DNA from: Methanobacteriota archaeon
GTDB lineage: Archaea > Thermoplasmatota > Thermoplasmata > RBG-16-68-12
Assembly: GCA_020029475.1 (NCBI GenBank)
Contig: JAIBJG010000005.1
Coordinates: 13,169-77,168 of the forward strand
DNA length: 64,000 nucleotides
Reading direction: 5' to 3'
This document shows positions 1 through 64,000 of this stretch, one piece after another. The notes beneath the pieces were generated by a model. The model did no database searches. It saw only the letters and a list, made by a program, of their open reading frames with translations, and was not told the DNA's origin. Numbering within the stretch: position 1 is the stretch's first letter; each line of letters begins with the position of its first letter. Both the position numbers and the translations under genes were made by a program.

Positions 1-166
1 GCCCGACACCCTCAAGACCGGCGACGCCGCGATCGTGAAGATCCGGCCGACGAAGCCCATGGTCATCGAGAAGGCCAAGGACTTCCCGCAGCTAGGTCGC
101 TTCGCCATCCGCGACATGGGGCAGACGGTCGCGGCGGGAATGTGTATCGATGTGGAAAAGCGCTGA
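1..166 (+). CDS. tuf: translation elongation factor aEF-1alpha, C-terminal fragment (5' partial)
   Basis: Frame from nt 2 reads ...[54 protein letters not shown] with TGA at 164-166. [11 protein letters not shown] is the conserved a/eEF1A C-terminal motif, and the gene precedes rpsJ as in archaeal str/S10 clusters. Confidence 0.9.
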
Positions 167-206
167 ACTCCCTCCCCCTTTTCATCCCTCGTTTTGGTGG
201 TGTTGA

Positions 207-518
207 ATGGCTCAGCGGGCGCGGATTTCGCTGAGCGGGACGGACCCGAAGAAGGTCGACAACGTCTGCCAGCAGATTAAGACGATCTCGGAGCGGACGG
301 GGGTCGCGATGAGCGGGCCGATCCCGCTCCCGACGAAGCGCCTGATGGTGCCCGTGCGGAAGTCCCCGGACGGCGAGGGGTCGGAGACGTGGGACCGCTG
401 GGAGATGCGGATCCACAAGCGGCTGATCGACCTCGACGCGGACGAGCGCGCATTGCGCGCGCTGATGCGGATCCAGGTCCCGGACGGCGTGAACATCGAG
501 ATCGTGCTGCGGTCGTGA
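207..518 (+). CDS. rpsJ: 30S ribosomal protein S10 (uS10)
   Basis: 103 aa: [18 protein letters not shown]...[30 protein letters not shown], a typical archaeal S10 sequence and length, immediately downstream of aEF-1alpha. Confidence 0.9.
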
Positions 519-561
519 GCGCGCCAAGCCTATATTCGGCGGGCCTCTATCCCTTCTCCAC

Positions 562-633
562 GGGCCGGTAGATCAGCGGAAGATCGCCTGCTTTGCAAGC
601 AGGAAGCCCTGGGTTCGAATCCCAGCCGGTCCA
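562..633 (+). tRNA. tRNA-Ala (anticodon UGC)
   Basis: The cloverleaf was folded by hand: acceptor GGGCCGG/CCGGTCC, anticodon stem CCTGC/GCAGG with loop TTTGCAA (anticodon TGC), T-arm CTGGG-TTCGAAT-CCCAG. G3:U70 wobble (G564:T630) is the Ala identity element; no CCA is encoded. Confidence 0.85.
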
Positions 634-755
634 TCCCCAACAGGGTTGGATTACAGAGCCGGTGGCGATTCCGGTGAGTAGAGGTATCGCCCTGCCGCAG
701 ATCATGCGGAAGAGCGAGGGTTGGAGTCCATGGAGCCAGTCCACGAACCGATTCC

Positions 756-911
756 TTACTTCCCCTGCTCCTCGAGGCAGCAGTCCGTCACTTGGACGGT
801 CCCGTCCGCGGTGACGGTGACCTTGATCGAGTTCGCGGTCCGGTTCGTGACGCGGACGCCGCCAATCGCGACGGTGTCCTTCGAAGCCACTCGCCGAGAC
901 CTGCCGGGCAC
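756..911 (-). CDS. hypothetical small protein (51 aa) immediately downstream of korB
   Basis: GTG start 10 nt after the korB stop, in the same frame: VPGRSRRVASKDTVAIGGVRVTNRTANSIKVTVTADGTVQVTDCCLEEQGK*. GC3 is about 88%, like real genes here, but the opposite-strand frame is also open, so coding status is uncertain. Confidence 0.2.
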   Translation of the reverse strand: MPGRSRRVASKDTVAIGGVRVTNRTANSIKVTVTADGTVQVTDCCLEEQGK

Positions 912-920
912 GAGGACCCC

Positions 921-3864
<2,944 letters not shown>

Positions 3865-4125
3865 CTCACCCGTGGGGCCGACGGCGTCCTGATGTGGACG
3901 GATCGATCGGCCCCCCGGTGGCTCCACAAGACTAAAGGGCGAGAGGTAATCAAACCTTCTAATTCGATTCCGGGATCGCGGACGGAAGGCGGAGAGACGA
4001 TTTCCTTCGATGCTCCCGGGCGGGGCCCCGGAAGCGGTGAAATTCGAACCCTCAAGTTCTTATAGCTAGACTCCGTGGCTACGGCCGTTGGCCCCTGAAG
4101 GGGCTGACACAGTGAGTGAGTAGAA

Positions 4126-4299
4126 ATGGACAGAGACAGAGGCGGCGGCGGCAGGCGATTCGACCGCGGGCCCAGGGAGATGCACGACGTGGTTTGCTCC
4201 GATTGCGGAAAGCAGACCCAGGTGCCCTTCAAGCCCGACGGGACAAGACCTGTCTACTGCCAAGAGTGCTTCCAGAAGCGGCGCCCGCGGCGGTTCTAA
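4126..4299 (+). CDS. small RGG-rich zinc-ribbon protein (57 aa), CxxC-x18-CxxC
   Basis: ATG at 4126 gives MDRDRGGGGRRFDRGPREMHDVVCSDCGKQTQVPFKPDGTRPVYCQECFQKRRPRRF*. It is absent from the six-frame track (below the length cut-off); high GC3, with a T-rich tract downstream. Confidence 0.5.
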   Translation: MDRDRGGGGRRFDRGPREMHDVVCSDCGKQTQVPFKPDGTRPVYCQECFQKRRPRRF

Positions 4300-4368
4300 A
4301 CCGGACAAGGGCCAAGGAACGACTTCGAAACCCTTTCCGGCTCCGACGCCCGCGTGCGGCCGGGGCGA

Positions 4369-4385
4369 TTCTTTCTTTCGTTTTC
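4369..4385 (+). terminator. oligo-T tract (ttctttctttcgttttcc), candidate archaeal terminator after the zinc-ribbon gene
   Basis: Archaeal termination typically occurs at T-rich tracts; this is the only T-rich run in the 140-nt spacer before the next gene. Confidence 0.25.
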
Positions 4386-4438
4386 CAGGTGAGCGGGAGC
4401 GCCGAACGTCCAAATACCGCAGGGGCGCTCCAGCCCGC

Positions 4439-5170
4439 GTGGACGAGATCGAGGTCGGCCCAGGCGTGTCCGTAACCCGCCACTTCGCCCTCCTGCTCGA
4501 GGACGAGGGCGCGGTCGCGATCAGCGACCTCCACCTCGGGTTCGAGGCGGCCCTCGCGGAGCAGGGGGTGTCGATCCCGCGGTTCCAGCGGCGGGAGATC
4601 CTGGAGCGGCTCGCCCGCCTCCTCGACGCGTACGAGCCCGAGAGGCTGATCATCGCGGGGGACTTCAAGCACGAGTTCTCGAAGAACCTCTCGGACGAGT
4701 GGGTGGAGATCAAGCAGGTCCTGCGGTTCCTCCAGCAGCGGACGGAGCCGATCGTCGTGCGGGGGAACCACGACAACTTCCTCGCGACGATCCTCGGCGA
4801 CCTGAGGATGACCCTCCACGACCGGTACGACCTGGGCGGGTACACGTTCGTCCACGGCCACGAGGAGGTCCAGGCCCTCGGGACGATTGTGATGGGCCAC
4901 GAGCACCCCGCCGTGAAGCTGCGGGATGCCCTGGGCGCCACCGTGAGCGTCCCCGCGTTCCTCGTGGCGGAGCGGGTGATCGTCCTCCCCGCGTTCAGCC
5001 CCCTTGCCCTTGGCGTCAATGTCGCGAGCTATCCGTACCTATCCCCGATCCTCAACGCGATCGACGTCGACGGGGCCCGGGTCATCGGGGTCGACGAGAA
5101 GGGGGGGCTCCTGGACTTCGGTCGGGTCGGGGACTTGCAGGCCGCGGACGCAAGCCTTCTCCTCCGGTGA
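4439..5170 (+). CDS. metallophosphoesterase (calcineurin-like, ICC/SbcD-related archaeal phosphoesterase)
   Basis: ISDLHLG...IIAGDFKHEF...VRGNHDNF...FVHGHEH motifs (D-x-H, GD, GNH(D/E), GH). GTG start. Confidence 0.8.
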   Translation: MDEIEVGPGVSVTRHFALLLEDEGAVAISDLHLGFEAALAEQGVSIPRFQRREILERLARLLDAYEPERLIIAGDFKHEFSKNLSDEWVEIKQVLRFLQQRTEPIVVRGNHDNFLATILGDLRMTLHDRYDLGGYTFVHGHEEVQALGTIVMGHEHPAVKLRDALGATVSVPAFLVAERVIVLPAFSPLALGVNVASYPYLSPILNAIDVDGARVIGVDEKGGLLDFGRVGDLQAADASLLLR

Positions 5171-5274
5171 AGGAGCCTTTCGGTACACATCTGTCCGAGT
5201 CCGCTGTGGCATCGAATCAACGTCGATAACCGCCCACAAGCCATAAAGCGGACGCCGAACGCACAGGCCCTCTG

Positions 5275-8200
5275 TTGACTCCGACTGTCGGGGGTTCTCC
5301 CGCTCGCCGACGCGGCGAACGGTACGTTGCCGTCCTTGCCCTGATCGTCCTCCTCGCGCCAGGCCTCCAGGGGGCGAGACCTTCCGCGGCCGCGGGCGGG
5401 ACTTCCTCGATCATGGCGGGCCCTCCAACGACGATTGTCCTGCAGCCGGACGGGGCGAATGGGACGGACACGGCGATCGAGCGCTCGACCCCCGCATGGA
5501 ACTTCGGGGACAGTGCGACCCTCTGGGTCGGACCCGATCCCGGGACCGGGGGACTCGCCCGCTCCCTTCTGCGGTTTGACCTGAGCGCACTGCCGCCCGC
5601 GACAGACGTCGTCAACGCGTCCCTCGAACTGTTCGAGACCGCGGGGGGCATGGGGTCCGTGGACGTTCGCCGCGCGTCCGCACCGTGGACGGAAGGGGAT
5701 GGAGACCGCGCCTGGAGTCGGGTCCCAATCCTGGTCCGCGAGACCGCGGGAGTCCGCCGCGTGCGGGAGCCCGTTGAGGTCGACCTCGATTTTGCGCTCG
5801 GCTCCATCGGCGACCCCGCGCGCGACCTCCGGGTCTGGCTCGACAGGAGGGAGGTCCCTTCGCAGGTGTATGCGACCCGATACAACGGAACCGGGGTGGC
5901 CTCAGCACGCGTCGTATTCGGGGCGAGCCTCCTGCCTTTCGAGAACCAGACGTTCGTGATCACGTACAGCACGAACGAGACGGTCGTCCCCCCATACCGC
6001 GGGAAGGGAATGGGGTCGGCGGCCCTCTGGACCTCCCCACCGGTCGGGTCCGGCGCCTCCGGGGTGAGCGTCGCCGATGTGGACGGCGACGGGGAGCTCG
6101 ATGTCGTGTACGGTACCGCGACCGGGTACGTGCACGACCTCTACCCGAACGGGACGACCCGATGGTCGACCCGCCTCTCCACGACGAACTCTGTGCCGTA
6201 CACGCCCCAGCTCGCCGATCTCGATGGGGACGGGACGATCGACATCGTGGCGATTACGAACGACCCCGCCCTTGTCCGCCTGAACGCGACGGGGAGCGTG
6301 CAATGGACCGCCCCGATGTCGGTTCCGGACCTCCCGTTGTCAACGCCAACCCTTCTGGACGTGGACGGGGACGGCGTCCTCGACATCCTCCTAGGCCGGA
6401 GGTCGAAGGCGGTCGACGCGTTCAGCGGAACGGACGGGGCGTTCATCCGGACGTTCCCCGCAGGGGACTGGGCGTACACCGCCAGCATCTTCGATCTCGA
6501 TGGAGACGGCGTCGGCGAGATATTCTTCGCGAGCGACGACCGGAACGTCCACACGTACGACGTGTCCGGAACACCCCTGTGGACGAACGCGCCCGGGAAC
6601 GCCTCGTTTCTCGAGAGCTCGGTCGCGATCGGGGACGTGAACGGGGACGGGTTCGCGGACGTCGTCGCGGGGGACGACCTGAACATCGGCGAGCAGTTCG
6701 CGCTGAACGCGACGGACGGGAGCGTGCTCTGGTCCGTGGCCGTCCCGGACTACCGGGAAGGCGGTCAGACCTTGGCGGACCTCGATGGAGACGGCCGGCT
6801 CGAGGTCGTACTCGGCCTCCATGTCGGTACCGTTCGCGCTCTCAGCGGCGCGAACGGAACGACCCTCTGGTCCTATCCCGGAGGGACGAGCCAGGCAGTC
6901 GCGCCCGCAATCGTCGACGTCACGAACGACGGGGCCCCGGAGATCCTGTACATGGACGACGGGACGACGATCCGAGTCCTGAACGGAACAGGGAGGCTCG
7001 TCCACTCCTGGAACATCGTTGCCAACAACCCTGGGCTTCGGACCCTGACGCAACACCCCATGGCCACACCGGCAGTCGTGGATCTCGACGGGGATGGCAC
7101 GCTCGAGGTCGTCGTGCCGACGGGAGGCGGAGTGCAGGCGTTCGGAACCGGCGGACTCGGGCGCGACTGGCGCACGTACGGGTACAACTGGAACCACACG
7201 CACCTCGCGGGGGACGGGACCTCCCCGGACGGAGCGCCGCTCCTCCAGGCGGGACCGGGAACCCCGGTCGAGGTGCCCGCCTCCGGGGCCTCCTGGGTGT
7301 ATCGCGATGGCGTGACGCGGTGGCTCTCGCCGGGCGGGGACGCCCTTGCGCCCGAGGCCTCCGCCCCCGCGCAGCCCGCATGGACCGCATGGAACGTCCG
7401 GGCCCTCGTCCGCGACTGGGTCACGGGCGCCTTCCCGAACGTGGGACTCGTCCTGGCGGATTCGGACGAAAGTACAGGAGCGAGCCACGGATACTCCAGT
7501 TCGGACTCGCCGAACGCCTCTGCGCGGCCCCGACTCGTGATTACGTACACCCTCCCGAGTACCGATCCCACCCCGCGGATCGTCGCGGCGATCCCGGCCA
7601 TCGTGCGAACGGAGGATAGCCCCCCGGTCGCCGTGAACCTCTCCGCATTCGCCGCAGACGACGATACCCCCCCCGGCCTCCTGCGGTGGAATGTAAGCGG
7701 GTATGATCCCGGGGTCGTCCGGATCACGGGGACGGGCGCGCTGGGGAGCCAAGTCCTCACGTTCTACCCGCAGAAGGACGCCTGGGGAAGCCGTCGGGTC
7801 ACGTATTGGCTGACGGACCCAGAGGGGCACATCGCGTCCGCGGAGTCTTGGCTCAACATCACCCCCGTGAACGACCCGCCCACGTTCGACCCGCCCGCGA
7901 CGTTCGTGGTACGATACAACGCGTCGTACGCGTTCGACTTCGGTCCGTATATCGGGGACGTGGACAACCCGCGGTCGGAACTTTCGCTGGCCACGGACGA
8001 TCCCGTCCACACCTCCGTCTCTGGATTCACGGTCACGTTCCTGTACCCGCGGACCTACCTCGACCAATGGGCGTTCGTCGGAATCGTGGCGAGCGACGTC
8101 GAGGACTCCGTGGGGAAGGTCGTCGCGGTGCGGATCACGACCGACACCCCGCCGGCGCTCGTGCGAAGCCTCCCGGACCTCACGATGTTCGAGGGCCAGT

Positions 8201-9750
8201 TCCTCCTAGGCGTCTTCGATCTGGACGACTACTTCACGGACCCGAACAACGATTCCCTGTTCTTCTCCTTCGGCTACTCCCACCTGACGATCGCCATTCA
8301 CGCGAACCATTCCGTGGACATCCAGGCCCAGTCGAATTGGTTCGGTGTCGAGCCCGTCACGTTCCGCGGGACGGACCCCCAGGGGGCGATCGCCGAGGAC
8401 ACGATTGCCGTCACCGTGATCGCGGTGAACGACCCGCCAGTCCTTGGCGCGTTGCCCGACCTAGGCGTCCGGTACGACGCGGCGTACCCGTTCAATCTCG
8501 AGCCGTACATCTGGGACCCGGACACCCCGATCGACGGGATTTCGGTGGTCGTCTCGAACCCTTATGTGAGCGTCTCCGGCCGGCTCCTCGTGCTCCTGTT
8601 CCCGGTCGCCCTGAACGGGACCACGCAGCCCCTCACGGTCACGATCTCCGATGGTCTTGCGAACGACTCCCGCACGATCAGTGTAACGGTCAGCGAAAAC
8701 TGGCCCCCAACGGTGCGGGCCAAGGTTCCCGACGCCACGTTCCTCGAGGACAGCGTCCTGAACGGTGCGTACGACCTCACGACGTACTTCGCGGATGTGG
8801 ACAACACTCCGCTGTTCTACAGCTCAGGGAACGTGAACGTCCTCGTGTCCATCAATCCCTCGGGGATCGTCGATCTGAGGGCGGCGGCGGACTGGTTCGG
8901 GGCGGAGCAGGTGACGTTCCGGGCCACGGACACCCTCGGGGCACTCGCCGAGGACTCCGTCTGGATCCGCGTGCTCCCCGTGGACGACGCGCCGGGGTTC
9001 GCCACCGTCCCCGAGGTCCGGCTGGACCAGACCGCGGCCTACGTCGACCTCCGGCCCTACCTGTTCGACGTCGACACGAACGTGTCCGACCTCATCCTCG
9101 TCACCTCGAGTCCGCACGCGACGATCGTCGGTCAGGGGCTCCTGCTGAACTACTCGGGCGATGCGGTAGAGGACGTGGAGGTCATCGTCAGCGACGGGAC
9201 CCTCACGAACCGGACGACGGTCCACGTGGTCGTCACGCTGGTCGGAGCGCAGGAACGGCTCCCCGGATATCTGTACTGGGTCCCCATCCCGATTCTCGCC
9301 GCCGGGTCGATCGGGTTCATCCTGTACCGTCGGCGTCAGGTGGAATGGGCCCTGCTCGTGACGAACTACGGACTCCTCGTCGGGAGCGTGTTCCGGGGGG
9401 ACCCGACCGTGTTGGACACGGACGTGATGTCCGGCATGCTCACGGCGATCCTGAACTTCGCGAAGACGAGCTTCTCGGACGAGAAGGTGCGGGAGATCGA
9501 TGAAATCACCCTGGGGGACCGGAGGGTGTCGATCGTACGCGGTTCGATGGCGTACCTTGCGGTTGTCTATCAAGGCCGCGCGCGGGGCTACCTCCCGCGG
9601 ATCTCAAAGTCTCTTCTCAACCGCATCGAGGCGGAGTACCCGGAGGCTCTCGGCACCCTCGTCGACAGCTCGAAGGCGAAGGCGATTCCGGTGCTCCTCA
9701 AGCAGTTCCTCGACCGGGCGTGGTGGCCGCTCCTGAAGTTCAACAACTGA
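5275..9750 (+). CDS. giant surface protein (1491 aa): signal/TM, DNRLRE-like domain, FG-GAP/beta-propeller repeats, ~5 tandem ~95-aa VNDPP (cadherin-like, tandem-95-type) repeats, TM helix, cytoplasmic alpha/beta domain
   Basis: N-terminus: RYVAVLALIVLLAPGLQGA, then DNRLRE-like ...ARSLLRFDLSALPPATDVVNASLELFE. At least eight D(V/L)DGDG..(D/E)(V/I)V FG-GAP blades. Repeats bounded by VNDPPTF / TDTPPAL / VNDPPVL / ENWPPTV / VDDAPGF. TM is YWVPIPILAAGSIGFILYRRRQ, followed by a ~140-aa C-terminal domain. The only in-frame start before the N-terminal hydrophobic segment is TTG at 5275. Confidence 0.8.
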   Translation: MTPTVGGSPARRRGERYVAVLALIVLLAPGLQGARPSAAAGGTSSIMAGPPTTIVLQPDGANGTDTAIERSTPAWNFGDSATLWVGPDPGTGGLARSLLRFDLSALPPATDVVNASLELFETAGGMGSVDVRRASAPWTEGDGDRAWSRVPILVRETAGVRRVREPVEVDLDFALGSIGDPARDLRVWLDRREVPSQVYATRYNGTGVASARVVFGASLLPFENQTFVITYSTNETVVPPYRGKGMGSAALWTSPPVGSGASGVSVADVDGDGELDVVYGTATGYVHDLYPNGTTRWSTRLSTTNSVPYTPQLADLDGDGTIDIVAITNDPALVRLNATGSVQWTAPMSVPDLPLSTPTLLDVDGDGVLDILLGRRSKAVDAFSGTDGAFIRTFPAGDWAYTASIFDLDGDGVGEIFFASDDRNVHTYDVSGTPLWTNAPGNASFLESSVAIGDVNGDGFADVVAGDDLNIGEQFALNATDGSVLWSVAVPDYREGGQTLADLDGDGRLEVVLGLHVGTVRALSGANGTTLWSYPGGTSQAVAPAIVDVTNDGAPEILYMDDGTTIRVLNGTGRLVHSWNIVANNPGLRTLTQHPMATPAVVDLDGDGTLEVVVPTGGGVQAFGTGGLGRDWRTYGYNWNHTHLAGDGTSPDGAPLLQAGPGTPVEVPASGASWVYRDGVTRWLSPGGDALAPEASAPAQPAWTAWNVRALVRDWVTGAFPNVGLVLADSDESTGASHGYSSSDSPNASARPRLVITYTLPSTDPTPRIVAAIPAIVRTEDSPPVAVNLSAFAADDDTPPGLLRWNVSGYDPGVVRITGTGALGSQVLTFYPQKDAWGSRRVTYWLTDPEGHIASAESWLNITPVNDPPTFDPPATFVVRYNASYAFDFGPYIGDVDNPRSELSLATDDPVHTSVSGFTVTFLYPRTYLDQWAFVGIVASDVEDSVGKVVAVRITTDTPPALVRSLPDLTMFEGQFLLGVFDLDDYFTDPNNDSLFFSFGYSHLTIAIHANHSVDIQAQSNWFGVEPVTFRGTDPQGAIAEDTIAVTVIAVNDPPVLGALPDLGVRYDAAYPFNLEPYIWDPDTPIDGISVVVSNPYVSVSGRLLVLLFPVALNGTTQPLTVTISDGLANDSRTISVTVSENWPPTVRAKVPDATFLEDSVLNGAYDLTTYFADVDNTPLFYSSGNVNVLVSINPSGIVDLRAAADWFGAEQVTFRATDTLGALAEDSVWIRVLPVDDAPGFATVPEVRLDQTAAYVDLRPYLFDVDTNVSDLILVTSSPHATIVGQGLLLNYSGDAVEDVEVIVSDGTLTNRTTVHVVVTLVGAQERLPGYLYWVPIPILAAGSIGFILYRRRQVEWALLVTNYGLLVGSVFRGDPTVLDTDVMSGMLTAILNFAKTSFSDEKVREIDEITLGDRRVSIVRGSMAYLAVVYQGRARGYLPRISKSLLNRIEAEYPEALGTLVDSSKAKAIPVLLKQFLDRAWWPLLKFNN

Positions 9751-9751
9751 G

Positions 9752-9782
9752 CGTCTTCGTTCGTTCCATGAAGACGGTCTTC
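9752..9782 (+). terminator. hairpin/palindrome just after the giant gene stop (cgtcttc-N11-gaagacg; gaagacGgtcttc)
   Basis: A 7-bp inverted repeat starts 2 nt after TGA (9748-9750), overlapping a perfect 6+1+6 palindrome. No strong oligo-T follows, so the terminator role is tentative. Confidence 0.2.
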
Positions 9783-9963
9783 CGCCGAGGCCGGGAGGGT
9801 TCGTCGGTGCCGTGGTGAGGAGGGGGACTTCGCCCGAGACCCCGTGACCGGTTCGGTATCCCCCCGCCATCAACGGTCTTTTTCAGACGTGACCCGTTTC
9901 CGTGGGCATCACAGCTTGTGCCGCAAAGGTCAATACGGCTCCCTTCATTCGCAGCGTCCGAAG

Positions 9964-10956
9964 GTGAGCCGAGTGCGGATCTCCGTCGGCAAGCTCCGCG
10001 GCCTCCAGCAGATCTCGGGCGAGACGGGCCGCTTCACGATGATCGCGATGGACCAGCGTGGGAGCCTCCAGAAGATGCTCCACCCGGAGAACCCCAAGGC
10101 CGCGACCTACGCGGAGATGGAGGCCGTGAAGCTCGGGGTCACGGAGGGGCTCGCCCGCCACGCGAGCGGGTACCTCCTCGACCCGGAGTACGGCGCCGCT
10201 CCCGCGATCAACAGGTTCGTCCTCCCCGGAAGCACGGGCCTCCTTGTGGCCTTGGAGACCTCCGGGTACGAGAAGAGGGGGAATTGGCGGCTCACGACCC
10301 TCCTCGGGGACTGGAACGTGGAGAAGGTGAAGCGGCTCGGGGCGAGCGCCGCGAAGCTCCTCGTGTTCTTCAACCCGGATGCCCCCCGGGAGATCGTCGA
10401 TCATCAGGTGGGCGTCGTTCGAACGGTCGCGGACGAGTGCCGCCGCCTCGACCTCACGTTCGTCTGCGAGCCGATGTCGTACCCCGTGGACGAGAGCGAA
10501 GAGGACTTCGCCCGCCACAAGGCGGACACGATCATCCGCACCGCGGAGATCCTGAGCCCGCTTGGCCTCGACGTCCTTAAGGCAGAGTTCCCGGGGGACC
10601 CGAAGGTGACGCCGGACCCGGAGGAGCTCCGGAAGAATTGCGAGCGGCTCACCCGCGCGACGAAGGTACCGTGGGTCGTCCTCAGCGCCGGCGCGGACTT
10701 CGACGTCTTCCACAAGCTCGTCGACCTCGCGTGCCGCGGCGGGGCTTCCGGCTTCCTCGCCGGCCGCGCGATCTGGAAGGATGCGTTCAAGGAGAAGTCC
10801 CTCGAGAAGCAGCTCGCGTACATCCGGACCCAGGGCGTCCGGAACTTCCAGGCCCTCGCGGACCTCGCGCACGCGCACGCGATCCCGTGGTGGGACTTCT
10901 ACGGCGGGAAGGAGAAGCTCCGGGACCGCTTCGAGGGCTGGTACGCGAAATACTGA
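9964..10956 (+). CDS. class I aldolase of the LacD (tagatose-1,6-bisphosphate aldolase) / DeoC family
   Basis: Matches LacD landmarks: MIAMDQRGSL (AFDQRGAL), YLLDPEYG (LLDPEYG), LVALETSGYE, AKLLVFF, DVLKAEFP (DVLKVEVP), VVLSAGADF, GFLAGRAIW (GVLCGRATW). GTG start at 9964 chosen by alignment to LacD N-termini; the track ORF begins at 9844. Confidence 0.8.
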   Translation: MSRVRISVGKLRGLQQISGETGRFTMIAMDQRGSLQKMLHPENPKAATYAEMEAVKLGVTEGLARHASGYLLDPEYGAAPAINRFVLPGSTGLLVALETSGYEKRGNWRLTTLLGDWNVEKVKRLGASAAKLLVFFNPDAPREIVDHQVGVVRTVADECRRLDLTFVCEPMSYPVDESEEDFARHKADTIIRTAEILSPLGLDVLKAEFPGDPKVTPDPEELRKNCERLTRATKVPWVVLSAGADFDVFHKLVDLACRGGASGFLAGRAIWKDAFKEKSLEKQLAYIRTQGVRNFQALADLAHAHAIPWWDFYGGKEKLRDRFEGWYAKY

Positions 10957-10969
10957 GGGGGGACGCGGG

Positions 10970-11863
10970 ATGGACGTCACGCTTGCGGAGCACGCGGCGG
11001 CGGTGGACCGCGACCTCTCCACCCTCCTCGCGAGGTTCGCGGGCCTCGTGACCCGGATCCGGAAGGAGCTGCCGATCCGGCGGGACCCGACGCCGAACCG
11101 GAACGTCTACGGCGAGCAACAGCTCGAGCTCGACCTCTGGATGAACGACCTGTTCATCTATGCGTCCCGGGAGTCCCGGCTCGTCTCCCAGGTCGCCTCC
11201 GAGGAGATGAAGGAGGCGAGGGAGCTCGGCCGCGCGCGCTTCTCCCTGGTCCTCGATCCCCTCGACGGCTCCTCGAACGTGAAGTCGAACAACATCTTCG
11301 GGACGATCTTCGGGATCTTCGACGGCGCCCGCCTGCCCGCCCGGGGCTCTGAGCTGTTCGCCGCGGGCTACCTGATCTACGGCCCCGCCACGACCCTCGT
11401 GTACGCGGCGGACGGGAAGGTCCACGAGTTCGTCCAGGGCGCGGGGGGCCGCCCGGAAGAGTTCTTCCTGATCCATGAAGACATCCAGCTCCCGCCGAAG
11501 GGGAAGCTGTACGGGGTCGGCGGCCACCGGGAGCAGTGGATCCCACAGGTGAAGGCGTTCGTCGCCGAGCTCGAGCGGGACCTGATGAACCTCCGGTATG
11601 GCGGGTCGTTCGTCGGGGATTTCAACCAGATCCTCCACTACGGCGGGTTCTTCGCGTACCCCGCGCAGGTGGACAAGCCGGCGGGGAAGTACCGCCTCCA
11701 CTTCGAGGCGAACCCGATCGCGTTCATCGCGGAGGCCGCGGGCGGGGCGGGGACGACGGGGACGGAGCGGATCCTGGACGTCCCCCCGACGGGGATCGAC
11801 CAGACCGTGCCGACGTACGTCGGGAACCGGGACCTCGTGGAGCGGTTCCGCGCGAAGTTCTAG
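10970..11863 (+). CDS. fbp: fructose-1,6-bisphosphatase, class I
   Basis: 297 aa with the DPLDGSSN metal-binding motif, GYLIYGPATTLVY and HFEANP, typical FBPase I. ATG lies 14 nt after the aldolase stop. Confidence 0.9.
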   Translation: MDVTLAEHAAAVDRDLSTLLARFAGLVTRIRKELPIRRDPTPNRNVYGEQQLELDLWMNDLFIYASRESRLVSQVASEEMKEARELGRARFSLVLDPLDGSSNVKSNNIFGTIFGIFDGARLPARGSELFAAGYLIYGPATTLVYAADGKVHEFVQGAGGRPEEFFLIHEDIQLPPKGKLYGVGGHREQWIPQVKAFVAELERDLMNLRYGGSFVGDFNQILHYGGFFAYPAQVDKPAGKYRLHFEANPIAFIAEAAGGAGTTGTERILDVPPTGIDQTVPTYVGNRDLVERFRAKF

Positions 11864-11935
11864 GCCCGCGTTCGTACAAAGTCGTCACCAGAATCTTCAA
11901 GTGCGCGCCGACCTTCGTCGCGTCCCGGGGTATCC

Positions 11936-14314
11936 ATGCGGGGAGTGGGGGTCCAGGTTGCCGCCGCGCTTTCGATTGCACTGTTCGTCCTCATCCTCGC
12001 GGCGCCGGTTCAAGCGGCGGGCCCCGCAGATCCCGCTCCGCGTCCGGTGCCCACGCAGGATCCCGGACCGACGCCCGCCGCGTTCGTCCCCTTCGCCCCG
12101 AACGTCCGCGTGAACACTGTGAACTGGGGGTTCAATTGGCAGGTCGAGCCCACGATGGCCGTGAGCCCGCAGGGCCGCATCTTCGTCGGGTGGAAGGAGG
12201 CCCTCACCCACAACGGGGGCGGGCAGCGGGTCGGGTTCGCGACCTCCGCGGACCGGGGGGAGTCGTTCTCCCCGAACATCCTGATGCCCCTCGCGCAGCT
12301 CTCCCTCCAGTCCGACCCGTGGCTCACGGTCACGCAGACGGGGCGCGCGTACTTCACGCGGATCGAGTACACGAACACGGCGTCCTCCGGCGGGATCTCC
12401 GTCACGAACACGACGGACGGGGCCGCGTGGGGGACGACGTACTTCTACGATGACAGCCCGAACTTCGCGGACAAGGAGAGCGCCGCGCACGACGCGGCGG
12501 GGAACCTGTACTGGGTCTGGAACTCGGACGGAGCGACCCGCCAGGACCTCGCGTTCACGCGGACGAACGACGGCGGGGCGAGCTGGACCCCGAAGCGCCT
12601 CGTCGCGGACGGCGGGGGGAGCCTGGGCGGGATCGTGAAGGTCGCCCCGGGCGGCACCGTCCTCGCGACCTGGTGGTCGTACCTCTCGGACGACATCCTC
12701 TTCGACCGTTCGTTCGACGGCGGGGCGACGTGGGGCGGGGACGTCCGTCTGAACACGGTCCCGGGGTCCGCCCGGGCGTTCGGGTCGTGGCAGATCCCGA
12801 TCCCCGCGATGGACGTCGACCTCGCCTCCGGCGCGATCTACGTCGCATGGCCGGACGCCCGCCGCGGGAACCAGGACATCTACCTGACCCGCTCCACGGA
12901 CGGGGGCGCGACGTGGACGGAGACCCGGGTCGACGACGAGATCGGCACCGCGACCCAGTATATGGTGGACCTCGCCGTGGACCCGTTCGGGGGCGTCCAC
13001 GCGGCGTGGGAGGACGCCCGCAGCGGGAACTGGGCGATCATGTACACGAACTCGACGGACGGCGGCCGGACGTGGGGCCCGGAGCTCGCCGTCTCCACCG
13101 CGCCCACCCCGTCCACGTACGACCGCCCCGGCGACTACTTCGCAATCGAGTCCGGCCCGGACGGAACGATCTACGTCGTGTGGACGGACGGCCGCGGGGT
13201 GGACTTCGACATCTACTTCGCGAAGCTCGAGCGGACGTTCCCCTTCGTCGTGGACACGCTCCCCTCCGGGCTGAACGTCGTCGTCGACGGCCAGATGTCC
13301 GCAGCGCCCGCGACGTTCTCCTGGCGTCCCGGCGGCGTCCACACCGTCTCCGCCCCGGGGCCGCAAACTTCCGGGCCGCAGTCCCGCCGGGTCTTCGCCT
13401 CCTGGAGTGACGGCGGGGGCGAGACCCACGACGTGGTCGCCGGGGAGGCCCCCGGCGGGCTGACCGCGACGTTCACCACGGAGCACGAGGTCACGGTCCG
13501 GACCTCGCCGATCCCCCTGAGCCTCACCGTGGACGCGAGTCCGCTCGTCGGTTCCGTGACCGCGTGGTGGCCCGAGGGCAGCACGCACACCCTGGCCGCG
13601 GTGACGCCGCAGCCCGGGGCCATGGGGGTCCGCTACGTCTTCGTCTCCTGGAACGACGGTGGGGCCGCAACCCACCCCGTCACGCCGACCGGACCTGCGA
13701 CGTTCGACGCATTGTTCCGGCCGCAGTTCCTCCTCACCGTCGTCTCCGACCACGGGTCGCCCACGGGGGACGGATGGTACGACGCGTCCGCGGTCGCCAC
13801 GTTCGGCGTGCCCGAGAACGTGTCCGGCGCTCCGGGGACGCGGTACGTGTTCCGCGGGTGGTCCGGGGACTCCACGGACTCGGGGGCGGAGTCGGCCCTC
13901 TCCATGGACGGTCCGCGGACCGTGACCGCGACGTGGCGGACGGAGCACCTCCTCACCGTCGTCACGCCCTTCGGGACCGCGGAGGGCGGCGGGTGGTACA
14001 CGGAAGGCGGGGTGGCGACCGCGTCCGTCCAGGACACGTTAATCGTGAACGGCACGACGTACCGCTTCTCCGGATGGACAGGGGATTCGACGGACTTCTC
14101 GAGCGTGGTCCTCGTCCCGATGGACGGCCCGAAGAACCTCATCGCGACGTGGACCGTCGTCCCGCAGGGGCCGCCCGCCTCCGCCTTCGACGTCCTCCCG
14201 TGGATCGTCCTCCTGATCCTGATCGCGGTCGTGGGATTCCTGATCTTCTTCGTGCTCGGGCGCCGCAGGAGGAAGGAGGACGAGGAGGCCCGCCGGCCCC
14301 CGCCCTCCGCGTAG
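11936..14314 (+). CDS. secreted BNR/Asp-box (sialidase-like) repeat protein with four InlB-B/List_Bact-type repeats and a C-terminal TM anchor
   Basis: Signal peptide MRGVGVQVAAALSIALFVLILAAPVQAAG. Multiple S/TxDGGxTW Asp-boxes (SADRGESF, TNDGGASW, SFDGGATW, STDGGATW, STDGGRTW). Four ~70-aa repeats with (F/V)xSW(S/N/T)(D/G)... (VFASWSDGGGETHDV, VFVSWNDGGAATHPV, VFRGWSGDSTDSGAE, RFSGWTGDSTDFSSV). C-terminus: WIVLLILIAVVGFLIFFVLGRRRRKEDEE. Confidence 0.8.
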   Translation: MRGVGVQVAAALSIALFVLILAAPVQAAGPADPAPRPVPTQDPGPTPAAFVPFAPNVRVNTVNWGFNWQVEPTMAVSPQGRIFVGWKEALTHNGGGQRVGFATSADRGESFSPNILMPLAQLSLQSDPWLTVTQTGRAYFTRIEYTNTASSGGISVTNTTDGAAWGTTYFYDDSPNFADKESAAHDAAGNLYWVWNSDGATRQDLAFTRTNDGGASWTPKRLVADGGGSLGGIVKVAPGGTVLATWWSYLSDDILFDRSFDGGATWGGDVRLNTVPGSARAFGSWQIPIPAMDVDLASGAIYVAWPDARRGNQDIYLTRSTDGGATWTETRVDDEIGTATQYMVDLAVDPFGGVHAAWEDARSGNWAIMYTNSTDGGRTWGPELAVSTAPTPSTYDRPGDYFAIESGPDGTIYVVWTDGRGVDFDIYFAKLERTFPFVVDTLPSGLNVVVDGQMSAAPATFSWRPGGVHTVSAPGPQTSGPQSRRVFASWSDGGGETHDVVAGEAPGGLTATFTTEHEVTVRTSPIPLSLTVDASPLVGSVTAWWPEGSTHTLAAVTPQPGAMGVRYVFVSWNDGGAATHPVTPTGPATFDALFRPQFLLTVVSDHGSPTGDGWYDASAVATFGVPENVSGAPGTRYVFRGWSGDSTDSGAESALSMDGPRTVTATWRTEHLLTVVTPFGTAEGGGWYTEGGVATASVQDTLIVNGTTYRFSGWTGDSTDFSSVVLVPMDGPKNLIATWTVVPQGPPASAFDVLPWIVLLILIAVVGFLIFFVLGRRRRKEDEEARRPPPSA

Positions 14315-14363
14315 TCCCGCCGCGTTCATATAGGGAGGAACGGGTTCCGCATCGGGAGAGGCC

Positions 14364-15035
14364 GTGCGCACCCCCGTGATCCTCCTGAACTTCAAGGCGT
14401 ACCCGGAGGCGATGGGCCCGAAGGCGGTCGCCCTCGCGAAGGTCGCCGTGGAGGTCTCGGACCGGATGGGCGCCTCGATCGTCGTCGCGCCCGCCGCGAC
14501 GGACATCGCCCGGGTCGCGCACGAGGTCCGGATCCCCGTCTTCGCGCAGCACGTGGATGCGGTCGAGGCGGGGGCCCGCACGGGCTGGGTGCCCCCGGAG
14601 GCCGCGACCGCGGCGGGGGCCGCGGGCACGCTCCTGAACCACTCCGAGCGGAAGGTCCCGCGGAAGGACCTCGAGGACCTCATCCCGAGGTGCTCCGCCC
14701 TCGGCCTCGAGGTCGTGGCGTGCGCGGGCAATCTCCGGGAGGCGGAGTCGATCGCGGGGCTCTCCCCGGAGTTCATCGCAATCGAGCCCCCGGAGCTCAT
14801 CGGCGGGGGCGTCAGCGTGACGAAGGCGAAGCCGGAGATCGTGTCGGGCGCCGTGGAGCGGATCCACCGAGCGAATCCGAAGGTGGACGTCCTCTGCGGG
14901 GCGGGGGTGAAGACGGGGCGGGACGTCTCGCGGGCGATCGAGCTCGGGGCCGTCGGCGTGCTCCTCGCGACGGGGGTCGTGAAGGCGAAGGACCCGAGGA
15001 AGGCGCTGACGGATCTCGCCAAGGGACTTCGCTAG
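14364..15035 (+). CDS. tpiA: triosephosphate isomerase (archaeal short type)
   Basis: 223 aa, (M)RTPVILLNFKAY...NHSERK...IAIEPPELIGGG. GTG start. Confidence 0.9.
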   Translation: MRTPVILLNFKAYPEAMGPKAVALAKVAVEVSDRMGASIVVAPAATDIARVAHEVRIPVFAQHVDAVEAGARTGWVPPEAATAAGAAGTLLNHSERKVPRKDLEDLIPRCSALGLEVVACAGNLREAESIAGLSPEFIAIEPPELIGGGVSVTKAKPEIVSGAVERIHRANPKVDVLCGAGVKTGRDVSRAIELGAVGVLLATGVVKAKDPRKALTDLAKGLR

Positions 15036-15111
15036 CCGTTCCGCCCCGTTACGTACCTGTAGCACCACCCCGGAAATACCGCGGGACTCCTCCATCGTCC
15101 CGAGGGCTACG

Positions 15112-17082
15112 ATGAGGGCGGTGGTGGCGGCGGTCGCGATCCTCGCGATCCTCACCCTCCCCCACGGCCTCGAGGCCTTCCTCCCGGGGGACGCCGGTCC
15201 GGCGCATGCGCCCTCCCCTGCCGGGCCCGCCCCGCCCTCCCCTCATCTTTTTCCCGCCCGCATGGCGGGAGAACGGACCCGCGGACCGGGCCCGCACCCG
15301 TTGATCGCCGAGGTCTTCTACGACGCCGTGCGGGACGACGAGTACGTCGTCGTCGCGAACCCCGCCTCGACGGCCGTGGACCTCTCCGGGTGGCGGTTGA
15401 CGGACCGGGAGGGGACGATCGAATTCCCCGCCATGGCGATCCTCGCAGGGGGGGCCCGCGCGGTCGTCGCCCGAAACGCGACCTCGTACGCCGAGGACAC
15501 CCTCGACGAGGCGGAGTACACGTACGGCGCCGGGGACGTCAGGGGCATGACCGTCGTCGGGCGGATCCCGCAACTGAACAACGACGGGGACGAAGTGCTG
15601 CTCCTCGATCCCACGGGGGCGGTGATCGACGCGTTCGTGTACGGCTCGTCCCCGTATTCCGAGGACGGATGGGGCGGGACGGCCGCCGGGAGGGTCCCGA
15701 AGGGGAAGCGCGGGGTCCGTGCCTCCAGCGGGGGCGGGTTCGTCGACACGGACACCGCCACGGACTGGGACTCCCTCCGGAGCTACGGCCTCGGCCAGTC
15801 CGAGCTCCCGTTCCGGCGATTCGAAATCGATGGGACCGCCTCGGGGTTCCTGTCCCCGGATGAGTCCCTGCCGGCGCTGCAGGCGCTCCTGGACCGTGCG
15901 ACGTCGTCGATCCACGCGAGCCTCTACACGCTCACGAACCCGATGCTCGGGGAATCCTTGCGGGGTGCAGCGGTGCGGGGCCTCGACGTGAGACTTCTCC
16001 TTGAGGGGGGCCCCGTCGGCGGGATCGACGAACGGGAGTGGGAGCTCGCTTCGCGCATCACTACCGCGGGCGGGTCCGTGCGGTTCCTGGTGGACGACGT
16101 CGACCGCGGCACCTTCGCCCGCTATCGCTTCCTCCATGCCAAGTACGCGGTGATCGACGCCCGGACCGTCGTGGCGGGCTCGGAGAACTGGGGGGAGCAC
16201 GGATACCCTTCCGCGGGCCGCACCGGGAACCGGGGCTGGCAGCTCGCGATCGACGACCTGGACCTCGCGGCGTATTTCGAGGACCTCTTCCGGCAGGATT
16301 TCGATCCCCGAAGGCGGGATTCGGTCCCCCTGTCTGAATTCTCGCCGAACCTCTACGTGAGCAACGACACGGCATCGAACGAGACGTACCGGTTCCCGAT
16401 TCCGTCCTCCCACCATTCCGGCCGCTTCGCCGTGACCCCGGTGGTCGCCCCGGACCACGCGTTGCGGGGTGACGCCCTCCTCGGCCTCCTGGCGTCCGCG
16501 ACGGAGACCCTCGAGGTCGAGGCGTTCTACGTCTCGAAGACTTGGGGCATGGGGCCGGACCTCTATCTGGAGGCGGCGATCGAGGCCGCCCGCCACGGGG
16601 TCCGGGTCCGCATCCTCCTGGACGGGACATGGTACAACGTTGAGGGAGACGACCCCGTCGACAACGACGACACCGTCGCATACGTGAACGGGATCGCACG
16701 CCGGGAGGGGCTGCCCCTGGAAGCGAAAGTCATCGACGCGGACTCCCGCGGCCTCTCGAAGGTCCACAACAAGGGCGTCCTCGTGGACGGCCGCGTCGCG
16801 TTCGTGTCGAGCCTGAACTGGAACCGGAACGCCGTGACGAACAACCGGGAGGTCGGCCTGATTGTCGAGGGCGGGGAGATCGTGGAACCGTTCCGCGCCG
16901 CGTTCGAGCACGACTGGTCGGAGGGCGGGAGGCCGGGCTTCGACCCCGCGGAGGTCCTCGGGAATCCGCTCCTCCTCCCGCTCCTCACGCTCCTCGTCGT
17001 GAACGTCGCGCTCCTCGCGGCGTGGCGGCGGGGACGGAGACGCAGCGGGAAAGGGTTAAGCGAGGAGGAGCCTACTCCGTGA
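15112..17082 (+). CDS. secreted lamin-tail-domain (LTD) protein with two PLD/HKD phosphodiesterase domains and a C-terminal TM anchor (PLD-superfamily nuclease/phospholipase-like)
   Basis: Signal peptide; LTD LIAEVFYDA...EYVVVANPASTAVDLSGWRLTD...DEVLLLDPTGAVIDAFVYG; HKD motifs FLHAKYAVIDARTVVAGSENW and VHNKGVLVDGRVAFVSSLNW. C-terminus: LLLPLLTLLVVNVALLAAWRRGRRR. Confidence 0.8.
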   Translation: MRAVVAAVAILAILTLPHGLEAFLPGDAGPAHAPSPAGPAPPSPHLFPARMAGERTRGPGPHPLIAEVFYDAVRDDEYVVVANPASTAVDLSGWRLTDREGTIEFPAMAILAGGARAVVARNATSYAEDTLDEAEYTYGAGDVRGMTVVGRIPQLNNDGDEVLLLDPTGAVIDAFVYGSSPYSEDGWGGTAAGRVPKGKRGVRASSGGGFVDTDTATDWDSLRSYGLGQSELPFRRFEIDGTASGFLSPDESLPALQALLDRATSSIHASLYTLTNPMLGESLRGAAVRGLDVRLLLEGGPVGGIDEREWELASRITTAGGSVRFLVDDVDRGTFARYRFLHAKYAVIDARTVVAGSENWGEHGYPSAGRTGNRGWQLAIDDLDLAAYFEDLFRQDFDPRRRDSVPLSEFSPNLYVSNDTASNETYRFPIPSSHHSGRFAVTPVVAPDHALRGDALLGLLASATETLEVEAFYVSKTWGMGPDLYLEAAIEAARHGVRVRILLDGTWYNVEGDDPVDNDDTVAYVNGIARREGLPLEAKVIDADSRGLSKVHNKGVLVDGRVAFVSSLNWNRNAVTNNREVGLIVEGGEIVEPFRAAFEHDWSEGGRPGFDPAEVLGNPLLLPLLTLLVVNVALLAAWRRGRRRSGKGLSEEEPTP

Positions 17083-17083
17083 T

Positions 17084-18091
17084 GTGGCGTCCGGTGGCGC
17101 GCCCACGATTTCCGCGGGGGACCTCGAGAAGTACGGGTACTGCCCCCTGAACTGGTGGCGGAGCCTCGGGACCGCGGACGGGCTGGGGCCCGAGACAATC
17201 GAGGGGGAGCGGCGGCACGAGGAGGTCGCCGCGGAGCTGAAGGGGATCGAGGTCCACGAGATCCGCGCGAAGGAGTCCGAGCGGATGGTGATGTACTTCG
17301 CGATCGCCGCGTCCATCGTCGCGGTCCTCGGGATGGCGTTCTTCACCCCCGCTCCCGAGCAGATCATCCAGATCCTGATCATCATCTCCCTGATCTGGAT
17401 CCTTGCTGCGGTCTTCTTCCTGTACCGCGCGGAGACCCTCGTCACCCGGGATGAGAAACTGTACGCGGAGCGGACGATCCTCGTGTTCTCGATGGTCGCC
17501 GCGATCATCGCGAGCGTCGCGGTCTCGTTCGAGGCCACGGACCGGGCCATTGCCCAGGCGACCGTCGGCGCGGCCCTCGGGTGGCTCGTCGGGGCCTCAT
17601 GGTTCCTCGTCCGCTCCCTGAAGAGCCTCGAGATCGCCCGGATCGCGCGGGCGAAGCATGGGATCGGGACCGCGGCGGTCCCGTACGTGGACTCGGAGGC
17701 GGAGAAGCCGAAGCTGTTCACGTCGAAGCGGCACGGGCTCACGGGCCGCCCGGACGCGGTCCTCCTGGCGGGGGACGTCCACGTCCCCGTCGAGGTGAAG
17801 ACGGGCCGCACCCCCCGCGGGCCGCTGTTCTCCCACATCCTCCAGCTCGCCGCGTACTGCCTCCTCGTCGAGGAGGAGTTCGGGAAGCCCCCGCCGTACG
17901 GCGTGATCCGGTACGAGGGGGCCTCCCACGAGATCGAGTACAACGAGGACCTGCGGAAGATGGTCCTCGGGAAGATGGACGAGATGCGGTCCGCTCTGGC
18001 CCGCGGGGGCGGGGTCCACCGGAACCACAACCGCCCCGGGAAGTGCATCGGGTGCAGCCGCCGGGAGGGCTGCCCGGAGCGGCTCGGCTAG
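17084..18091 (+). CDS. Cas4-family (DUF83, RecB-like PD-(D/E)xK, 4Fe-4S) nuclease with a four-helix transmembrane insertion
   Basis: N-terminus ISAGDLEKYGYCPLNWW (Cas4 YCPR-W motif). C-terminal core GRPDAVLL...VPVEVKTG...ILQLAAYCLL...GVIRY...CIGCSRREGC matches motif II/III/QxxxY plus the C-x2-C-x5-C cluster. Residues ~65-180 form four hydrophobic helices (MVMYFAIAASIVAVLGMAFF, IIQILIIISLIWILAAVFFLY, ILVFSMVAAIIASVAVSF, VGAALGWLVGASWFLV). GTG start lies 1 nt after the PLD stop. Confidence 0.7.
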   Translation: MASGGAPTISAGDLEKYGYCPLNWWRSLGTADGLGPETIEGERRHEEVAAELKGIEVHEIRAKESERMVMYFAIAASIVAVLGMAFFTPAPEQIIQILIIISLIWILAAVFFLYRAETLVTRDEKLYAERTILVFSMVAAIIASVAVSFEATDRAIAQATVGAALGWLVGASWFLVRSLKSLEIARIARAKHGIGTAAVPYVDSEAEKPKLFTSKRHGLTGRPDAVLLAGDVHVPVEVKTGRTPRGPLFSHILQLAAYCLLVEEEFGKPPPYGVIRYEGASHEIEYNEDLRKMVLGKMDEMRSALARGGGVHRNHNRPGKCIGCSRREGCPERLG

Positions 18092-18423
18092 CGGCGGGCG
18101 GGCGGATCGCCGGGTCCCGTCACCGCCTTCGAGATCGTCTCGACCTTCTCCGTGAGCCGCTTCACCTCCTCCGCCATCCGGAGCATCTCCTGCTCGAACG
18201 GCGTGAAGTCCCGGGTCGACAGGATCCGGTGGGAGATGTAGATCCCGAGGAACGTCGCCCCGATGATCGCGAGGACCGCGATCACGATCAGGGCGGAGAC
18301 CATGATGAAGAAGAACGTGACGACGTCGTACGGGTTCACGACGCCGGCCACGATCGCGATCTCGATCGCCGCCAGGAGGCCGACGATAAGGAGCCAGAGC
18401 AGGGTCCACTGGCTGATCCTCAT
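18088..18423 (-). CDS. small membrane protein (2 TM) with a C-terminal coiled-coil tail
   Basis: 111 aa, MRISQWTLLWLLIVGLLAAIEIAIVAGV...FFFIMVSALIVIAVLAIIGATFLGIY...EQEMLRMAEEVKRLTEKVETISKAV. ATGA overlap with the upstream gene. Confidence 0.5.
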   Translation of the reverse strand: MRISQWTLLWLLIVGLLAAIEIAIVAGVVNPYDVVTFFFIMVSALIVIAVLAIIGATFLGIYISHRILSTRDFTPFEQEMLRMAEEVKRLTEKVETISKAVTGPGDPPARR

Positions 18424-18908
18424 CCCTCAGTCCCCCTGGGCACGAGGGCCCGGAAGTCCCCGGGGGGCCGGTTGAGCCCGGTGCGCAGGGTGCTCCGGTC
18501 CGTCATCGAGACGAAGTCCCCGACCTCGTCCACCCCCTGGAACACGGTCCCGTTCAGGGCGAACGTGGTCCCCTCGCGGTCCACGATGAGGACGTACACA
18601 TCGAACGCGTGGGTCGCGTTGCGGGAGAAGTTCAGCTGCAGGTCGTACGACTCCCGCTCAACGGCGGCGATCCGGAACGAGACGTTGTCCTGGCCCCGGA
18701 GCTCGATCGCGAGGGAGCGGTACATGTAGTGGTCCACGGCCCCGTGGAGGTCGATCACGACATCCGCGTCCGTGAGGCCGATCACGAGGGCGGGGATCGC
18801 GGAGAGGACCGTGGGGCGGCCCATCAGCCCCGGGGTCACGAGGACCAGCGCGAGGAGGGCGGGGATCACCGCGACCATCGCCCCCCGCCTCACGACCTCG
18901 AGCTGCAT
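18420..18908 (-). CDS. hypothetical membrane-anchored protein (N-terminal TM plus ~120-aa beta-rich domain)
   Basis: Start taken at MQLEVVRRGAMVAVIPALLALVLVTPGLMG; the track ORF extends upstream through R/S/P-rich low-complexity sequence that looks non-coding. Confidence 0.5.
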   Translation of the reverse strand: MQLEVVRRGAMVAVIPALLALVLVTPGLMGRPTVLSAIPALVIGLTDADVVIDLHGAVDHYMYRSLAIELRGQDNVSFRIAAVERESYDLQLNFSRNATHAFDVYVLIVDREGTTFALNGTVFQGVDEVGDFVSMTDRSTLRTGLNRPPGDFRALVPRGTEG

Positions 18909-19099
18909 CCTCGCGTCGAAACCCCCGGTTCGTAGATAAGTGTTGGCTCCACGGTAGCTCCCCGCCACCCGGAGGGAAAGAAAAGAGTGGGGCGGACTCT
19001 TCGTCCGCCCCGTTGTTGGGGGGAGGAAATCGTGACGTTCGCGGGCCGTGACCCCGACTTCCTTCAGGTCCGGTCCGAGTGCATCCGCATCCGCGTCGA

Positions 19100-19348
19100 C
19101 TAGCTCTTCATGTACTGGCGCTTGATCGCGTCGAGGTTCGCGAGGGCCTTCTCGGCTTCCTCGAGCTTCTTCAGCCGGTCGCCGACGAGTTCGACGCGCG
19201 CGTACACGAGGTCCCGGATCGCGGCCCGCACGGCCTCCGACCGGCTCGGGAAGTCGTCCATCTCCACCAGGAAATCGAGCGCCCTCAGGAACCGTTTCGG
19301 GAGCCGCAATGTGATTTTGTCCGAGTCCTCGTTCACGTGTCGAACCAT
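19100..19348 (-). CDS. ribbon-helix-helix (CopG/Arc/MetJ-like) DNA-binding protein with C-terminal coiled coil
   Basis: 82 aa; ITLRLPKRFLRALDFLVEMDDFPSRSEAVRAAIRDLV fits the beta-alpha-alpha RHH pattern; the tail LKKLEEAEKALANLDAIKRQ is coiled-coil-like. Confidence 0.6.
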   Translation of the reverse strand: MVRHVNEDSDKITLRLPKRFLRALDFLVEMDDFPSRSEAVRAAIRDLVYARVELVGDRLKKLEEAEKALANLDAIKRQYMKS

Positions 19349-19404
19349 CCCATCCGTATGCCAAGTCGGCCCATTTTGCCTTACGCTTGTCTGACGGCAT
19401 TCGG

Positions 19405-19440
19405 CCTGAAATATATAAACGTATTGGGGATATTATCGGC
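19405..19440. promoter_or_regulatory. AT-rich island (aaatatataaacgtattggggatattatcgg) in the divergent RHH/aminotransferase intergenic region; candidate BRE/TATA elements
   Basis: Only AT-rich patch in a GC-rich spacer; orientation and target gene are not resolved from sequence. Confidence 0.3.
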
Positions 19441-19548
19441 CCTGGTACCCCTCCGTTTCCACTGCAATCGGACTCCCCGCTCCCTGTACTCGCGGTCCGG
19501 CGGATCCGTGTCGAATGGGTTAAATCGGGAGGCGGGCTCCCTCGGGCG

Positions 19549-20673
19549 ATGGACGTCGAGGACACGGTCTTCCTGCTCCCGGGCCCCGTGAAGATGCACC
19601 CGCGGGTCCTCCGAGCGATGGGGATGCCCGCGATCAACCACCGGTCCGCCGCGTTCCAGGAGGTCCTCGGGGAGGTCCGGGAGCTCACAAAGTACCTGTT
19701 CCAGACCTCGGGGCGGGTCGCCGTCCTCAGCGGATCCGGGACCGCGGGGCTCGACGCCGCGGTGAGCGGCCTCCTTCGTCGCGAGGACCCCGTCCTCTGC
19801 CTCGTGAACGGGAAGTTCAGCGAACGGTTCCATGACCTGTGCAAGGTGTATGCGAAGCCCACGCCGCTCGAGTTCGAGTGGGGCCAGCCCGTGGACCCCG
19901 CCAAGGTCGCCGCGGCCCTCGAGAAGGGGGACTACAAGGCGGTCACGGTGTGCCACAACGAGACGTCCACGGGGCTCACGAACCCGGTGAAAGAGATCGC
20001 CGCGGCGGCCCGGAAGCGCGGCGCGATGATGATCGTCGACGGGATCACGAGCGTCGGCGGGATCGACGTCCGGCTCGAGTGGGGGATCGACGCCCTCGTG
20101 ATGGGCTCGCAGAAGTGCGTCGCGGCCCCGCCGGGTCTCTCCGCCGTGGCGGTGTCGGAGCGGGCGTACGCCGCCCTGCACGAGAGCTCCAGCTTCTACA
20201 CGGACCTGAAGGCGCACATCGACGGCCTCGAGGAGGACGACACCCCGTTCACGCCCGCGGTCCCGCTGTTCTTCGCCTTGCGGGAAGCCCTCCGGATGCT
20301 GAAGGAGGAGGGGCTCGAGGCGCGGATCAAGCGAACGACGAGGCTCGCGGACGCGACCCGCGCGGCCGTGGACGAGATCGACCTCGGCATGTTCCCGCGG
20401 AAGGGCTTCGAGTCGAACACCGTGAGCGCGATCCGCTACCCCGCGGGCGTGGACGACAAGAAGTTCCGGACCATCCTCGAGGAGGAGCACCGCACCGTCG
20501 TCCAGGGCGGGCAGGGACACCTCAAGGGGAAGATCTTCCGGATCGGCCACATGGGGATCGTGTCGATCGCGGACCTCGTGGCGGGGTTCGCGGGGATCGA
20601 AGCGACGCTCGCGAAGCTCGGCCACAGGTTCGACCGCGGGGCGGGTGTGGCGGCCCTCACGAGCTTCGCCTGA
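19549..20673 (+). CDS. class V aminotransferase (serine-pyruvate / alanine-glyoxylate / archaeal phosphoserine aminotransferase family)
   Basis: 375 aa, MDVEDTVFLLPGPVKMHPRVLRAM...VLSGSGTAGLDAAV...VDGITSVGG...MGSQKCVAAPPGLS (PLP-lysine region). Confidence 0.85.
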   Translation: MDVEDTVFLLPGPVKMHPRVLRAMGMPAINHRSAAFQEVLGEVRELTKYLFQTSGRVAVLSGSGTAGLDAAVSGLLRREDPVLCLVNGKFSERFHDLCKVYAKPTPLEFEWGQPVDPAKVAAALEKGDYKAVTVCHNETSTGLTNPVKEIAAAARKRGAMMIVDGITSVGGIDVRLEWGIDALVMGSQKCVAAPPGLSAVAVSERAYAALHESSSFYTDLKAHIDGLEEDDTPFTPAVPLFFALREALRMLKEEGLEARIKRTTRLADATRAAVDEIDLGMFPRKGFESNTVSAIRYPAGVDDKKFRTILEEEHRTVVQGGQGHLKGKIFRIGHMGIVSIADLVAGFAGIEATLAKLGHRFDRGAGVAALTSFA

Positions 20674-20679
20674 GCCGGG

Positions 20680-22559
<1,880 letters not shown>

Positions 22560-22691
22560 ACGCGCGGAGAATGGGACCCGCCCAAGAGGATCATGAACGA
22601 AGCGGTGGGGAGGGCGGCCCGAGCCGGCGTCTCCCCGCGCCCAACGGCTTGGCGAAGGTTCAAGTCCCGCCAGAAGTTCCGAACGCCCGCC

Positions 22692-22937
22692 ATGGTGGAG
22701 TACGCCCCGGGCGTGTGCAACATCGGGCCCCGCGGGCGGATCGAGCGGGCCGCGTTCGGCATCGCGGTCCTCGTCTTCGCGATCGGCCTGTGGCACCTCG
22801 TACGCCTGAACACGCTCCCCTCCTGGCCGCTCCTCCTCCTGTTCCTGCCCCTCGCCGCGGGGTTCATCGCGATCCTCGAGGCCGTCTTCGGGTTCTGTGT
22901 GGTCTTCGCCCACGAGGGCGTCTACGACCTCCGGTGA
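22692..22937 (+). CDS. small hypothetical membrane protein (YAPGVCNIG motif, 2 TM)
   Basis: ATG at 22692, MVEYAPGVCNIGPRGRIERAAFGIAVLVFAIGLWHLV...LLLLFLPLAAGFIAILEAVFGF. The track ORF starts earlier at 22593 in a low-complexity region. Confidence 0.35.
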   Translation: MVEYAPGVCNIGPRGRIERAAFGIAVLVFAIGLWHLVRLNTLPSWPLLLLFLPLAAGFIAILEAVFGFCVVFAHEGVYDLR

Positions 22938-23063
22938 TCCCATGACCACGCGCGGGGAGGTCACGGAGGCGAAGTGGCGGGCGAAGGACCGCCGGCGGGC
23001 CCTCCTGATCTACGCCCTCGGGGGGGCCGCGGCGGCGCTCGTGACCGCCCTCCTGTACTTCTT

Positions 23064-24129
23064 CTAGGGCAGAGGGGTTCGGAGCCCGCCCTCGTCGAGC
23101 TCGTACCTCTTCCCCCGCCATTCGATCCGGCGTACCCGGCGGGTCCGGAGGAGGTTCCCCGCGATGACCCAGGGCACCGCGAGGTTCGCGAGGGCCCACG
23201 TCCCCGCGGACACCCGCCACGACGCGGCGAGGCCCGGGGATCCTTCGAACACCGCACGTCTCCGGAGGCTCGCGTTCATCGTCGCCACGGGGACGTCGAA
23301 GAGGAACAGGGCCGCGGGGATCAGGAAGGCGGGAGCAACAAGCGCCCCGAGCGCAAGGGAGACGAGGCCGAGGAGGACGGACCCGTTGAACACCCCGTAC
23401 GTGAGGGCCGCGAAGTTCCGGATGTGCGGGCCCCACAGGACGACCATCGCGGTCTGTCGGTCCGTCCACTCGAGGCACTCCCTGCGGTCGCAGTCCTCGA
23501 ACGTCGGGGCGACCGCGCGAGGAACGAACTGTACGCGGAGCCCCATCCCCTTCACAGCGGCCGTCACGGCGAGGTCCTCGCTCAGGGTGCCCCGCCACAG
23601 CGCGTTGAGGTCAAGACCCTCGAGGTTCTCTCTCCGGATTGCCCACGCCCCGCCCCACAGGAAGTTGTACCGGTCGCTGAAGAAGATGTTCAGGCCCGCG
23701 GCGTTCCACGCAGAGCGGACCGCGGACCACAGCCCGCCCCGGACCGGCGTGTACCACCGGTACCCCGTCGTCGCTCCGATCGTGGGGAGGGTCCGCGGCG
23801 AGAGCGATCCTCGAGGACGCCCCGTGGCGGGCTTGGCACCTTTCGATCCCCGCGACCGCGGGATCGTCCATGCGGTCGACACAGAACACGACGCCGTAGC
23901 CAGGGTACTTCTGGCTCAAGATCGCGTCGAGGTTCTTCTCGAGTTCCGGGTCCGTGCCACGGCACGGCACGACGGCGAGGACCCTGGGGAGGAAGGCGCC
24001 TCGGTCCCAGACCGCGGTCCCGCGGATCTGTCGACGGAACCGTAAGGCCATCGCGGCCGCCGCGCAGGAAGCCACGAAGGCGAGGATGCCGAGGCCGCCG
24101 AGGATCCAGAGCAGGAGGTCCCACGCCAC
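23064..24129 (-). pseudogene. family-2 glycosyltransferase (GT2) disrupted by a +1 frameshift
   Basis: The N-terminal GT2 region is in one frame (24129->23611: TM helix, VVPCRGTDPELEKNLDAILSQKYPGYGVVFCVDRMDD...RIALAADPP). The C-terminal GT2 region is in another frame (23882->23064: ...GGLWSAVRSAW...WGGAWAIRRENLEGL...). Deleting one G from the plus-strand GGGG run at 23784-23787 joins them as ...AADPP|TIGATTGYRWYTPVRGGLW. Confidence 0.6.
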
Positions 24130-24169
24130 GGGCCGCCTCCATGGACGGGCTCGGTAAGAACGTTCTCCG

Positions 24170-24478
24170 TCACTCCGGAGAGATGAGGACGCGGCCGTCC
24201 TCCACCTTCACCGGGTACCGCCGCAGTCGCGCGAGCGGATTCAGGAGGTTCTGCCCGGAGCGCACGTCATACTGCCATCCGTGCCACGGGCACGTCACGA
24301 CCTCGTCGTCGAGCTCGCCCTCCCCGACGGGCCCACCGCGGTGGAGGCACGTGTTGCTCACCGCGTAGAACGAGCCGCCGACGTTGAAGAGGGCGACGAT
24401 GTGGCCCGCCACGACGACGACCTTTGACGTCCCTGGAGGGACCTCCGACGCGTCCGCGACGGGGACGAAGTCCGCCAT
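24170..24478 (-). CDS. Rieske [2Fe-2S] domain ferredoxin (NirD-like small Rieske protein)
   Basis: 102 aa with CLHRGGPV...CPWHGWQYD (CxH...CxxH Rieske ligands). Confidence 0.8.
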   Translation of the reverse strand: MADFVPVADASEVPPGTSKVVVVAGHIVALFNVGGSFYAVSNTCLHRGGPVGEGELDDEVVTCPWHGWQYDVRSGQNLLNPLARLRRYPVKVEDGRVLISPE

Positions 24479-24569
24479 CGGGACCCCGAACCCGCGGGCG
24501 GCTTAAACCATCGCGGACGGCGGGAAACCTTTATCGGCCCCCGCCGCGGATAGGGTCCGAGGCGCCCCC

Positions 24570-24842
24570 ATGAACGAGGAGCAGGAGAAGATCGTCGGGC
24601 TCTGCAGAGCCTTCGTGACGTCGATGATGGATGTCGAGGCCGGGATCACCGCGATGAGCGAGAAGATGTCGAAGGCGGAGCGCCAGGAGTGCCTGAAGGC
24701 GGTGCTCCGGTGGGTCGACACGTCGCCGGAGATCCCCGCGAACAGCTACAGCCGCGAGCTCGCGCGGGAGATCCTCGGGCAGCTCAGTGCGTCCGCGTTC
24801 TACGAGGACTACGCGGGGTCCGCGGACTCGTACATCCAGTGA
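24570..24842 (+). CDS. hypothetical protein (90 aa)
   Basis: High GC3; MNEEQEKIVGLCRAFVTSMMD...; no family recognised. Confidence 0.4.
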   Translation: MNEEQEKIVGLCRAFVTSMMDVEAGITAMSEKMSKAERQECLKAVLRWVDTSPEIPANSYSRELAREILGQLSASAFYEDYAGSADSYIQ

Positions 24843-25136
24843 GTTCGAGGGCCGTGACGAACGTCCTCGCGATGAACGCCGGGGACCAAAGACAGTTTCC
24901 AAGTCCTATCGTGTCGGAGTGGAAAACCGAGATTCCGTGCTTGGGGAAAACGACATCTTTCGGGGCGATGCGGAATCCCACGGGTCAACGGCGCCGCTCA
25001 GGTTTAACAAGGCCCCGCCATATCCCCCCTGAGGGATGAATGAGGGGACTTCCGTGCTTTTATCACTGGAGGTTGCACCAACCCCCACGCACTCCAGACC
25101 AATCCAACGAGCGGTGCGGAAAAAGATGGAACGGCG

Positions 25137-25343
25137 GTGGCAGACTTGACCGGAATCGGGTCGTACTTCACGGGGTTCCTCGCAGTCCCACCGATTCTGG
25201 GAGCGGGAACCGTTGTGGACCTCGCAATCCTTGTCGCCGGGATGTTGGTCTTCGCGTACCGAGTGCGAACGCAACGGGAGACGTCACCTGACCGTGGCGG
25301 GCCGTTGAGGTCGACCGCCATTGACGAGGGGCCAAAGTCTTAA
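25137..25343 (+). CDS. possible small membrane protein (68 aa)
   Basis: MADLTGIGSYFTGFLAVPPILGAGTVVDLAILVAGMLVFAY... is hydrophobic. It lies in the atypically low-GC 540-bp spacer upstream of the ALDH gene, and its GC3 is lower than neighbouring genes. Confidence 0.25.
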   Translation: MADLTGIGSYFTGFLAVPPILGAGTVVDLAILVAGMLVFAYRVRTQRETSPDRGGPLRSTAIDEGPKS

Positions 25344-25379
25344 CCCGTCGCGGGCCATCGTCGCGAACCGGGAGAGACC

Positions 25380-26957
25380 ATGGTCTTCCGGAACGAGAGG
25401 ACGTGGCAGAACGCGGTGGACGCGGGCCGCCAGGAGGAGTTCCACACTGCGTACGATGCCGCGGTCGTGAAGGTCCGCGCGGAATTCGGCGGGAAGCACC
25501 CGATGTACATCGACGGGAAGGCGGTGTCGTCCGGCGACGGGACGTTCGACGACACCTCCCCCGGGAACCGGAAGCTTCTCCTCGGGAAGTTCCAGAAGGG
25601 CACGCGCGCGGACGCGAAGAAGGCGGTCGAGGCCGCGAAGGCGGGGTTCCGCGCCTGGAGCGGGACCCACTACCTGGAGCGGGCCCGGATCATGCAGCGC
25701 ACCGCGGACCTCATGTCCGAACGGAAGTTCCTCCTCGCCGCCCTGATGACGTTCGAGAACGGGAAGAACCGCTTCGAGGCGGTCGCGGACGTGGACGAGG
25801 CGATCGACTTCCTCCGGTGGTACGCGGAGGCGATGATCGCGAACCAGGGGTTCGAGCGGGAGATGGGCCGGTATTACCCGAACGAGATCGCCCGGAGCCT
25901 GCTGCGGCCGTTCGGGGTCTGGGCCGTGGTCTCCCCGTTCAACTTCCCTCTCGCGATCGCGACGGGGATGACCGTCGGGGCCCTCGTCACCGGGAACACC
26001 GCGGTCCTGAAGCCCGCCAGCGACACGCCGTTCATGGCCCTGCGGCTGTACGAGACCCTCCGCGAGGCGGGCGTCCCCGGCAGCGCCCTCCAGTACGTGA
26101 CGGGCCCCGGGAGCACCGTGGGCCAGGAGCTCGTCGAGAACGAGGACGTGGCGGGCTTCGCGTTCACGGGGTCGAAGGCGGTGGGCCTCGGTGCGTTCCG
26201 GCGGTTCTCGGAGACCCACCCGAAGCCGATGATCTCAGAGATGGGCGGGAAGAACCCGACGATCGTCACGGCGACCGCGAACCTGGACAAGGCGGTGTCC
26301 GGCGTGATGCGGGGCGCCTTCGGATATGGCGGGCAGAAGTGCTCCGCCACGTCCCGTGTGATCGTGGACAAGCGGATCAAGCCGCAGTTCCTCGCCCGCC
26401 TCGTGGAGGAGACGAAGCGGATCACGATCGGAGACCCGACGGGGCGGGACGTGTTCCTCGGGCCCGTGATCAACGAGGACGCGGTCCGGAAGTACACCCT
26501 CGCGATCGGGATCGCGAAGAAGGGCCGAGGCATGATTCTCTTCGGGGGACGCGTCCTTCGCACGGGACCCTTCAAGGACGGCCTGTTCGTCGAGCCCACG
26601 ATCGTGGACGGGCTCCCGGCCTCCCACCGGATCAACCAGGAGGAGTGGTTCGTCCCGATCCTCAGCGTGATCGCGTGCGACGGCCTCGACGAGGCCCTCG
26701 AGATCGCGAACGGCGTGGAGTACGGCCTCACGGCGGGGATTTTCAGCGAGGACCCCAAGGACGTGGCCCGGTTCTTCGACCGCATCGAGGCGGGGGTCGC
26801 GTACGCGAACCGGGCGAGCGGGTCCACGACGGGCGCCGTCGTCGGGGTGCAGCCGTTCGGCGGGTGGAAGACGAGCACGGTCACGAACAAGGCGGCGGGC
26901 GGGGACTACTACCTGCAGCAGTTCCTCCGGGAGCAGAGCCAGACGACGTACTCGTAG
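25380..26957 (+). CDS. aldehyde dehydrogenase family; probable 1-pyrroline-5-carboxylate (L-glutamate gamma-semialdehyde) dehydrogenase
   Basis: 525 aa with a RocA-like N-terminal extension. ALDH motifs: VVSPFNFPLAI, FTGSKAVG, EMGGKNP (catalytic Glu region), GQKCSATSRVIV (catalytic Cys). Confidence 0.85.
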   Translation: MVFRNERTWQNAVDAGRQEEFHTAYDAAVVKVRAEFGGKHPMYIDGKAVSSGDGTFDDTSPGNRKLLLGKFQKGTRADAKKAVEAAKAGFRAWSGTHYLERARIMQRTADLMSERKFLLAALMTFENGKNRFEAVADVDEAIDFLRWYAEAMIANQGFEREMGRYYPNEIARSLLRPFGVWAVVSPFNFPLAIATGMTVGALVTGNTAVLKPASDTPFMALRLYETLREAGVPGSALQYVTGPGSTVGQELVENEDVAGFAFTGSKAVGLGAFRRFSETHPKPMISEMGGKNPTIVTATANLDKAVSGVMRGAFGYGGQKCSATSRVIVDKRIKPQFLARLVEETKRITIGDPTGRDVFLGPVINEDAVRKYTLAIGIAKKGRGMILFGGRVLRTGPFKDGLFVEPTIVDGLPASHRINQEEWFVPILSVIACDGLDEALEIANGVEYGLTAGIFSEDPKDVARFFDRIEAGVAYANRASGSTTGAVVGVQPFGGWKTSTVTNKAAGGDYYLQQFLREQSQTTYS

Positions 26958-27016
26958 GACTCATCTCGCGGGACGGAGCCCTTATCTCCCGGTTCGAGTC
27001 TACACGGTTTCGACAG

Positions 27017-27238
27017 ATGCTCGCTCGCGTGCGCCGGTGGGGGAATAGCCTAGCAGTCCGCATCCGGAAGGCGGACGCAGACATGGCGGGAGTTTCCGAA
27101 GGGGACATCGTCCGGATCACGATCGTCGGAATCGCGAGAGGAAGCGGCCTCGACCTCTCCACCCTTCCGACGTTTGCCGACCCCGACCCGAGGGTGAGCG
27201 TGGACCACGACCGGTACGTGTACGGTCCGAGGTCGTGA
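27017..27238 (+). CDS. AbrB/MazE/SpoVT-family (swapped-hairpin) small DNA-binding protein, antitoxin-like (73 aa)
   Basis: MLARVRRWGNSLAVRIRKADADMAGVSEGDIVRITIVG... matches the vrkwGnSlavriPk...eGd.v motif. It is hidden in the last 74 codons of a spurious 611-aa ORF. Its stop TGA (27236-27238) overlaps a GTG (27235) at the head of the methyltransferase ORF. Confidence 0.55.
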   Translation: MLARVRRWGNSLAVRIRKADADMAGVSEGDIVRITIVGIARGSGLDLSTLPTFADPDPRVSVDHDRYVYGPRS

Positions 27239-27843
27239 CCCCGGAAGGGAAAGGCGCAAGCTCTCGGTATCCCTCGTGGGGAGTGATGCCCCTCGTCCTT
27301 GGCCAGGCGCGTACGCGTCGATTCTTCGACTGGCTCGCGCCGTCGTACGACATCGTGAACGCGATCATCTTCCGTCCGGAATGGCGCGCGAAGGTCCGGG
27401 CGGCGCTCCTCCCCGGGCGAGTGCTCGACATCGGGGTAGGGACGGGGTTCACGAGCGCAGACGTGGCCGGAGCCGTCGGAATCGACCTGTCCTCCGAAAT
27501 GGTTTCGCGGGCGAGGGGGTATCTCGGAGATCTCGTCCTCGCGGACGCGATGAGCACGCCCTTTCGCGCAGGGAGCTTCTCGACGATCGTGTGCGCGGGT
27601 TCCTTCTACTACCTGCCCGACCCCCTCGCGGCGCTGCGGGGGTTCCACAGGCTCCTGCGGGATGGCGGGCGTGTCGTAATGCTCGGACCGGAGGCGTGGT
27701 TCCTGAGGCCCCTCGTGAGGACCTTCGTCCGGCGAGATTACGAGGCCCTCGCGGGGGAGACGGACTTCGACCTCGTCCAGTACGAATCCCTCCGCGGGGT
27801 CGCATCCCTCGTCGTCATGGAGAAACAGAACGTGTTGCCCTAG
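27235..27843 (+). CDS. class I SAM-dependent methyltransferase (Methyltransf_11/UbiE-COQ5-like)
   Basis: VLDIGVGTGF (motif I), DLVLADAMSTPF, GGRVVML. The start is either GTG 27235 (GTGA-coupled to the AbrB-like gene) or ATG 27286 (MPLVLGQ). Confidence 0.75.
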   Translation: MTPEGKGASSRYPSWGVMPLVLGQARTRRFFDWLAPSYDIVNAIIFRPEWRAKVRAALLPGRVLDIGVGTGFTSADVAGAVGIDLSSEMVSRARGYLGDLVLADAMSTPFRAGSFSTIVCAGSFYYLPDPLAALRGFHRLLRDGGRVVMLGPEAWFLRPLVRTFVRRDYEALAGETDFDLVQYESLRGVASLVVMEKQNVLP

Positions 27844-28095
27844 GCCTTCGGAGCATGCGCGGGACAAAGACGGCGGAGACGACGGCATGCGGCGCAGTCC
27901 TCCTGCTTGACCTGCGGGAGCGGCTTCTGCATCCGTCCGTATTTCCGCCGCGGCATGTCGCAGACCGCGCACCGAGGGCGGAATGATAAACCCTCGTTCC
28001 TCCTGGGCCCCAACCCCCATTTGAGCGTCGATCGTTCGAGTAATTACCACCGGTTTATCGACGCCCCGGAGTCCTAGAATCCGGAAGGGATCGAA

Positions 28096-28359
28096 GTGGC
28101 CACGATCGCCCGAATCCTGAAGCGCGCCGGAGGTCCGTTCATCCTGATGGGGGTCGGGTTCTTCCTGGCATTCGCGGGCCTTGCGGGGGACTACTACCAG
28201 CACGAGATCGCCGGGTTCTCACCCGCCCTCGAGAGCTTCTTCGCGCCCGTCCACGTGATGATCTTCGCTGGGATTCTCGTGGCGGCGCTCGGGTTCCTCT
28301 GGGGACTGCTCCGGGTATCGTTCACGCTTGGACCGGGCCCGAGGGACTGGGCAGACTAG
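28096..28359 (+). CDS. small hypothetical membrane protein (2 TM)
   Basis: 87 aa, ILMGVGFFLAFAGLAG...VHVMIFAGILVAALGFLWGLL. GTG start. Confidence 0.45.
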   Translation: MATIARILKRAGGPFILMGVGFFLAFAGLAGDYYQHEIAGFSPALESFFAPVHVMIFAGILVAALGFLWGLLRVSFTLGPGPRDWAD

Positions 28360-28538
28360 CCCCCGGTCGGGCGCGCCTCCCCGACGCTCCCCTTCTTCGA
28401 CGCGCACGAGCGGCAGCGGTGGACCTTCGCGTGCTCCTCGCGGACCTCGGGAGGCTTCTGGCACCACAGCGGGTACCGCTCCTGCGTCCCGCACACGACG
28501 CATTCGATTGTGAGGGCGTCCGGCCCCGTGGTCCTCAC
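28356..28538 (-). CDS. small Cys-rich zinc-ribbon protein (~60 aa) translationally coupled to the upstream diiron-protein gene
   Basis: VRTTGPDALTIECVVCGTQERYPLWCQKPPEVREEHAKVHRCRSCASKKG... is C-x2-C-x9-C-x15-C-x2-C. The GTG at 28538 overlaps the TGA (28537-28535) of the upstream gene as GTGA. The track's ATG at 28568 lies inside that gene. Confidence 0.4.
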   Translation of the reverse strand: MRTTGPDALTIECVVCGTQERYPLWCQKPPEVREEHAKVHRCRSCASKKGSVGEARPTGG

Positions 28539-29950
28539 CACTTCTTCGCGAGGACCGGGTCGCCCCATTTCGGGTTGAACAGAAACTCCTCCTTCACGAA
28601 CCGGAAGTGGCGGGAGTTCATGTAGTCCTTGGGGAGCACGGTGTGCAGGTACTCGATGTACCGCTCCCGGTCGACAGGCCTACCGCCCTCCGTGAGGAGG
28701 TTCCCGTTCACGTCGTACGGGAGGTAGACGTAGCCGACTCCGGAGAAGCCCGAGCCCGGGAGCATGTAGTCCCCGTACTCCGCGAGCCCGCGGATCCGGA
28801 AGAACCGCCGGTGGGGCAGGCGGAGGAGATCGTCGGGCCCCATGCCGTCGACGCGCTCCCCGCCCTCGAGACGGGCGAGGGCCCGCTTCGCCTCCTCCCG
28901 CGGGGCCTTCAGCTTCGCGCCTAGGACTGCGAGGTTGATGTCCCGCACCTTCCCCGCCACCTCGTCGAGGTAGATCCTCTGGGCCTCGTCGTTCCCCAGC
29001 GTCTTGAACAGGCCCTTCACCGCGGCCCCGCCAAGCTCGGAGCCGAACATCTCGAGGCCCCGCGGGGACCACATGTTCAGGGACCGCTGGACGTCGTCGA
29101 GCCCGAAGTTCCCGCCATCGAGCGCGCCCGCGACCGCGATCGCCTTCAGGAGCTTCTCCCCCGCCGCGAGGTGGTACGACTCCTCGAGCCATCGCATGTA
29201 CGGCATGCTCAGGGCCATCGGCCCGTACAGGAAGTGGTGCTGCATCTCGAGCTGGTACTTCCCCACCCGGTCGATCAGGGCGAGGAACGTCGACGTGTCC
29301 AGGAGGCTCTGGAACTCGATGTTGAAGGCGTCGAGGACGTGCTCCCCGGGCTTCATCGCGAACAGCTCCTCGAGGATCTCCGTGGCCCAATGGCGGCCCC
29401 ACCGGGGAGCATCCCACCCGCCATCGAGGGTGAGGACGCCCGCCATCTGGTAGTGGTGGCGGAGCTCCTCCACGCACACACGCTTCTTCGAGAAGCTGAT
29501 GGACTCGAGGGTGTGACCGCCCGGCTGGGTGCGGTGGATCCCCTCGACGATCTCCTTGTCCAGGCCGGTGAGAGAGCCGGAGTCGAGCTTCTCGTACACC
29601 ATCCGGTGCTGCTGGATGGAGCCGAGTTCCGTGGACGCCTGCGCGCGGATGATCTTCAGGGCCGTGTTGAAGCGGTTGTCGTCCAGGTCCTCCGCCTTCC
29701 AGACGCGGCCGGAGAGGTCCGCCGTGGCGGGGGACGCGCCGACGACCTTCGAGGCGAACGAGGCGAAGGCGTCGGGCTTCGCGAAGACCGTAGTGACCTG
29801 GGGGATCGGGACCTCCGGATAGAAGCGGTTCCAGCTCGGGGCGTCGAGGACGTCCGGCATCTCCGGGAAGTACCTCTCCCGCCACGCGACCCCCTCTTCG
29901 TGCCACTTCTTCGGCAGAGGTTCGAGCATGAAGCCGTCGAGGAAGGGCAT
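28535..29950 (-). CDS. ferritin-like diiron-carboxylate protein, BoxB-like (benzoyl-CoA oxygenase component B family) candidate
   Basis: 471 aa (BoxB is ~473). Two ExxH motifs ~95 residues apart (EELRHH at ~161-166, EESYH at ~256-260), with acidic residues ~25-30 positions upstream of each, as in class I diiron oxygenases. Family call is by pattern only. Confidence 0.55.
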   Translation of the reverse strand: MPFLDGFMLEPLPKKWHEEGVAWRERYFPEMPDVLDAPSWNRFYPEVPIPQVTTVFAKPDAFASFASKVVGASPATADLSGRVWKAEDLDDNRFNTALKIIRAQASTELGSIQQHRMVYEKLDSGSLTGLDKEIVEGIHRTQPGGHTLESISFSKKRVCVEELRHHYQMAGVLTLDGGWDAPRWGRHWATEILEELFAMKPGEHVLDAFNIEFQSLLDTSTFLALIDRVGKYQLEMQHHFLYGPMALSMPYMRWLEESYHLAAGEKLLKAIAVAGALDGGNFGLDDVQRSLNMWSPRGLEMFGSELGGAAVKGLFKTLGNDEAQRIYLDEVAGKVRDINLAVLGAKLKAPREEAKRALARLEGGERVDGMGPDDLLRLPHRRFFRIRGLAEYGDYMLPGSGFSGVGYVYLPYDVNGNLLTEGGRPVDRERYIEYLHTVLPKDYMNSRHFRFVKEEFLFNPKWGDPVLAKKW

Positions 29951-30034
29951 CGCGACGAGGATAGCCGGGCGGGGGTTTAGACCTTTCGCTATCTCTTAGC
30001 TACGTTGTAGCGGAGGCCGTTCCCCCGCCGCACC

Positions 30035-33000
30035 TCACTTGGGGGCTCGTCCGTCCCCGGGAGACGTCCTCTCCTCCCGCCGTACCCGCTGGAGCCCGCC
30101 CGGGGCCCACCAGTTGTATTTCCCCGCCAGGACCATGATCGCGGGGACGAGGTAGATCCGGACGACCATCGAGTCCAGGAGGATCACGAACGCGAGGGCG
30201 AACCCGATCTCCTGGAGGAACGGGGACTGGTTCAGCATCAGCGTGAAGAACGCGCCCGCCATCACGATCCCGCACGCGGAGATGATCCCGCCGGTCCGGG
30301 TCGTCGCTTCCGTGATGGCGTCGCGGTCCGAGGCGCCCCGGGCGACCTCCTCCCGCACCCGCGTGATGATGAAGATGTCGTAGTCCATCCCGAGCCCCAT
30401 CGCCATCACGAACAGCGCGAGGGGGAGGATGAAGATCACATCGATCCCCCGCCAGAAGTGGAACAGGACGATCGTGAGGGCGAGGGTCCACGAGATGCTC
30501 AGGAGGATCGTGAGGATCGCGCGGAGGGGGATCAGGACGCTCCCGAGGACGAGGAGGAGCACGATGAAGAGCCCCGTGACGACGACGAGGGCCATGATCT
30601 GGAGGTCCCGGTTCGTGTTGTCCCGCACGTCGTTGAGGACCGCGGAGACCCCGCCGAGGTACACCTCCGAGTCCCTGAGCACGGGGTCGGAGGCCCGGAG
30701 GTCCGCGATTCCCGCCCCGATCCGGTCGATCGTCGAAATCGCCTCCCGGGAGAACGGGGCGTCCCGGAGGACGGCGAGGAGGCGCACGGTGCGATTGTCC
30801 TTGCCGATGTACGAGCCCATCGCGGCGAGGACCTGGGCCCGCTGCGCGGGGGGCATCGAGGAGACGTTCCGGTAGTCCACGGGGGACCCCTGCGGGTTCG
30901 TCGGGCCCTCGATGGACTGCACCCCGGGCTCCCGCCCGACGATCCCGGACGCGAGCCGGTCCAGCGCCTCGAGGCGGGGGACGGAGAGGCTCCCGTCGAA
31001 CAGGACGACGGGCCCCGGGAACCGGACGACGATCACGGTCGGGAACGCGAACCCGTGGCCGAAGGACCCGCTGATTGCGTCGAGCCCCTCGCTCGATTCC
31101 GTCGGCGGGGCCCCCTGGGAGAAGTCGAACGTGGGCTCGTCCGTGAGGACGATGTACGTGGCGGGGATCGTGATCAGGATCGCGACGAGGAGCACGGCCT
31201 TCGCATGCCGCATCGAGAACTGCGCCGCCCCGCGGAAGTACCGCTCCGTCGCGGAGAGCTCCGTGCGGGGGCGGGCCTTCGCGACCTTCTGCCCGGAGGG
31301 CCAGAACACGCGGTCCCCCAGGAGGAGGACGATGGACGGCGTGAACGTGAGCGCGATCGCGAGGGCGACGGTGACCGCGAAGCCGATCGTGAGTCCCATC
31401 GTCTTCAGGATCGGGAAGGAGCCGAGGGAGAGGGCCGCGAAGGCGATCAGCACCGCCCCGCCGCTCGTCGTGACGCTCTCCCCGGCCCAGATCACCGCGT
31501 TCCGGACCGCCTCCTCCTTGGACCTCCCGTCCCTCCGCTCGTCCCGGTACCGGGAGACGATGAAGATCGAGTAGTCCGTCCCCGTCGCGAGGAGCACGGT
31601 CTGGAGGACCGCGGTCACCGTGAAGTCCACGGAGAACAGGTACAGCGCGACGAGGTACACGAACAGGTTCGCGATCATGATCGCGATCGCGATCGTGAGG
31701 ATCGGGAACGCGGGGGATACGACGGACCGGAAGTACAGGCCGATCAGGACGACGACGAGCACGATCGTGACGAGGAACTCCGCGCCGCCGCCGAACGCCT
31801 CCTCCGAGTCCAGGTCCGAGGGCGCGCTCCCCGTGACGTACGTCCTCACGTCCGCGGCGTACGCGGCCTTGAGCCCCGCGACGTACGCCCGCATCGCAAT
31901 CACGTCCTCCGCGATCGGCTGACGGCCATCTTCCGTGTAGCGCGCCTCCTTCTCGAAGGCGTAGTTCATCAGGACGATCGTGCGCTCCGGGCTCACGAAG
32001 AACCGGGTGACGTTCACGGGAAGGATGAACGGGGCGGCCAGAGGGTCGTACTGGAGGGACTCGCGGTCCGCGAACGCCCGGAGCTCCGGGTCCGTCGCGT
32101 TCGCGCCGAGATCGTGGGCGAGGTCCTGGAAGAACTCGATGCCTGCGACAGGGACCTGCGCGAACACGGACAAGCCGTACGCCTCGACGAGGGCGGCGTC
32201 CCGGAAGTTCGAGAGGTTGAAGACGGAGAGCATCCCGAGCTGGAACTGCTTCGCGGTCGCGTTGAAGCTCGCGTTCCCAAACGGGGAGTCGACGAACACG
32301 GGGAGGGTCCGGGCGATCACCGTCTCGGCCCTCGCGGGCGATGATGACCCATCCAGCGTTGGGTCGCCGAAGGATGCCCGCCAACCCTGGTAGAACATCT
32401 CGAAGGACGCCTCCGCCCAAAACGATGTCGGCGGGGTGAACGACCCGTTGATCGTGGTTCGAGTCAGTGTGTACGCCGTCTCGTTCTCGTTCACGGGCCG
32501 GGCGCTCTCCCACCCGGCCACGAACGTGGCGGGCAAGCCCCAGTAGATCCCGACGGCGGCTTGCGTGAACCCGACCTGCTCGTGGACGGGTTCGTTGAAC
32601 TGTTTCGCGAGGGAGTACGCGACGGACTCGTACAGGCCGTACACGGTGGCGTTCGTGGGGTCCCGGAGGAGCTCGATCCTCCGGTCCAGGAGGATCGTCC
32701 GGCCGGTCCGGAGGGTGAGGGCCCCGGTCTGCCCCGCGGAGAGCTGTGACGCGGTGACGATTGCGTCGTGGAGGTCCGCGGTGAAGTTGCGGTAGTACGG
32801 GGAGGTCACGTTCGGGGCGAGGAGGACGATCGTCGCGGAGGAGCCCTCCGTCTGCCCCGGGAACTCCTCGTCGATGATCCGCTGGGCCTGCGCGGACTCC
32901 GTGTCCTGCGGGAGGGAGGAGGCCTGGGAGAACGAGACGACGTCCCCGACCCGCCACACCTGGTTCGCGACGAGGGCGCCGACGAAGATCAGGATCCACA

Positions 33001-33085
33001 GGAGGACGAGGGCCCGGTGCCGCTTCCCGACGACCTTCGCGATGACCCGGAAGAACCCGTACCCTTCCTCGGAGGCGCGGCCCAA
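30035..33085 (-). CDS. MMPL/RND-superfamily membrane transporter (two MMPL halves, 1016 aa)
   Basis: Two 6-TM bundles, each followed by a large extracytoplasmic loop. Characteristic ...SVTTSGGAVLIAFAALSLGSFPILKTMGLTIGFAVTVALAIALTFTPS... and ...GGIISACGIVMAGAFFTLMLNQSPFLQEIGFALAFVILLDSMVVRIYLVPA. TTG start. Confidence 0.85.
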   Translation of the reverse strand: MGRASEEGYGFFRVIAKVVGKRHRALVLLWILIFVGALVANQVWRVGDVVSFSQASSLPQDTESAQAQRIIDEEFPGQTEGSSATIVLLAPNVTSPYYRNFTADLHDAIVTASQLSAGQTGALTLRTGRTILLDRRIELLRDPTNATVYGLYESVAYSLAKQFNEPVHEQVGFTQAAVGIYWGLPATFVAGWESARPVNENETAYTLTRTTINGSFTPPTSFWAEASFEMFYQGWRASFGDPTLDGSSSPARAETVIARTLPVFVDSPFGNASFNATAKQFQLGMLSVFNLSNFRDAALVEAYGLSVFAQVPVAGIEFFQDLAHDLGANATDPELRAFADRESLQYDPLAAPFILPVNVTRFFVSPERTIVLMNYAFEKEARYTEDGRQPIAEDVIAMRAYVAGLKAAYAADVRTYVTGSAPSDLDSEEAFGGGAEFLVTIVLVVVLIGLYFRSVVSPAFPILTIAIAIMIANLFVYLVALYLFSVDFTVTAVLQTVLLATGTDYSIFIVSRYRDERRDGRSKEEAVRNAVIWAGESVTTSGGAVLIAFAALSLGSFPILKTMGLTIGFAVTVALAIALTFTPSIVLLLGDRVFWPSGQKVAKARPRTELSATERYFRGAAQFSMRHAKAVLLVAILITIPATYIVLTDEPTFDFSQGAPPTESSEGLDAISGSFGHGFAFPTVIVVRFPGPVVLFDGSLSVPRLEALDRLASGIVGREPGVQSIEGPTNPQGSPVDYRNVSSMPPAQRAQVLAAMGSYIGKDNRTVRLLAVLRDAPFSREAISTIDRIGAGIADLRASDPVLRDSEVYLGGVSAVLNDVRDNTNRDLQIMALVVVTGLFIVLLLVLGSVLIPLRAILTILLSISWTLALTIVLFHFWRGIDVIFILPLALFVMAMGLGMDYDIFIITRVREEVARGASDRDAITEATTRTGGIISACGIVMAGAFFTLMLNQSPFLQEIGFALAFVILLDSMVVRIYLVPAIMVLAGKYNWWAPGGLQRVRREERTSPGDGRAPK

Positions 33086-33172
33086 GGTACCCCTTCCTGC
33101 GCTCGCAAGAGCCGGGGGTTCAAAAGGCTTCCGCGCGAATTATCGGAGGAGTGCTGTTCCAGGGGTGGAAAG

Positions 33173-33245
33173 TGGGCTCGGCCGGATTCGAACCGGCGAC
33201 CTTCACCATGTCAGGGTGACGTCATGACCGCTAGACCACGAGCCC
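33173..33245 (-). tRNA. tRNA-Val (anticodon GAC)
   Basis: Minus-strand read GGGCTCGTGGTCTAGCGGTCATGACGTCACCCTGACATGGTGAAGGTCGCCGGTTCGAATCCGGCCGAGCCCA. Acceptor GGGCTCG/CGAGCCC, anticodon stem TCACC/GGTGA with loop CTGACAT, T-arm GCCGG-TTCGAAT-CCGGC. Confidence 0.85.
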
Positions 33246-33315
33246 GGCGCCGCGCCAATTGCGGGGATTGCTTAAAGGCTTTCCAAGCGCCCTCCGGTCG
33301 CTTTCCGGGCGGATC

Positions 33316-36084
33316 CTACGATCCGGGACGGAGCCTTCGGCGACGGCGAATGACGAGCCAGGCGACTGCAATCGACCCCAGGCCCGCTGCTGCGAGCCCA
33401 CCCACCAGGAGGAGCATGTCGCCCTCCGCCGGGAACAGGCCCTGGTCAGGCGGCCTGACCTCCTCGCGGTACACCACGAGCAACGATACGGTCGTGTTCG
33501 CGGGATGGTACGGGGACTTCGCCGCCAGGAAGGACACGCGGTACGACTGAGACGCACGGAGGTCGGTCGGCGGCGAGAACAGGATCTGCGCCATCGTCGT
33601 TGCGGTCCCACTGGGGGGCTGCACGGTCGCATTATCCGGCGTGACCCCTGCCGTCACCATAGCATCTCCGACGGTCGTCCCCGTCTCGTCGCGGACTTGG
33701 AGGCGGATCGGGAGGACGCCGCCGGGCTCCGTGAGGTCCCCGGCGGGGACGGAGATGTGAAGACTTAGGAAGGGCACACCGTCCGGGAAAACCGTGATGA
33801 GGATTCCGCGCTGGATCGGTTGCCGCGCGTCGGGATGGTCCGCCGCCACGTCAATCACGATGTAGCGCAACGAGGATACGGCGGGGGCCTCGTACGTGGC
33901 AGAGAACGAGCCGGTCGCGCCCGTCCTGCCGATGACGTTCGCCGCCGAGGTTTCGACGAACCGCCCGCCGTCCTGGGGCAGGATCGTTAGGGTCACCTCG
34001 GCTCCCTGGAGCGCGGTTCGGCGGTCGTCTCGGACGGTCACGTCGATCCGTTGGCGGCCTTGGCTCGGCATCGCGGAGCCGAATTCGACGGCGAGGTTGA
34101 GAGTCCTGAGGCTCGTCACGGGGCGCACCCCGATCCAGGACCAGTAGTTCCAAAGGGACCCGAACTCCGAGGTCCAGTTCACGAACTGGTCCGAACGCGT
34201 CGCCTGGACGACCGTGCGGGAGAACAGGGGTTCCACCGGGTGGTCCTCCATGAAGATTGCCTGGGCCCATCGGATGAGCCGCTGACGTTCCGTCCCGTTC
34301 ATCTCGGAACGCGATTGCTCGACCACGTAGTCGAATGTGGCATCGCAATACCCCGCGTCGTTCGCACCCGCCGCCTGGCCGCAGTGAAACAGGTCAAACA
34401 GATAGTCGGGGTCTGGACCAATGCTCCACCGCTGGGCGGCGAACATGTCGAAGTCCCGGCGCTCGATCCTACCGGAAAGGGCAGAGAACGCTATGGGCTC
34501 CGCGACCACGTTCACCCGAATCGACCGGGCGGCCGTGGCGATGAGGCCTGCAGGAGTTGGCTGTTCGGGGAAGATCGGATAATCCGACTGGGGCGTCAAG
34601 ATCGATATCTGCCGGTCCCCGATGGAAGGGAATTCCCTCCACCCGTCTCCGTCCGCGTCCATCCACCCCGCGTTGTCGAGGATTAGGGAGGCCTGTGAGG
34701 GATCGTACGAGACCAGCGGGAGGGAGGCGTTGTACCAGAACCGATTCACCGGGGAAACGGGGCTGTCGGTGACGATTCCATAGTTCCCCAGGTGGGTTCT
34801 GACCATCGTCTGTTTGTCCGCGAGGCGCGCGAAGGCGGTTCGGAACGGCCGGCCCACGTCGTCGATCTCGCTGTCGACGGGCGGGAACGTGGAGTAACCG
34901 AATGGCTGCCTCCGGAGGTTGAAGCCAATGTACGGGTACCCGAGCTCGGCCCCGGCCCAGACGGTAACCTCGGGCGTGTTCAGCAAGTCGGGGACGAACT
35001 CGGGCGGGATGTTCCACAGGTAGTAGTCGATTTCCCCCGCCTGGAGCGCGAGGACCCCGAGCTGCGTCGTGCGGTGGATCCGGAACTCGATCCCGCCCAC
35101 ATGCGGCGGGTGGACCGAGGTGTTCATCCGAGGGTCGTAGACGAACGCCGGGTTCGAGGGGTCCCGCCCCCAGTAATACGCGTCGTTCCTGTCGATGCGG
35201 GCGAGTGCTCCGGAGATTAACGTCGTGAAGCGGAAGGGGCCCGACCCGATGACGTCGAAATCCGAAGGCTCCCATGCCTCTGCCGCGGCGTAGTTGAACG
35301 GCATGTACGCGGTCTCGTACGTGGGGATTCCTTGCCCTGCCCTGGGGTGCCCCGGGGGGTACACAGCGAGGCCGAAGTCCACGTGTCGTCCGTTCCCCGT
35401 GTCCTCCCAGACGTGTCGCGGAAGCAGCCAGAGATGCCCAAGGGTACGCTCGAAGAACGGCGCGTACGGTACATGGAGTCGGAAGCGAAGCGCGCACCGG
35501 AGGGTGTTCATGCCGGCGAGGCCGGAGGCCGACGACCACTGAACGTCCGTGGGGTTGCACCAGGAGAGGTCGATGTTGACGTGCCGGTCCGACGGGAAGG
35601 AAGCCGCGCTAGGGTCGTCCCACAGAGGGCGCACGTGAACGTTCCAAACTGGGCTCATCGAGGCGAGCTGGAGGGAGAAAAGGACGTCCGTCGCCGTCAT
35701 CTGTGTGCCGTCGTGCCACCGCAGGCCGTTGAAGTCGAAATAGGCGGTCACGTCCGAGCCGTTCGTCCCAGAGGCCTTTTGGAACGCAGCGTATTCGTCC
35801 GCCTCGAAGGATCCATCGCCGTCGTGGTCGGTCCCCTTTAAGACATGCGGCAGCAGGACGCCGATCGGCTCCGAAGTGAGGATCGGATGGGCATAGACGG
35901 GGGCGAGGATGGGTAGCGCCCACGGGTCAGAAACGGAACCGCGAAGGAGGTTTCGTGTGCGCATCTGATCCTGAATCCCAATGGAGACGACGGAGACGGG
36001 TTCCTCACCGGTCGATCCGGGCGCGGTGGCGATCAGCGTCGCTGAGAGAAAGAACGAAACCGCCAGGACCGTCGCGGCTCGCAT
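33316..36084 (-). CDS. ABC-transporter substrate-binding protein, family 5 (peptide/nickel type), with extra C-terminal Ig-like domains and a C-terminal TM anchor; no cognate permease or ATPase nearby
   Basis: Signal peptide MRAATVLAVSFFLSATLIATA. SBP_bac_5 C-terminal signature ...ATFDYVVEQSRSEMNGTERQRLIRWAQAIFMEDHPVEPLF. The ~300-aa C-terminal extension ends LLLVGGLAAAGLGSIAVAWLVIRRRRR. Confidence 0.75.
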   Translation of the reverse strand: MRAATVLAVSFFLSATLIATAPGSTGEEPVSVVSIGIQDQMRTRNLLRGSVSDPWALPILAPVYAHPILTSEPIGVLLPHVLKGTDHDGDGSFEADEYAAFQKASGTNGSDVTAYFDFNGLRWHDGTQMTATDVLFSLQLASMSPVWNVHVRPLWDDPSAASFPSDRHVNIDLSWCNPTDVQWSSASGLAGMNTLRCALRFRLHVPYAPFFERTLGHLWLLPRHVWEDTGNGRHVDFGLAVYPPGHPRAGQGIPTYETAYMPFNYAAAEAWEPSDFDVIGSGPFRFTTLISGALARIDRNDAYYWGRDPSNPAFVYDPRMNTSVHPPHVGGIEFRIHRTTQLGVLALQAGEIDYYLWNIPPEFVPDLLNTPEVTVWAGAELGYPYIGFNLRRQPFGYSTFPPVDSEIDDVGRPFRTAFARLADKQTMVRTHLGNYGIVTDSPVSPVNRFWYNASLPLVSYDPSQASLILDNAGWMDADGDGWREFPSIGDRQISILTPQSDYPIFPEQPTPAGLIATAARSIRVNVVAEPIAFSALSGRIERRDFDMFAAQRWSIGPDPDYLFDLFHCGQAAGANDAGYCDATFDYVVEQSRSEMNGTERQRLIRWAQAIFMEDHPVEPLFSRTVVQATRSDQFVNWTSEFGSLWNYWSWIGVRPVTSLRTLNLAVEFGSAMPSQGRQRIDVTVRDDRRTALQGAEVTLTILPQDGGRFVETSAANVIGRTGATGSFSATYEAPAVSSLRYIVIDVAADHPDARQPIQRGILITVFPDGVPFLSLHISVPAGDLTEPGGVLPIRLQVRDETGTTVGDAMVTAGVTPDNATVQPPSGTATTMAQILFSPPTDLRASQSYRVSFLAAKSPYHPANTTVSLLVVYREEVRPPDQGLFPAEGDMLLLVGGLAAAGLGSIAVAWLVIRRRRRLRPGS

Positions 36085-36154
36085 GACCCTCCGGTCGGCC
36101 CCAAAGGGGCCGTGCGACTTAGGATGATTGGTACGCCCCTTTGTGCCTTCTGGA

Positions 36155-37429
36155 TTACAGGGTCGCCTTGTCGAACATCTCTGGCTTCCCGCCCGGTGGG
36201 CGGGTCGCGTCGATCCCCAGTTTCGCCGTAATCCCGTCGCTTGCGCTCGGATCGATCGAGGAGCCCCGCACTCCTTGGAGGATCACAAGCCCGCGGTCCG
36301 CTTGGAACCTCGTCGCGATCGCCCACTCCACGTCCCGGTCGTCGAACACGTCGATGTCCTCGTCCACGATGACGACCTGTTTCATCGAGGTGTGCGCGCC
36401 GAAGGCCGCCAGGATCGCGTTCTTCGCGTCCCCCGGATGCTGCTTCCGGATTGACACGACGCCGTGGAGCCACGCGCACCCACCCTCCGTCAGCCGCACC
36501 GCTTTCACCTTCGGGACCGCGCGGGACACGGCCTGGTGGATGATCGGCTCCCGCGGCATCCCCATGAACATGAAGTGCTCGTCCAACCCGCCGACGATGA
36601 TGTGGAAAATCGGGTCGTCCCGGTGGTACACGCGGTCCACGACGAGGACGGGCTCCTCCCGCACGCGGTCATACGTCCGCACCGCGTCGACGAAGGGACC
36701 CTCCGCGTGGCGCTCGTTGATCAACCGGCCCTCGAAGACGTACTCCGCGTCCGCGGGGACCGTGAGGCCGTCCTTGATCTTCACGACGTCCACGGGCTGG
36801 CCGAGGGTCCGCCGCTTCAGGGCGGACGCGATCCGCGTCTCATCCACGCCGTACTCCACGGAGGTCCCGCCGCCGATTAGGAGCCAAGGGTCGAGCCCCA
36901 CGCAGATCGCGACCTTCAGCTCCTGGCCCGCCTTCAGCGCCTCCTGGTACATGTGATGGAGGTGGCGGGGGACGATCCGGCACACTCCCCGGTTCGGACC
37001 GAGGACCTGGATGCGATGGAACGAAAGGTTCCGATGCCCCTCCCACTCCGCGACCCACACCCCCGCGGTCACGTACCGTCCCGCGTCCCCGGGGTAGAGC
37101 TTCGGGATCGGACTCTCGAGGAGGTCCACGTCCGTCGTCTCGTTCGCCTGGAACCCCGCCTTCTCAACAGCGTGGAAGTCCTCCGGGTGGGACATCGAGA
37201 GCATCAGGTGCCCGAGGAGCGCGTCCCGGGTCGTGTTCATCGCGGAAGCGACGCGGTCTCTCGTGGACCATAGGTTCCCGACCGCCTCGTGGCCGTCAAG
37301 GTCTGCGAAGTGGACGGGGCTCCGCGGGTGCTTCAGCAGGATGCGCGTGCACTCCAGCTCCCGGCTCGTCCGCTCCTTGATCGTGACGACATCGTCGGAG
37401 AATCTCTCGAGCCACGGACGGACCGCCAT
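36155..37429 (-). CDS. UbiD-family (prFMN-dependent) decarboxylase
   Basis: 424 aa; MAVRPWLERF...GPNRGVCRI...LKVAICVGLDP... matches the UbiD/3-octaprenyl-4-hydroxybenzoate carboxy-lyase fold. Confidence 0.8.
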   Translation of the reverse strand: MAVRPWLERFSDDVVTIKERTSRELECTRILLKHPRSPVHFADLDGHEAVGNLWSTRDRVASAMNTTRDALLGHLMLSMSHPEDFHAVEKAGFQANETTDVDLLESPIPKLYPGDAGRYVTAGVWVAEWEGHRNLSFHRIQVLGPNRGVCRIVPRHLHHMYQEALKAGQELKVAICVGLDPWLLIGGGTSVEYGVDETRIASALKRRTLGQPVDVVKIKDGLTVPADAEYVFEGRLINERHAEGPFVDAVRTYDRVREEPVLVVDRVYHRDDPIFHIIVGGLDEHFMFMGMPREPIIHQAVSRAVPKVKAVRLTEGGCAWLHGVVSIRKQHPGDAKNAILAAFGAHTSMKQVVIVDEDIDVFDDRDVEWAIATRFQADRGLVILQGVRGSSIDPSASDGITAKLGIDATRPPGGKPEMFDKATL

Positions 37430-37527
37430 TGTCGCACCTTCGCGCCGCGAAGGGGAGGGCGGGCTTTAGCGGTTGCGGATGGGCCGATGACGGAACGTAG
37501 ATACGCCGGGCTCCCATCCGGCCGACG

Positions 37528-39192
37528 ATGGTCCGAGAGATCGCGCGGAAGTACGCTCTCCAGAACGCCGTCCTGCACGGCGGGGTTGGGGACGCGAAGG
37601 CGGTGATCGGGAAGATTCTCGCCGAGCAGCCCGCGCTGCGGCCGAAGGCCCGGGAGATCATCCCGGAGATCGAGGCCGTCGTGCGGGAGGTGAACGCCCT
37701 CGACCCCGAAACGCAGCGATCGGAGCTGGAGGCGATCGCCCCGGAACTCCTCGAGCGGAAGGAGGCGAAGGTTTCGGAGCTCCCACCGCTGCCGGGGGCC
37801 GAGGAGGGGAAGGTCGTCCTCCGCCTCGCGCCGTACCCAAGCGGTCCGCTCCACATCGGGAACGCGCGTGCGTTCCTCCTGAACGACGAGTACGCGAAGC
37901 GATATCGCGGGAGGCTAATCCTCGCGTTCGACGACACGATCGGATCCGAGGCGAAACCGATTCTCCCGGAAGCGTACGACCAGATCCGCGAGGGCCTGGA
38001 CTGGGCGGGGATCGATGTCCATGATGTCGTGTACAAGTCCGACCGCATCCCGCTCCACTACGAGTGGGCGGAGAAGCTCATCGCCACGGGGAATACGTAC
38101 GTCTGCGAGTGCCCCCCGGAGAGGCTCCAAGCCCTTCGGCGGGAGAAGAAGGCGTGCGAGCACCGCCTCCAGGAGGCGGACGAGTCGTTCGCGATGTGGC
38201 GGGCAATGCTGGACGGGCAGTACCGGGAGGGGGACGCGGTCCTCCGCCTGAGGACGGACATCGCCCATCCGAACCCCGCGTTCCGGGACCGAGTGCTGTT
38301 CCGGATTGCAGAGCGGGAGCATCCGCGGGTCGGGACGAAGTATCGGGTGTGGCCGCTCCTCGAGTTCTCGTGGGCCGTGGACGACCACCTCCTCGGGATC
38401 ACGCATGTGATCCGCGGGAAGGACCTCGTGATCGAGGACATGATGGAGGAGGCGATCTGGGACACGCTTCGCATCGAGCGGCGCCCACACTTCATCCACT
38501 TCGGGATTCTGCGGTTCAAGGACGTGGACCTGTCAAAGTCGCAGATCCGGGTGGGAATCGCGGAGGGCCGCCTTACTGGGATCGACGATCCTCGCGCATG
38601 GACCCTCCAGAGCCTGCGGCGGCGGGGGATCCGGCCCCCGGCGCTCCGCTCGTTCGTGCTCTCCTTCGGTCTGAGCCTGACGGACGTCGAAGTCCCCGTT
38701 GAGTCCCTGTACTCGGAGAACCGGAAGCTCATCGACAAGGATGCAAACCGGTACTTCTTCGTCCCGGAGCCCGTGACGATCGAGATCCAGGGCCTCCCGC
38801 ACGTGGGCCCGCTGAGGGTCCCGCTCCACCCGGACTTCCCGGGGCGCGGGGAGCGCATCCTCCCCGTCGCCGAGAAGGTCCACGTTCCCCGCGAGGACTA
38901 CGAGAAGCTCCGGGGGAAGGAGGTCCGGCTCAAGGACTTCTGCAACGTCGTCCTGGACCGTCGCGCGAAGTTCCTTTCGATGGAGAACCGGGACATCCCG
39001 AAGATCCAGTGGGTCGCCCACGGGCCGAACGGGCACGTCGTGATGCCGGGCGGTTCCGAGTCCCGCGGGATCGCGGAGCCCGCGGTCGCCTCCCTCAAGG
39101 TCGACGACATCGTCCAGTTCGAGAGGTTCGGGTTCTCGAGGATCGATCGGGTTACGAAGTCTGAGGTCCACGCGTATTTCGCGCACCGGTAG
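37528..39192 (+). CDS. gltX: glutamyl-tRNA synthetase, archaeal type
   Basis: 554 aa. YALQNAVLHGG N-terminus, class I HIGH variant PLHIGNARAFLLNDEYAKRY, KMSKS variant VDLSKSQ. Confidence 0.9.
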   Translation: MVREIARKYALQNAVLHGGVGDAKAVIGKILAEQPALRPKAREIIPEIEAVVREVNALDPETQRSELEAIAPELLERKEAKVSELPPLPGAEEGKVVLRLAPYPSGPLHIGNARAFLLNDEYAKRYRGRLILAFDDTIGSEAKPILPEAYDQIREGLDWAGIDVHDVVYKSDRIPLHYEWAEKLIATGNTYVCECPPERLQALRREKKACEHRLQEADESFAMWRAMLDGQYREGDAVLRLRTDIAHPNPAFRDRVLFRIAEREHPRVGTKYRVWPLLEFSWAVDDHLLGITHVIRGKDLVIEDMMEEAIWDTLRIERRPHFIHFGILRFKDVDLSKSQIRVGIAEGRLTGIDDPRAWTLQSLRRRGIRPPALRSFVLSFGLSLTDVEVPVESLYSENRKLIDKDANRYFFVPEPVTIEIQGLPHVGPLRVPLHPDFPGRGERILPVAEKVHVPREDYEKLRGKEVRLKDFCNVVLDRRAKFLSMENRDIPKIQWVAHGPNGHVVMPGGSESRGIAEPAVASLKVDDIVQFERFGFSRIDRVTKSEVHAYFAHR

Positions 39193-39431
39193 GCTCTGGG
39201 TTCCGCGATCCTCGGATATGTCTTGATCGAATTGTGACGCTGATTCCATATCTCCTTCCATATCCAGTATGGAATTTGGTGCATGCGCATGCGGGAAGAC
39301 ATACTCGAGACGTTGCGTTCCGGGGACTGGAGGACGAGCCCGAGGGCGATCGCACTCTACCGTGACCGCGTCGGGCGCGCGGGACTCTGAGGCGCTCAGC
39401 CTTTTCTACCCGCTACCCTTACGAGGACGCG

Positions 39432-40598
39432 ATGAGGCCCGTCGCATCCCGAGTGAAGGGGATCCAGCCCTCACCGACAGTCCGCCTCGGGACCCTCACG
39501 AAGGACCTCCAGGCGAAGGGGGAGCGCGTCGAGAACCTGAGCATCGGGGAGCCGGACTTCCCGACCCCGGCGCACATCGTGGAGGCGGCGAAGCGGGCCC
39601 TCGACGACGTCCCGATGACGAAGTACGTGAGCTCGATGGGGCTGCGGGACCTGCGGGAGGCGATCGCCGCGAAGTCCCGGCAGGAGAACGGGATTCCCGC
39701 GGACCCGGACCATGTGATTGTCGCCCCCACGAAGCACTGCCTGTTCCTCGCCCTCACCGCCCTCGTCGAGGCGGGAGACGAGGTGCTGATGCCGGACCCG
39801 GGCTGGGTGAGTTACGAGCCGATGACCCGCCTCGTCGGCGGGAGGCCCGTCCCCGTGCCCGCCGCGGACGAGACGGGGTTCGTGATGACCCCGGAGGCGG
39901 TCGCGGAGGCGATCACCCCGAGGACGAAGGTCGTCCTCCTCAACAGCCCGTCGAACCCGGCGGGGGCCGTGTTCCCCGAAGCCACCTTCCGAGGGATCGC
40001 GGACCTCTGCAGGGACCACGACCTGTACGCGATCTCGGACGAGATCTACGAGAAAATCCTCTACGAAGGACGGCACGTCTCCCCCGCCTCCCTGGACGGC
40101 ATGTTCGAGCGCACGGTCACCGTCCACGGGTTCTCGAAGACGTACGCGATGACGGGATGGCGGCTCGGCTGGCTCGTCGCGGACAAGCCCCTCGTCCGGG
40201 AAATCGTGAAGGTGGAGGAGCAGACGATCACGTGCGTCCCCGGGTTCATCCAGAAGGCGGGGGTCGCCGCCCTCACGGGGCCGACCGCCCCGGTGGAAGC
40301 GATGGTCGCGGAGTTCCGGGCGCGGCGGGAAGTCGCGATGAAGGAGCTCTCGAATGTCCCGGGCCTCGAGATCCACCGGCCGAGCGGAGCGTTCTACCTC
40401 TTCCCGCGGTACGACGCCCGCATCCCGTCGTTGGACCTCAGCGAGCGCCTCCTGAAGGAGGGCCACGTCGCGGTGACCGCGGGGAGCGCGTTCGGCCCGG
40501 CGGGGGAGGGGCACCTGCGGATCTCATACGCTGCGTCCCGGGACTCGATCCGGAACGGCATCCGTGGGATCGGCGAGGTCCTCGGGAAGATCCGATAG
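39432..40598 (+). CDS. pyridoxal-phosphate-dependent aminotransferase, class I/II (aspartate aminotransferase family)
   Basis: 388 aa; NLSIGEPDFPTP, VLLNSPSNPAGAV, TVHGFSKTYAMTGWRLGW (PLP-Lys in SKT). Confidence 0.85.
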   Translation: MRPVASRVKGIQPSPTVRLGTLTKDLQAKGERVENLSIGEPDFPTPAHIVEAAKRALDDVPMTKYVSSMGLRDLREAIAAKSRQENGIPADPDHVIVAPTKHCLFLALTALVEAGDEVLMPDPGWVSYEPMTRLVGGRPVPVPAADETGFVMTPEAVAEAITPRTKVVLLNSPSNPAGAVFPEATFRGIADLCRDHDLYAISDEIYEKILYEGRHVSPASLDGMFERTVTVHGFSKTYAMTGWRLGWLVADKPLVREIVKVEEQTITCVPGFIQKAGVAALTGPTAPVEAMVAEFRARREVAMKELSNVPGLEIHRPSGAFYLFPRYDARIPSLDLSERLLKEGHVAVTAGSAFGPAGEGHLRISYAASRDSIRNGIRGIGEVLGKIR

Positions 40599-40643
40599 GC
40601 CCGCCGCGGCTCCCGCTCGATGGAAAGGGTATGGGTGCCCGGG

Positions 40644-42893
40644 CTACTGGACCATCTGGGTCTCGCCGCAGCTCGGGCACATCACTTCGATCGGCCGCTT
40701 GCTCGTCGTGATCTCGATCGGGGCGCTGCACGCTTTGCACGTGACGGTCATCGGGGCGGGCCCCGGCTGCGCGGACGCGGGCGGTGCGTGCTTCGCCATC
40801 GGAGGCTTCTCTCCGGGCGCCCTCGGGATCACGCCCCCCATCGTCCGTCGCCACATCAGGATTGTGAGGATGAAGAGCAGGGCGACGAAGAGGCCGAGCA
40901 CGACGACGATCGCCGGGATCCCGCCGACGTCCGCCCAGAGCGGGTTCGTCTGTCCAATCGTGACGCTTTCGACCGTGTAGGCGGAGGTGTTCATTTCCTG
41001 TACGGTGACGAACTGGGCCCCCGCGTTCATCCCTCCGGGGACCGTGTACGTGAACTCCCCGCTGGACTGGGTCGTCTGGACGACCTTCCCGGGCGCCCCG
41101 GGCATCGCGACGAGGAACACGAAGTTCGACGGAAGGGCGGTCCGCCCGCGCGGCGTCAGGGAGTAGGTGATCCGCATCGTCTCACCGGGGTTGTACGAGG
41201 GCCGATCAAAGCCGATGGACAGGAGCACCCCGGAGACAAGTAACGCCGTCGAGCTTCCGGACAGGGCGCGGCCCGCCTCCGTCGCGGTGATCCGGAACTG
41301 GTAGGAGCTCGATGCGACCGGCGGGACCTGGTACACCACGCTCGTCCCGGTCGCGGCACCGGACCGGACGAGGATCCCCGAAGTGTCGAAGATCTCGTAG
41401 TAGTACGTCGGGTTCGCCAGGACCGCGGGGTTGCGGGTCAGCGAGTATGTCGCGGTGATCGTGTCCCCGTCGTTGTACTCCGACCGGTCCAGGTTCACGA
41501 CGAGAATCCCGAGCAGCACGGTGAACGTGCGGCTGTCGGACCGTCGGTTCCCCTGCCCGTCGTCCGCGGTGGCCGCGAACAGGATCGGGCCGTCAAACGG
41601 CGTCGGCGTCGTCGGGATCGTGTACGTGTACACGTTCGAGGTCGCGGTGAGGCGGTTCAGGAGGCCGCCGCCGGGGGACGCGTCCCGGGCCTCGTACGTG
41701 AACGTAAAGGGACCCGAGCTCCCGCTCACGCCCACGGTCATGCGCACCGTGTCCCCGCTCAGATACTGGCTCTTGTCGAAACTGAGGACGATCGTCATCC
41801 CCGCCCTCGAGTTCACGACGAACGTGTCCGTCGCGAAGGCGGTGACCGCGTTGTTCGCGACCCCGTCCGCGCGCACGAGGAAGGACGTGCCGTCCAGGAT
41901 GGACGTGTTCAGCTGAAACACGTGTCGGAGGTTCCCGTGGCTGTCCGTGAGGAGGTTCAGGACCCCGTAGTTCGGGACCATCTGGCCCGTGGACTGATCC
42001 GTCACCGCGATGTCGACCTCCACGCCCGCGGCGCCGGGGTTCCCGGGGTTCGGCGGGAAGTCCGTCACCTTCGCGCTCACGTCGACGGTCACGATGCCTC
42101 CGGGCTCGTACGTCGCCGCGGCGACGTTCACGATCATCCGGAGCCCATCGATCGGCGCGTTCGTCGTGGAGAACACGAACCGCTCGGCATTCGATCGCGT
42201 GTCGTTGAACCATGCCTGCGCGAGGATGAAGCGGTTCGTGGGGATCGTCCCGAGGAGCTGGAAGACGCGCTGCCCGCTCGAACCCGTGAACACGTGAGGA
42301 TTCGGTGAGATGAGCGCGTTCCCGGTCGGGATGTCGTTCACCCAGAGCTGCCCATCCCCGTTCGGGGCGAGGCTCCCGTCCCGGATCAGGTTCACCGACC
42401 ACAGGATCGTGACCGTGTCCCCGGGCAGGTACCGGCCCCGGTCCGTCTCGAGGCTCATCGTCCACGTGCGGATGGAGAACCGGAACAAGTCGATTGTCGG
42501 GCCCGCCCCGTTCTCAATGTACAGGGCGTCGTGGACTTCGATGAAGTACCAGTCCCCGTCCGGCATCGGGGTCAGGTCGTTCACGTCGGGGATGTTGAAG
42601 TTCAGGGTGATCGAGGTCTGCGGGTTCGGGATCGTCATGTTGTTGAACTGGTTCCCGCTGTAGTCCGTGCGGGTGGCCCCGTCGTCCCAGACGACCACGA
42701 CGTCGTACGTCCGGGGGTCGCCGCCCGCGATGGAGATCGTGAACCGCATCAGTTCCCCGGGCACGTAGTTCCCGGGGGAATACCTCGGGGGATCCACGGC
42801 GATCTGGGCGATCCCTCGGGCGGGTGCGGCCGCCATCAAGGCTCCCGTGAGCATTCCGAACGCGAGCAGGGCGACGACGAGCTTCGTCTTCAT
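40644..42893 (-). CDS. surface protein with ~6 tandem Ig-like domains, one TM helix and a cytoplasmic C-terminal zinc-ribbon tail
   Basis: Start taken at MKTKLVVALLAFGMLTGALMAAAPARG (signal peptide; GGAGGT lies 7 nt upstream). Repeated ~100-aa units each contain Y.PG(D/E)T(V/I/M)... (RYLPGDTVTIL, QYLSGDTVRMT, EYNDGDTITAT, SYNPGETMRIT). TM is IPAIVVVLGLFVALLFILTILMWRR. Last 30 aa: TVTCKACSAPIEITTSKRPIEVMCPSCGETQMVQ (CxxC-x17-CxxC). Confidence 0.7.
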   Translation of the reverse strand: MKTKLVVALLAFGMLTGALMAAAPARGIAQIAVDPPRYSPGNYVPGELMRFTISIAGGDPRTYDVVVVWDDGATRTDYSGNQFNNMTIPNPQTSITLNFNIPDVNDLTPMPDGDWYFIEVHDALYIENGAGPTIDLFRFSIRTWTMSLETDRGRYLPGDTVTILWSVNLIRDGSLAPNGDGQLWVNDIPTGNALISPNPHVFTGSSGQRVFQLLGTIPTNRFILAQAWFNDTRSNAERFVFSTTNAPIDGLRMIVNVAAATYEPGGIVTVDVSAKVTDFPPNPGNPGAAGVEVDIAVTDQSTGQMVPNYGVLNLLTDSHGNLRHVFQLNTSILDGTSFLVRADGVANNAVTAFATDTFVVNSRAGMTIVLSFDKSQYLSGDTVRMTVGVSGSSGPFTFTYEARDASPGGGLLNRLTATSNVYTYTIPTTPTPFDGPILFAATADDGQGNRRSDSRTFTVLLGILVVNLDRSEYNDGDTITATYSLTRNPAVLANPTYYYEIFDTSGILVRSGAATGTSVVYQVPPVASSSYQFRITATEAGRALSGSSTALLVSGVLLSIGFDRPSYNPGETMRITYSLTPRGRTALPSNFVFLVAMPGAPGKVVQTTQSSGEFTYTVPGGMNAGAQFVTVQEMNTSAYTVESVTIGQTNPLWADVGGIPAIVVVLGLFVALLFILTILMWRRTMGGVIPRAPGEKPPMAKHAPPASAQPGPAPMTVTCKACSAPIEITTSKRPIEVMCPSCGETQMVQ

Positions 42894-42974
42894 AGGGCTA
42901 CCTCCAGAATGAGAAGGGGGGGTCGGGTTCATCCCATCCGGCTGCGATTTCTCGCAGTCAGGTCCACATGGGCA

Positions 42975-43012
42975 TGAGGTACTTAATAATTGTTGTCCGC
43001 AAATAAAACTCT
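42975..43012 (-). promoter_or_regulatory. AT-rich island (minus strand ...gttttatttgcggacaacaattattaag...) upstream of the surface-protein gene; candidate TATA/BRE
   Basis: Sole AT-rich patch in the 142-nt spacer between the STAND-regulator stop and the surface-protein start. Confidence 0.3.
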
Positions 43013-43035
43013 ACCGGGTTGACAAACACGGAACG

Positions 43036-45501
43036 TCAAGGGGGCCGGGCCGCGACGCGCCCGCGGGGGAGGGACCCTCGGAGCCCCTCGAGGTCCCGTC
43101 GCGCCATGTCCGCCTCCTCCGGGCGCCCCGACCGCTCGTAGAACCGCGCGAGCTCGTCGATCCGTTCGATCAGGCTCGCCACGTTCCCGAGCCCGCGGAT
43201 CCGTTCGACCCCGGCGCGGAGCCGCTCCTCCGCGGGCCCGGGTCGCCCCTGGGCCGCGAGGACCTTCCCCTCGTTCGTGAGGACCGTGGACTCGAGGAGG
43301 GGGTCCGCGAACCCATCCGAGACCCGCCGGGCGCGGGCGAGGGAGGCCTCCGCGTCCTCTGGGCGGCCCGCGTCCAGGTGCGCGTCCGCCGCGTTCGCGA
43401 GGGCGTATCCCGCGGCCCGGAAGTCCCCGGCCTCCTCCGCGGCCCGCGCGCTCTCCTCGAACAGGGCCGCGGCCTCGGCAGGGCGGCCCATCCGGACCCA
43501 GGCGATCGCGAGGTTCGACCGAATCGCGGCCCCTTCCCGGGGACCCGCGGCGGGGTCCTCCAGGAGGCCCTCGAGCTCCGTCGCGGCATCCTGGACCTCC
43601 CCGCGAAGGAGCCGGATCACGGCCCCGTCAAGGCGCGCGGAGACCCCCTCCCTCCGCTCCCCCGCCCTCTCGAGAAGGGGGATCGCGCGGCCGAGCTCCT
43701 CCGTCGCCGCGTCGTAGTCCCCGAGCTTCCGGTGGACGACGGCGAGGATCCGGCGGGCCTTCCCTTCGATCCCCGGCAGAGAGGACCGCTCGGCGGCGGT
43801 GATCGCCTCGCGCAGGACCCTCTGGGCCTCCGCGAGCGCATTCCGCCGGCTCTCGATCCGCCCCAGGAGCAACAGGGCTTCTGCCCGCCTCGGGTGTCCG
43901 GGTCCCTCGACGATGCCCCGGAGGAGGGCGCGGGACTCGTCCCCGCGGCCGAGCCGGTCCATGCCCTCCGCGAGGAGGAGCCGGGCTGCCGAGGTTCGGG
44001 GAAGACCGAGGAGGAGGCGTGTGAGCTCCCCGACCCGGGGAGAGTCGAGGAGCTCGCCCCGGGCCGCAACGAGGATATCCCGGGCCCGCCGCGGCCGGCC
44101 CGACGCCGTCGCATGCCACGCCGCCTCGATCGGGTCCCCCTGCCGTAGAGCCGCCCTCGACGCCGCCGCGTGGGCCCGCCGGAGGACGGGGGCGGAGGTC
44201 CTCGGGAGGAGGACGTCCTTCACGAGGTCATGGAGCGCGATCCCCCCGGGCCCCCGGGCGAGAAGTCCCCGGCCCGCGAGTCCCCGGACCCCGGTGGCGG
44301 AGACGCCGAGGTCTGCGGGTCGCCCGATGGGCGCGCGAAGGACGGCGAGGGAGACCGCGGCCCGCTCGAGGGAGGGGTCGAGCCCCTCTAGGATCGCGTC
44401 CTCGAGGAGGCGTTCGGCCCCCGCGGGGCCCGCGGGCGGGTCCACGGCGGCGAGGACGTGGAGGGCGATCGGGTGGCCCCGTCCCGCCGCGACGATCCGA
44501 TCGATCCGTTCCGGGTCCCCTGGGAGAAGGCGGGACGCGAGGGCCCTCGACGCCGCGGGGTCCAGGCCTCCGAGGACGACCTCCACGGGGCCGTCCCGGC
44601 GTCCGCCCGCGAGGACGTCCGGCCGTTCCCGGGCCGTGACGAGGAGCTTCCCGCTCCCGCCCGCGTCCACGGCGAGCCGGAGGAACCCCGCCGCCTCCAT
44701 GGACGCGTGGACGTCGTCCGCGACGACGAGGACCCCGGACAGGTCCTCCCGGAGGATCGCGGAGAGGCCGTCCCCGTCGAACCCGCCGGACGAGAGGTAA
44801 CTCCGGAGGCGGGGACGCTCGATCCGGTGGAGGAAGTCCCCGAGGGCGGACGCGAACGTGCGGGCGTCGTCGAACCCGTACACCTTCCGGTACCACACGG
44901 GGCCTGGCCAATCCGAGGCCGCCCGGGCCGCGAGGGCGGTCTTCCCGATCCCGGGCACCCCGAGGACGAGGGCGAGGGGGGCCGGGGAGGCGAGCCAGGC
45001 CCGGAGGGCCGCGAGTTCCTCCTCTCGCCCCACGAACGGCTCCGCGGTCGGGAGGTCCCGCTCCGGGCCCGGCCGGGGGCGGGGCTCGACGACGTCCCCG
45101 CCGAGGACGAGCTGGGTCGCCTCCGGCTCCCGCACCCCGCGGGCCTTCAAGGACTCGATCGCCTCCGCGCCGGGGACCTCCCGCCGGCCCGCGCCATCCG
45201 CGAGGAGGACGGGCTTCGCGCGTGCGTACTCCCGGAGGGCCCGGGCCGCGCCCGCCCCGGACGGGGTCAGGAAGTACACCTTCCGGCGGGAGCGGGCCCC
45301 CGCGACGTGGGCCATCCGCTCTTCGGCCTTCGAGGACGCCTTGAGCCGCTTCAGCTCGAGGGCCGCGTGGGCGCGGCTGATCCCGAGCGCGTCCGCGATC
45401 CCGTCCTGGGTCGTCTCCCGCGGGCACTCGAACGCGTCCGAATACCGCAGGTACCAGGATAGGTGGACGAGAATGCGCTCCCCCACGGTGACCGGTGACA
45501 C
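43036..45501 (-). CDS. STAND-class NTPase regulator: N-terminal winged-HTH, P-loop NTPase (NB-ARC/AAA-like), C-terminal TPR repeats
   Basis: 821 aa. wHTH ...DGIADALGISRAHAALELKRL.... Walker A LVLGVPGIGKTALAARA, Walker B-like LVVADDVH. Long Ala/Leu/Arg-rich TPR-like C-terminal half (AEALLLLGRIES..., AGYALANAADAHLDAGRPEDAE...). Confidence 0.75.
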   Translation of the reverse strand: MSPVTVGERILVHLSWYLRYSDAFECPRETTQDGIADALGISRAHAALELKRLKASSKAEERMAHVAGARSRRKVYFLTPSGAGAARALREYARAKPVLLADGAGRREVPGAEAIESLKARGVREPEATQLVLGGDVVEPRPRPGPERDLPTAEPFVGREEELAALRAWLASPAPLALVLGVPGIGKTALAARAASDWPGPVWYRKVYGFDDARTFASALGDFLHRIERPRLRSYLSSGGFDGDGLSAILREDLSGVLVVADDVHASMEAAGFLRLAVDAGGSGKLLVTARERPDVLAGGRRDGPVEVVLGGLDPAASRALASRLLPGDPERIDRIVAAGRGHPIALHVLAAVDPPAGPAGAERLLEDAILEGLDPSLERAAVSLAVLRAPIGRPADLGVSATGVRGLAGRGLLARGPGGIALHDLVKDVLLPRTSAPVLRRAHAAASRAALRQGDPIEAAWHATASGRPRRARDILVAARGELLDSPRVGELTRLLLGLPRTSAARLLLAEGMDRLGRGDESRALLRGIVEGPGHPRRAEALLLLGRIESRRNALAEAQRVLREAITAAERSSLPGIEGKARRILAVVHRKLGDYDAATEELGRAIPLLERAGERREGVSARLDGAVIRLLRGEVQDAATELEGLLEDPAAGPREGAAIRSNLAIAWVRMGRPAEAAALFEESARAAEEAGDFRAAGYALANAADAHLDAGRPEDAEASLARARRVSDGFADPLLESTVLTNEGKVLAAQGRPGPAEERLRAGVERIRGLGNVASLIERIDELARFYERSGRPEEADMARRDLEGLRGSLPRGRVAARPP

Positions 45502-45559
45502 CAGGCACCCCTCCGCGCGCGGGATGGGGGACTGCGGGTATAAAGGATTCCGAGGCCGG

Positions 45560-46240
45560 CTACCGGGTCCGGGTGAAGACCGGGAGGAGCCCCGTCAGGT
45601 CCGCCACTTCGAGATCCGGCGTCGGGCCGGCGGGCCTGGCCGGCTCGCGGCCCCGATTCACCCACGCCGTCGCAATCCCGAGATTGCGGGCTCCACCGAC
45701 ATCCGCTTCGAGGGAATCCCCGACGTGAAGGACCTTGGACGGCGCGACCCCCAGCTCCCGGATCGCGACCTCGAAGATTGCTGGGGACGGCTTGTACGCG
45801 CGACACGACTCCGAGGTGACGATCGCATCGAACTCCAGGCCGTTGCGGGCCAAGATCTCGCGGAGCATCGCGTCGTCTGCGTTCGACACGACGGCCCTCG
45901 GGATGCCGTCGAGCGCCTCGAGGACCGCGGACACCTCGGGGTACGCGTTCGCCCGCATCCATTCCCGCTGGAGCCGTTCGACGTAGGGCTCGGGGTCCGC
46001 GTCGAGCCCGTACTCCTTGAAGGCCTGGGCGAGGCTGACCCGGGTCGCCTCCGCCAACGTCAGGAACGGGTCGTGATCGATCCCGAAGAAGTGGACGTCC
46101 CACCGCTCCAGGAACGCCTCCGGCGCGACCCCGGACAGGTGGTCCCGCACGATCCGGCTCGAGATTCCGATGAGGGCGTCCCGGCCCGTGTCCACGATCG
46201 TGCCGAACGCGTCGAACGTGATCGCACGGATTCGGTTCAT
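45560..46240 (-). CDS. HAD-superfamily hydrolase (haloacid dehalogenase-like phosphatase)
   Basis: ITFDAFGTIVD (motif I DxxGT), VVSNADD (motif II S/T), AYKPSP...HVGDSLEADV (motifs III/IV). Confidence 0.8.
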   Translation of the reverse strand: MNRIRAITFDAFGTIVDTGRDALIGISSRIVRDHLSGVAPEAFLERWDVHFFGIDHDPFLTLAEATRVSLAQAFKEYGLDADPEPYVERLQREWMRANAYPEVSAVLEALDGIPRAVVSNADDAMLREILARNGLEFDAIVTSESCRAYKPSPAIFEVAIRELGVAPSKVLHVGDSLEADVGGARNLGIATAWVNRGREPARPAGPTPDLEVADLTGLLPVFTRTR

Positions 46241-46266
46241 TCCTGACGCCTAAGGCGGCCGAGGCC

Positions 46267-46992
46267 TTATGGCCTTCTCGTCCGATAGTAGGCACACATC
46301 TCGTTCAGTGGGCACTCCGCGCACTTCGGCCGCGGGCGGCAGACCCTCACCGCGTGGCGGACGAGGAGGGCGTGGAACTCGCGGTACAGGCGCAGGTCTC
46401 GGGAGAGCCGTCCCTCGAACCACGCCTTGACGGATTCGTACCGGTCCGTGTCGATCCACCCGAGGCGCCGGGCGATCCGCACCGTGTACGCGTCCACGAG
46501 GAACGTCGGCGTCTCCGACGCGTACAGGAGGATGGAGTCCGCGGTCTCCGGTCCCACGCCCTCCTGGGCGAGCAGGTCTTTCCGGACGACGGACATCGGG
46601 CGACCGAGGAACTCGTCGAGGTCCCCGCCGAACTCCATGAGCCGTGCGCAGACCCGCTTCAGCCTCCGGGGCTTCGAGCGGTACAACCCGGCGATCCGGA
46701 CGTGCCGCCGGAGCTCCGGGATCGACGCGCGCGCGATCGCGGCGGGGGACAGCAGACGCGCCCGTTTCAGGTTCCCAATCGCGGTCGCAACGTTCCGCCA
46801 TGCGGTCTGTTGCATCAGGAGCGCGCCAACGATTACCTCGAACCGCGTCTCCGCGGGCCACCAGTGTTGGGGGCCGAACCGCGCGAGGAGCCGTTCGTAC
46901 GCCTCGACGACCTGGTCCACGGATCGGCAACGATCCCCGGCGGAAATGCCTTGCCGATTCCCGGAGTGCATCGGCATCGGTGCCCTTTTCAA
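46267..46992 (-). CDS. endonuclease III-like HhH-GPD DNA glycosylase with C-terminal [4Fe-4S] cluster
   Basis: HhH-GPD core LAQEGVGPETADSILLYA...VDAYTVRIARRLG (Asp present; the canonical Lys is replaced in GVGPETA, so it may be monofunctional). FeS loop CRPRPKCAECPLNEMC (C-x6-C-x2-C-x5-C). Confidence 0.8.
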   Translation of the reverse strand: MKRAPMPMHSGNRQGISAGDRCRSVDQVVEAYERLLARFGPQHWWPAETRFEVIVGALLMQQTAWRNVATAIGNLKRARLLSPAAIARASIPELRRHVRIAGLYRSKPRRLKRVCARLMEFGGDLDEFLGRPMSVVRKDLLAQEGVGPETADSILLYASETPTFLVDAYTVRIARRLGWIDTDRYESVKAWFEGRLSRDLRLYREFHALLVRHAVRVCRPRPKCAECPLNEMCAYYRTRRP

Positions 46993-47005
46993 CCCGTCCC
47001 GGCAT

Positions 47006-47635
47006 CGCGCCCCGATGGTCTTCGAGACTCTGGAGGAGCCCCTGTTCCGCGCGCTGAACGGGGCGGGCTCGAACCCCGTCCTGGACGCGATCGCCCTGGC
47101 CCTCGACGTCTCTGCCGCTCTCTACCTGATCCTCCTCTGGACCGCCCACCTGTGGCTCGTGAAGCGGCGGGCCCTCGCGTTCGATTTCCTCGCCGCGATG
47201 CTCGTCACCGTGGCAGTGACAGAGGCCCTGAAGTTCGCGATCGGGCGACTCCGGCCCGACGAGGTGTACGTGAACGTGAACGTCTTGCGGCCCGCCCTGT
47301 TCCCGGAGTTCACCGACCCCTCCTTCCCCAGCGGCCACACGTCCCGCGCGTTCCTCCTCGTGGCGGTCGTGGGCCTCCACGGGCGGAAGTGGCTCCCCGT
47401 GCTCCTCCCGTACGGGATCCTCGCGGGCCTCACCCGCGTGTACGAGGGGGCCCACTACCCTTCGGACGTCCTCGGGGGCGCGCTCGTCGGCCTCGCGATC
47501 GGAATCGCGTTCTGGAGGATGGACCCGTGGCCCCCGTACGTCCGGGCACGAGAGCGGCTCGTCGGCCGGTGGCTCAGCCCTGGCCCTGGAGCACGTGACG
47601 GATCGAGCTCGCGGTCTGGTCCAGGCCCGAAGTGA
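47006..47635 (+). CDS. PAP2-superfamily membrane phosphatase (phosphatidic acid / undecaprenyl-PP phosphatase-like)
   Basis: The three PAP2 motifs are present: KFAIGRLRP (KxxxxxxRP), PSGHTS (PSGH), TRVYEGAHYPSDVLGG (SRxxxxxHxxxD). Confidence 0.75.
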   Translation, partial: RAPMVFETLEEPLFRALNGAGSNPVLDAIALALDVSAALYLILLWTAHLWLVKRRALAFDFLAAMLVTVAVTEALKFAIGRLRPDEVYVNVNVLRPALFPEFTDPSFPSGHTSRAFLLVAVVGLHGRKWLPVLLPYGILAGLTRVYEGAHYPSDVLGGALVGLAIGIAFWRMDPWPPYVRARERLVGRWLSPGPGARDGSSSRSGPGPK

Positions 47636-47945
47636 CGGCGTCCAGCTTCCCCTGGACCATCGCGAGGAGGAACGACTTCGGGCCGACCCCCGTCGCGATC
47701 AGCGTGCCTTTCTCCGCCTCGACGATCACGCGCTTCGGGGGATCCTGGTTTAGGCCGGAGTAGATCACCTCGGACGCGCCGAGGATCGTCGCGCTCAGGG
47801 TCGCGAGGTTGTCGACCCGCATGTCCGCCGGCAAGGCCCACGCGATCGGCACCCCGCTCCGGGAGACGACCGCGGAGAGGGAGGCGCGATACTTCGCGTT
47901 GAAGTCCCGCAAAATCCGATTCAGTTCCCCCACTGCGGTCGGCAT
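47574..47945 (-). CDS. Roadblock/LC7 (MglB-like) domain protein
   Basis: Start at MPTAVGELNRILRDFNAKY...; core ...AVVSRSGVPIAWALP...DNLATLSATILGASEVIYSGL...VIVEAEKGTLIATGVGPKSFLLAMVQ fits the Roadblock alpha-beta-beta-alpha-beta pattern. Its 3' end overlaps the convergent PAP2 gene by ~60 nt. Confidence 0.6.
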   Translation of the reverse strand: MPTAVGELNRILRDFNAKYRASLSAVVSRSGVPIAWALPADMRVDNLATLSATILGASEVIYSGLNQDPPKRVIVEAEKGTLIATGVGPKSFLLAMVQGKLDAVTSGLDQTASSIRHVLQGQG

Positions 47946-48064
47946 CGTCGAGCGGATTCCATCCGGGTCGGGCTTATTTAACGCTTCGTGCCGTGTTATC
48001 ATCGGGGGAAGGCGGGGCCCGGATGGAGGGAACCTTTTAGGCCCGACCCGCATCCCATCCCTCC

Positions 48065-49006
48065 GTGCCGTTGGAGGAGGGCGCCGCCTCCGTCCTCAGG
48101 ACGAGCGCGGGCCTCAAGGTGGGCGAGAAGGTCCTCATCGTCGCGGACCCCGAGCGGATGGGAGTCGGTCGCGCGTTCTTCTACGCGGCCGCGGCCCTCG
48201 GCTGCGACCCCGTCCTCTCCCTGATCCGCACCCGGGAGGCGCCCGGACGGGAGCCCCCGGACCTCCTGTCCGCCGCGATGCTCGATGCGGACGTCGTCCT
48301 CCTCGCGACCGTGCACTCGATGACCCACACCCACGCGCGGCGGGCCGCGAACCGCGCGGGCGCCCGCGTCGTCTCGATGCCCGGGGCCTCCGAGGAAGAC
48401 CTCGAGGGCGGGGCCCTCACCGCGGACCACGGGGTCCTCGTGCAGACGATGCGCCGCCTCCAGCGGCGGCTCCGCGGCGCGGACGAGGTCCACATCGTGA
48501 CCCCGGCGGGCACGGATGTCACCCTGAGCACTCGGGGCCGGGATTGGAATTTCTCGGACACCGGGGTCGCGACCCGGAAGGGCGACGTCACGACCCTCCC
48601 GGCCGGGGAGATCTTCGTCTCCCCCGTCGAGGGCACCGCGGAGGGCCGCCTCGTCGCGGACGCGTTCTTCCACGAGTCCCTCCACACCCCCGCCACGGTC
48701 CTCCTGAAGGAGGGGCACGCGACGAAGGTCACCGGGGCGGAGGCCGCCGTCCTCGAGATGAACCGGGGCGGGAAGGAGGGACGGAACGTCGCGAAGCTCG
48801 GTGTCGGCCTGAACCCGAGGGCCCGGGCCGCCGCGTCCCTCCCGGAGGCAGAGAAGGCGCTTGGGGCCGTCCACGTCGTCTTCGGGGACAGCGTGCCGTA
48901 CGGCGGGAAGGTCGCGTGCGGGGTCCGGGTCGACGCGATCCTCACTGGGGCGACCGTGGAGGTGGACGACGCGCCGATCGTGGAGAAGGGGAAGCTCCCG
49001 CCCTAG
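48065..49006 (+). CDS. aminopeptidase, peptidase M29 (AmpS/aminopeptidase T)-like
   Basis: 313 aa. The C-terminal half GEIFVSPVEGTAEGRLVADAFF...LGVGLNPRA...AVHVVFGDSVPYGGKVACGVRVDAIL resembles M29 signature regions (GEIFT.P, GIGTNP, HIAlG...GG.N.S..H.D). Family call is tentative. Confidence 0.6.
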   Translation: MPLEEGAASVLRTSAGLKVGEKVLIVADPERMGVGRAFFYAAAALGCDPVLSLIRTREAPGREPPDLLSAAMLDADVVLLATVHSMTHTHARRAANRAGARVVSMPGASEEDLEGGALTADHGVLVQTMRRLQRRLRGADEVHIVTPAGTDVTLSTRGRDWNFSDTGVATRKGDVTTLPAGEIFVSPVEGTAEGRLVADAFFHESLHTPATVLLKEGHATKVTGAEAAVLEMNRGGKEGRNVAKLGVGLNPRARAAASLPEAEKALGAVHVVFGDSVPYGGKVACGVRVDAILTGATVEVDDAPIVEKGKLPP

Positions 49007-51192
49007 CGGTGGTGGAGGACGGAGTAGTAACGGTCCTGCTTGAACGTCTTCTCGAGGCCGCCGACGATCGGGAGCTGGGTCCCGCACTTCTTGCACTTGT
49101 TGTGCTTGTCGAGGTACCAGCCCGTGATGTCGAACTGGTACCGCCGGATCGCGATCGCGCCGCACCCCGGGCAGTACGTGTGCTCGAGCTTGTGCCCGCC
49201 GACGTTCCCGATGTACACGTACTTCAGGCCCGCCGCCGTCGCGACGTCGCAGTGCTTCTCGAGGGTCTCCACGGGGGTCCACGGGAACTCGTTCATCTTG
49301 TAATCCGGGTGGAACCGGAGGAAGTGGATCGGGGTGTCGGGGCCGAGCTCGTCGTACACGAACTTCGAGAGCTTCTTCGCCGCCTCGAGGTCGTCCCCGA
49401 CTTGGGGCACGATGAGGTCCGTGATCTCGATGTGGGTCGCCTTCGTGTCCCGGATCCTCTGGATCGTGTCGAAGATCGGGTCCGCGTTCGGGATCCCGAT
49501 GTACCGCTGGACGAACTTTGTCTCCCCGGACCCCTTGAAGTCCACCGTGATGCAGTCCAGGAACTTCGGCATCTCCGCGACCGCCTCCGGGGTGTCGTAG
49601 CCGTTCGAGACAAAGATGTTCATGAGCCCCGCCTTCCGGGCCGCCATCCCGATGTCCCGGGCGAACTCCATGAAGATCGTGGGCTGGTTGTACGTGTACG
49701 CGAGGCCCTGGCACCCCTGCTCCAGGGTCATGTTGACGACGTCCTGGGGCTCGACCTCGATCCCTTCTACCTTCCGTCTCTGACTAATGTCGAAGTTCTG
49801 GCAGTACCTGCAGTTGTGGACGACGACTCCGCTCGCGACGTAGTTGTGGTTAGGGAGGCACTCGAAGCTGAAGACCGCCTCGAGCCGGTCTGTGCGCGAG
49901 GCTGAATGAATGGGCAGCCACATTTTCTTGTTCTTACGAAGGACCGGGGCAATCGCCTCGTCGATGAGGTCCCTAACCGCAGCTTCGTGACGGAAGAGAT
50001 CTCGGCTCCAAATTCGGACGACCCGCCACCCATTCGCCTCGAGCGTGGCATCGCGGACGCGATCCGACTCCCGTACTTTTTCGGACTTGACGTGCCAGAA
50101 ACCATCGATCTCTAGGTCGACCTTCATTTCCGGCAGGGCTGCGTCCGCAACATAGTACTTCCGAGAATTTGCAAGTCGATGGTCAAGCTCGATACGGTAC
50201 TCTTTCTCATACGAAATTCCCATGGAGTCCAGGACGCTGTAGAGCCGCTCCTCTCCACCTGATGGATGGCGGTGACGCCACAGTTCTAGCCGTTCGAGAT
50301 TCCGATGCCATCCGTGGGTGGGGTCCGCTAGATACCGTGCACGGCTCGTCGCAAGGGCGCGTCTCGCGATCTCTGGGTTCTTCATTGGATTTCGCGATTG
50401 CATTCGCTCGGACCGAGCGAGTCTTTCCGCCTCGGAATACTCCGCGTCCTTCGTGTAACAGAGTCCACGATGGCGGTTCCACGCTGCGAGCCCAGTAACC
50501 GTTTCTCCGCAGACGCCGCAAGTGAAGTCCGCCGAGGCGATGGTCTCTGCCCGACCGGAACGCCAGGAAGAGGTGTTTTGGTACCAGACTTTGAGGATCT
50601 CATCACCCGCGGCAAGATTCTGAACGAGCGTCCAACCGCGCCGTGTGAGGACGGGGTGTTCCGCAGTTGCCTCAAGAATCCCCCCGCCGCGGGTCCCAGT
50701 TCTGACCCTCCAGATCCAGTCCAACCGCCGCCCCACATGGGTCACCACATTCGGCAGGATCTGGAAGCCTGCATCCACGTTGTACGACCACACGCGGTCT
50801 CCAGGGCCGACCGTCTCTACAGGCTTGGTCGTCCCGTCCGCCAGCAGAATCGGCGTCCCAGCGGGATGGCAAAGCCAGTTACACCCGGTCGTCGCCACGC
50901 TGAAGATTTTCGAGCCAGGTCGATAATGCATCACCGGTTTCTTCTCGATCGGGTCGACGTGACCCGTGATTACGCGCCCGTAAACGTAGAGCCAGAGCTT
51001 CCCGTCGTGGACGCCCCGTACACCGCAGAGGCCGACCTGGCCTTCTCCGATCTTGCAGTATCGCGCGCACGCCGTGCACACAATCTTGTTCGTGCCCTCG
51101 ACGGGTTTCCACAGCTCTCCGACCTTACCCGTCGCATGGCCCGGGGGCTCTCGGACGTCCACGGGCTCGATCAAGTCCGCCTTCGTGACCAT
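49003..51192 (-). CDS. AmmeMemoRadiSam-system-type radical SAM enzyme (AmrS/PflA-like) interrupted by an intein
   Basis: Exteins: N-terminal Cys cluster KIVCTACARYCKIGEGQVGLCGVR; radical-SAM motif split as ...TTGCNWL|[intein]|CRYCQNFDIS; C-terminal zinc ribbon HTYCPGCGAIA...HNKCKKCGTQL. The exteins total ~376 aa, the normal length for this family. Confidence 0.85.
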   Translation of the reverse strand: MVTKADLIEPVDVREPPGHATGKVGELWKPVEGTNKIVCTACARYCKIGEGQVGLCGVRGVHDGKLWLYVYGRVITGHVDPIEKKPVMHYRPGSKIFSVATTGCNWLCHPAGTPILLADGTTKPVETVGPGDRVWSYNVDAGFQILPNVVTHVGRRLDWIWRVRTGTRGGGILEATAEHPVLTRRGWTLVQNLAAGDEILKVWYQNTSSWRSGRAETIASADFTCGVCGETVTGLAAWNRHRGLCYTKDAEYSEAERLARSERMQSRNPMKNPEIARRALATSRARYLADPTHGWHRNLERLELWRHRHPSGGEERLYSVLDSMGISYEKEYRIELDHRLANSRKYYVADAALPEMKVDLEIDGFWHVKSEKVRESDRVRDATLEANGWRVVRIWSRDLFRHEAAVRDLIDEAIAPVLRKNKKMWLPIHSASRTDRLEAVFSFECLPNHNYVASGVVVHNCRYCQNFDISQRRKVEGIEVEPQDVVNMTLEQGCQGLAYTYNQPTIFMEFARDIGMAARKAGLMNIFVSNGYDTPEAVAEMPKFLDCITVDFKGSGETKFVQRYIGIPNADPIFDTIQRIRDTKATHIEITDLIVPQVGDDLEAAKKLSKFVYDELGPDTPIHFLRFHPDYKMNEFPWTPVETLEKHCDVATAAGLKYVYIGNVGGHKLEHTYCPGCGAIAIRRYQFDITGWYLDKHNKCKKCGTQLPIVGGLEKTFKQDRYYSVLHHR
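49813..50871 (-). mobile_element. intein (353 aa): Hint domain plus zinc-finger plus Vsr/DUF559-like PD-(D/E)xK endonuclease module
   Basis: Block A CHPAGTPILLADGTTKPVETVGPGDRV; block B TAEHPVLT; blocks F/G FSFECLPNHNYVASGVVVHN followed by +1 Cys. Insert contains CGVCGETVTGLAAWNRHRGLC and ...SRNPMKNPE...KVDLEIDGFWHVKSEKVRESDRVRDATLEANGWRVVRIWSRDLF (Vsr-like FWHxH / RD...GW..VR.W). Confidence 0.8.
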
Positions 51193-51242
51193 CGGCTAAG
51201 GACTAAACCGTCGCGCGTCTTAAACACCTTTCGGGCCCAATT

Positions 51243-52232
51243 CTACAAATGAGATGAGCGGAAGTGTTCCCACCCGCGATTCTCCAGGGGGACGGTGCCG
51301 CCCTTCTTCGAGTAGAGACGATTCCCGCCCTTCGCTTCGACCTTGCCGATCACCGTGAGCTTGTGCCGCTCTTCGAGCCCCTTCGTCTGCCGGTACTTCT
51401 CAAGGAGCGCGGTGAGGCGGTCCGGGTTCACCGTCGCGAGGAGCTCGAAATCACCGCCATAGTAGAGGGCGAGATCCTCAATCGTCTTCCGGTCCGCGTC
51501 CTTCAGTCCCCGGTAGAGTGGGATCGCGTCGTAGTCGATGACGAACGACACCTTGCTCGCTTGGGACACTTGGTGGACCGTCGTCCCCAGGCCGTCCGAA
51601 ATGTCCATGCAGCTCGTCACGGCCCCGCTCTCCGAGAAGAAGATCCCCTCCTCGACGCGGGGGTACGGCCGCATCAGGAGCTCGAGCGCCTCCGTCCGCC
51701 GCGATGGGTCCGACAGGGCGCGCAACGCCCAGCCGGCCCGCCCCAGGTCACCGGTCACGACGACGACGTCCCCGGGCCGCGCCCCGGACCTCAGGAGGAT
51801 TCGCGATTTCGGCACCCGCCCCAACGCGGTCCCGGCGAGGCTCATCTCGCTGGACTCCTTCGTGTCCCCTCCTACGACCGCGATTCCGAACTGGCGGGCG
51901 CACTCGTCCATCCCCCTCGCGATCCCCTTCAGGACCTCGAGCTCCGTGTCCCTCGGTAACGCAAGGGCGGCGACGAACCCGAGGGGCCGCGCGCCGGACG
52001 CCGCAATGTCGCTCAAGTTCACCGCGACGAGGTACCACCCGATTTGTGCGGGAGTCGCTCCCGCCGGGACGTGGATGCGTTGGTTCACGACGTCAGTCGT
52101 TACCGCAAGGTAGTCCTCGCCCCAGTCCACGACCCCGACGTCGTGCCCGAGGCCGATCGGGAGGCCGCGGTCCAGGATCCGCTTCAGCTGCTCGACGGCC
52201 TCCCGCTCCCCGATGTCCTTCAACGCGGGCAC
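51243..52232 (-). CDS. thiL: thiamine-monophosphate kinase (ThiL; PurM/AIR-synthase-related fold)
   Basis: 329 aa; GHDVGVVDWGEDYLAVTTD, AVNLSDIAASGARP, VVGGDTKE, DISDGLG are typical ThiL/PurM-family landmarks. Confidence 0.8.
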   Translation of the reverse strand: MPALKDIGEREAVEQLKRILDRGLPIGLGHDVGVVDWGEDYLAVTTDVVNQRIHVPAGATPAQIGWYLVAVNLSDIAASGARPLGFVAALALPRDTELEVLKGIARGMDECARQFGIAVVGGDTKESSEMSLAGTALGRVPKSRILLRSGARPGDVVVVTGDLGRAGWALRALSDPSRRTEALELLMRPYPRVEEGIFFSESGAVTSCMDISDGLGTTVHQVSQASKVSFVIDYDAIPLYRGLKDADRKTIEDLALYYGGDFELLATVNPDRLTALLEKYRQTKGLEERHKLTVIGKVEAKGGNRLYSKKGGTVPLENRGWEHFRSSHL

Positions 52233-52298
52233 GCGGCGGGGATGCGAGGGCGCGGTCTTAACCGTTGCCCGGACCCCGGTTCGCGGGAGAAAACGGAG

Positions 52299-52372
52299 TG
52301 CGGCGACCGGGATTTGAACCCGGGCAGATGGCTTGGCAAGCCATCATACTAACCAGGCTATATTATCGCCGC
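52299..52372 (-). tRNA. tRNA-Gly (anticodon GCC)
   Basis: Minus-strand read GCGGCGATAATATAGCCTGGTTAGTATGATGGCTTGCCAAGCCATCTGCCCGGGTTCAAATCCCGGTCGCCGCA. Acceptor GCGGCGA/TCGCCGC, anticodon stem ATGGC/GCCAT with loop TTGCCAA, T-arm CCGGG-TTCAAAT-CCCGG, discriminator A. Confidence 0.8.
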
Positions 52373-52419
52373 GCGGACGCCCCGAGAGCCCCGACCGGTA
52401 TAAAGGATGTGCCCGCGGG

Positions 52420-53214
52420 CTACGGGGCGATGAGGTTTCCGGGGCTCACGAGGTACGCAATGCCGAACCCAGCGAACGCGGACCCGATACCGATCAGGAG
52501 CATCTGCAGTCCGCTCCTCGTGGGCCGGCCGATCGTGATTCGCGACTTGTACCAGCCGATGAGGAACAGGGTCAACGCGCTGAAGATGAGGGACGCGATG
52601 ATCCCAATCCAGAGGTTCCGCAAAACGTCCCCGCCGATGACCGAGGGACGGACGATGAGGAAGGGCACGAGAGGGATGAACGAGCCGACGATCGCGGCGA
52701 ACCCGACGAGGACCGCGCTCTTCCGGGCTTGTTTTGGGTCCACGGGGGCAAGGTTCAGCTCGTGGGCCATCATGATCTCGAGCCAAGCCTTCGGCTTCGA
52801 GGTGATCTTGTCCACAATCTCCTCGAGCTCCTCCCCCTGGAAGTCCCAGCGCTCGAGGATCTCCCGGACCTCCTGCCGCTCGAGGTCCGGCATCTGCTCC
52901 ATCTCCTGCTTCTCCCGCTCCACTTCCGCGGCGTAATGGTCCCGGCGGGCGATCGTGGACGTGTACGCGACGGCGCCCATCGAGATCGACTCCGCGAACG
53001 TCGCCGCGAGACCGCCCGCGATGATGATCGCGAACGGGTCCGCGATGCCCACGAGGCTCCGAGAAGCGACGGCGACCCCGAGGATCACGCCGAGCACGTT
53101 CACGAGCCCATCCTGGCTCCCGAGGATGAAGTCGGAGAGGAGCCGCGGCTGCGCGTGCTTCTCCGCGACCGCGTCCTCGTTCACCCTGCGCCAGAACGCG
53201 AAGCGTGTCGCCAT
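52420..53214 (-). CDS. VIT1/CCC1-family iron/manganese transporter
   Basis: Start at MATRFAFWRR. Two TM bundles flank the acidic cytoplasmic loop HYAAEVEREKQEMEQMPDLERQEVREILERWDFQGEELEEI, the characteristic VIT-family metal-binding domain. Confidence 0.8.
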   Translation of the reverse strand: MATRFAFWRRVNEDAVAEKHAQPRLLSDFILGSQDGLVNVLGVILGVAVASRSLVGIADPFAIIIAGGLAATFAESISMGAVAYTSTIARRDHYAAEVEREKQEMEQMPDLERQEVREILERWDFQGEELEEIVDKITSKPKAWLEIMMAHELNLAPVDPKQARKSAVLVGFAAIVGSFIPLVPFLIVRPSVIGGDVLRNLWIGIIASLIFSALTLFLIGWYKSRITIGRPTRSGLQMLLIGIGSAFAGFGIAYLVSPGNLIAP

Positions 53215-53341
53215 GGGTCGTCCCCGGGAAGTCCCGGGAGAAGGCCCCTGAGATAAGACGCTTTTCATCCTCACCCGGTCGCAGGGGTCCTCCCGCCTTC
53301 CCGCAGAAGGTTTTTGTGCGACCCGGCGATGCGCGGCGCGC

Positions 53342-54592
53342 ATGGCCGTACCCGCCGCCCTGCCGTGGACCGCGGCCCTCGCAGACGCGGTCCGATCGAA
53401 GGACCCGGACGCGGCCCTCCGCGCGGGACTCGCCGCGGTGGACGCGAAGGCCCCGGCCGTGGAGATCGCGCGCGCCGCCGCCGTCGCGTACGCGGAGACC
53501 GTGGACATCTCCGGGGGCGCGCAGTACCGGGGCCTCGTCGGCCTCTCCTCCGGGGTCCGGCTCTCCCGCCATCTCGCCCCCCGCCTTCAGGCGCTGCCGG
53601 TCCTCCGGGGGATCAGTCTCGCGGCCACGGACCCGAAGCTCCCGCCCTCCGAGCGCCGGAGGCGCGTGAGGGTCACCGGGGAGATCAGCCACCTCACGCG
53701 GTCCTTCGAGTACGCCGTGCGCGCAGGGGCGTTCGCGGACGCGATCTCGATCTTCTCCGGGCTCCTCACGGAAGGGAAGGAGCGGGTGATGGCGGGGGAC
53801 ATCCTGTTCCGCGTCGCCGCGGAGGACATGGTGGACGGCGGGCAGAAGCTCGTGTACGCGGTGAAGGCGTGGCAGCTCGCCTCCGCCCTCGGGTGGCGGT
53901 CCGGGGACCTCGTGATGGCCCCCGCGGTCGCGCGGGTCGCGACGGGGATCCAGGACCCGGCCGCGTACAAGACCCTGATGGCGGTGTGGGGGCGGGAGAA
54001 GGTGGACATCGCGGCGATCGGCGGGAACGCGGGCGGGGCGGAGGGGGCGGACCGGGACGCGATCCTCACCGCGCTGCGGTCCCCGACCGTCGAGGAGTGC
54101 GCGAAGGGCGTGATCCTCGCGCTGAAGCGGGGGGTCGCCCTCGACGCCCTCGCGCACGTCGTCGTGCGGGAGGCCGCCCTGAGGGTCGCGGCGGCGGGGG
54201 AATACGACCTCCCCGCGATCGGGGGGCTCGTGTTCGCGGACGCGGCGCGCTGGGTCCTGAGGTTCTCGAAGACGGAGACCCGCGTGCTCCCGGTCCTCCA
54301 GGCCTGCTTGGTCCTCCGGGGCCAGGCCCCGAGGCCGACGGAGGTGCGGGCCCCCCCGATGGGCGCGCGGGACATCGAGACCCTCGTGTACCAGGTGTGC
54401 CGGGACGGCCCCGGGGGGAACCTCGGTCACAACATGGTCCTCGCGGACGCGGCGGTGGACGAAGCGACCGGGTATCCTTCGGCGGTGAAGGAGGGCCTCG
54501 GGGCGCTCGCCCGGGCGGTCGCGCAGAGCCCGCACGACGAGAGGCCCTGGGCCGCACTCGAGGCGCGGTTCCCGCAGCCTACCTCTTCTTGA
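53342..54592 (+). CDS. hypothetical Ala/Leu-rich protein (416 aa)
   Basis: Only this frame gives a protein-like composition here; the other open frames are R/G/S-rich low-complexity. No family recognised. The 3' end overlaps convergent rfcS by 14 nt. Confidence 0.45.
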   Translation: MAVPAALPWTAALADAVRSKDPDAALRAGLAAVDAKAPAVEIARAAAVAYAETVDISGGAQYRGLVGLSSGVRLSRHLAPRLQALPVLRGISLAATDPKLPPSERRRRVRVTGEISHLTRSFEYAVRAGAFADAISIFSGLLTEGKERVMAGDILFRVAAEDMVDGGQKLVYAVKAWQLASALGWRSGDLVMAPAVARVATGIQDPAAYKTLMAVWGREKVDIAAIGGNAGGAEGADRDAILTALRSPTVEECAKGVILALKRGVALDALAHVVVREAALRVAAAGEYDLPAIGGLVFADAARWVLRFSKTETRVLPVLQACLVLRGQAPRPTEVRAPPMGARDIETLVYQVCRDGPGGNLGHNMVLADAAVDEATGYPSAVKEGLGALARAVAQSPHDERPWAALEARFPQPTSS

Positions 54593-55544
54593 GCTCCTGG
54601 CCCACGACGACGAAGTGCGCGAGGAGGGCCTCGAGCTGGATCCGCTCGTTGCTCCCCTCGACGAGCCGGAACTCCGCCTCCCCGACCCGGTCGATGAGGC
54701 GGACCTTGAATGCGTCCGGGACGCTGAGGTCGAAGACCGTCCGGTGGATTGCGCGGACGACGTCCTCCCCCGACAGCCCGTACTCGATCAGCAGGGTGTC
54801 GAGGGCGTCCCGGGCCTTCAGGAAGTCCCCGCCGAGGGAGACCTCGAGGAGGTTCTTCACGAGCTCCGGTCGGGCGGTGCTCGCGGCCTTGTACAGGGCG
54901 TCCTCGTCCACGGTCTGCGAGACCGCGGCCGCGACCTGGAGCGCGTTCACCGCCTTCCGGAGGTCCCCCTGGGCGATGTAGATCAGGGCGTCCATCCCCT
55001 CCTTCGTGACCTTCAGCGTCTCCGCTTTCGCGATACGGTCGAGGTACGTCCGGATCGCGTCCGGTTTCAGGGGCCGGAACCGGAACACCGCGGTCCGGGA
55101 CTGGATCGGCTCGATGATCCTCGAGGAGTAGTTCGCGCTCAGGATGAACCGCGCGGTCCGCGTGTAGTTCTCCATCGTCCGGCGCAGCGCGGCCTGGGCG
55201 TCCGCGGTGAGGTTGTCCGCCTCGTCCAAGAAGATGATCTTGAACCCCCGCTCCCCGATCGGCGCGGTGCGGGCGATGTCCTTGATCTTGACGCGGACGG
55301 TCTCGATCCCCCGCTCGTCGCTGCTGTTCAGCTCCGCGAAGTTCGTCCGCCATTCCTCCCCGAAGAGCTCCCGCGCGAGGGCGATCGCGCTCGTCGTCTT
55401 CCCCGTGCCCGCGGGCCCCGCAAACAGGAGGTGCGGGAGGTTCCCCGCCTTCACATACGCCTTGAGGCGGGCGACGATGTCGTCCTGGCCGACAATATCG
55501 TCCAAGGCTGTGGGGCGGTACTTCTCTACCCAGACTTCCTTCAT
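54579..55544 (-). CDS. rfcS: replication factor C small subunit
   Basis: 321 aa. WVEKYRP, Walker A GPAGTGKTT, DEAD-like IIFLDEADNL, SRC motif SANYSSRIIEPIQSR. Confidence 0.9.
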   Translation of the reverse strand: MKEVWVEKYRPTALDDIVGQDDIVARLKAYVKAGNLPHLLFAGPAGTGKTTSAIALARELFGEEWRTNFAELNSSDERGIETVRVKIKDIARTAPIGERGFKIIFLDEADNLTADAQAALRRTMENYTRTARFILSANYSSRIIEPIQSRTAVFRFRPLKPDAIRTYLDRIAKAETLKVTKEGMDALIYIAQGDLRKAVNALQVAAAVSQTVDEDALYKAASTARPELVKNLLEVSLGGDFLKARDALDTLLIEYGLSGEDVVRAIHRTVFDLSVPDAFKVRLIDRVGEAEFRLVEGSNERIQLEALLAHFVVVGQELKKR

Positions 55545-55570
55545 GTCTCCCCCGGGAATCCCTTCGAAAA

Positions 55571-55586
55571 CCGGCGGACTCTATAA
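55571..55586 (-). promoter_or_regulatory. candidate BRE/TATA (minus strand aaaggcTATTATAgag) ~30 nt upstream of the rfcS ATG
   Basis: Spacing is compatible with a near-leaderless archaeal promoter. Confidence 0.35.
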
Positions 55587-56043
55587 TAGCCTTTGTAGGG
55601 GGTGCTGGCCCTCACCTCGAATACTTTCACCCACCTCCCCTCGCCACCCGTTCATAAGGAGGGCGCGGCGTGTCCGACGCGAGAACCCGAGACCTCCGGC
55701 GGGAGACCGTTTTCGAGTGGCCCGCCCGGCATGACGCGCACCGCGCAGAACACGGACGGGCCCGGGGTGCGACGATGGGGTCGCATCTCGGAGAGAGGCG
55801 GACGAAGGTTCAAACCCGGCCTCCGATAGGAGGCGTACGGTTCCACCCCGGTGCCCTCCGCAATGATGTCGTGAGTCCCCACTACCGCCTCCCCCGGAAG
55901 GGGGAGGCGCACGGGAGGAGCGGACGCGGAGCGGAGTCCGTTGCGGGCATCATCACCCGCGATTGGGACAGAACTGTAGGGGGGGTTCGACGACGACGGA
56001 GGGGGCTCCCCGCCGTGGACGTTGGCACGGGCGGGAGGTCGCC

Positions 56044-56451
56044 CTATGGCGGAGGCCAGACACGTTCGAGTCCGGGGACCCGGTCGAAGACCCGGTCCTC
56101 GGAGAGAATCTCGCTCTCCCCCGCCTCCAACGCGGCCCCGGCGTGGATCGCATCGCGAGGGCGCATCGGCAGGGTTCGGTAGAGGTCTGCCCCTCGGCGC
56201 AACACCGCCCGGTCCACCCGAAGCCATTGCAAGTTCGGGAAGACGAGCAACTCGTCTCCCTTCGCGACTGAGTCTTCGGGTCCGAGGAACCGACGCACAA
56301 CGTAGACGACTTCGTCCCACGTCAGGGTGGACGTGGACACCCTGCCCCCGCCTCGCGCAAGGGATTCGAGGAATCGTCGAGCCGCCCCGACGTGAGGCAG
56401 GCGAGCTTCGTGCAGCAGCGGCAGGAGGAAGAGACCCGCGTCGGCGTACAT
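56044..56451 (-). CDS. vapC: PIN-domain ribonuclease toxin VapC
   Basis: Start at MYADAGLFLLPLL. PIN acidic residues include D in MYAD and ...RDAIHAGAALEAGESEILSEDRVFDRVPGL (C-terminal D/E). ATG overlaps the vapB stop (TAATG). Confidence 0.7.
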   Translation of the reverse strand: MYADAGLFLLPLLHEARLPHVGAARRFLESLARGGGRVSTSTLTWDEVVYVVRRFLGPEDSVAKGDELLVFPNLQWLRVDRAVLRRGADLYRTLPMRPRDAIHAGAALEAGESEILSEDRVFDRVPGLERVWPPP

Positions 56452-56693
56452 TATCGCCCCGAGGCCTTGTATTCGTCGTCCAATACGGATCTCCAATCGA
56501 GGAGCTTGCCACGCTTTCCTCCCTTCACGGACAGGAACCGCTCGACGACTTCCTCCGGCGAGGGTTCCGGCCGTACGAGCATCGTCCGTCCGGAGATCTC
56601 GAAGGTTAGTATCGATCCTTCCGTCAGGCCGAGTTTCTCCCGGATCTCCTTCGGGACCACGACCTGGCCCTTCGAACCCAATCTGCGCTTCAT
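56451..56693 (-). CDS. vapB: AbrB/SpoVT-family antitoxin VapB
   Basis: 80 aa, MKRRLGSKGQVVVPKEIREKLGLTEGSILTFEISG... is the swapped-hairpin motif. Its stop TAA overlaps the VapC ATG by 1 nt. Confidence 0.7.
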   Translation of the reverse strand: MKRRLGSKGQVVVPKEIREKLGLTEGSILTFEISGRTMLVRPEPSPEEVVERFLSVKGGKRGKLLDWRSVLDDEYKASGR

Positions 56694-56788
56694 TCCTACT
56701 TGTCAGTAGGAATTCCTACCTGATAAACCTTCCGCGGCCGAAGGTCGTCAAGAAGGGTCCGTCAGCCACATGCCCTCGTCGCGTCCGA

Positions 56789-57769
56789 CTAGAACTCGAT
56801 CCCGAGGGCTTCCGCGACCCGCGCCGCCCGGTTGAACACTGTCGTCTTGTCGCTCCCCGCGAACAGGAGGCCTACGGCCCTCCCTTGGTCGTCGACAAGG
56901 AGGGACCCGCTGTCCCCGCCCTGGGACATCGGGCCCGCGACGAGCTGGTCCGTGAAGGTGGCGACGTACCGATCGTAGTCCACCTCGACGGTCGCGTCCG
57001 TCGCGAGGATCTTTCCATCCGTGACGCCCGTCGTCCTCCCGCTCTTCCGGACGGGGGTCCCCACACCCGCCTCCGCGATCCCCGGGGCGCGGTCGAGCTC
57101 CAAGATGGAATCCGTGACGAGGTCGTCCCGGATGGGTCTTGCGATCGCGGCATCGACGAAGTTCCGTGGCGAAGCCGCCGCGGCCCGCAGACCGAGACGC
57201 TCGGCGAGGCGGCGGAGCCACCGCCCGAGGCTCCATCCACCCGCGATGGAATCATTGAACCGGATCTCCACGAACTGCTCGAGAGTCGCGATTGCGTCGT
57301 CCCGGGTCCCAGAGTCCGCCGGCCCAGGCTGAAGGATGGGATCGCCAATCCGGGCGGATCCCGATGCCGCGAGAACGTGATTGTTTGACAAGATGACCCT
57401 TCGGGCTCCCCGCCGGACGACGCCCCCGAGGGTCCCCGCCGTGATCCGAATGTGACCGACGCTGACTCCGCCAGGGGCGGGCCGCCATCGATCCGTTCGC
57501 GTCCTTCGTCCCGCGATTGCGGCTTGGGCCTTCAGTCGCCCCGTCTCGATTACGTCGGTCTTCACCTCGTCGAGGGTCTTCGGGATGATGTCCTTCCTCT
57601 TCAGCTGCGGCTCCGGGACCTTCTTCTCGACGAACACGATCACGGCGGGTTCGTCCGTCTCCTCCCCCGCCACGACCTTCTTCCCGATTCCGACCCCGAT
57701 GACGTGGGCCTTCTCCATGAGGATCCGCTCGAACTTCTCCTTCGCGGCGCGGATTCGGTCCCACGTCAC
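56789..57769 (-). CDS. trypsin-like (chymotrypsin-fold, S1) serine protease, no signal peptide
   Basis: Triad candidates in canonical order: NNHVLAASG (His), DDAIATL (Asp), GDSGSLLV (Ser in GDSGS). The GTG start at 57769 overlaps the TGA of the upstream small membrane-protein gene (GTGA). Confidence 0.55.
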   Translation of the reverse strand: MTWDRIRAAKEKFERILMEKAHVIGVGIGKKVVAGEETDEPAVIVFVEKKVPEPQLKRKDIIPKTLDEVKTDVIETGRLKAQAAIAGRRTRTDRWRPAPGGVSVGHIRITAGTLGGVVRRGARRVILSNNHVLAASGSARIGDPILQPGPADSGTRDDAIATLEQFVEIRFNDSIAGGWSLGRWLRRLAERLGLRAAAASPRNFVDAAIARPIRDDLVTDSILELDRAPGIAEAGVGTPVRKSGRTTGVTDGKILATDATVEVDYDRYVATFTDQLVAGPMSQGGDSGSLLVDDQGRAVGLLFAGSDKTTVFNRAARVAEALGIEF

Positions 57770-58071
57770 TTGCGGTCCTCCTTCATCTTGATCGCCGCGA
57801 TCTCGAGGAGGCCCTCTCCCGCCTTCCCACCAACCGCTACGCCGACGGCCCGCACGATCAGGTTCGCGAAGAAGCCGATGAAGATCCCGATCCCGTAGAA
57901 CCCGAGGAGGTCCACTTTGTACAGGAACGTAAGGAGGCCGACACCGAAGACGACGGCCATGAAGCCCGCGAACGCGCCCCACTGTACGCGGTACCGGCGC
58001 ACACCGAAAATCACAAGCCAGCCGAGGACCGCGCCGAGCAGTAGGATTCCGACCTGGTTGACGTCGACCAC
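57766..58071 (-). CDS. small integral membrane protein (3 TM, 101 aa)
   Basis: (M)VDVNQVGILLLGAVLGWLVIFGV...FAGFMAVVFGVGLLTFLY...GIGIFIGFFANLIVRAVGVAVG. High GC3; GTG start. Confidence 0.5.
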   Translation of the reverse strand: MVDVNQVGILLLGAVLGWLVIFGVRRYRVQWGAFAGFMAVVFGVGLLTFLYKVDLLGFYGIGIFIGFFANLIVRAVGVAVGGKAGEGLLEIAAIKMKEDRK

Positions 58072-58282
58072 CGCATCCGCTCCCGGAAGGGCGTAGCCTC
58101 TCGCCCCGCCAAGAACGCTTCGGTCGGAACCCGAATGACCCCCGAAGTCCGAAGGTCAACTTTCCGGAGGACATTATCAAGAATGTTTGAGAACGTCTTT
58201 ATATCAGCCCCGGTAAACCTACTCCGCAAACTCGTCCTGTCATGCGATTGACTCGATCGCGGAGGGAGGAGGGGGTACTTCG

Positions 58283-60724
58283 ATGAACATGGGGAGAATG
58301 GGGAATCTGGTACGGAGAGTCGTGAATCCGACGCTCCGAACGTTCGCCCTCGGGGCGCTGCTGCTGACCTCCTTGGTCGCGGTGGCGCTCACGACGCCGG
58401 GTCCGGCGCCGACGGTCCACTCGGGGCTGTTCGAGCTCGGGCCCAGCCAGGGGGCTGACATCGTGTGCGCCAGTCCCGATCCGCCACCGGATTGGGGCTG
58501 CATCTTCGATGGGAACGGGAACGTCGTGAACCTCCAGGGCGGGGTCGCCGCGGCGTTCGAAATGGACCAGCTTTCCGTCGCAGGTTCGACGGACTGGACG
58601 ACGTTCTCGGGGGCGGGGACGTCAAACAAGAACAACGATCCCGTGTCGTGTCCGACGTTCAGCGTAACGTCGTGCTGGCACTGGGACACGGGGAACGTCC
58701 CGGCGAAGGACGACTTCTCGAACGGGTACGCCTGGGCGACGATCAACCCTGCCAACGGGCACTTGATCGTGTACGCGGGGTTCGAGCGGATCACCTCGGA
58801 CGGGGACAGCCACGTGGACCTCGAGTTCTTCCAGCAGCAGGTCTCCCTCGACGAGTCGCCGCCGTGCAACGACCCGGGGGCCGACCCGACGCCGTGCAAC
58901 TTCATCGGGTCCCGGACCATCGGGGACGTAATCGTCTCGATGGACTTCACCGTAGGCGGGAGTCTCGGCAGTGTCTCCGTCCGGGAGTGGGCCGGGACCA
59001 CGTATTCCCTCGTGGGCTCGATCAGCGGGGAGGGCTGCAACGCGTTGGAGACCCTCTGCGGGTTCAACAACGGAGGAAACATCGATGGCGGGCCATGGCC
59101 GAACTACGAACGGCACGGCCAGGTCGTCACCCAGCTCCCGCAGAACGCGTTCACCGAGTTCGGCGCGGACGTCACCGCCCTCTCCGGCGGGACGGCGCCG
59201 TGCATCTCGACGTTCATGGGGAAGACCCGCAGCTCCCAGTCCTTCACGGCTGAGCTGAAGGACTTCGGACGGCCGGTGCCGTTCCCGATCTGCGGTGCGA
59301 GCATCCGGATCTTCCCGGACGCCGTGAACGAGGTCCGTGATCCGCACACGTTCACCGTCGCTGTGTTCCAGACGAACGGGGGCACCTCGACCCCCGCCCC
59401 GGACGGGACGCCGGTCACGGTGACCCTGACGAACTTTAACGGCGCGTTCGCGGTCGTCTCCGAAAACACGTGCGCGACGAACCCCGGGACGATTGGGGGG
59501 CAGTGCCACGTCACGTTCACGTCGTCGAGCGCGGGCGTCGTCACGGGCCATGCGGCCGCGGACCTGTCGATCGGAAGCCTGACGTTCCACGTGGAGACGG
59601 ACGGCCAGGGAAGCAACTCTCTCGATGCAGTGAAGCGGTTCGTGGACGGTGCAATCACGATCGGTCCGCCCTTCGACACGAACAGCATCGAGGAAACCCA
59701 CACCTTCACCGTCCATGTGCGGCAGAACAGCGGGGACGGCGCGGGCTTCGTGGACGTCCCGGACGGAACGGCCGTCACGGTGACCCTGACCCCGGATGAC
59801 GGTGCGACGCTCGACGAGGTCGTCGACGCCTGCGCGTCGCCGGGGACGATCGGGGGCGCGTGCGTGGTCACGTTCACGTCCACGACCCCGGGTACCGTGA
59901 CAGGCCACGCGTCCGCCACGTTCATCGTGCTCGGCGTCTCGATCCACCGGGAGACGAACGGCGCGATCCCGAACAGCGGGGACGCCGTGAAGGTGTTTAT
60001 CGCCGGATCCCTCCGGTGGTCGAAGGTCGACAATGCGGGCAGGCTCCTTGCCGGCGCCACGTTCGCCGTCTGCAGAATCGCGAACTACAACAGCGGGACG
60101 GGAAGCTTCGATCCGATCACGCCCGTCTGCGTGAGCGTGCTCGACAACTACGCCCCCGACACGGATCCGGACGGAGGCGAGTTCCTCCTCGTGACACTGG
60201 TGCTCGGCCGGTACACGGTCCACGAGACCGCGGCCCCACCGGGGTATGCGCTGGACCCGAAGACGGAGACCGTGGACCTCTCGCAGGCGAGTCCGGACGG
60301 CGTCGTCACCTCCGCGTTCGCGAACAACCGCCCCATCGTGAAAATCACCGCGTTCGGGTACACGAACGAGGCGAGCGGGACCCCGACGGACGGCGTCGTC
60401 ACCGGCCACACGGTCTTCACGTTCAGCGTGAAGAACTACGGCGGTGCGGGCGCGGTCCTCACCGGCGGGCTCGTGATCACCTTCTCGGGGAGCCCGGGGT
60501 CGTTCGCATGCTCGGGGCCAGGCGGGGCGTGCGCCGTGGACCTGACGGGGATTGGGATCGCGGCCGGCCAGGAGCTCACGTTCTCGATCTCGTTGGACTA
60601 CACGAACGCGCCCAGTGGGACGTCCGTGACCGCGAGCCTGAACGTCGGGTACGTCCTGAACGGGCTCGAACGAATCGCCTCCGGGTCGCCCGCGATGATC
60701 ATGTTCACGATCCAGGGCGGGTGA
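58283..60724 (+). CDS. secreted protein with Cna-B/SpaA-type prealbumin-fold (SdrD-B-like) domain(s)
   Basis: Signal peptide. Two ~100-aa repeats (...TFTVAVFQTNGG...VTVTLT...CHVTFTSSSAGVVTGHAAA / ...TFTVHVRQNSGD...VTVTLT...CVVTFTSTTPGTVTGHASA) and a segment GATFAVCRIANY...GRYTVHETAAPPGYALDPKTETVDL typical of Cna-B/SpaA domains. A purine-rich run precedes the ATG. Confidence 0.7.
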   Translation: MNMGRMGNLVRRVVNPTLRTFALGALLLTSLVAVALTTPGPAPTVHSGLFELGPSQGADIVCASPDPPPDWGCIFDGNGNVVNLQGGVAAAFEMDQLSVAGSTDWTTFSGAGTSNKNNDPVSCPTFSVTSCWHWDTGNVPAKDDFSNGYAWATINPANGHLIVYAGFERITSDGDSHVDLEFFQQQVSLDESPPCNDPGADPTPCNFIGSRTIGDVIVSMDFTVGGSLGSVSVREWAGTTYSLVGSISGEGCNALETLCGFNNGGNIDGGPWPNYERHGQVVTQLPQNAFTEFGADVTALSGGTAPCISTFMGKTRSSQSFTAELKDFGRPVPFPICGASIRIFPDAVNEVRDPHTFTVAVFQTNGGTSTPAPDGTPVTVTLTNFNGAFAVVSENTCATNPGTIGGQCHVTFTSSSAGVVTGHAAADLSIGSLTFHVETDGQGSNSLDAVKRFVDGAITIGPPFDTNSIEETHTFTVHVRQNSGDGAGFVDVPDGTAVTVTLTPDDGATLDEVVDACASPGTIGGACVVTFTSTTPGTVTGHASATFIVLGVSIHRETNGAIPNSGDAVKVFIAGSLRWSKVDNAGRLLAGATFAVCRIANYNSGTGSFDPITPVCVSVLDNYAPDTDPDGGEFLLVTLVLGRYTVHETAAPPGYALDPKTETVDLSQASPDGVVTSAFANNRPIVKITAFGYTNEASGTPTDGVVTGHTVFTFSVKNYGGAGAVLTGGLVITFSGSPGSFACSGPGGACAVDLTGIGIAAGQELTFSISLDYTNAPSGTSVTASLNVGYVLNGLERIASGSPAMIMFTIQGG

Positions 60725-60820
60725 ACCGAGTCAAGGGCGTGGGAGACCACGCCCTCTTTTCCATTTTCTGTCTCCCAGCGACGGGCAAGTCTCATACGCC
60801 GTTCCGCCTTAGCCGCGGCG

Positions 60821-61771
60821 ATGCGGTGTGCGCGATGCCCAACGCCCGCGGTCACTCTCGTTCGCTATAGCGGGCAGCACCTCTGTGCCGGCCACTTCCG
60901 TGAGTTCGTGGAGCGGCGAGTGAAGCGCGAGGTCCATCGGCAGGTCGAGTTCCGTGGCGGCGAGCGGGTCGCGGTCGGTCTCTCCGGTGGGAAGGACAGC
61001 AGCACGACGGCGGTCCTGCTCCACGAGATCCTCGCGCCTCGGGGGGACGTCGAGGTGCTCGCAATCACCGTGGACGAAGGGATCGCATCGTATCGCCCCG
61101 AGGGAATCCGATTCGCGAAAGCCCTCTGCCGAGGACTGGGGATCGAACACCGCGTCGTTCCCTTCGAGGAGACCGTCGGGTGGACGATGGACGAGGTTGT
61201 CGCCGCGGAACCCGGGGCAATCCCCTGCAGCTACTGTGGCGTGTTCCGCCGGAACGCGTTGAACCGTGCGGCCCGCGAGGCGGGCGCGGACTACGTCGCA
61301 ACGGGCCTGAACCTCGACGACACCGCGCAGTCGATCCTGATGAACGTCGCCCGCGGAGACGTGGACAAGCTCGCGCGCCTCGGGCCCCACGAACGGCCCC
61401 AGCCGGGACTCGTCCCTCGCCTCCAACCGCTTCGCATGGTCCCGGAGAAGGAGGTGTACCTGTACGCGATGCTCCGTGGGATCAAGTTCCACGACGGCAC
61501 CTGCCCGCACTCAGAGCGGGCGCAGCGGGGCCGGTTCCGGGAGATCCTGAACCGCCTCGAGGCGGATTCCCCCGGCACTCGCCACGCGATCGTTTCCGGG
61601 TACGACCGGCTGAGGCCCCTGTTCGCCACCCACTTCCCGCCCCCCGAGCTGAGCGAGTGCGTCGCGTGCGGGGAGCCCACCGTGAACTTGACGTGCAAGG
61701 CGTGTGAACTCCAAGTCAGGCTCAGCACCCCCCGAGGACGGGTGGACCGCGAGCCGGAGACCGTGCGCTGA
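60821..61771 (+). CDS. tRNA 2-thiolation PP-loop ATPase, TtuA/NcsA (Ncs6/Ctu1) family
   Basis: N-terminal zinc finger CARC...CAGH, PP-loop SGGKDS, central CSYCGVFRR, C-terminal CVACGEPTVNLTCKAC. Confidence 0.85.
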   Translation: MRCARCPTPAVTLVRYSGQHLCAGHFREFVERRVKREVHRQVEFRGGERVAVGLSGGKDSSTTAVLLHEILAPRGDVEVLAITVDEGIASYRPEGIRFAKALCRGLGIEHRVVPFEETVGWTMDEVVAAEPGAIPCSYCGVFRRNALNRAAREAGADYVATGLNLDDTAQSILMNVARGDVDKLARLGPHERPQPGLVPRLQPLRMVPEKEVYLYAMLRGIKFHDGTCPHSERAQRGRFREILNRLEADSPGTRHAIVSGYDRLRPLFATHFPPPELSECVACGEPTVNLTCKACELQVRLSTPRGRVDREPETVR

Positions 61772-61783
61772 TTGCGTGAACTC

Positions 61784-63082
61784 CTATGCGGGGACGTGGA
61801 TCGTCGCGTCCCGTGCGCGCCCCACGGACACGATCCGGATTGGCGCGCGCATCTCCTTCGAGATCCGGTCCAGGTACGTCTTCAGTTCTTTCGGCAAAGC
61901 GTCAAACCCCTTCCTCGCGAGGCTCGACCACTCCTCATCCGTGAGGTTCGGCCAGCCGTCGAACTCCTCGTACACGGGCTTCACCTTCGAGAGGAGGCGC
62001 ATATCCGCGGGGAACTCCTCGATCCGCTCATCCGTGAACGTGTACGCGGTGCACACCTTGATCGTCTTCAGGGTGTCGAGGACGTCGAGCTTCGTCACCG
62101 CGATCCCCGTGAGCCCGTTCACGCGGGCGGCGAGGCGGAGCATCACGAGATCGAGCCATCCCACCCGCCGTGGCCGTTGCGTCGTGGTCCCGTACTCCCC
62201 GCCGCCGCGCTCCCTCAGCATGTCCGCGGTCTTGTCGTGGATCTCCGTGGGCAGCGGGCCCGTGCCCACGCGGCTCGTGAACGCCTTCACGACCCCGATC
62301 ACCTCCGTGATCGCCTGGGGCCCCACGCCGGACCCGATCGACGCCATCGCGGCGGCGCAGTTCGAGCTCACGCCATACGGGTAGATGCCGAAGTCCACGT
62401 CGAGCAGCGTCCCGTGCGCGCCCTCGAAGAGGATCCGCTTCCCCGCCCGGACCTCCTGGTCCAGGAGGAGGGACGTGTCTGTGACGTACTTCCCGAGCTT
62501 CTCGCCGTACCCGGCGTACTCCTTGAAGATCGCCTTCGGGTCCAGGACCTCGTGGCTCCCGTACGCGGTGAGGAGGCGCTGCTTGATTGGGACGATCGTC
62601 TCGAGCTTGTCCTGGAGGACCGCGGGGTCCATCAGGTCCGACATCCGGATCCCGAACCTCCCGACCTTGTCCTCGTACACGGGGCCGATCCCGCGCCCCG
62701 TCGTCCCCGCCTTCATCTTCCCCTTAAGGTCCTCCTCGATCCGGTCCTGGACCTTGTGGTACGGCATCACGACGTGGGCCCTGTCGCTGATTCGCAGGTT
62801 GTCCGGGTGATGGCCCCGCATCCGAAGGTTCTCGAGTTCCTGGAGGAGCGTGGCGGGCTCAACGACGACCCCGTTCCCGATCACGTTCATCGTGGCGGGG
62901 CGCAGGATCCCGGAGGGGACCAGGTGGAACGCATACTTCTCCGCCCCGACGAGCACCGTGTGGCCTGCGTTCGCTCCTCCGTGGAACCGCACGACGACAT
63001 CGGCGTGCTCGGCGAGGTAGTCGATTACCTTGCCCTTCCCCTCGTCTCCGAATTGACACCCCAGAACTACGGTCCCCGGCAT
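61784..63082 (-). CDS. purA: adenylosuccinate synthetase
   Basis: Start at MPGTVVLGCQFGDEGKGK (P-loop). GHTV, TTGRGIGPVYEDK, GWLDLV are canonical PurA motifs. Confidence 0.9.
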   Translation of the reverse strand: MPGTVVLGCQFGDEGKGKVIDYLAEHADVVVRFHGGANAGHTVLVGAEKYAFHLVPSGILRPATMNVIGNGVVVEPATLLQELENLRMRGHHPDNLRISDRAHVVMPYHKVQDRIEEDLKGKMKAGTTGRGIGPVYEDKVGRFGIRMSDLMDPAVLQDKLETIVPIKQRLLTAYGSHEVLDPKAIFKEYAGYGEKLGKYVTDTSLLLDQEVRAGKRILFEGAHGTLLDVDFGIYPYGVSSNCAAAMASIGSGVGPQAITEVIGVVKAFTSRVGTGPLPTEIHDKTADMLRERGGGEYGTTTQRPRRVGWLDLVMLRLAARVNGLTGIAVTKLDVLDTLKTIKVCTAYTFTDERIEEFPADMRLLSKVKPVYEEFDGWPNLTDEEWSSLARKGFDALPKELKTYLDRISKEMRAPIRIVSVGRARDATIHVPA

Positions 63083-63220
63083 CCGGGCGTGCGAACATCC
63101 CACCGCACAAATAGTTGTTCCTTACACTCCCTGTCGAAGGCCTAGCGGCTCGATGGGAACCCCTATATACTCCGCTCCGGATTCGACGGCGACCTCCACC
63201 CGGGGGCTCGCGGGGAGAGG

Positions 63221-63940
63221 GTGTCCACGGAGGATAGCGCACGCATTCCTACGTACATCTCGGGGCTCGATGAGCGCTTGGGCGGGGGCGTCCCGAGGGG
63301 GCACATCGTCCTCGTCGCGGGACCCGCCGGGAGCCTGAAGTCCACCCTCGTGTACCGGATCCTCTGGCACGCCGCGGTGGACCGTGGCCTTTCCGGCCTG
63401 TATCTCTCCATGGAGCAGTCCCGGAAGAGCCTGATGGCGCAGATGTCCGCCTTCGGGATGGAGGCGTCCCGGGCGAAGACCCTGAACGTGATCGACGTCC
63501 GCGGGCTGCGGCGGGAGCTCGAGACGAACTCGATGCAGCCCCACTGGCTCCTCGGTCTGCGGGAGCAGCTCACGCGGTACAAGGCGGAGCTCGGGTGCGA
63601 CCTCCTCGGCGTGGACTCCCTCGACGCGCTGTACGCCCTCACCCCGTTCGAGAACCCGAGGAACGAGATCTTCCAGTTCCTCGAGGAGATCCGGGACCTC
63701 GACGCGACCGTGTTCCTCGTCTCCGAGATGCCCGCGGACCGCCGCACGTTCGGCGCGTACAACGTGGAGGAGTTCCTCGCGGACGGGATCCTCCACCTCC
63801 GGATCAAGGAAGTCGAGGTCGGACTCACGACGAGCGTCCGCCGGTTCGTCGCGGTCCTGAAGATGCGGGGGATCGAGCATGACATGGACTACTATCCGCT
63901 CCTCGTCCAGAAGGGACGGTTCGAGATCGTCACGGACTAG
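63221..63940 (+). CDS. KaiC-like/RecA-superfamily single-domain ATPase (archaeal KaiC/RadA-paralog type)
   Basis: 239 aa, IPTYISGLDERLGGGVPRGHIVLVAGPAGSLKSTL (Walker A variant), DLLGVDSLD (Walker B). GTG start. Confidence 0.7.
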   Translation: MSTEDSARIPTYISGLDERLGGGVPRGHIVLVAGPAGSLKSTLVYRILWHAAVDRGLSGLYLSMEQSRKSLMAQMSAFGMEASRAKTLNVIDVRGLRRELETNSMQPHWLLGLREQLTRYKAELGCDLLGVDSLDALYALTPFENPRNEIFQFLEEIRDLDATVFLVSEMPADRRTFGAYNVEEFLADGILHLRIKEVEVGLTTSVRRFVAVLKMRGIEHDMDYYPLLVQKGRFEIVTD

Positions 63941-64000
63941 CCTGGCGGGTCCATGACCCTCTGGGGCGTCGCGTCCGCGGCGAGCCTCATCGCGACGACC

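Follow-up and report, generated by a model that had tools for sequence, protein, structure and literature searches.

Within the window, the whole 64-kb stretch of DNA that was analysed, two plus-strand genes lie back to back and are met by two convergent small genes. Gene 1 ends in TGA (17080-17082) and gene 2 starts with GTG at 17084, leaving a spacer of 1 nt, as an earlier sequence-only reading had noted. The stop codons of gene 2 and small111, the first of the convergent genes, overlap in CTAG. The features of the locus are as follows (LTD, lamin-tail domain; TM, transmembrane).

15112..17082, + strand: gene 1, 656 aa; predicted PLD-superfamily phosphodiesterase with an LTD and a double HKD motif, exported and C-terminally membrane-anchored
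15112..15177, + strand: gene 1 signal-peptide-like N-terminus, residues 1-22 (hydropathy 1.92 over residues 3-21)
15298..15645, + strand: gene 1 lamin-tail domain, residues 63-178 (PF00932, 3.3e-15, 56.8 bits vs cutoff 34.3)
16135..16158, + strand: gene 1 first HKD motif, H342-x-K344-x4-D349 (read from the sequence)
16765..16788, + strand: gene 1 second HKD motif, H552-x-K554-x4-D559 (PF00614 match, residues 551-573)
16969..17025, + strand: gene 1 C-terminal TM anchor, residues 620-638 (hydropathy 2.39; model helix 621-645)
17084..18091, + strand: gene 2, 335 aa; predicted Cas4-family PD-(D/E)XK/Fe-S nuclease with two TM hairpins inserted
17084..17263, + strand: gene 2 N-terminal Cas4 segment, residues 1-60, with conserved C20 (YCPLNWW) and H45 (EGERRH)
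17285..17425, + strand: gene 2 TM hairpin 1, TM1 ~68-91 and TM2 ~93-114 (charge-free hydrophobic runs)
17474..17611, + strand: gene 2 TM hairpin 2, TM3 ~131-149 and TM4 ~155-176 (duplicate of hairpin 1)
17672..18088, + strand: gene 2 nuclease core, residues 197-335, with GRPD224, E237-V-K239, Q254xxxY258-C259, an HRNH motif and C321-x2-C324-x5-C330
18088..18423, - strand: small111, convergent small membrane protein, beside the nuclease in 61/80 loci, PLD-less loci included
18420..18908, - strand: orf160, TM or signal segment at the N-terminus; apparent operon with small111, which it directly precedes

No CRISPR-like array was detected within the 64-kb window. When the 44 window ORFs were compared with PADLOC, the Cas4 match of gene 2 was the only Cas family among the 25 of 29 matching families listed, and no cas or other defence genes were found around gene 2 in the window. 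Pfam annotation likewise revealed no cas genes in related loci. The array scan and PADLOC thus agree with the earlier claim that cas1/cas2, repeats and other cas genes are absent from the 64 kb, and with neither an array nor cas1/cas2 in the window, the assignment of gene 2 as a CRISPR-associated Cas4 by genomic context was rejected. Pilus-, ComEC- or DprA-type domains were not found among the approximately 25 of 44 window ORFs scanned with Pfam.

Gene 2 and its family

The Cas4 assignment of gene 2 held in part when checked against profile models: scores lay above the cutoff for TIGR00372 cas4 (66.4 bits, cutoff 65, a borderline match) and PF12705 (35.5 bits, cutoff 22), and below it for PF01930 (20.4 bits, cutoff 22.7). 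PADLOC Cas4 matched at 2e-20, the Cas4 models covering residues 203-331, and the N-terminal segment aligned with the N-terminus of Cas4 8d3l. The hallmarks named in the sequence-only reading (YCPLNWW, GRPD, EVK, Q...Y and CX2CX5C) proved to be conserved. Across 31 homologues, C20, G221-R-P-D224, E237-V-K239, Q254...Y258 and C321-x2-C324-x5-C330 were invariant or nearly so, and the RecB-type residues of the D, ExK and QxxxY motifs (D224, E237, K239, Q254 and Y258) were invariant. The four-Cys pattern, one N-terminal Cys plus CX2CX5C, is conserved as C20, C321, C324 and C330, which are putative Fe-S ligands, with a fifth invariant Cys, C259, leaving the choice of four ligands ambiguous. In the AlphaFold model, four long helices precede a confident PD-(D/E)XK core (pLDDT 84-96 at residues 210-300), while the Fe-S region scored <50 at residues 310-335; Foldseek matched the model to Dna2, Cas4, ACE1 and MGME1. 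A metal-dependent DNA exo- or endonuclease activity is predicted for the protein.

The TM helices of gene 2 and its relatives were assigned by hydropathy and charge rules rather than a dedicated TM predictor, and the TM stretches showed a mean Kyte-Doolittle value of 2.1-2.3 across the family. Alignment of residues 60-120 with residues 121-182 of gene 2 gave a score of 68, compared with 25.3 +/- 4.6 for 1000 shuffles, indicating that the two hairpins arose through internal duplication. After in-silico deletion of residues 60-196, the cas4 model matched from position 5 to 179 of 180 with 73.2 bits, the N-terminal segment covering model positions 5-51. Because deletion of the insert restored an end-to-end match, gene 2 has a complete Cas4 domain into which the helices have been inserted, after the N-terminal helix bearing C20 and the conserved H45. 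Hydropathy, the structural model and the insert deletion thus all substantiate the earlier claim of four hydrophobic helices between the N-terminal Cys and the nuclease core.

With two hairpins between the halves, the N-terminal segment and the catalytic core come to lie on one side of the membrane. The mean number of K+R residues in the family was 4.9 in the N-terminal region, 0.3 in loop 1, 3.6 in loop 2, 0.5 in loop 3 and 4.2 after TM4, a positive-inside pattern that places both Cas4 halves and the active site on the cytoplasmic side. This charge distribution fits the wording 'membrane-tethered with a cytoplasmic active site' better than the original 'membrane-embedded', which we have dropped. 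The number of TM helices in the family was 2, 4 or 8, and even in every complete member checked. These natural variants, together with a split form carrying 1+1 helices, support the earlier idea that an even count keeps the Fe-S ligand segments on the same side, and the variation in hairpin number speaks for an anchoring role and against a defined DNA channel. Overall, the statements on the architecture, topology and family of gene 2 are very probably correct.

The gene 2 family comprises >1,300 clusters at 90% identity and occurs in 396 GTDB species genomes; all of the 80 listed were uncultured Thermoplasmata-type archaea (80/80), and the archaeal members came from uncultured organisms throughout. 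Relatives of gene 2 shared 44-90% identity at constant length, and since hundreds of proteins preserve the architecture over their full length, it is not a product of chance or an assembly artefact. The bacterial form is divided between two genes that each encode a single TM, Anaerolineae being the sole annotated case, and its pieces jointly cover the cas4 model (N-terminal piece 5-47, core piece 54-178). Neighbours of the bacterial split loci included a translin-family gene (19/80), NAD kinase (16/80) and RecN (8/80). Viral contigs yielded no matches to the family. No description of a TM-containing Cas4 or of this architecture was found in the searchable literature, in line with the earlier remark that a 4-TM Cas4 is not known to have been described. 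These results establish gene 2 as a new Cas4-family variant that is anchored in the membrane.

Gene 1 and the neighbours of the nuclease

Hydropathy, Pfam and alignment all confirmed the four elements previously reported in gene 1, namely a signal peptide, a lamin-tail domain, two HxKxxxxD motifs and a C-terminal TM helix. A Pro-rich linker runs from the signal-like segment to about residue 60 (pLDDT <50 at residues 16-59), followed by the beta-rich lamin-tail region (pLDDT >90, AlphaFold) and a confident, bilobal PLD part, the whole model reaching a pLDDT of 84.8. PLDc_2 (PF13091) matched in two stretches (117.8 bits vs cutoff 27, Pfam), and PLDc also matched. The two HxK(x)4D(x)6G(S/T)xN motifs of the PLD superfamily are present, and H342/K344/D349/N359 and H552/K554/D559/N569 were invariant in an alignment of 40 homologues. 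A basic tail, RRGRRR, directly follows the C-terminal TM helix and is read as cytoplasmic, and extra PKD domains were found in some of the gene 1 homologues (n=301). Because of the signal peptide, the C-terminal anchor and these PKD domains, the catalytic domain is placed outside the cytoplasm. As judged from its sequence, gene 1 is an LTD-PLD phosphodiesterase in its own right, lying on the outer side of the membrane.

The best structural and sequence match of gene 1 was SpPLD of Serratia plymuthica (7e0m; Foldseek 2.8e-19, phmmer 8e-10), and sequence searches also matched PLD4, NucT and Nuc. In the modelled fold, where the phospholipase match is about level with the PLD3/PLD4 exonucleases, either lipid or DNA would be compatible as substrate. 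Three narrower assignments were rejected: a Nuc/NucT equivalog (best NucT model 57.1 bits vs cutoff 297, NCBIfam), DISARM DrmC (71.1 bits vs cutoff 133, with the partner genes absent from the window) and a synthase of the cardiolipin/phosphatidylserine type (30.4 bits vs cutoff 290, with gene 1 extracytoplasmic). The nuclease-type HKD models, DrmC and NucT, scored gene 1 above the cardiolipin synthase models. LTDs are found in extracellular nucleases (Shewanella ExeM; Izemoplasma DNA-degradation loci), and non-nuclease hydrolases also carry them. The scores towards DrmC/NucT and the LTDs of extracellular nucleases favour a DNA-related pair.

The PLD gene was tightly paired with the nuclease in 50/69 informative loci, on the same strand and at a spacing of -170 to +106 nt, which implies co-transcription and translational coupling in this lineage; the junctions include a gap of 1 nt and overlaps of up to 170 nt. 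The adjacency survived at least three different upstream arrangements, and the nuclease lay directly downstream of five of the six PLD homologues looked up; the sixth, P0167, had no nuclease beside it. In the remaining 19/69 informative loci, the PLD was absent up to 10 kb upstream of the nuclease, which there adjoined differing, unrelated housekeeping genes: GyrB/MetRS, GlmS, a CPBP protease, a TPD-domain gene and a member of the IF-2B family. The proposed conserved pairing therefore stood as an adjacent, translationally coupled arrangement in 50 species-level loci and failed in the 19 that lack the PLD; these loci and P0167 contradict an obligate two-component module. The region as a whole is a syntenic housekeeping block (TIM, class V aminotransferase, Kae1), and inheritance of this block accounts for part of the adjacency. 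The PLD link is real but lineage-limited, the PLD being an operon neighbour and no obligate partner. Even so, the tight, often overlapping junction in 50 species could reflect a real functional coupling that our main reading underrates.

The convergent pair of small membrane proteins was kept in more loci than the PLD. The N-terminal half of small111 is hydrophobic (about two TM helices) and is followed by a conserved HR...FTPFExEMLxM and a helical tail; Pfam, PADLOC and further profile searches gave no match to known families. Beside it in 44 loci (tblastn) was orf160, in a gene order that JGI gene calls also show, with no Pfam or NCBIfam match.

Explanations for the locus

The best explanation overall builds on a membrane-tethered, non-CRISPR Cas4-family nuclease with a lineage-specific ecto-PLD neighbour, and as a whole we give it slightly less than an even chance. 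The hairpins would serve as an anchor, perhaps also as an oligomerisation module, holding a metal-dependent, putative Fe-S DNA nuclease on the inner side of the membrane, where it may cut or resect DNA approaching the membrane. The convergently encoded small membrane proteins may cooperate with it, and the ecto-PLD would act in scavenging by hydrolysing phosphodiesters outside the cell, in nucleic acids or lipid head groups. An autonomous DNA-end nuclease at the membrane, with the PLD only loosely linked, is an appreciable possibility that falls short of an even chance.

An obligate two-component system for DNA uptake or scavenging appears rather unlikely. The ecto-PLD would nick or degrade DNA outside the cell, an oligomer of TM hairpins would pass it across the membrane and the cytoplasmic Cas4 domain would process the incoming end. 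This corresponds to the hypothetical envelope-associated DNA-processing module of the sequence-only reading. This is consistent with the same-strand, tight or overlapping junction in 50 loci, an adjacency that outlasts upstream rearrangements, the nuclease immediately downstream in 5/6 PLD-anchored look-ups, the resemblance of gene 1 to NucT, DrmC and the PLD3/4 exonucleases, the LTDs of extracellular nucleases, the high oligomers of a characterised solo-Cas4 and the extra conserved membrane partners small111 and orf160. However, 19 loci and the bacterial forms have the nuclease but no PLD, and P0167 is a PLD homologue with no nuclease beside it; hairpin numbers of 2, 4 and 8 and a split gene are unlike a defined channel, the uptake-type domains named above are missing from the scanned ORFs, and the top structural match of gene 1 is a phospholipase. 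It is very improbable that gene 2, small111, orf160 and, in this lineage, the ecto-PLD form a trans-membrane machine for DNA uptake or export; such a machine, unrelated to ComEC/Ced, with an HKD nuclease outside feeding an oligomeric hairpin pore and a Cas4-type resecting cap inside, would be a long shot.

Membrane-proximal genome maintenance, in which the nuclease would resect or trim chromosomal DNA ends in repair, recombination or segregation and the PLD would be an unrelated lipid/phosphate scavenger in inherited synteny, is likewise unlikely. In bacteria, the split homologues are flanked by a translin-family gene on one side and NAD kinase-RecN on the other. NAD kinase and RecN are, however, commonly adjacent in bacteria anyway, so the link may be incidental. 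The end-processing fold relatives Dna2 and MGME1, the archaeal housekeeping block and the Serratia phospholipase as best PLD match suit this role, whereas no repair genes adjoin the archaeal gene 2 and a repair nuclease has no obvious reason to carry 2-8 TM helices. Stable housekeeping synteny, with neither a defence island nor a helicase, methylase or other defence partner nearby, weighs against innate defence, a quite improbable role in which the tethered nuclease would destroy entering linear foreign DNA (viral or plasmid) with the PLD as accessory nuclease on the outer face. Cas4-like and DrmC-like PLD domains are frequent in defence systems (PADLOC matches), and the ends of injected DNA would first appear at the inner membrane face; still, 44-90% identity at constant length is unlike fast-evolving defence genes, and gene 1 lies far below the DrmC cutoff (71 vs 133).

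Solo-Cas4 proteins are widespread outside CRISPR loci with poorly understood roles, and the membrane-tethered nuclease family adds a lead, the inner membrane face. Its active site would be assembled from segments flanking 2, 4 or 8 TM helices, as would, judging from Cas4 homology, its Fe-S site; the same Cas4 domain is found, too, in the form of two polypeptides that carry one TM each. The insert-deleted soluble core and the naturally split bacterial version provide experimental handles. The name 'CRISPR-associated protein Cas4' is misleading for hundreds of Thermoplasmata database entries, which are no part of a CRISPR system. Should the PLD connection prove functional, this would indicate an undescribed route by which wall-less archaea handle extracellular DNA.

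Comparison with known systems

Like gene 1, the bacterial phospholipases D (SpPLD 7e0m; Streptomyces PLD 1f0i/1v0y) are secreted two-lobed HKD enzymes, but they possess neither the LTD nor the membrane anchor of gene 1. The luminal 5'-3' exonucleases PLD3/PLD4 are membrane-anchored double-HKD enzymes as well (Foldseek E about 1e-18), whereas their anchor is N-terminal, that of gene 1 is C-terminal, and gene 1 has an added LTD; identity to PLD3/PLD4 and Nuc/NucT was only 16-19%. Among the NCBIfam and PADLOC models, DrmC scored highest on the HKD lobes of gene 1. DrmC is located in the cytoplasm, while gene 1 is exported, and the DrmA, DrmB and methylase genes of DISARM are absent from this locus. 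The LTD nucleases of the ExeM/Izemoplasma type resemble gene 1 in having a signal peptide, a hydrophobic C-terminal segment and an LTD together with a phosphodiesterase domain, their catalytic domain being EEP or of another type instead of PLD.

Gene 2 and CRISPR Cas4, a nuclease of adaptation (8d3l/8d3q, type I-C; 7mi4, a Cas4-Cas1 fusion), have the same layout of four Cys, His and D/ExK/QxxxY and the same PD-(D/E)XK fold (Foldseek E about 1e-4). In contrast to CRISPR Cas4, the domain of gene 2 is interrupted by four TM helices, has no cas1/cas2 or array nearby, and carries further invariant motifs, TGRTPRGPLFSH and HRNHxRxGKC. The Methanosarcina mazei Solo-Cas4 (PMC12501428) is, like gene 2, a Cas4-family euryarchaeal gene outside cas loci with four conserved Cys for [4Fe-4S], and it assembles into high oligomers (PMC12501428); by analogy, gene 2 is probably a metal-dependent DNA nuclease and possibly oligomeric. 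A phylogenomic survey of solo-Cas4 (PMC5704561) does not mention membrane-spanning members. The described solo-Cas4 proteins are soluble, whereas the gene 2 family carries 2-8 TM helices inside the domain.

Cas4 domain and membrane insert of gene 2

Gene 2 encodes a membrane-tethered, cytoplasm-facing nuclease of the Cas4 family, with duplicated transmembrane (TM) hairpins inserted into the domain. The gene and its immediate neighbours are:

15112-17082, forward strand: gene 1, the LTD-PLD gene (LTD, lamin-tail domain), 656 aa
17084-18091, forward strand: gene 2, the nuclease with its four-TM insert, 335 aa
18088-18423, reverse strand: small111, convergent to gene 2
18420-18908, reverse strand: orf160, convergent to gene 2

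The GTG start codon of gene 2, at 17084, comes one base past the TGA of gene 1, and the N-terminus of its product (MASGGAPTISAGDLEKYGYCPL...) aligned with homologues from the first residues. Every Cas4/RecB motif listed in the sequence-only reading of this DNA was recovered, and C20, G-R-P-D224, E237-V-K239, Q254-x3-Y258 and C321-x2-C324-x5-C330 were invariant or nearly so in homologues; H45, a fifth cysteine (C259) and the family signatures TGRTPRGPLFSH and HRNHxRxGKC were also conserved. The Cas4 profile search proposed in that reading bore out the assignment: the C-terminal part scored 66.4 bits against TIGR00372 (cutoff 65), the PADLOC Cas4 match reached 2e-20, PF12705 was over its cutoff and PF01930 just under. 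The predicted fold matched Dna2, Cas4, ACE1 and MGME1. C259 (window 17858-17860) is an invariant residue after the QxxxY motif (QLAAYC), and is near-invariant also in the core pieces of the split bacterial form, whose polypeptide is without the N-terminal Cys; it may be counted as a further candidate among the putative Fe-S cluster ligands.

The N-terminal segment is separated from the core by four hydrophobic stretches that carry no charge. After residues 60-196 were removed in silico, the cas4 model was matched end to end (positions 5-179 of 180, 73.2 bits), indicating that the helices interrupt a complete Cas4 domain rather than extending its N-terminus. Each hairpin is a duplicate of the other (local alignment score 68 vs 25.3 +/- 4.6 for 1000 shuffles). 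Misassembly or gene fusion as the source of this architecture was rejected, since the same architecture was found in hundreds of contigs.

Averaged over the family, K+R residues numbered 4.9 before TM1, 0.3 in loop 1, 3.6 in loop 2, 0.5 in loop 3 and 4.2 after TM4. By the positive-inside rule, this distribution predicts a cytoplasmic location for both the N-terminal segment and the nuclease core. The cytoplasm is the usual site of Fe-S protein maturation, with which the predicted location also agrees. The TM insert noticed earlier stands, and the wording "membrane-embedded" is better replaced by "membrane-tethered, cytoplasmic active site", which fits the charge distribution.

Hairpin variation and the split bacterial form

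Word-indexed searches with the nuclease family returned 926 and 1,321 clusters at 90% identity, most of them full-length (~320-340 aa) with some N-terminally truncated calls, and every named cluster came from uncultured Thermoplasmata-type archaea. An HMM search over all 1.84 billion representatives gave 1,970 matches at E <= 1e-3, of which 886 reached E <= 1e-10. A relative of gene 2 is encoded in 396 GTDB species genomes; the viral contigs scanned for the family gave no matches.

TM numbers were counted as charge-free hydrophobic runs, with odd counts inspected by eye. Among the best 150 representatives, the complete members (N-terminal Cys motif and C-terminal Cys triad) had 2 TMs (~10), 4 TMs (~27) or 8 TMs (12, one of them from a Thermoplasmata archaeon on a 3.6-Mb contig), and the few odd counts proved to be miscounts from a charged residue within a helix. 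The earlier argument, that an even helix count leaves both Fe-S ligand segments on one side of the membrane, passes on these numbers. Protein representatives with 8 TMs include P0323, P0329, P0331, P0333, P0337, P0343, P0345 and P0346, and those with 2 TMs include P0349, P0368, P0371 and P0373. Every hairpin repeats ...W/YFA...A in the odd helix and ...LIWLLAA..FFLY in the even helix, and members differ by whole hairpins; the repeated pattern suggests that the hairpins arose by repeated tandem duplication of one unit.

A further 43 representatives, one annotated as Anaerolineae bacterium, were ~175 aa long; they carry a single TM at the N-terminus, ahead of the nuclease core, and lack the N-terminal Cys motif. 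In metagenome loci (L088-L167), this core gene directly follows a small ORF, typically of 83-102 aa, that is in a different frame; the gap is usually -16 to +16 nt (in L129, small ORF 113-379 and core gene 381-911; in L137, 4079-4330 and 4335-4871). The product of the small ORF supplies the Cas4 N-terminal segment that the core piece lacks (YxYCARAWWL...GExxH), with one TM after it at the C-terminus. The two pieces cover cas4 model positions 5-47 and 54-178, and the split point is the site of the archaeal insert. Since the pieces together match cas4 and break at that site, the bacterial form is the hairpin architecture divided over two genes.

The LTD-PLD protein and the conserved neighbourhood

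The window is archaeal chromosome of high GC (~68%), carrying ordinary housekeeping genes (2-oxoacid:ferredoxin oxidoreductase-like genes, DeoC-type aldolase, triose-phosphate isomerase (TIM), Kae1/TsaD, Glu/Gln-tRNA synthetase, aminotransferases, MMPL transporter) and several large secreted proteins. Its nearest public relatives are MAGs labelled Methanobacteriota or Thermoplasmata archaeon, such as VBML01000172 (isolate EA_22), in which the gene 2 product is 83% identical. Two exported proteins are encoded upstream of gene 1:

5275-9750, forward strand: FG-GAP/CBM96 protein, 1491 aa, exported, just upstream of the next
11936-14314, forward strand: BNR/sialidase-like protein, 792 aa, exported, C-terminal TM then Arg/Lys-rich tail

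The anchor type of the BNR/sialidase-like protein (C-terminal TM and Arg/Lys-rich tail) is shared by the consecutive LTD-PLD protein, and the three genes may form a local group that encodes cell-surface hydrolases.

All features read earlier from gene 1 were found by hydropathy and Pfam: a hydrophobic, signal-like N-terminus, an LTD at residues 63-178, two PLDc_2 lobes and a C-terminal TM followed by RRGRRR. Both HxKxxxxD...N (HKD) motifs were complete and invariant across 40 homologues, and the AlphaFold model was bilobal and confident (pLDDT 84.8). Many homologues carry additional PKD domains, which fits an extracytoplasmic location. A PGF-CTERM sorting signal was rejected (PGF motif absent, basic tail long). 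By sequence, the HKD lobes scored highest with the DrmC and NucT models and lower with cardiolipin synthases, all far under cutoffs; sequence matches in PDB were Serratia phospholipase SpPLD, Zucchini/MitoPLD, PLD4, NucT and Nuc, and the structure matches, essentially tied, were SpPLD, the PLD3/PLD4 5'-exonucleases, vaccinia F13 and Streptomyces PLDs. LTDs are found with extracellular nucleases such as ExeM and also with other membrane-associated hydrolases. Sequence and predicted fold would be compatible with either a nuclease- or a phospholipase-type enzyme.

The expected conservation of the PLD-nuclease pair held in part. Among the 80 GTDB loci most similar to the query (out of 396), 50 had a same-strand LTD-PLD homologue as the next gene upstream, 19 had at least 2 kb upstream and no PLD, and 11 had too short an upstream stretch to judge; as these loci are the closest to the query, the PLD-positive fraction is probably lower over the full 396. 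Conversely, the nuclease lay downstream of the PLD homologue in 5 of 6 look-ups, the exception being P0167 (45% identical). PLD-positive loci have tight junctions, ranging from +106 nt to a 170-nt overlap, and the 1-nt spacer of the window recurs in its closest relatives. The junction is kept while the upstream neighbour varies (TIM directly, TIM and an M29 peptidase, or an AAA/TPR protein). The syntenic block reads (FBPase-DeoC-)TIM-PLD-nuclease, then small111, orf160 and an RHH protein on the opposite strand, then class V aminotransferase and Kae1; because this housekeeping block is itself syntenic, part of the PLD-nuclease adjacency is simply inherited. The PLD-less loci have quite different housekeeping neighbours (an IF-2B family gene and CPBP protease; GyrB, MetRS and a roadblock protein; GlmS, a sugar nucleotidyltransferase-like gene and a TPD-domain gene), and L022 keeps the downstream block with the PLD absent.

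In a large subclade the PLD frame extends 119-170 nt (mostly 161) beyond the nuclease start (loci L005-L013, L018-L020, L023, L025, L027-L029, L032, L034, L036, L037, L055, L081, L082 and L085; for example L081:9904-10064), so that the Arg-rich cytoplasmic PLD tail and the conserved EKFGYCPLSWW segment of the nuclease are read from the same nucleotides in different frames. The overlap also appears in independent JGI gene calls (8001-10064 vs 9937-10899). In two PLD-less genomes the gene that immediately precedes the nuclease encodes a TPD-motif protein (PF14811, E 1e-42); this gene abuts the nuclease gene (L068:9161-9976) or is overlapped at its end by the nuclease start (L078:9120-9950). The protein may be another lineage-specific operon partner.

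As a neighbour of the nuclease, the convergent small membrane gene small111 is commoner than the PLD: 61 of 80 loci have it, among them the PLD-less Halarchaeoplasma and Haladaptatiplasma genomes. Its stop overlaps the nuclease stop in CTAG (window 18088-18091), a 4-nt overlap found in nearly all loci with small111, including distant halophilic Thermoplasmata (L080). The N-terminal half is hydrophobic, and G-A-x-F-x-G, H-R and F-x-x-F-E-x-E-M-L-x-M motifs are invariant (HR...FTPFExEMLxM). It is preceded on the minus strand by orf160 (N-terminal TM or signal segment), in an apparent operon that is likewise kept beside the nuclease more widely than the PLD. Neither protein had a significant match to a known family in PDB, Pfam, NCBIfam or PADLOC. 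The ORF at 18609-18935 (+; GC1 0.95) was rejected by homology as an antisense shadow of orf160; simple GC3-based gene calling misled here by picking it over orf160.

Possible roles and relation to known Cas4 proteins

In a large lineage of uncultured archaea, the nuclease keeps its place among syntenic housekeeping genes, and its bacterial counterpart is split. As every catalytic residue is invariant, we expect the protein to be an active DNA nuclease, which would work at the inner face of the membrane. The hairpins would serve as an anchor or oligomerisation module; a fixed channel would agree less well with the split form and with the variation in hairpin number. The PLD would be a lineage-specific operon partner on the opposite face of the membrane, and cooperation between the two is possible, though unproven.

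Three other roles were weighed. An obligate module of PLD and nuclease for DNA uptake or scavenging is improbable, the tight junctions in 50 loci standing beside the 19 PLD-less ones. Membrane-proximal repair by the nuclease we regard as similarly unlikely: it is weakly suggested by the surroundings of the bacterial pair, which frequently has a translin-family gene on its upstream side and NAD kinase and RecN on its downstream side. In the archaeal loci and the window, tblastn found no counterpart of the translin-like neighbour. Defence at the site of entry appears less likely still. As had been read from the sequence, the locus is outside any CRISPR context: Tandem Repeats Finder found no CRISPR-like array in the 64 kb, and PADLOC, run on 44 window ORFs, gave no Cas family besides the Cas4 matches of gene 2 among the 25 of 29 matching families listed. 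Single PADLOC matches to mad2 (1.7e-14), PDC-S37 (1.5e-10) and SspA/DndA (~1e-9; probably the class V aminotransferase at 19387-20673) were seen, none within a recognisable defence system. DISARM or Druantia membership was rejected (scores below cutoff, partner genes absent).

The four-TM Cas4 architecture is not known to have been described before, and full-text searches of open-access literature found no transmembrane Cas4, an absence that is not proof; the Cas4 phylogenomics survey (PMC5704561) does not mention one. In automatic annotation these proteins already go under the names 'CRISPR-associated protein Cas4', 'Dna2/Cas4 domain-containing' and 'PD-(D/E)XK nuclease family'.

Follow-up and report, generated by a model that had tools for sequence, protein, structure and literature searches.

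The window analysed here, a stretch of 64,000 nucleotides from a soil archaeon of the Thermoplasmata, encodes an uncharacterised, putatively iron-dependent oxygenase of 471 aa, a remote relative of BoxB of bacteria, and, directly 3' of it, a 60-aa protein rich in Cys and His. The two are probably a soluble diiron oxygenase of the BoxB/PaaA lineage, in a form belonging to Thermoplasmata, and a real, dispensable metal-binding companion: the enzyme is of a known kind, in a new variant with an optional accessory. Judged from the sequences, both the ligand pattern of the large protein and the small open reading frame exceed chance, since all ligand residues of the former are invariant in 46 homologues and purifying selection on the latter shows in no frame but its own.

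The oxygenase and its predicted active site

The oxygenase gene and the parts of it that encode the predicted diiron site are the following.

28535..29950, minus strand: gene for the 471-aa BoxB-like, ferritin-fold diiron oxygenase (open reading frame and homology)
29618..29641, minus strand: helix B codons, with Q104, T107, E108 (predicted Fe ligand, BoxB E120) and S111 (alignment to 3PER residues 106-128, hhalign)
29456..29467, minus strand: first ExxH motif, with E162 (predicted bridging ligand, BoxB E150) and H165 (BoxB H153) (alignment)
29270..29326, minus strand: helix E region, with F209 and F222 (BoxB F193 and F206) and D227 (predicted Fe ligand, BoxB D211) (alignment)
29171..29182, minus strand: second ExxH motif, with E257 (BoxB E240) and H260 (BoxB H243) (alignment)

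The two ExxH motifs reported in the initial annotation are present as EELRHH (residues 161-166) and EESYH (residues 256-260), with 95 residues from E162 to E257. A carboxylate had also been placed 25-30 residues before each motif: this is true of the second half-site, where D227 lies thirty residues before E257, but in the first the carboxylate is E108, 54 residues upstream, so assigned because it is homologous to BoxB E120. The residues originally seen were probably E133 and E136, contained within an insertion of about 20 residues, common to the family, between the two helices bearing E108 and E162 (hhalign, alignment to BoxB).

All six diiron ligands of BoxB (Glu120, Glu150, His153, Asp211, Glu240 and His243), which are given together with the second-shell residues in PMC5489048, are matched in the window protein. 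In the benzoyl-CoA pocket, Gln116, Thr119, Ser123, Phe193 and Phe206 are kept as Q104, T107, S111, F209 and F222, Q104 being the counterpart of the Gln that anchors the thioester in BoxB by a hydrogen bond to benzoyl-CoA, while two positions are changed (Phe203 to T219 and Thr210 to I226). Q104, T107, E108, S111, E162, H165, F209, F222, D227, E257 and H260 are invariant in 46 out of 46 homologues.

The expectation of a ferritin-like diiron protein, with two E/D...ExxH half-sites on a four-helix bundle, is thus borne out, BoxB being the closest solved relative. The further suggestion of a BoxB arrangement and length is only partly correct: the protein is a distant full-length homologue (19% identity; 471 aa, against 481 aa in the 3PER chain), but not a BoxB orthologue, because the TIGR03225 profile scores 27 bits (E 1.8e-6, residues 157-271 only) against a curated cutoff of 499.1 bits. 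The PF05138 (PaaA_PaaC) profile reaches 15.5 bits (E 0.01), with a gathering threshold of 28.5 bits, and a precomputed PF05138 match is found in a minority of homologues. By these sequence comparisons, the family is a separate orthologous group in Thermoplasmata, distinct from BoxB itself. Given the low similarity to BoxB, the two pocket changes and the family-specific insertions, its substrate need not be aromatic, nor even a CoA ester.

Distribution and gene neighbourhoods of the family

The family is compact and has been observed in Thermoplasmata of soil and sediment only, with identities of 65-94% among the listed members and thousands of metagenomic copies; a search of the literature on BoxB in Thermoplasmata returned nothing relevant. 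The neighbourhoods of the oxygenase gene differ strongly from clade to clade. In other loci, the gene most often found downstream is that of a crotonase: in the largest clade a crotonase-family gene lies 54-154 nt after the oxygenase gene and is followed by a second one, and an acyl-CoA ligase is encoded 4-6.5 kb upstream. The partner of BoxB is the crotonase-fold enzyme BoxC (PMC4498308).

Two further genes of the window are relevant here.

24170..24478, minus strand: 102-aa ferredoxin of the Rieske [2Fe-2S] type, encoded some 4 kb from the oxygenase gene (Pfam Rieske, E 2e-20)
28096..28359, plus strand: predicted membrane protein of 87 aa, encoded by a convergent gene whose stop overlaps that of the small gene by 4 nt (CTAG)

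As previously noticed, no BoxA-type reductase or CoA ligase is encoded near the oxygenase, and a crotonase is absent too, as judged from the genes within 10 kb and from probes across the 64-kb window. Neither BoxA nor BoxC is found among the annotated genes within 10 kb of the oxygenase gene; probes derived from other clades (crotonases, acyl-CoA ligase, acyl-CoA dehydrogenase, FNR-like reductase, saccharopine dehydrogenase) have no match in the window, where no CoA-metabolism genes are found, and PaaABC(E) partner genes are missing both from the annotated 10-kb surroundings and from the loci of relatives. The window does contain a class I SAM methyltransferase gene (27235-27843) and, 6 kb away from the oxygenase, a UbiD-family gene.

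The Rieske ferredoxin is the only neighbour probe from other clades with a match in the window. Its gene is syntenic in three related loci (L004, L006 and L008), and in three others (L001, L033 and L053) a Rieske gene, 43-45% identical, adjoins an FNR-like reductase gene, 2.3-4.9 kb away from that of the oxygenase; in the largest clade no Rieske gene is found within 8 kb. The ferredoxin is a possible electron donor of the oxygenase. The 87-aa membrane-protein gene is syntenic in the clade of the window only; 18 out of 21 metagenome loci contain it. As it is kept in locus L058, from which the small Cys-rich gene has been deleted, it probably does not depend on the latter.

The small Cys-rich gene

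The small gene and its junction with the oxygenase gene are located as follows.

28356..28538, minus strand: gene for the 60-aa Cys/His-rich mini-protein (codons 28359-28538, stop 28356-28358; open frame, conservation, selection)
28535..28538, minus strand: GTGA stop/start overlap between the oxygenase TGA (28535-28537) and the GTG of the small gene (28536-28538) (sequence)

The junction reads TGG TGA, the oxygenase stop overlapping the GTG of an open reading frame of 60 aa, as originally described, and the C-x2-C-x9-C-x15-C-x2-C spacing is exact, with Cys at positions 13, 16, 26, 42 and 45. The same gene of 60 aa is also called in the NCBI annotation of contig JAHKKK010000007.1 (GCA_020027675.1). 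A 70-aa version, starting from an ATG at 28568, was rejected, its N-terminal extension being unconserved and out of frame in relatives.

On the evidence of its sequence conservation, the small reading frame is a real gene. C13, C16, C26, H36, H40, C42 and C45 are invariant in sequences down to 49% identity; dN/dS is 0.13-0.51 in its own frame and above 1 in the others; GC3 is 0.89; and the core frame persists through three junction layouts, despite indels at the junction. It is extremely unlikely that we are dealing with a chance frame in GC-rich DNA, or with a functionless decaying remnant: spurious reading frames do abound in high-GC genomes, and the gene was skipped by gene callers in three loci (L004, L057 and L059) and lost in several lineages, but the selection confined to one frame, the GC3 value, the seven invariant Cys and His and the frame preserved through indels all argue against it.

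Conservation of both the small reading frame and the GTGA overlap had been named as a check. The frame is conserved, but GTGA is only one of several junction layouts, being found in 11 of the 21 metagenome loci and in loci L005 and L007, i.e. in about half of the loci carrying the small gene; in other loci the gene starts 6-90 nt past the oxygenase stop, in other frames. A fusion of the two proteins by readthrough or frameshift, considered for two loci where the small frame is in frame after the TGA (L004 and L006), was rejected because close relatives place the small frame in all three relative frames.

The small protein had been proposed as a private partner of the oxygenase, and an HMM scan of all loci and a metagenome scan agree with this, locating its gene only directly 3' of the oxygenase gene. 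The metagenome scan, for which the small protein was the sole seed, yielded 21 real matches, in all of which the 3' end of an oxygenase gene lies 0-50 nt upstream; 8 further loci were reached via the oxygenase. That the gene is a genus-level orphan, as suggested by a single-sequence search returning 10 close clusters only, was rejected after HMM, six-frame and DNA-pattern scans, the figure being an undercount because the small gene is often uncalled.

The small gene is missing from 43 of the 51 loci of the oxygenase family. It has been deleted in locus L058, where the oxygenase orthologue is 84% identical, and survives as a decayed remnant in L060; a rough NJ tree, to be taken as indicative only, does not group the two clades bearing it as sisters. 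In 17 loci of the clades without the small gene, no non-homologous Cys-rich reading frames were found downstream of the oxygenase. This pattern of absence, deletion and decay contradicts the notion of an obligate half of a two-component oxygenase. Given repeated losses of the companion from a family whose enzymes remain 65-94% identical, the small protein is most likely a dispensable accessory, for example a stabilising, assembly or regulatory subunit of the zinc-finger type, rather than an obligatory electron carrier.

The AF2 model of the small protein (pLDDT 68) features a CxxC on a beta-hairpin and a second CxxC at the N-terminus of a helix, in a treble-clef-like arrangement. A Foldseek search with this model gave no significant match, the best non-significant neighbours being PHD zinc fingers. 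When 13 members were compared to Pfam, a stray PF18073 match appeared in one (E 1.3) and sub-threshold matches to Zn_ribbon_SprT (E 0.0039) in three. No rubredoxin match was found at E up to 0.1, and the second knuckle is C-R-x-C-A, not CPxCG; the model is made of a hairpin knuckle and a helix, and nothing supports the rubredoxin-like character initially suggested. The two CxxC pairs, the additional Cys and the two His indicate, in sequence and model, a putative metal-binding protein.

Proposed mechanism and alternative explanations

We propose that the four-helix bundle holds two irons through E108, E162, H165, D227, E257 and H260, in an enzyme that keeps the substrate-anchoring Gln of BoxB along with most of the residues positioning the benzoyl ring. 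It may bind an aryl- or acyl-CoA thioester, a CoA ester being suggested by the synteny with crotonases and CoA ligase in the largest clade and by the conserved Gln, and would use O2 and two electrons from a generic, unlinked donor for the epoxidation or hydroxylation of the thioester. The small gene would be co-transcribed with the oxygenase gene, and its translation in this genome would most likely start by termination-reinitiation at the overlapping GTGA; its product would serve as an accessory metal-binding companion of the oxygenase.

FeS4 modules are known to feed diiron sites in rubrerythrin and in the AlkB/rubredoxin pair, and the two invariant CxxC pairs, the exclusive and tight linkage of the two genes and the failure to find a BoxA-like reductase nearby might all suggest that the small protein acts as an electron carrier of the rubredoxin-like Fe(Cys)4 type, forming with the diiron protein a self-contained two-component oxygenase in a split rubrerythrin layout. 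We consider this unlikely: the 43 loci without the small gene, with the deletion in L058 and the decay in L060, imply that the enzyme works without the small protein, and the missing Pfam match, the C-R-x-C-A knuckle, the second CxxC set at a helix N-terminus in the model and the PHD zinc fingers as nearest, if non-significant, structural neighbours do not speak for a rubredoxin. It is similarly doubtful, and a little more so, that the mini-protein docks on the enzyme and relays electrons or delivers metal, the two forming a split rubrerythrin-like pair with no BoxA-type reductase, and that the family is the first archaeal enzyme of O2-dependent aryl-CoA epoxidation.

As to the large protein, its best structural and profile match is BoxB, some homologues are named benzoyl-CoA epoxidase subunit B by JGI, and the retained ligands and five pocket residues, together with a nearly equal length, might point to a genuine benzoyl-CoA 2,3-epoxidase of aerobic benzoate degradation. 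There is little probability of this, considering the 27 bits against a cutoff of 499, the 19% identity, the two changed pocket residues and the insertion of about 20 residues beside the active site; moreover, boxA, boxC and benzoate-CoA ligase genes were not found nearby, and the crotonases adjacent in other clades are of a generic, 262-aa enoyl-CoA hydratase type, whereas BoxC is a two-domain enzyme (PMC4498308). A different substrate, namely a non-CoA aromatic or isoprenoid-quinone-type intermediate, hydroxylated by the enzyme and then methylated by the neighbouring SAM methyltransferase following a Coq7-like logic, is suggested by the recurrence near the gene, in several clades, of class I SAM methyltransferases, not clearly orthologous to each other (in the window, immediately upstream in 18 clade-B loci, and in L042, L057 and L060), by a UbiA prenyltransferase directly upstream in L025 and by the UbiD-family gene of the window. 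Such methyltransferases are, however, common, and the clade-B and window enzymes share only a weak generic likeness (32.7% over 98 residues); no Coq7-type similarity was detected in the 471-aa protein, and the conserved Gln, which in BoxB bonds benzoyl-CoA, and the crotonase and CoA-ligase synteny of the largest clade favour CoA esters, so that we regard this alternative, too, as improbable. Finally, the ferritin-like fold is common to Dps, ferritin and rubrerythrin, which are among the lower-ranked matches of the 471-aa protein, and a non-oxygenase role, such as iron storage or peroxide detoxification, might be imagined, though its likelihood is very small. The reading that we prefer is that of a BoxB/PaaA-lineage oxygenase with an optional companion.

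Comparison with known systems

Two diiron epoxidases of aromatic CoA esters have been characterised, BoxB and PaaA (PMC5489048). Both are bacterial, while the window family is distinct, strongly conserved and known from soil and sediment Thermoplasmata alone; if oxidation of aryl- or acyl-CoA is true, abundant uncultured soil archaea would have an O2-dependent way of using aromatic or unusual acyl substrates. The small gene is a clean case of a micro-protein restricted to certain lineages and linked to a single enzyme, of a sort that protein databases miss, as the three loci where it is uncalled (L004, L057 and L059) illustrate.

Compared to BoxB, the benzoyl-CoA 2,3-epoxidase of Azoarcus evansii (PDB 3PER/3PM5; TIGR03225), the window protein is archaeal, is extended by about 20 residues at each of two insertions, one separating helices B and C and one near residue 400, and lacks BoxA, BoxC and BoxD partners; in some lineages its family has the 60-aa Cys-rich companion, which BoxB does not. 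PaaA, the catalytic subunit of the phenylacetyl-CoA 1,2-epoxidase PaaABCE (PF05138; PDB 3PVR/3PW1), is about 300 aa long and depends on PaaB, PaaC and PaaE, for which no genes were found within 10 kb of the window gene. SSO1313 of Sulfolobus solfataricus (PDB 4MUD), also archaeal, is an uncharacterised PaaC/PaaA-like protein, 18% identical to the window protein; with its approximately 220-235 aa it is limited to the bundle core, without the N- and C-terminal regions common to BoxB and the window protein.

For the small protein, a parallel is offered by PaaD and by assembly proteins of the DmpK/MmoD type, likewise small proteins encoded in oxygenase operons and lying outside the catalytic core. 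PaaD is needed in vivo but not in vitro (PMC4498308), a behaviour that fits a dispensable accessory role for the small protein; PaaD is, however, a DUF59/SufT-like protein of about 170 aa, unrelated to the small protein in sequence and fold. Archaeal zinc-finger micro-proteins form a further class for comparison. Among small accessory proteins, the window type stands apart as a module of 46-60 aa with four Cys, an additional Cys and two His, and no family match. The succession of a ferritin-like diiron protein and a CxxC...CxxC module recalls rubrerythrin and its rubredoxin domain, but in the window each part has a gene of its own, the module has a spacing of 25 residues, CPxCG is lacking and the model is not rubredoxin-like.

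Locus and gene junction

The window is overall an ordinary archaeal chromosome, with genes for PFOR, FBPase, TIM, RFC and a class-I (Glu/Gln-type) aminoacyl-tRNA synthetase; a 729-aa radical SAM protein at 49003-51192 (-), with Pfam matches to Intein_splicing, MTES_1575/DUF559 and Radical_SAM, appears to be interrupted by an intein with an endonuclease-like domain. The oxygenase gene lies directly downstream of an MMPL transporter gene.

Features of the oxygenase locus in the window
28535-29950, - strand: oxygenase ORF, 471 aa (ORF listing)
28356-28538, - strand: small ORF in another frame, ending at 28356 (ORF listing)
28096-28359, + strand: predicted membrane protein, 87 aa, converging on the small gene, the two stops overlapping in CTAG
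24170-24478, - strand: Rieske-type ferredoxin, 102 aa, some 4 kb away from the oxygenase gene, with conserved synteny in the window's clade

The initial annotation had described a 471-aa diiron protein resembling BoxB, the bacterial benzoyl-CoA epoxidase, coupled to a small cysteine-rich partner. The ORF listing and the homologue alignment bear out the large ORF with its EELRHH (residues 161-166) and EESYH (256-260) motifs, and both the GTGA overlap and the cysteine pattern are present in the window sequence: the junction reads ...AAG AAG TGG TGA, the GTG at 28536-28538 being made up of the final G of the Trp codon and the TG of the stop, and the resulting 60-aa product carries Cys 13, 16, 26, 42 and 45 (C-x2-C-x9-C-x15-C-x2-C). 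The same 60-aa gene is called in the NCBI annotation of a soil Thermoplasmata MAG (GCA_020027675.1, JAHKKK010000007.1).

A BoxB-like active site in a Thermoplasmata family

Sequence comparison places the predicted oxygenase in a new, Thermoplasmata-restricted branch of the BoxB/PaaA diiron acyl-CoA oxygenases. Matches to PF05138 (15.5 bits, cutoff 28.5), TIGR03225 (BoxB; 27 bits, cutoff 499.1) and 3PER (E 1.7e-4, residues 157-269) are weak. An hhalign comparison of the family alignment with BoxB-proximal sequences gave a probability of 99.8% (E 3.7e-28, 333 columns) over residues 15-442, so that homology extends beyond the bundle to both terminal regions. The BoxB iron ligands Glu120, Glu150, His153, Asp211, Glu240 and His243 (PMC5489048) align with E108, E162, H165, D227, E257 and H260; Gln116, which contacts benzoyl-CoA, corresponds to Q104, and the pocket residues Thr119, Ser123, Phe193 and Phe206 to T107, S111, F209 and F222. 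None of these eleven positions varies among 46 homologues; two further pocket residues are changed (Phe203 to T219, Thr210 to I226). The predicted active site is BoxB-like, yet the protein is not a BoxB orthologue. The expectation of a carboxylate 25-30 residues before each ExxH motif fails at the first half-site, because some 20 extra residues (roughly 122-143) are inserted between the E108 and E162 helices.

A word-indexed search yielded 2,466 relatives. Most of the best 120 are close to 470 aa in length and 66-94% identical, and all source-given organism names among these 120 are Thermoplasmata, Thermoplasmatota or "Methanobacteriota". An exhaustive search of 1.84 billion cluster representatives returned just 161 matches at E <= 0.001, few of them full-length distant relatives. 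Two full-length distant relatives, P0132 and P0133, about 40% identical, are extended at the C-terminus by a segment containing the conserved motif ...CPCS(K/R)(S/A)VRWV..., perhaps a fused tail that binds metal or a partner. Fifty genome loci with the oxygenase all come from Thermoplasmata MAGs, many from soil or sediment projects. Some members are labelled "benzoyl-CoA epoxidase subunit B" or "phenylacetyl-CoA epoxidase catalytic subunit" by JGI, the NCBI label being hypothetical, and a literature search for the family found no paper. MAG VBMI01 (isolate EA_19) holds two copies from different clades (L006 at 86% and L020 at 71% identity to the window protein), either true paralogues or the product of a mixed bin. 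All other genomes showed a single copy, except for two fragments in DATEUA01, which may be one split gene.

The small gene: distribution, coding status and role

When all loci were translated in six frames and scanned with an HMM, the small gene turned up solely directly 3' of the oxygenase gene. Where an enzyme-anchored locus extends 250 nt or more past the oxygenase gene (51 loci), it is present in 8 cases and absent from 43, its carriers being the window's clade, with an enzyme identity of 81-94%, and another clade (L057, L059) in which identity is about 74%. A rough NJ tree does not make the two clades sisters, suggesting that the gene was gained long ago and then lost repeatedly. In L058 (enzyme 84% identical) it is deleted, 27 bp being left between the oxygenase and the convergent gene; in L060 a decayed 12-residue remnant (7413-7510; MKSLAIRCVVSGR...), its second Cys changed to Ser and the remainder lost, sits between the oxygenase gene and a gene for a 68-aa membrane protein. 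The converse scan of metagenome contigs, seeded by the small protein alone, gave 23 loci: in 21 the oxygenase 3' end lies 0-50 nt upstream, and the other two, which match in part only (22 residues) and have no neighbouring oxygenase gene, were discounted. Together the scans indicate a companion exclusive to the oxygenase yet dispensable for it. As for the conservation check proposed initially, the GTGA layout recurs in 11 of the 21 metagenome carriers, other layouts being found elsewhere, while the ORF itself is missing from most enzyme-anchored loci.

Small genes uncalled in public annotation
L004: 8288-8461
L057: 11493-11633
L059: 7505-7648

Given such missing calls, protein-database searches understate its distribution (10 clusters by protein search versus 29 loci by DNA-level scans).

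Junctions between the oxygenase gene and the small gene
Window and L005: GTGA overlap
L007: frame as in the window, ATG 9 nt further on
L004 and L006: TTG 6 nt past the stop, in the enzyme's own frame
L008: third frame
L057: GTG 17 nt past the stop
L059: ATG about 90 nt past the stop

Six close loci share the conserved core TI.C.VCG...YP.WCQK...H..VHRCR.CA, and pairwise dN/dS is 0.13-0.51 in the gene's own frame, the other two frames giving 1.0-3.4 or being interrupted by stops; GC3 is 0.89. C13, C16, C26, H36, H40, C42 and C45 remain unchanged even in sequences as little as 49% identical. The core frame is kept through indels that shift it relative to the oxygenase gene, which points to selection on the peptide independent of the upstream gene and disfavours programmed recoding joining the two ORFs. 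The small gene is a genuine micro-protein gene specific to this oxygenase; its product is predicted to bind metal and is probably co-translated with the enzyme.

Pfam and NCBIfam searches with the small protein gave no match, zinc-ribbon similarity staying below threshold (Zn_ribbon_SprT, E 0.0039, 3 of 13 members). An AF2 model (pLDDT 68) has a predicted treble-clef-like layout, in which the first CxxC sits at a beta-hairpin turn, residues 30-39 form a helix and a further helix, 43-49, carries the second CxxC at its N-terminus; Foldseek found nothing significant for it, the top matches being PHD fingers (E >= 0.6). Unlike rubredoxin, with its CPxCG signature, the second knuckle reads C-R-x-C-A. 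Being optional, the gene speaks against the novel two-component oxygenase or redox pair first envisaged, and argues for an accessory role.

Gene neighbourhoods, substrate and electron donor

The context of the oxygenase gene differs by clade.

Gene context by clade
Window's clade: oxygenase, small gene, convergent 87-aa membrane protein, class I methyltransferase, aldehyde dehydrogenase, Rieske ferredoxin
Largest clade: SAM methyltransferase, oxygenase, 262-aa crotonase 54-154 nt downstream, second crotonase
Third clade: GcvH/TusA-like gene, oxygenase, saccharopine-dehydrogenase-like gene
Deeper clades: unrelated neighbours including UbiA, DAO-family oxidoreductase, methyltransferases, HAD, AhpC and LigB

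The 87-aa membrane protein, with a conserved GDYYQHEIAGFSP stretch and no Pfam or NCBIfam match, is limited to the window's clade and kept where the small gene is deleted. The aldehyde dehydrogenase best matches L-glutamate gamma-semialdehyde dehydrogenase, under that family's cutoff. A UbiD-family decarboxylase, UbiE-like and other class I methyltransferases, an O-methyltransferase and a UbiA prenyltransferase occur near the oxygenase across clades, without clear orthology (window 36155-37429 (-) and 27235-27843 (+); L025 6908-7927; L042 6212-7243 and 3077-4570), hinting at aromatic or quinone-type chemistry.

No reductase like BoxA, the BoxB reductase, or PaaE adjoins the oxygenase gene in any locus with annotated neighbours. 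The sole recurrent donor candidate is the Rieske ferredoxin: in the third clade (L001 409-1440, L033, L053) a Rieske gene 43-45% identical to the window's, with an FNR-like reductase gene beside it, lies at a distance of 2.3-4.9 kb from the oxygenase. The largest clade lacks a Rieske gene near the oxygenase gene, and the ferredoxin's proximity elsewhere may mark it as the missing electron donor or be coincidental.

As to the substrate, the recurrent methyltransferases keep alive a rival, biosynthetic role in which the oxygenase would hydroxylate and a methyltransferase then methylate. A CoA ester is supported by the largest clade, where genes for a long-chain-type acyl-CoA ligase and yet another, third crotonase are found 4-7 kb upstream and an acyl-CoA dehydrogenase is sometimes present: its oxygenase-crotonase pairing echoes that of BoxB with its dihydrolase partner BoxC, a crotonase-fold protein which co-purifies with it (PMC4498308).

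Follow-up and report, generated by a model that had tools for sequence, protein, structure and literature searches.

Two adjacent genes on the reverse strand of the 64,000-nucleotide stretch of archaeal DNA analysed here (the window) encode a STAND transcription factor and, downstream of it, a surface protein whose predicted cytoplasmic tail ends in a zinc ribbon. We read them, at about an even chance, as a two-gene module specific to one lineage, a clade of Thermoplasmata. In it the regulator would act on the surface-protein gene beside it, and the tail would dock onto a conserved cytoplasmic partner. The regulatory part of this reading draws on several observations: in 39 of the 41 species-level Thermoplasmata loci that could be assessed, the regulator gene is the immediate upstream neighbor of the surface-protein gene and shares its strand; the winged-HTH (wHTH) domain of the regulator is kept in place after the NTPase and TPR parts are lost; and the intergenic region holds a conserved element. 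Counting against it, the motif in the 5' untranslated region (UTR) persists in two loci that have no adjacent regulator (L004 and L050), and relatives of the wHTH domain also occur elsewhere, without the surface protein. In the mechanism we propose, the STAND factor, with its ADP/ATP-switched NOD, would bind the conserved intergenic promoter region through its nearly invariant recognition helix and would then switch transcription of the surface-protein gene upon a ligand sensed by the TPR domain. The surface protein may be adhesin-like, receptor-like or part of an envelope scaffold, as its domain type, its topology and the fast evolution of its ectodomain suggest. Given the extreme conservation of the zinc ribbon, the partner to which it would dock should itself be highly conserved.

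It is poorly understood how information crosses the membrane of wall-less or S-layer-only archaea, and what the STAND transcription factors of archaea sense and what they control. The locus offers a concrete, widely conserved pair in soil Thermoplasmata, a group described as one that can be locally abundant (PMC9038741). If the link amounts merely to a regulator beside its target gene, it would be a useful annotation and not a discovery.

Table 1. Features of the regulator gene, the surface-protein gene and the region between them, in window coordinates.
Feature	Position	Strand	Basis or detail
STAND transcription factor gene, 821 aa	43036..45501	(-)	ORF; GTG start; GGAGG Shine-Dalgarno
TTTATA box of the regulator gene	~45545	(-)	read from sequence
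N-terminal winged-HTH DNA-binding domain, residues 1-95	45217..45501	(-)	AF2 model, Foldseek
Accessory subdomain, residues 96-140 (beta-hairpin + two helices)	45082..45216	(-)	modelled secondary structure, alignment
NOD (NTPase core)	44182..45054	(-)	motifs, 6mfv NBD-HD match; TAR, GxP and LHD motifs inside
Walker A	44938-44961	(-)	GVPGIGKT, residue 181
Walker B	44713-44727	(-)	VVADDVH at 259; VLVVADD 257-263
Arm + TPR sensor region	43039..44181	(-)	TPR_12, TPR_MalT, AfsR likeness
T-rich GTTTTATTT	43001-43009	(-)	oligo-T; may terminate the regulator gene
Promoter region of the surface-protein gene	42980..43009	(-)	sequence; conserved across loci
GGAC adjoining BRE	42995-42998	(-)	sequence
TATA-like ATTATTAAGTA	42980-42990	(-)	sequence
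Conserved 5'-UTR element	42930..42962	(-)	alignment of loci
Hairpin CCTGACTGCGA-gaaa-TCGCAGCCGG	42938-42962	(-)	part of 5'-UTR element
Invariant GGATGGGATG, after and overlapping the hairpin	42930-42939	(-)	alignment
Surface-protein gene, 749 aa + stop	40644..42893	(-)	ORF; GGAGG Shine-Dalgarno 42901-42905
Signal peptide MKTKLVVALLAFGMLTGALMAAAPARG	42813..42893	(-)	hydrophobic N terminus conserved in alignment; N-terminal helix, then low-confidence segment in model
Ectodomain, six macroglobulin-like (MG/Ig-like) beta-sandwich domains, no cysteine	40947..42809	(-)	AF2, Foldseek, Pfam
Single TM helix, then WRR (positive-inside)	40842..40919	(-)	model helix 662-685, hydrophobic segment, alignment
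Proline-rich disordered cytoplasmic linker	40758..40841	(-)	pLDDT < 50, residues 686-713; 47% mean identity
C-terminal C4 zinc ribbon, CKAC-x16-CPSC	40647..40751	(-)	regex match; four short strands in model

Judged by its sequence, the regulator is a STAND transcription factor of the PH0952/MalT type, with a winged HTH, an NTPase core and a TPR sensor. The earlier note on this DNA had described an open reading frame of this size with a winged HTH, Walker A and Walker B motifs and a TPR C terminus, and the open reading frame, the motifs, the Pfam matches and the AF2 model agree on all of it. The closest solved structure was 6mfv (E 5.4e-17 over residues 150 to 350, the NBD-HD region), that of PH0952, itself a predicted transcription factor with an ArsR-like N-terminal effector, NOD, arm and TPR sensor (PMC6468293). 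When the domains were checked against HMMs, as the note had suggested, the TPR families of the regulator (TPR_12 at 59.1 bits for a cut-off of 30.1, together with TPR_10, TPR_2 and TPR_19) and A2M_BRD in the surface protein exceeded their cut-offs; AAA_16 fell just below (31.7 bits for a cut-off of 32.6), and NACHT reached only E 0.048. TPR_MalT spans residues 540 to 762, and the C-terminal TPR region resembles AfsR. Additional motifs are TAR at residue 289, GHPIAL at 340 and LHD at 423, the latter two being candidates for the GxP and MHD-like motifs of a putative STAND-type HD-WHD region. Among 23 orthologues there is no variation at G181, G184, G186, K187, D262, D263, R291, G342 or P344 and almost none at H424, the histidine that would contact ADP.

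The likeness to the PH0952/MalT clade extends to the order of wHTH effector, NOD (NBD and putative HD-WHD), arm and TPR sensor, to a length of about 750 to 820 aa, and to the Walker A and hhhhDD Walker B motifs; GxP and LHD motifs are present too. Unlike that clade, the regulator belongs to a Thermoplasmata-specific orthologous group, an additional subdomain of 45 residues comes after its wHTH, and its family loses the TPR and NOD parts stepwise in some lineages, leaving wHTH-NTPase proteins of about 535 aa or wHTH-only proteins of about 200 aa. The wHTH stays in place throughout this loss, and even the shortest forms keep the accessory subdomain (tblastn, residues 2 to 139 in L002, L012 and L021). 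An AF2 model of the N-terminal 145 aa (pLDDT 92) has an HTH with a beta-hairpin wing, and Foldseek matched the domain to MarR, MepR, MntR, DtxR and IdeR (probability 1.0, E ~3e-3). The wHTH is the best-conserved domain of the regulator, at 71% mean identity relative to 47 to 53% for the remaining domains, and its recognition helix barely varies across the family. PADLOC matched neither the regulator nor the surface protein to any defence system.

For the surface protein, alignment with 21 homologues and a GGAGG 7 nt upstream place the start at ATG 42893; the first ATG would give 762 aa. The earlier note had spoken of a 750-aa protein with a signal peptide, Ig-like repeats and one TM helix. Its layout stands, with six beta-sandwich repeats, and the length becomes 749 aa from the supported start. 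In the model (pLDDT 88) a signal-peptide helix leads into the six domains, which are followed by one TM helix, a disordered linker and finally a ribbon of four strands. From sequence and model we predict a type-I single-pass membrane protein, N-out and C-in: the signal peptide, the single TM helix and the WRR that follows put the tail in the cytoplasm and not outside, where the note had said it would speak against its reading. The gene is single-copy and kept across the clade. We found 57 homologues, and three tail-less ones were removed from the 56-sequence alignment before the search for related loci. A literature search retrieved no description of the family.

In Foldseek searches the ectodomain matched the MG arrays of C3/C4/C5, TEP1, a bacterial A2M (SaA2M) and CD109 (E 1e-17 to 5e-21), with whole-chain TM-scores of only 0.2 to 0.3, and Pfam A2M_BRD scored 42.8 bits (cut-off, 22.7) over three stretches. 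The surface protein shares with A2M, complement C3-C5, TEP and CD109 an array of MG-type domains, six of them in its own case, but it is half their size or less, lacks the thioester domain, CxEQ, bait region, CUB domain and any ectodomain cysteine, and has as its anchor a C-terminal TM helix, beyond which lies a cytoplasmic zinc ribbon. Because the ectodomain is free of cysteine and only six beta-sandwich domains precede the TM helix, we ruled out membership in the alpha-2-macroglobulin/thioester-containing proteins, there being no CxEQ, bait region or CUB/RBD domains. Archaeal S-layer stalk and surface glycoproteins offer another comparison: the signal peptide, the repeated Ig-like domains, the C-terminal TM anchor, an acidic (pI 4.6), Thr-rich ectodomain and a single-copy, clade-wide gene are common to both, whereas the surface protein has only four N-glycosylation sequons and a 65-residue cytoplasmic tail with a zinc ribbon. 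Archaeal C-terminal TM anchors usually end in a short basic tail or undergo archaeosortase processing, and we know of no description of a tail of this length with an invariant zinc ribbon among archaeal envelope anchors.

The end of the tail is modelled as a C4 zinc ribbon, with two CxxC knuckles on predicted beta-hairpins (strand pLDDT ~80 to 86). Its four cysteines, the only ones in the protein, are invariant in two alignments. A cytoplasmic tail of about 60 residues ending in CxxC-x17-CxxC had been reported; the C-terminal CxxC pair is confirmed, the predicted location agrees, and the figures are corrected to 65 aa (residues 685 to 749) and CxxC-x16-CxxC. No other part of the protein is nearly so constrained as the ribbon, which has a mean pairwise identity of 83% compared to 42% for the ectodomain, and the core TSKRPIEVMCPxCG recurs in nearly all loci, with few substitutions, and those conservative. 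The ribbon stays near constant while the ectodomain diverges to 23 to 40% identity, acquires or sheds domains, or can no longer be recognised, a contrast that points to an important cytoplasmic contact; from sequence, the constraint fits a binding module. Neither the shortened forms of the regulator nor the lack of an adjacent one (L004, L006/L023 and L050) goes with any change in the core, and no domain of the regulator is as conserved as the ribbon.

A ribbon profile search matched almost only the C termini of 700- to 890-aa proteins. Against Pfam, the tail brought no family to threshold and ribbon families only below it; with the 43-aa tail as query, a word-indexed search gave just two 35-aa fragments and was of no further help. 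The best sequence matches of the ribbon were weak (E at least 0.025), to ribosomal, RNA polymerase and HVO_2753-type zinc ribbons. The resemblance once proposed to the reading frames at 4126-4299 and 28356-28538 comes down to the CxxC knuckles and is generic (BLASTP, 16 bits), and the former is a member of another Pfam family, zf_Tbcl_2 (E 3e-21).

The adjacency count given above bears out the conservation of the gene pair, which the earlier note had made its proposal depend on. The pair sits in a conserved block that reads radical-SAM/intein, NicX, Roadblock, PAP2, HhH-GPD, HAD, regulator, surface protein, aminotransferase, GluRS. The aminotransferase, convergent and unrelated, is about as faithfully adjacent to the surface-protein gene as the regulator is, and since the whole block is syntenic and this neighbor equally constant, the adjacency of the regulator is not specific. 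In the three lineages with no regulator beside it, the surface protein keeps its aminotransferase neighbor. The pair survives changes in the upstream flank: HAD is absent in L036, L042, L046, L049 and L052, and in L037 all upstream markers are absent with the pair intact. All related loci are archaeal, the nearest being those of Ca. Angelarchaeales-type MAGs from soil and sediment.

The two genes had been described as separated by a 103-nt AT-rich spacer. That length counts from the first ATG; because translation of the surface protein starts at ATG 42893, the spacer is 142 nt. It is relatively AT-rich, with a GC content of 0.50 to 0.52 compared to ~0.67 to 0.70 locally. Both genes come with a TATA box and a Shine-Dalgarno sequence of their own. 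As read in the DNA, the surface-protein gene has its own TATA promoter and a 5' UTR in which a conserved hairpin precedes GGGAUG(G/A), an order (hairpin, then GGGATG(G/A)) that is conserved. Using nhmmer, we found the element once per locus and only there, with a single window match at 43009-42924 (E 1.4e-14). The hairpin stem is 79% paired, seven pairs change on both sides, G-U pairs occur, and none of 500 shuffles reached the observed score. An Rfam search with the 5'-UTR element gave no family match, and we consider the element a candidate new archaeal cis-regulatory RNA. Intergenic conservation extends well beyond the minimal TATA box. In the largest clade this box is flanked by GTCnGAC and GGAC motifs; conservation of the GTCnGAC sites does not extend to the clade of the window itself, and the GGAC may be just the BRE. 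L006 carries GGGAGG at the position of the motif, suggesting an ordinary Shine-Dalgarno-like role.

One rival is that the genes have no functional link, their order being inherited in a slowly rearranging core region. The targets of the STAND factor would then be other genes, and the surface protein would be a constitutive part of the envelope. This is possible and on the whole unlikely. It would accommodate a conserved ten-gene block that includes functionally unrelated housekeeping genes, the independent TATA box and Shine-Dalgarno sequence of each gene, and the three lineages without an adjoining regulator, but not so readily a pair that outlasts HAD loss and the changes in L037, a wHTH retained in place through two rounds of domain loss, or intergenic conservation of the extent described. 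We also consider it unlikely that the pair works as the earlier note proposed, as a transmembrane sensor and its regulator. In that case the ectodomain would sense an external cue and the membrane-tethered ribbon would bind the STAND factor directly, sequestering or inducing it, so that transcription follows the state of the envelope. The conserved adjacency and the nearly invariant, predicted cytoplasmic tail would suit such a device, as would the fact that TPR sensors commonly bind peptides or proteins. It would leave unexplained why the ribbon is unchanged where the regulator lacks its TPR, lacks NOD and TPR, or is not adjacent; no regulator domain equals the ribbon in conservation, the promoters are separate and synteny reaches well beyond the pair. 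The ribbon is too invariant for a co-variation signal to be extracted.

The analogy to anti-sigma factors drawn for this device fails on the defining motif and on topology. ZAS factors (such as RsrA, RslA and ChrR) have an N-terminal HxxxCxxC helical domain and bind ECF sigma factors. The surface protein resembles them, and other single-pass regulators whose genes adjoin those of their transcription factors, in having a cytoplasmic zinc-binding module, one TM helix, an extracytoplasmic domain and a gene adjoining that of a transcription factor; it differs in its C-terminal C4 ribbon, reversed topology and separate promoters. Its neighbor is a STAND wHTH regulator and not an ECF sigma factor, the host is an archaeon without sigma factors, and no anti-sigma Pfam family was among the matches of the surface protein or its tail. 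A precedent nearer to the regulator lies in STAND transcription factors held inactive by partner proteins, one of them membrane-associated (PMC10427625; PMC6468293). MalT is under such negative control by MalK, MalY and Aes, one of them at the membrane (PMC10427625); these partners are enzymes or an ABC ATPase and not a zinc ribbon. That the locus holds a wholly new signalling device, with the MG ectodomain coupled via the ribbon to the STAND factor and a new cis-regulatory 5'-UTR hairpin-GGGAUGG besides, seems to us improbable; if true, it would be an archaeal functional analogue of anti-sigma/sigma or MalK-MalT control. Least probable by far is that the ribbon binds nucleic acid or the ribosome, for example the GGGAUG(G/A)-hairpin of its own mRNA, in autoregulation or membrane-localised translation. 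Ribbon and UTR motif are both almost invariant and travel together, also in L004 and L050, and the ribosomal, polymerase and HVO_2753-type ribbons are its best matches, but these lie far below significance and the GGGAGG of L006 favours the ordinary role noted above. To our knowledge, a ribbon that binds a UTR element of its own mRNA has no precedent.

Other features of the 5' UTR were considered and set aside. An outer helix around the hairpin, CCCAT-ATGGG, is unsupported (52% paired, no double changes). In the window, GGAUGGGA could pair with UCUCAUUC just before the Shine-Dalgarno sequence (z = -1.75), which we took as chance because the pairing is absent in L003, L007 and L008. The GGGATG motif resembles GGGGA(T/G)GAGG, the MalT box of E. 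coli, a likeness we put down to chance, since the HTH of MalT is of the LuxR type and unrelated. The ATG inside GGGATG was rejected as a start codon, being in frame in some loci and out of frame in others and thus not conserved; in L008 it opens a 10-codon open reading frame.

The window, with a GC content of 63 to 75% and Thermoplasmata MAGs as its closest relatives, contains on its minus strand both of the genes proposed in the earlier note, one for a regulator and one for a surface protein. The regulator bears the Walker A and Walker B-like motifs that had been read in it (GVPGIGKT at residue 181; VVADD at 259 to 263), along with TAR (289), GHPIAL (340), and LHD (423); among 23 orthologues, G181, G184, G186, K187, D262, D263, R291, G342, and P344 are invariant and H424 is nearly so. 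Its N-terminal winged helix-turn-helix (wHTH) was recovered as well, residues 1 to 145 giving a confident model (pLDDT 92) in which a winged HTH is followed by a small beta-hairpin/two-helix subdomain and the fold resembles that of MarR, MepR, MntR, and DtxR regulators. Pfam found TPR_12 (59 bits) and TPR_MalT in the C terminus that had looked TPR-like, and AAA_16 slightly below its cutoff at 31.7 bits. Among solved structures, the best match is the archaeal STAND protein PH0952 (6mfv; E = 5e-17), which its authors present as a predicted transcription factor comprising an ArsR-like effector at the N terminus, an NTPase core (NOD), an arm, and a TPR sensor (PMC6468293). The regulator is a new member of the PH0952/MalT-type STAND transcription factors.

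Features of the regulator and surface-protein genes and the region between them
Feature	Coordinates	Strand or location	Description
Surface-protein ORF	40644-42932 from first ATG; supported start 42893	-	749 aa
Regulator ORF	43036-45501	-	821 aa; GTG start with GGAGG and TTTATA box upstream
Promoter architecture	42980-43009; also in L010-L049	upstream of surface-protein gene	conserved
UTR element	42930-42962	-	hairpin plus invariant GGGATG(G/A); same position in L001-L053

For the surface protein we preferred the downstream start because of the homologue alignment and a GGAGG 7 nt upstream of it. An AlphaFold model built from a 56-sequence alignment (pLDDT 88) contains the signal peptide, the roughly six Ig-like repeats, and the one TM helix that had been claimed, arranged as a signal-peptide helix, six beta-sandwich domains, a single TM helix (662 to 685, model numbering), a disordered linker, and a four-strand zinc ribbon. 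Foldseek matched the model to the macroglobulin (MG)-domain arrays of complement C3/C4/C5, TEP1, bacterial alpha-2-macroglobulin, and CD109 (E down to 5e-21), and Pfam A2M_BRD was above threshold. The surface protein has no thioester domain; MG domain type is the sole feature that it has in common with alpha-2-macroglobulins, and we rejected its membership in that family for lack of the defining thioester and bait features. It has no cysteines besides those four in the ribbon (CKAC-x16-CPSC). Nearly all of the 57 homologues found are 730 to 770 aa long, and none is named. Ectodomain architecture varies: many soil MAGs (L028-L034, L036, L038-L042, L046, and L049) have a form of ~420 to 440 aa with three MG domains, and a 783-aa form (L052 and L053) has an ectodomain unrecognizable by tblastn and keeps the TM helix and tail.

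The ribbon is under extreme constraint. Among 51 tail-bearing sequences, mean pairwise identity was 83% in the ribbon, 47% in the linker, and 42% in both the TM helix and the ectodomain, and the ribbon core TSKRPIEVMCPxCG is identical in nearly all loci, with rare conservative substitutions (K to R, for example). In the three most distant homologues (23 to 27% identity), the TM helix is present and the ribbon is not. When 1.84 billion representative proteins were searched with a ribbon profile (E below 1e-10), 67 clusters matched, nearly all at the extreme C terminus of 700- to 890-aa proteins or their fragments; judged by this distribution, the ribbon therefore characterizes the surface-protein family and is not a widely shuffled module. 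The tail had been likened to two small zinc-ribbon ORFs at 4126-4299 and 28356-28538, a likeness that proved unspecific. The former (plus strand) encodes a free-standing 57-aa zinc-finger protein of the CxxC-x17-CxxC 'VPFKPDGTRPVYC' type, identified as Pfam zf_Tbcl_2 (E = 3e-21) and unrelated to the tail except for its cysteine knuckles. Nor does the proposed analogy with zinc anti-sigma factors hold, as their defining motif, topology, and partner are all missing from the surface protein.

Scanning tail-derived patterns against one genome per GTDB species yielded 53 loci, 52 of them from MAGs titled Thermoplasmata, Methanomassiliicoccales, Thermoplasmatota, Methanobacteriota, or Euryarchaeota. 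The exception, L057 (DASWCJ010000152.1), a 1.8-kb contig assigned to an Anaeromyxobacter bin, holds the archaeal tail-coding end of a surface-protein gene and a convergent aminotransferase; it probably comes from Thermoplasmata and was mis-binned. Leaving out 12 loci broken inside the surface-protein gene, we assessed 41. The gene pair is conserved among these relatives, so the first outcome that the earlier note named as refuting its idea did not occur: in 32, an ORF hit by an HMM built on the N-terminal domain of the regulator lies directly upstream on the same strand, exactly one per locus, and 7 more have the C-terminal part of a regulator reaching a contig end or masked run. The regulator is absent upstream of the surface-protein gene in the other two (L023 and L050), as it is from the metagenomic locus L004; in the L006/L023 lineage, a tRNA-Leu(CAA) gene (7717-7801) takes its place. 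The regulator family has undergone stepwise domain loss, from wHTH-NOD-TPR (~820 to 860 aa, most loci) to wHTH-NOD (~535 aa; L027, L037, and L044) to the wHTH and its subdomain only (~200 aa; L002, L012, and L021), and the regulator gene has stayed upstream of the surface-protein gene throughout. Relatives of the wHTH (43 to 44% identity) also occur at 5001-6279 in both L060 and L061, where a 185- to 237-aa wHTH gene and then a separate 187- to 258-aa TPR gene are flanked by tRNA-deacylase and PheRS genes and lack a surface-protein neighbor. They resemble the regulator in a split or NOD-less form.

Most of the new information came from the intergenic region. The 103-nt AT-rich spacer described earlier has that length when measured from the first ATG; from the supported start it is 142 nt, and its GC content is 0.50 to 0.52. 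Shared among clades is a TATA-like box (aTTAAGTA or TTATATA) with cGGAC(a/c)AAA in front of it. In the largest clade, GTCGGAC lies upstream of the TATA box and GTCAGACA immediately downstream, with ~33 nt from GTCGGAC to a second site, GTCAGAC, which abuts the box downstream; the wHTH might use these as operators. In the window's own clade, a conserved upstream GATTTTAT(C/T) stands in their place. Each gene has its own TATA box and Shine-Dalgarno (SD) sequence and a T-rich run follows the regulator stop codon, so these signals make separate transcription of the two genes likelier.

About 25 nt beyond the TATA region lies a GC-rich hairpin, with an invariant GGGATG(G/A) 3 to 8 nt past it; both are likewise kept in the different clades. 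An nhmmer profile of the intergenic element gave one match per locus, always before the surface-protein gene, and a single match in the 64-kb window (43009-42924; E = 1.4e-14). The hairpin sequence varies between clades and its pairing is retained: 79% of the stem is paired, both members of seven pairs have changed, there are G-U pairs, loops span 4 to 13 nt, and none of 500 shuffles reached the covariation score. Such pairing and covariation are more in keeping with a stem in RNA than with a DNA palindrome bound by protein. GGGATGG precedes the start codon by ~6 nt in many lineages, the window's clade has a canonical GGAGG and ATG ~40 nt beyond it, and the L006/L023 lineage has GGGAGG at its position. 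The motif may be an SD-like or regulatory RNA element, and with the hairpin, which matched no Rfam family, it may represent a novel cis-regulatory RNA of archaea or an atypical Shine-Dalgarno-like element.

The analysis shows the domain composition and topology, conservation throughout the family, the constraint on the ribbon, the adjacency, and the conserved promoter and UTR element. We infer that the STAND factor regulates its downstream neighbor, the surface-protein gene, on the usual reasoning that a regulator gene adjoins its target and because the wHTH is retained at this site through domain loss and the motifs flanking the TATA box are conserved. We give about an even chance to a scheme in which the regulator would control transcription of the adjacent gene and the ribbon would bind some conserved cytoplasmic partner. 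The idea that the ribbon signals directly to the STAND regulator, as first suggested, has a precedent in MalT, a STAND transcription factor for which regulation by partner proteins is established (PMC10427625). It is nevertheless unlikely, since the ribbon is equally invariant where the regulator has no TPR sensor, has no NTPase at all, or is not adjacent; the regulator domains fall far below the ribbon's conservation (wHTH, 71%; others, 47 to 53%); and wHTH relatives exist without a surface protein.

We also consider it rather improbable that the two genes reflect conserved synteny with no functional link. Their adjacency is not specific, the entire block being syntenic (radical-SAM with intein, NicX, Roadblock/LC7, PAP2, HhH-GPD, HAD, regulator, surface protein, [ankyrin], aminotransferase, and GluRS), and the convergent aminotransferase is as constant a neighbor as the regulator; the pair outlasts changes in the flanks, several loci lacking HAD and L037 lacking any upstream marker. 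For the ribbon itself, searches of PDB and Pfam returned only sub-threshold, generic zinc-ribbon matches, and a role as an RNA- or ribosome-binding module seems very improbable.

A transcription factor beside a single-pass envelope protein is a known arrangement, of which this pair is a variant. We found no description in the searchable literature of a protein combining a macroglobulin array, TM helix, and zinc ribbon, or of the gene pair, and PADLOC gave no match. The two conserved features that stand out in it are the ribbon and the UTR element. Several further large proteins encoded in the window probably belong to the envelope as well, namely FG-GAP/Big_9 (1506 aa; 5230-9750), BNR (816 aa; 11864-14314), an SBP_bac_5 fusion (988 aa; 33316-36282), and SpaA-like (835 aa; 58217-60724), none with a zinc-ribbon tail. 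In one clade (L001, 10290-10949; L005, 10340-11008), a gene for a ~220-aa ankyrin-repeat protein lies between the surface-protein and aminotransferase genes, on the strand of the former. An intein with a homing-endonuclease-like insert (Intein_splicing, DUF559, MTES_1575) interrupts the radical-SAM gene (49003-51195, minus strand), and it recurs at the corresponding position in the related loci L001, L002, L003, and L005.
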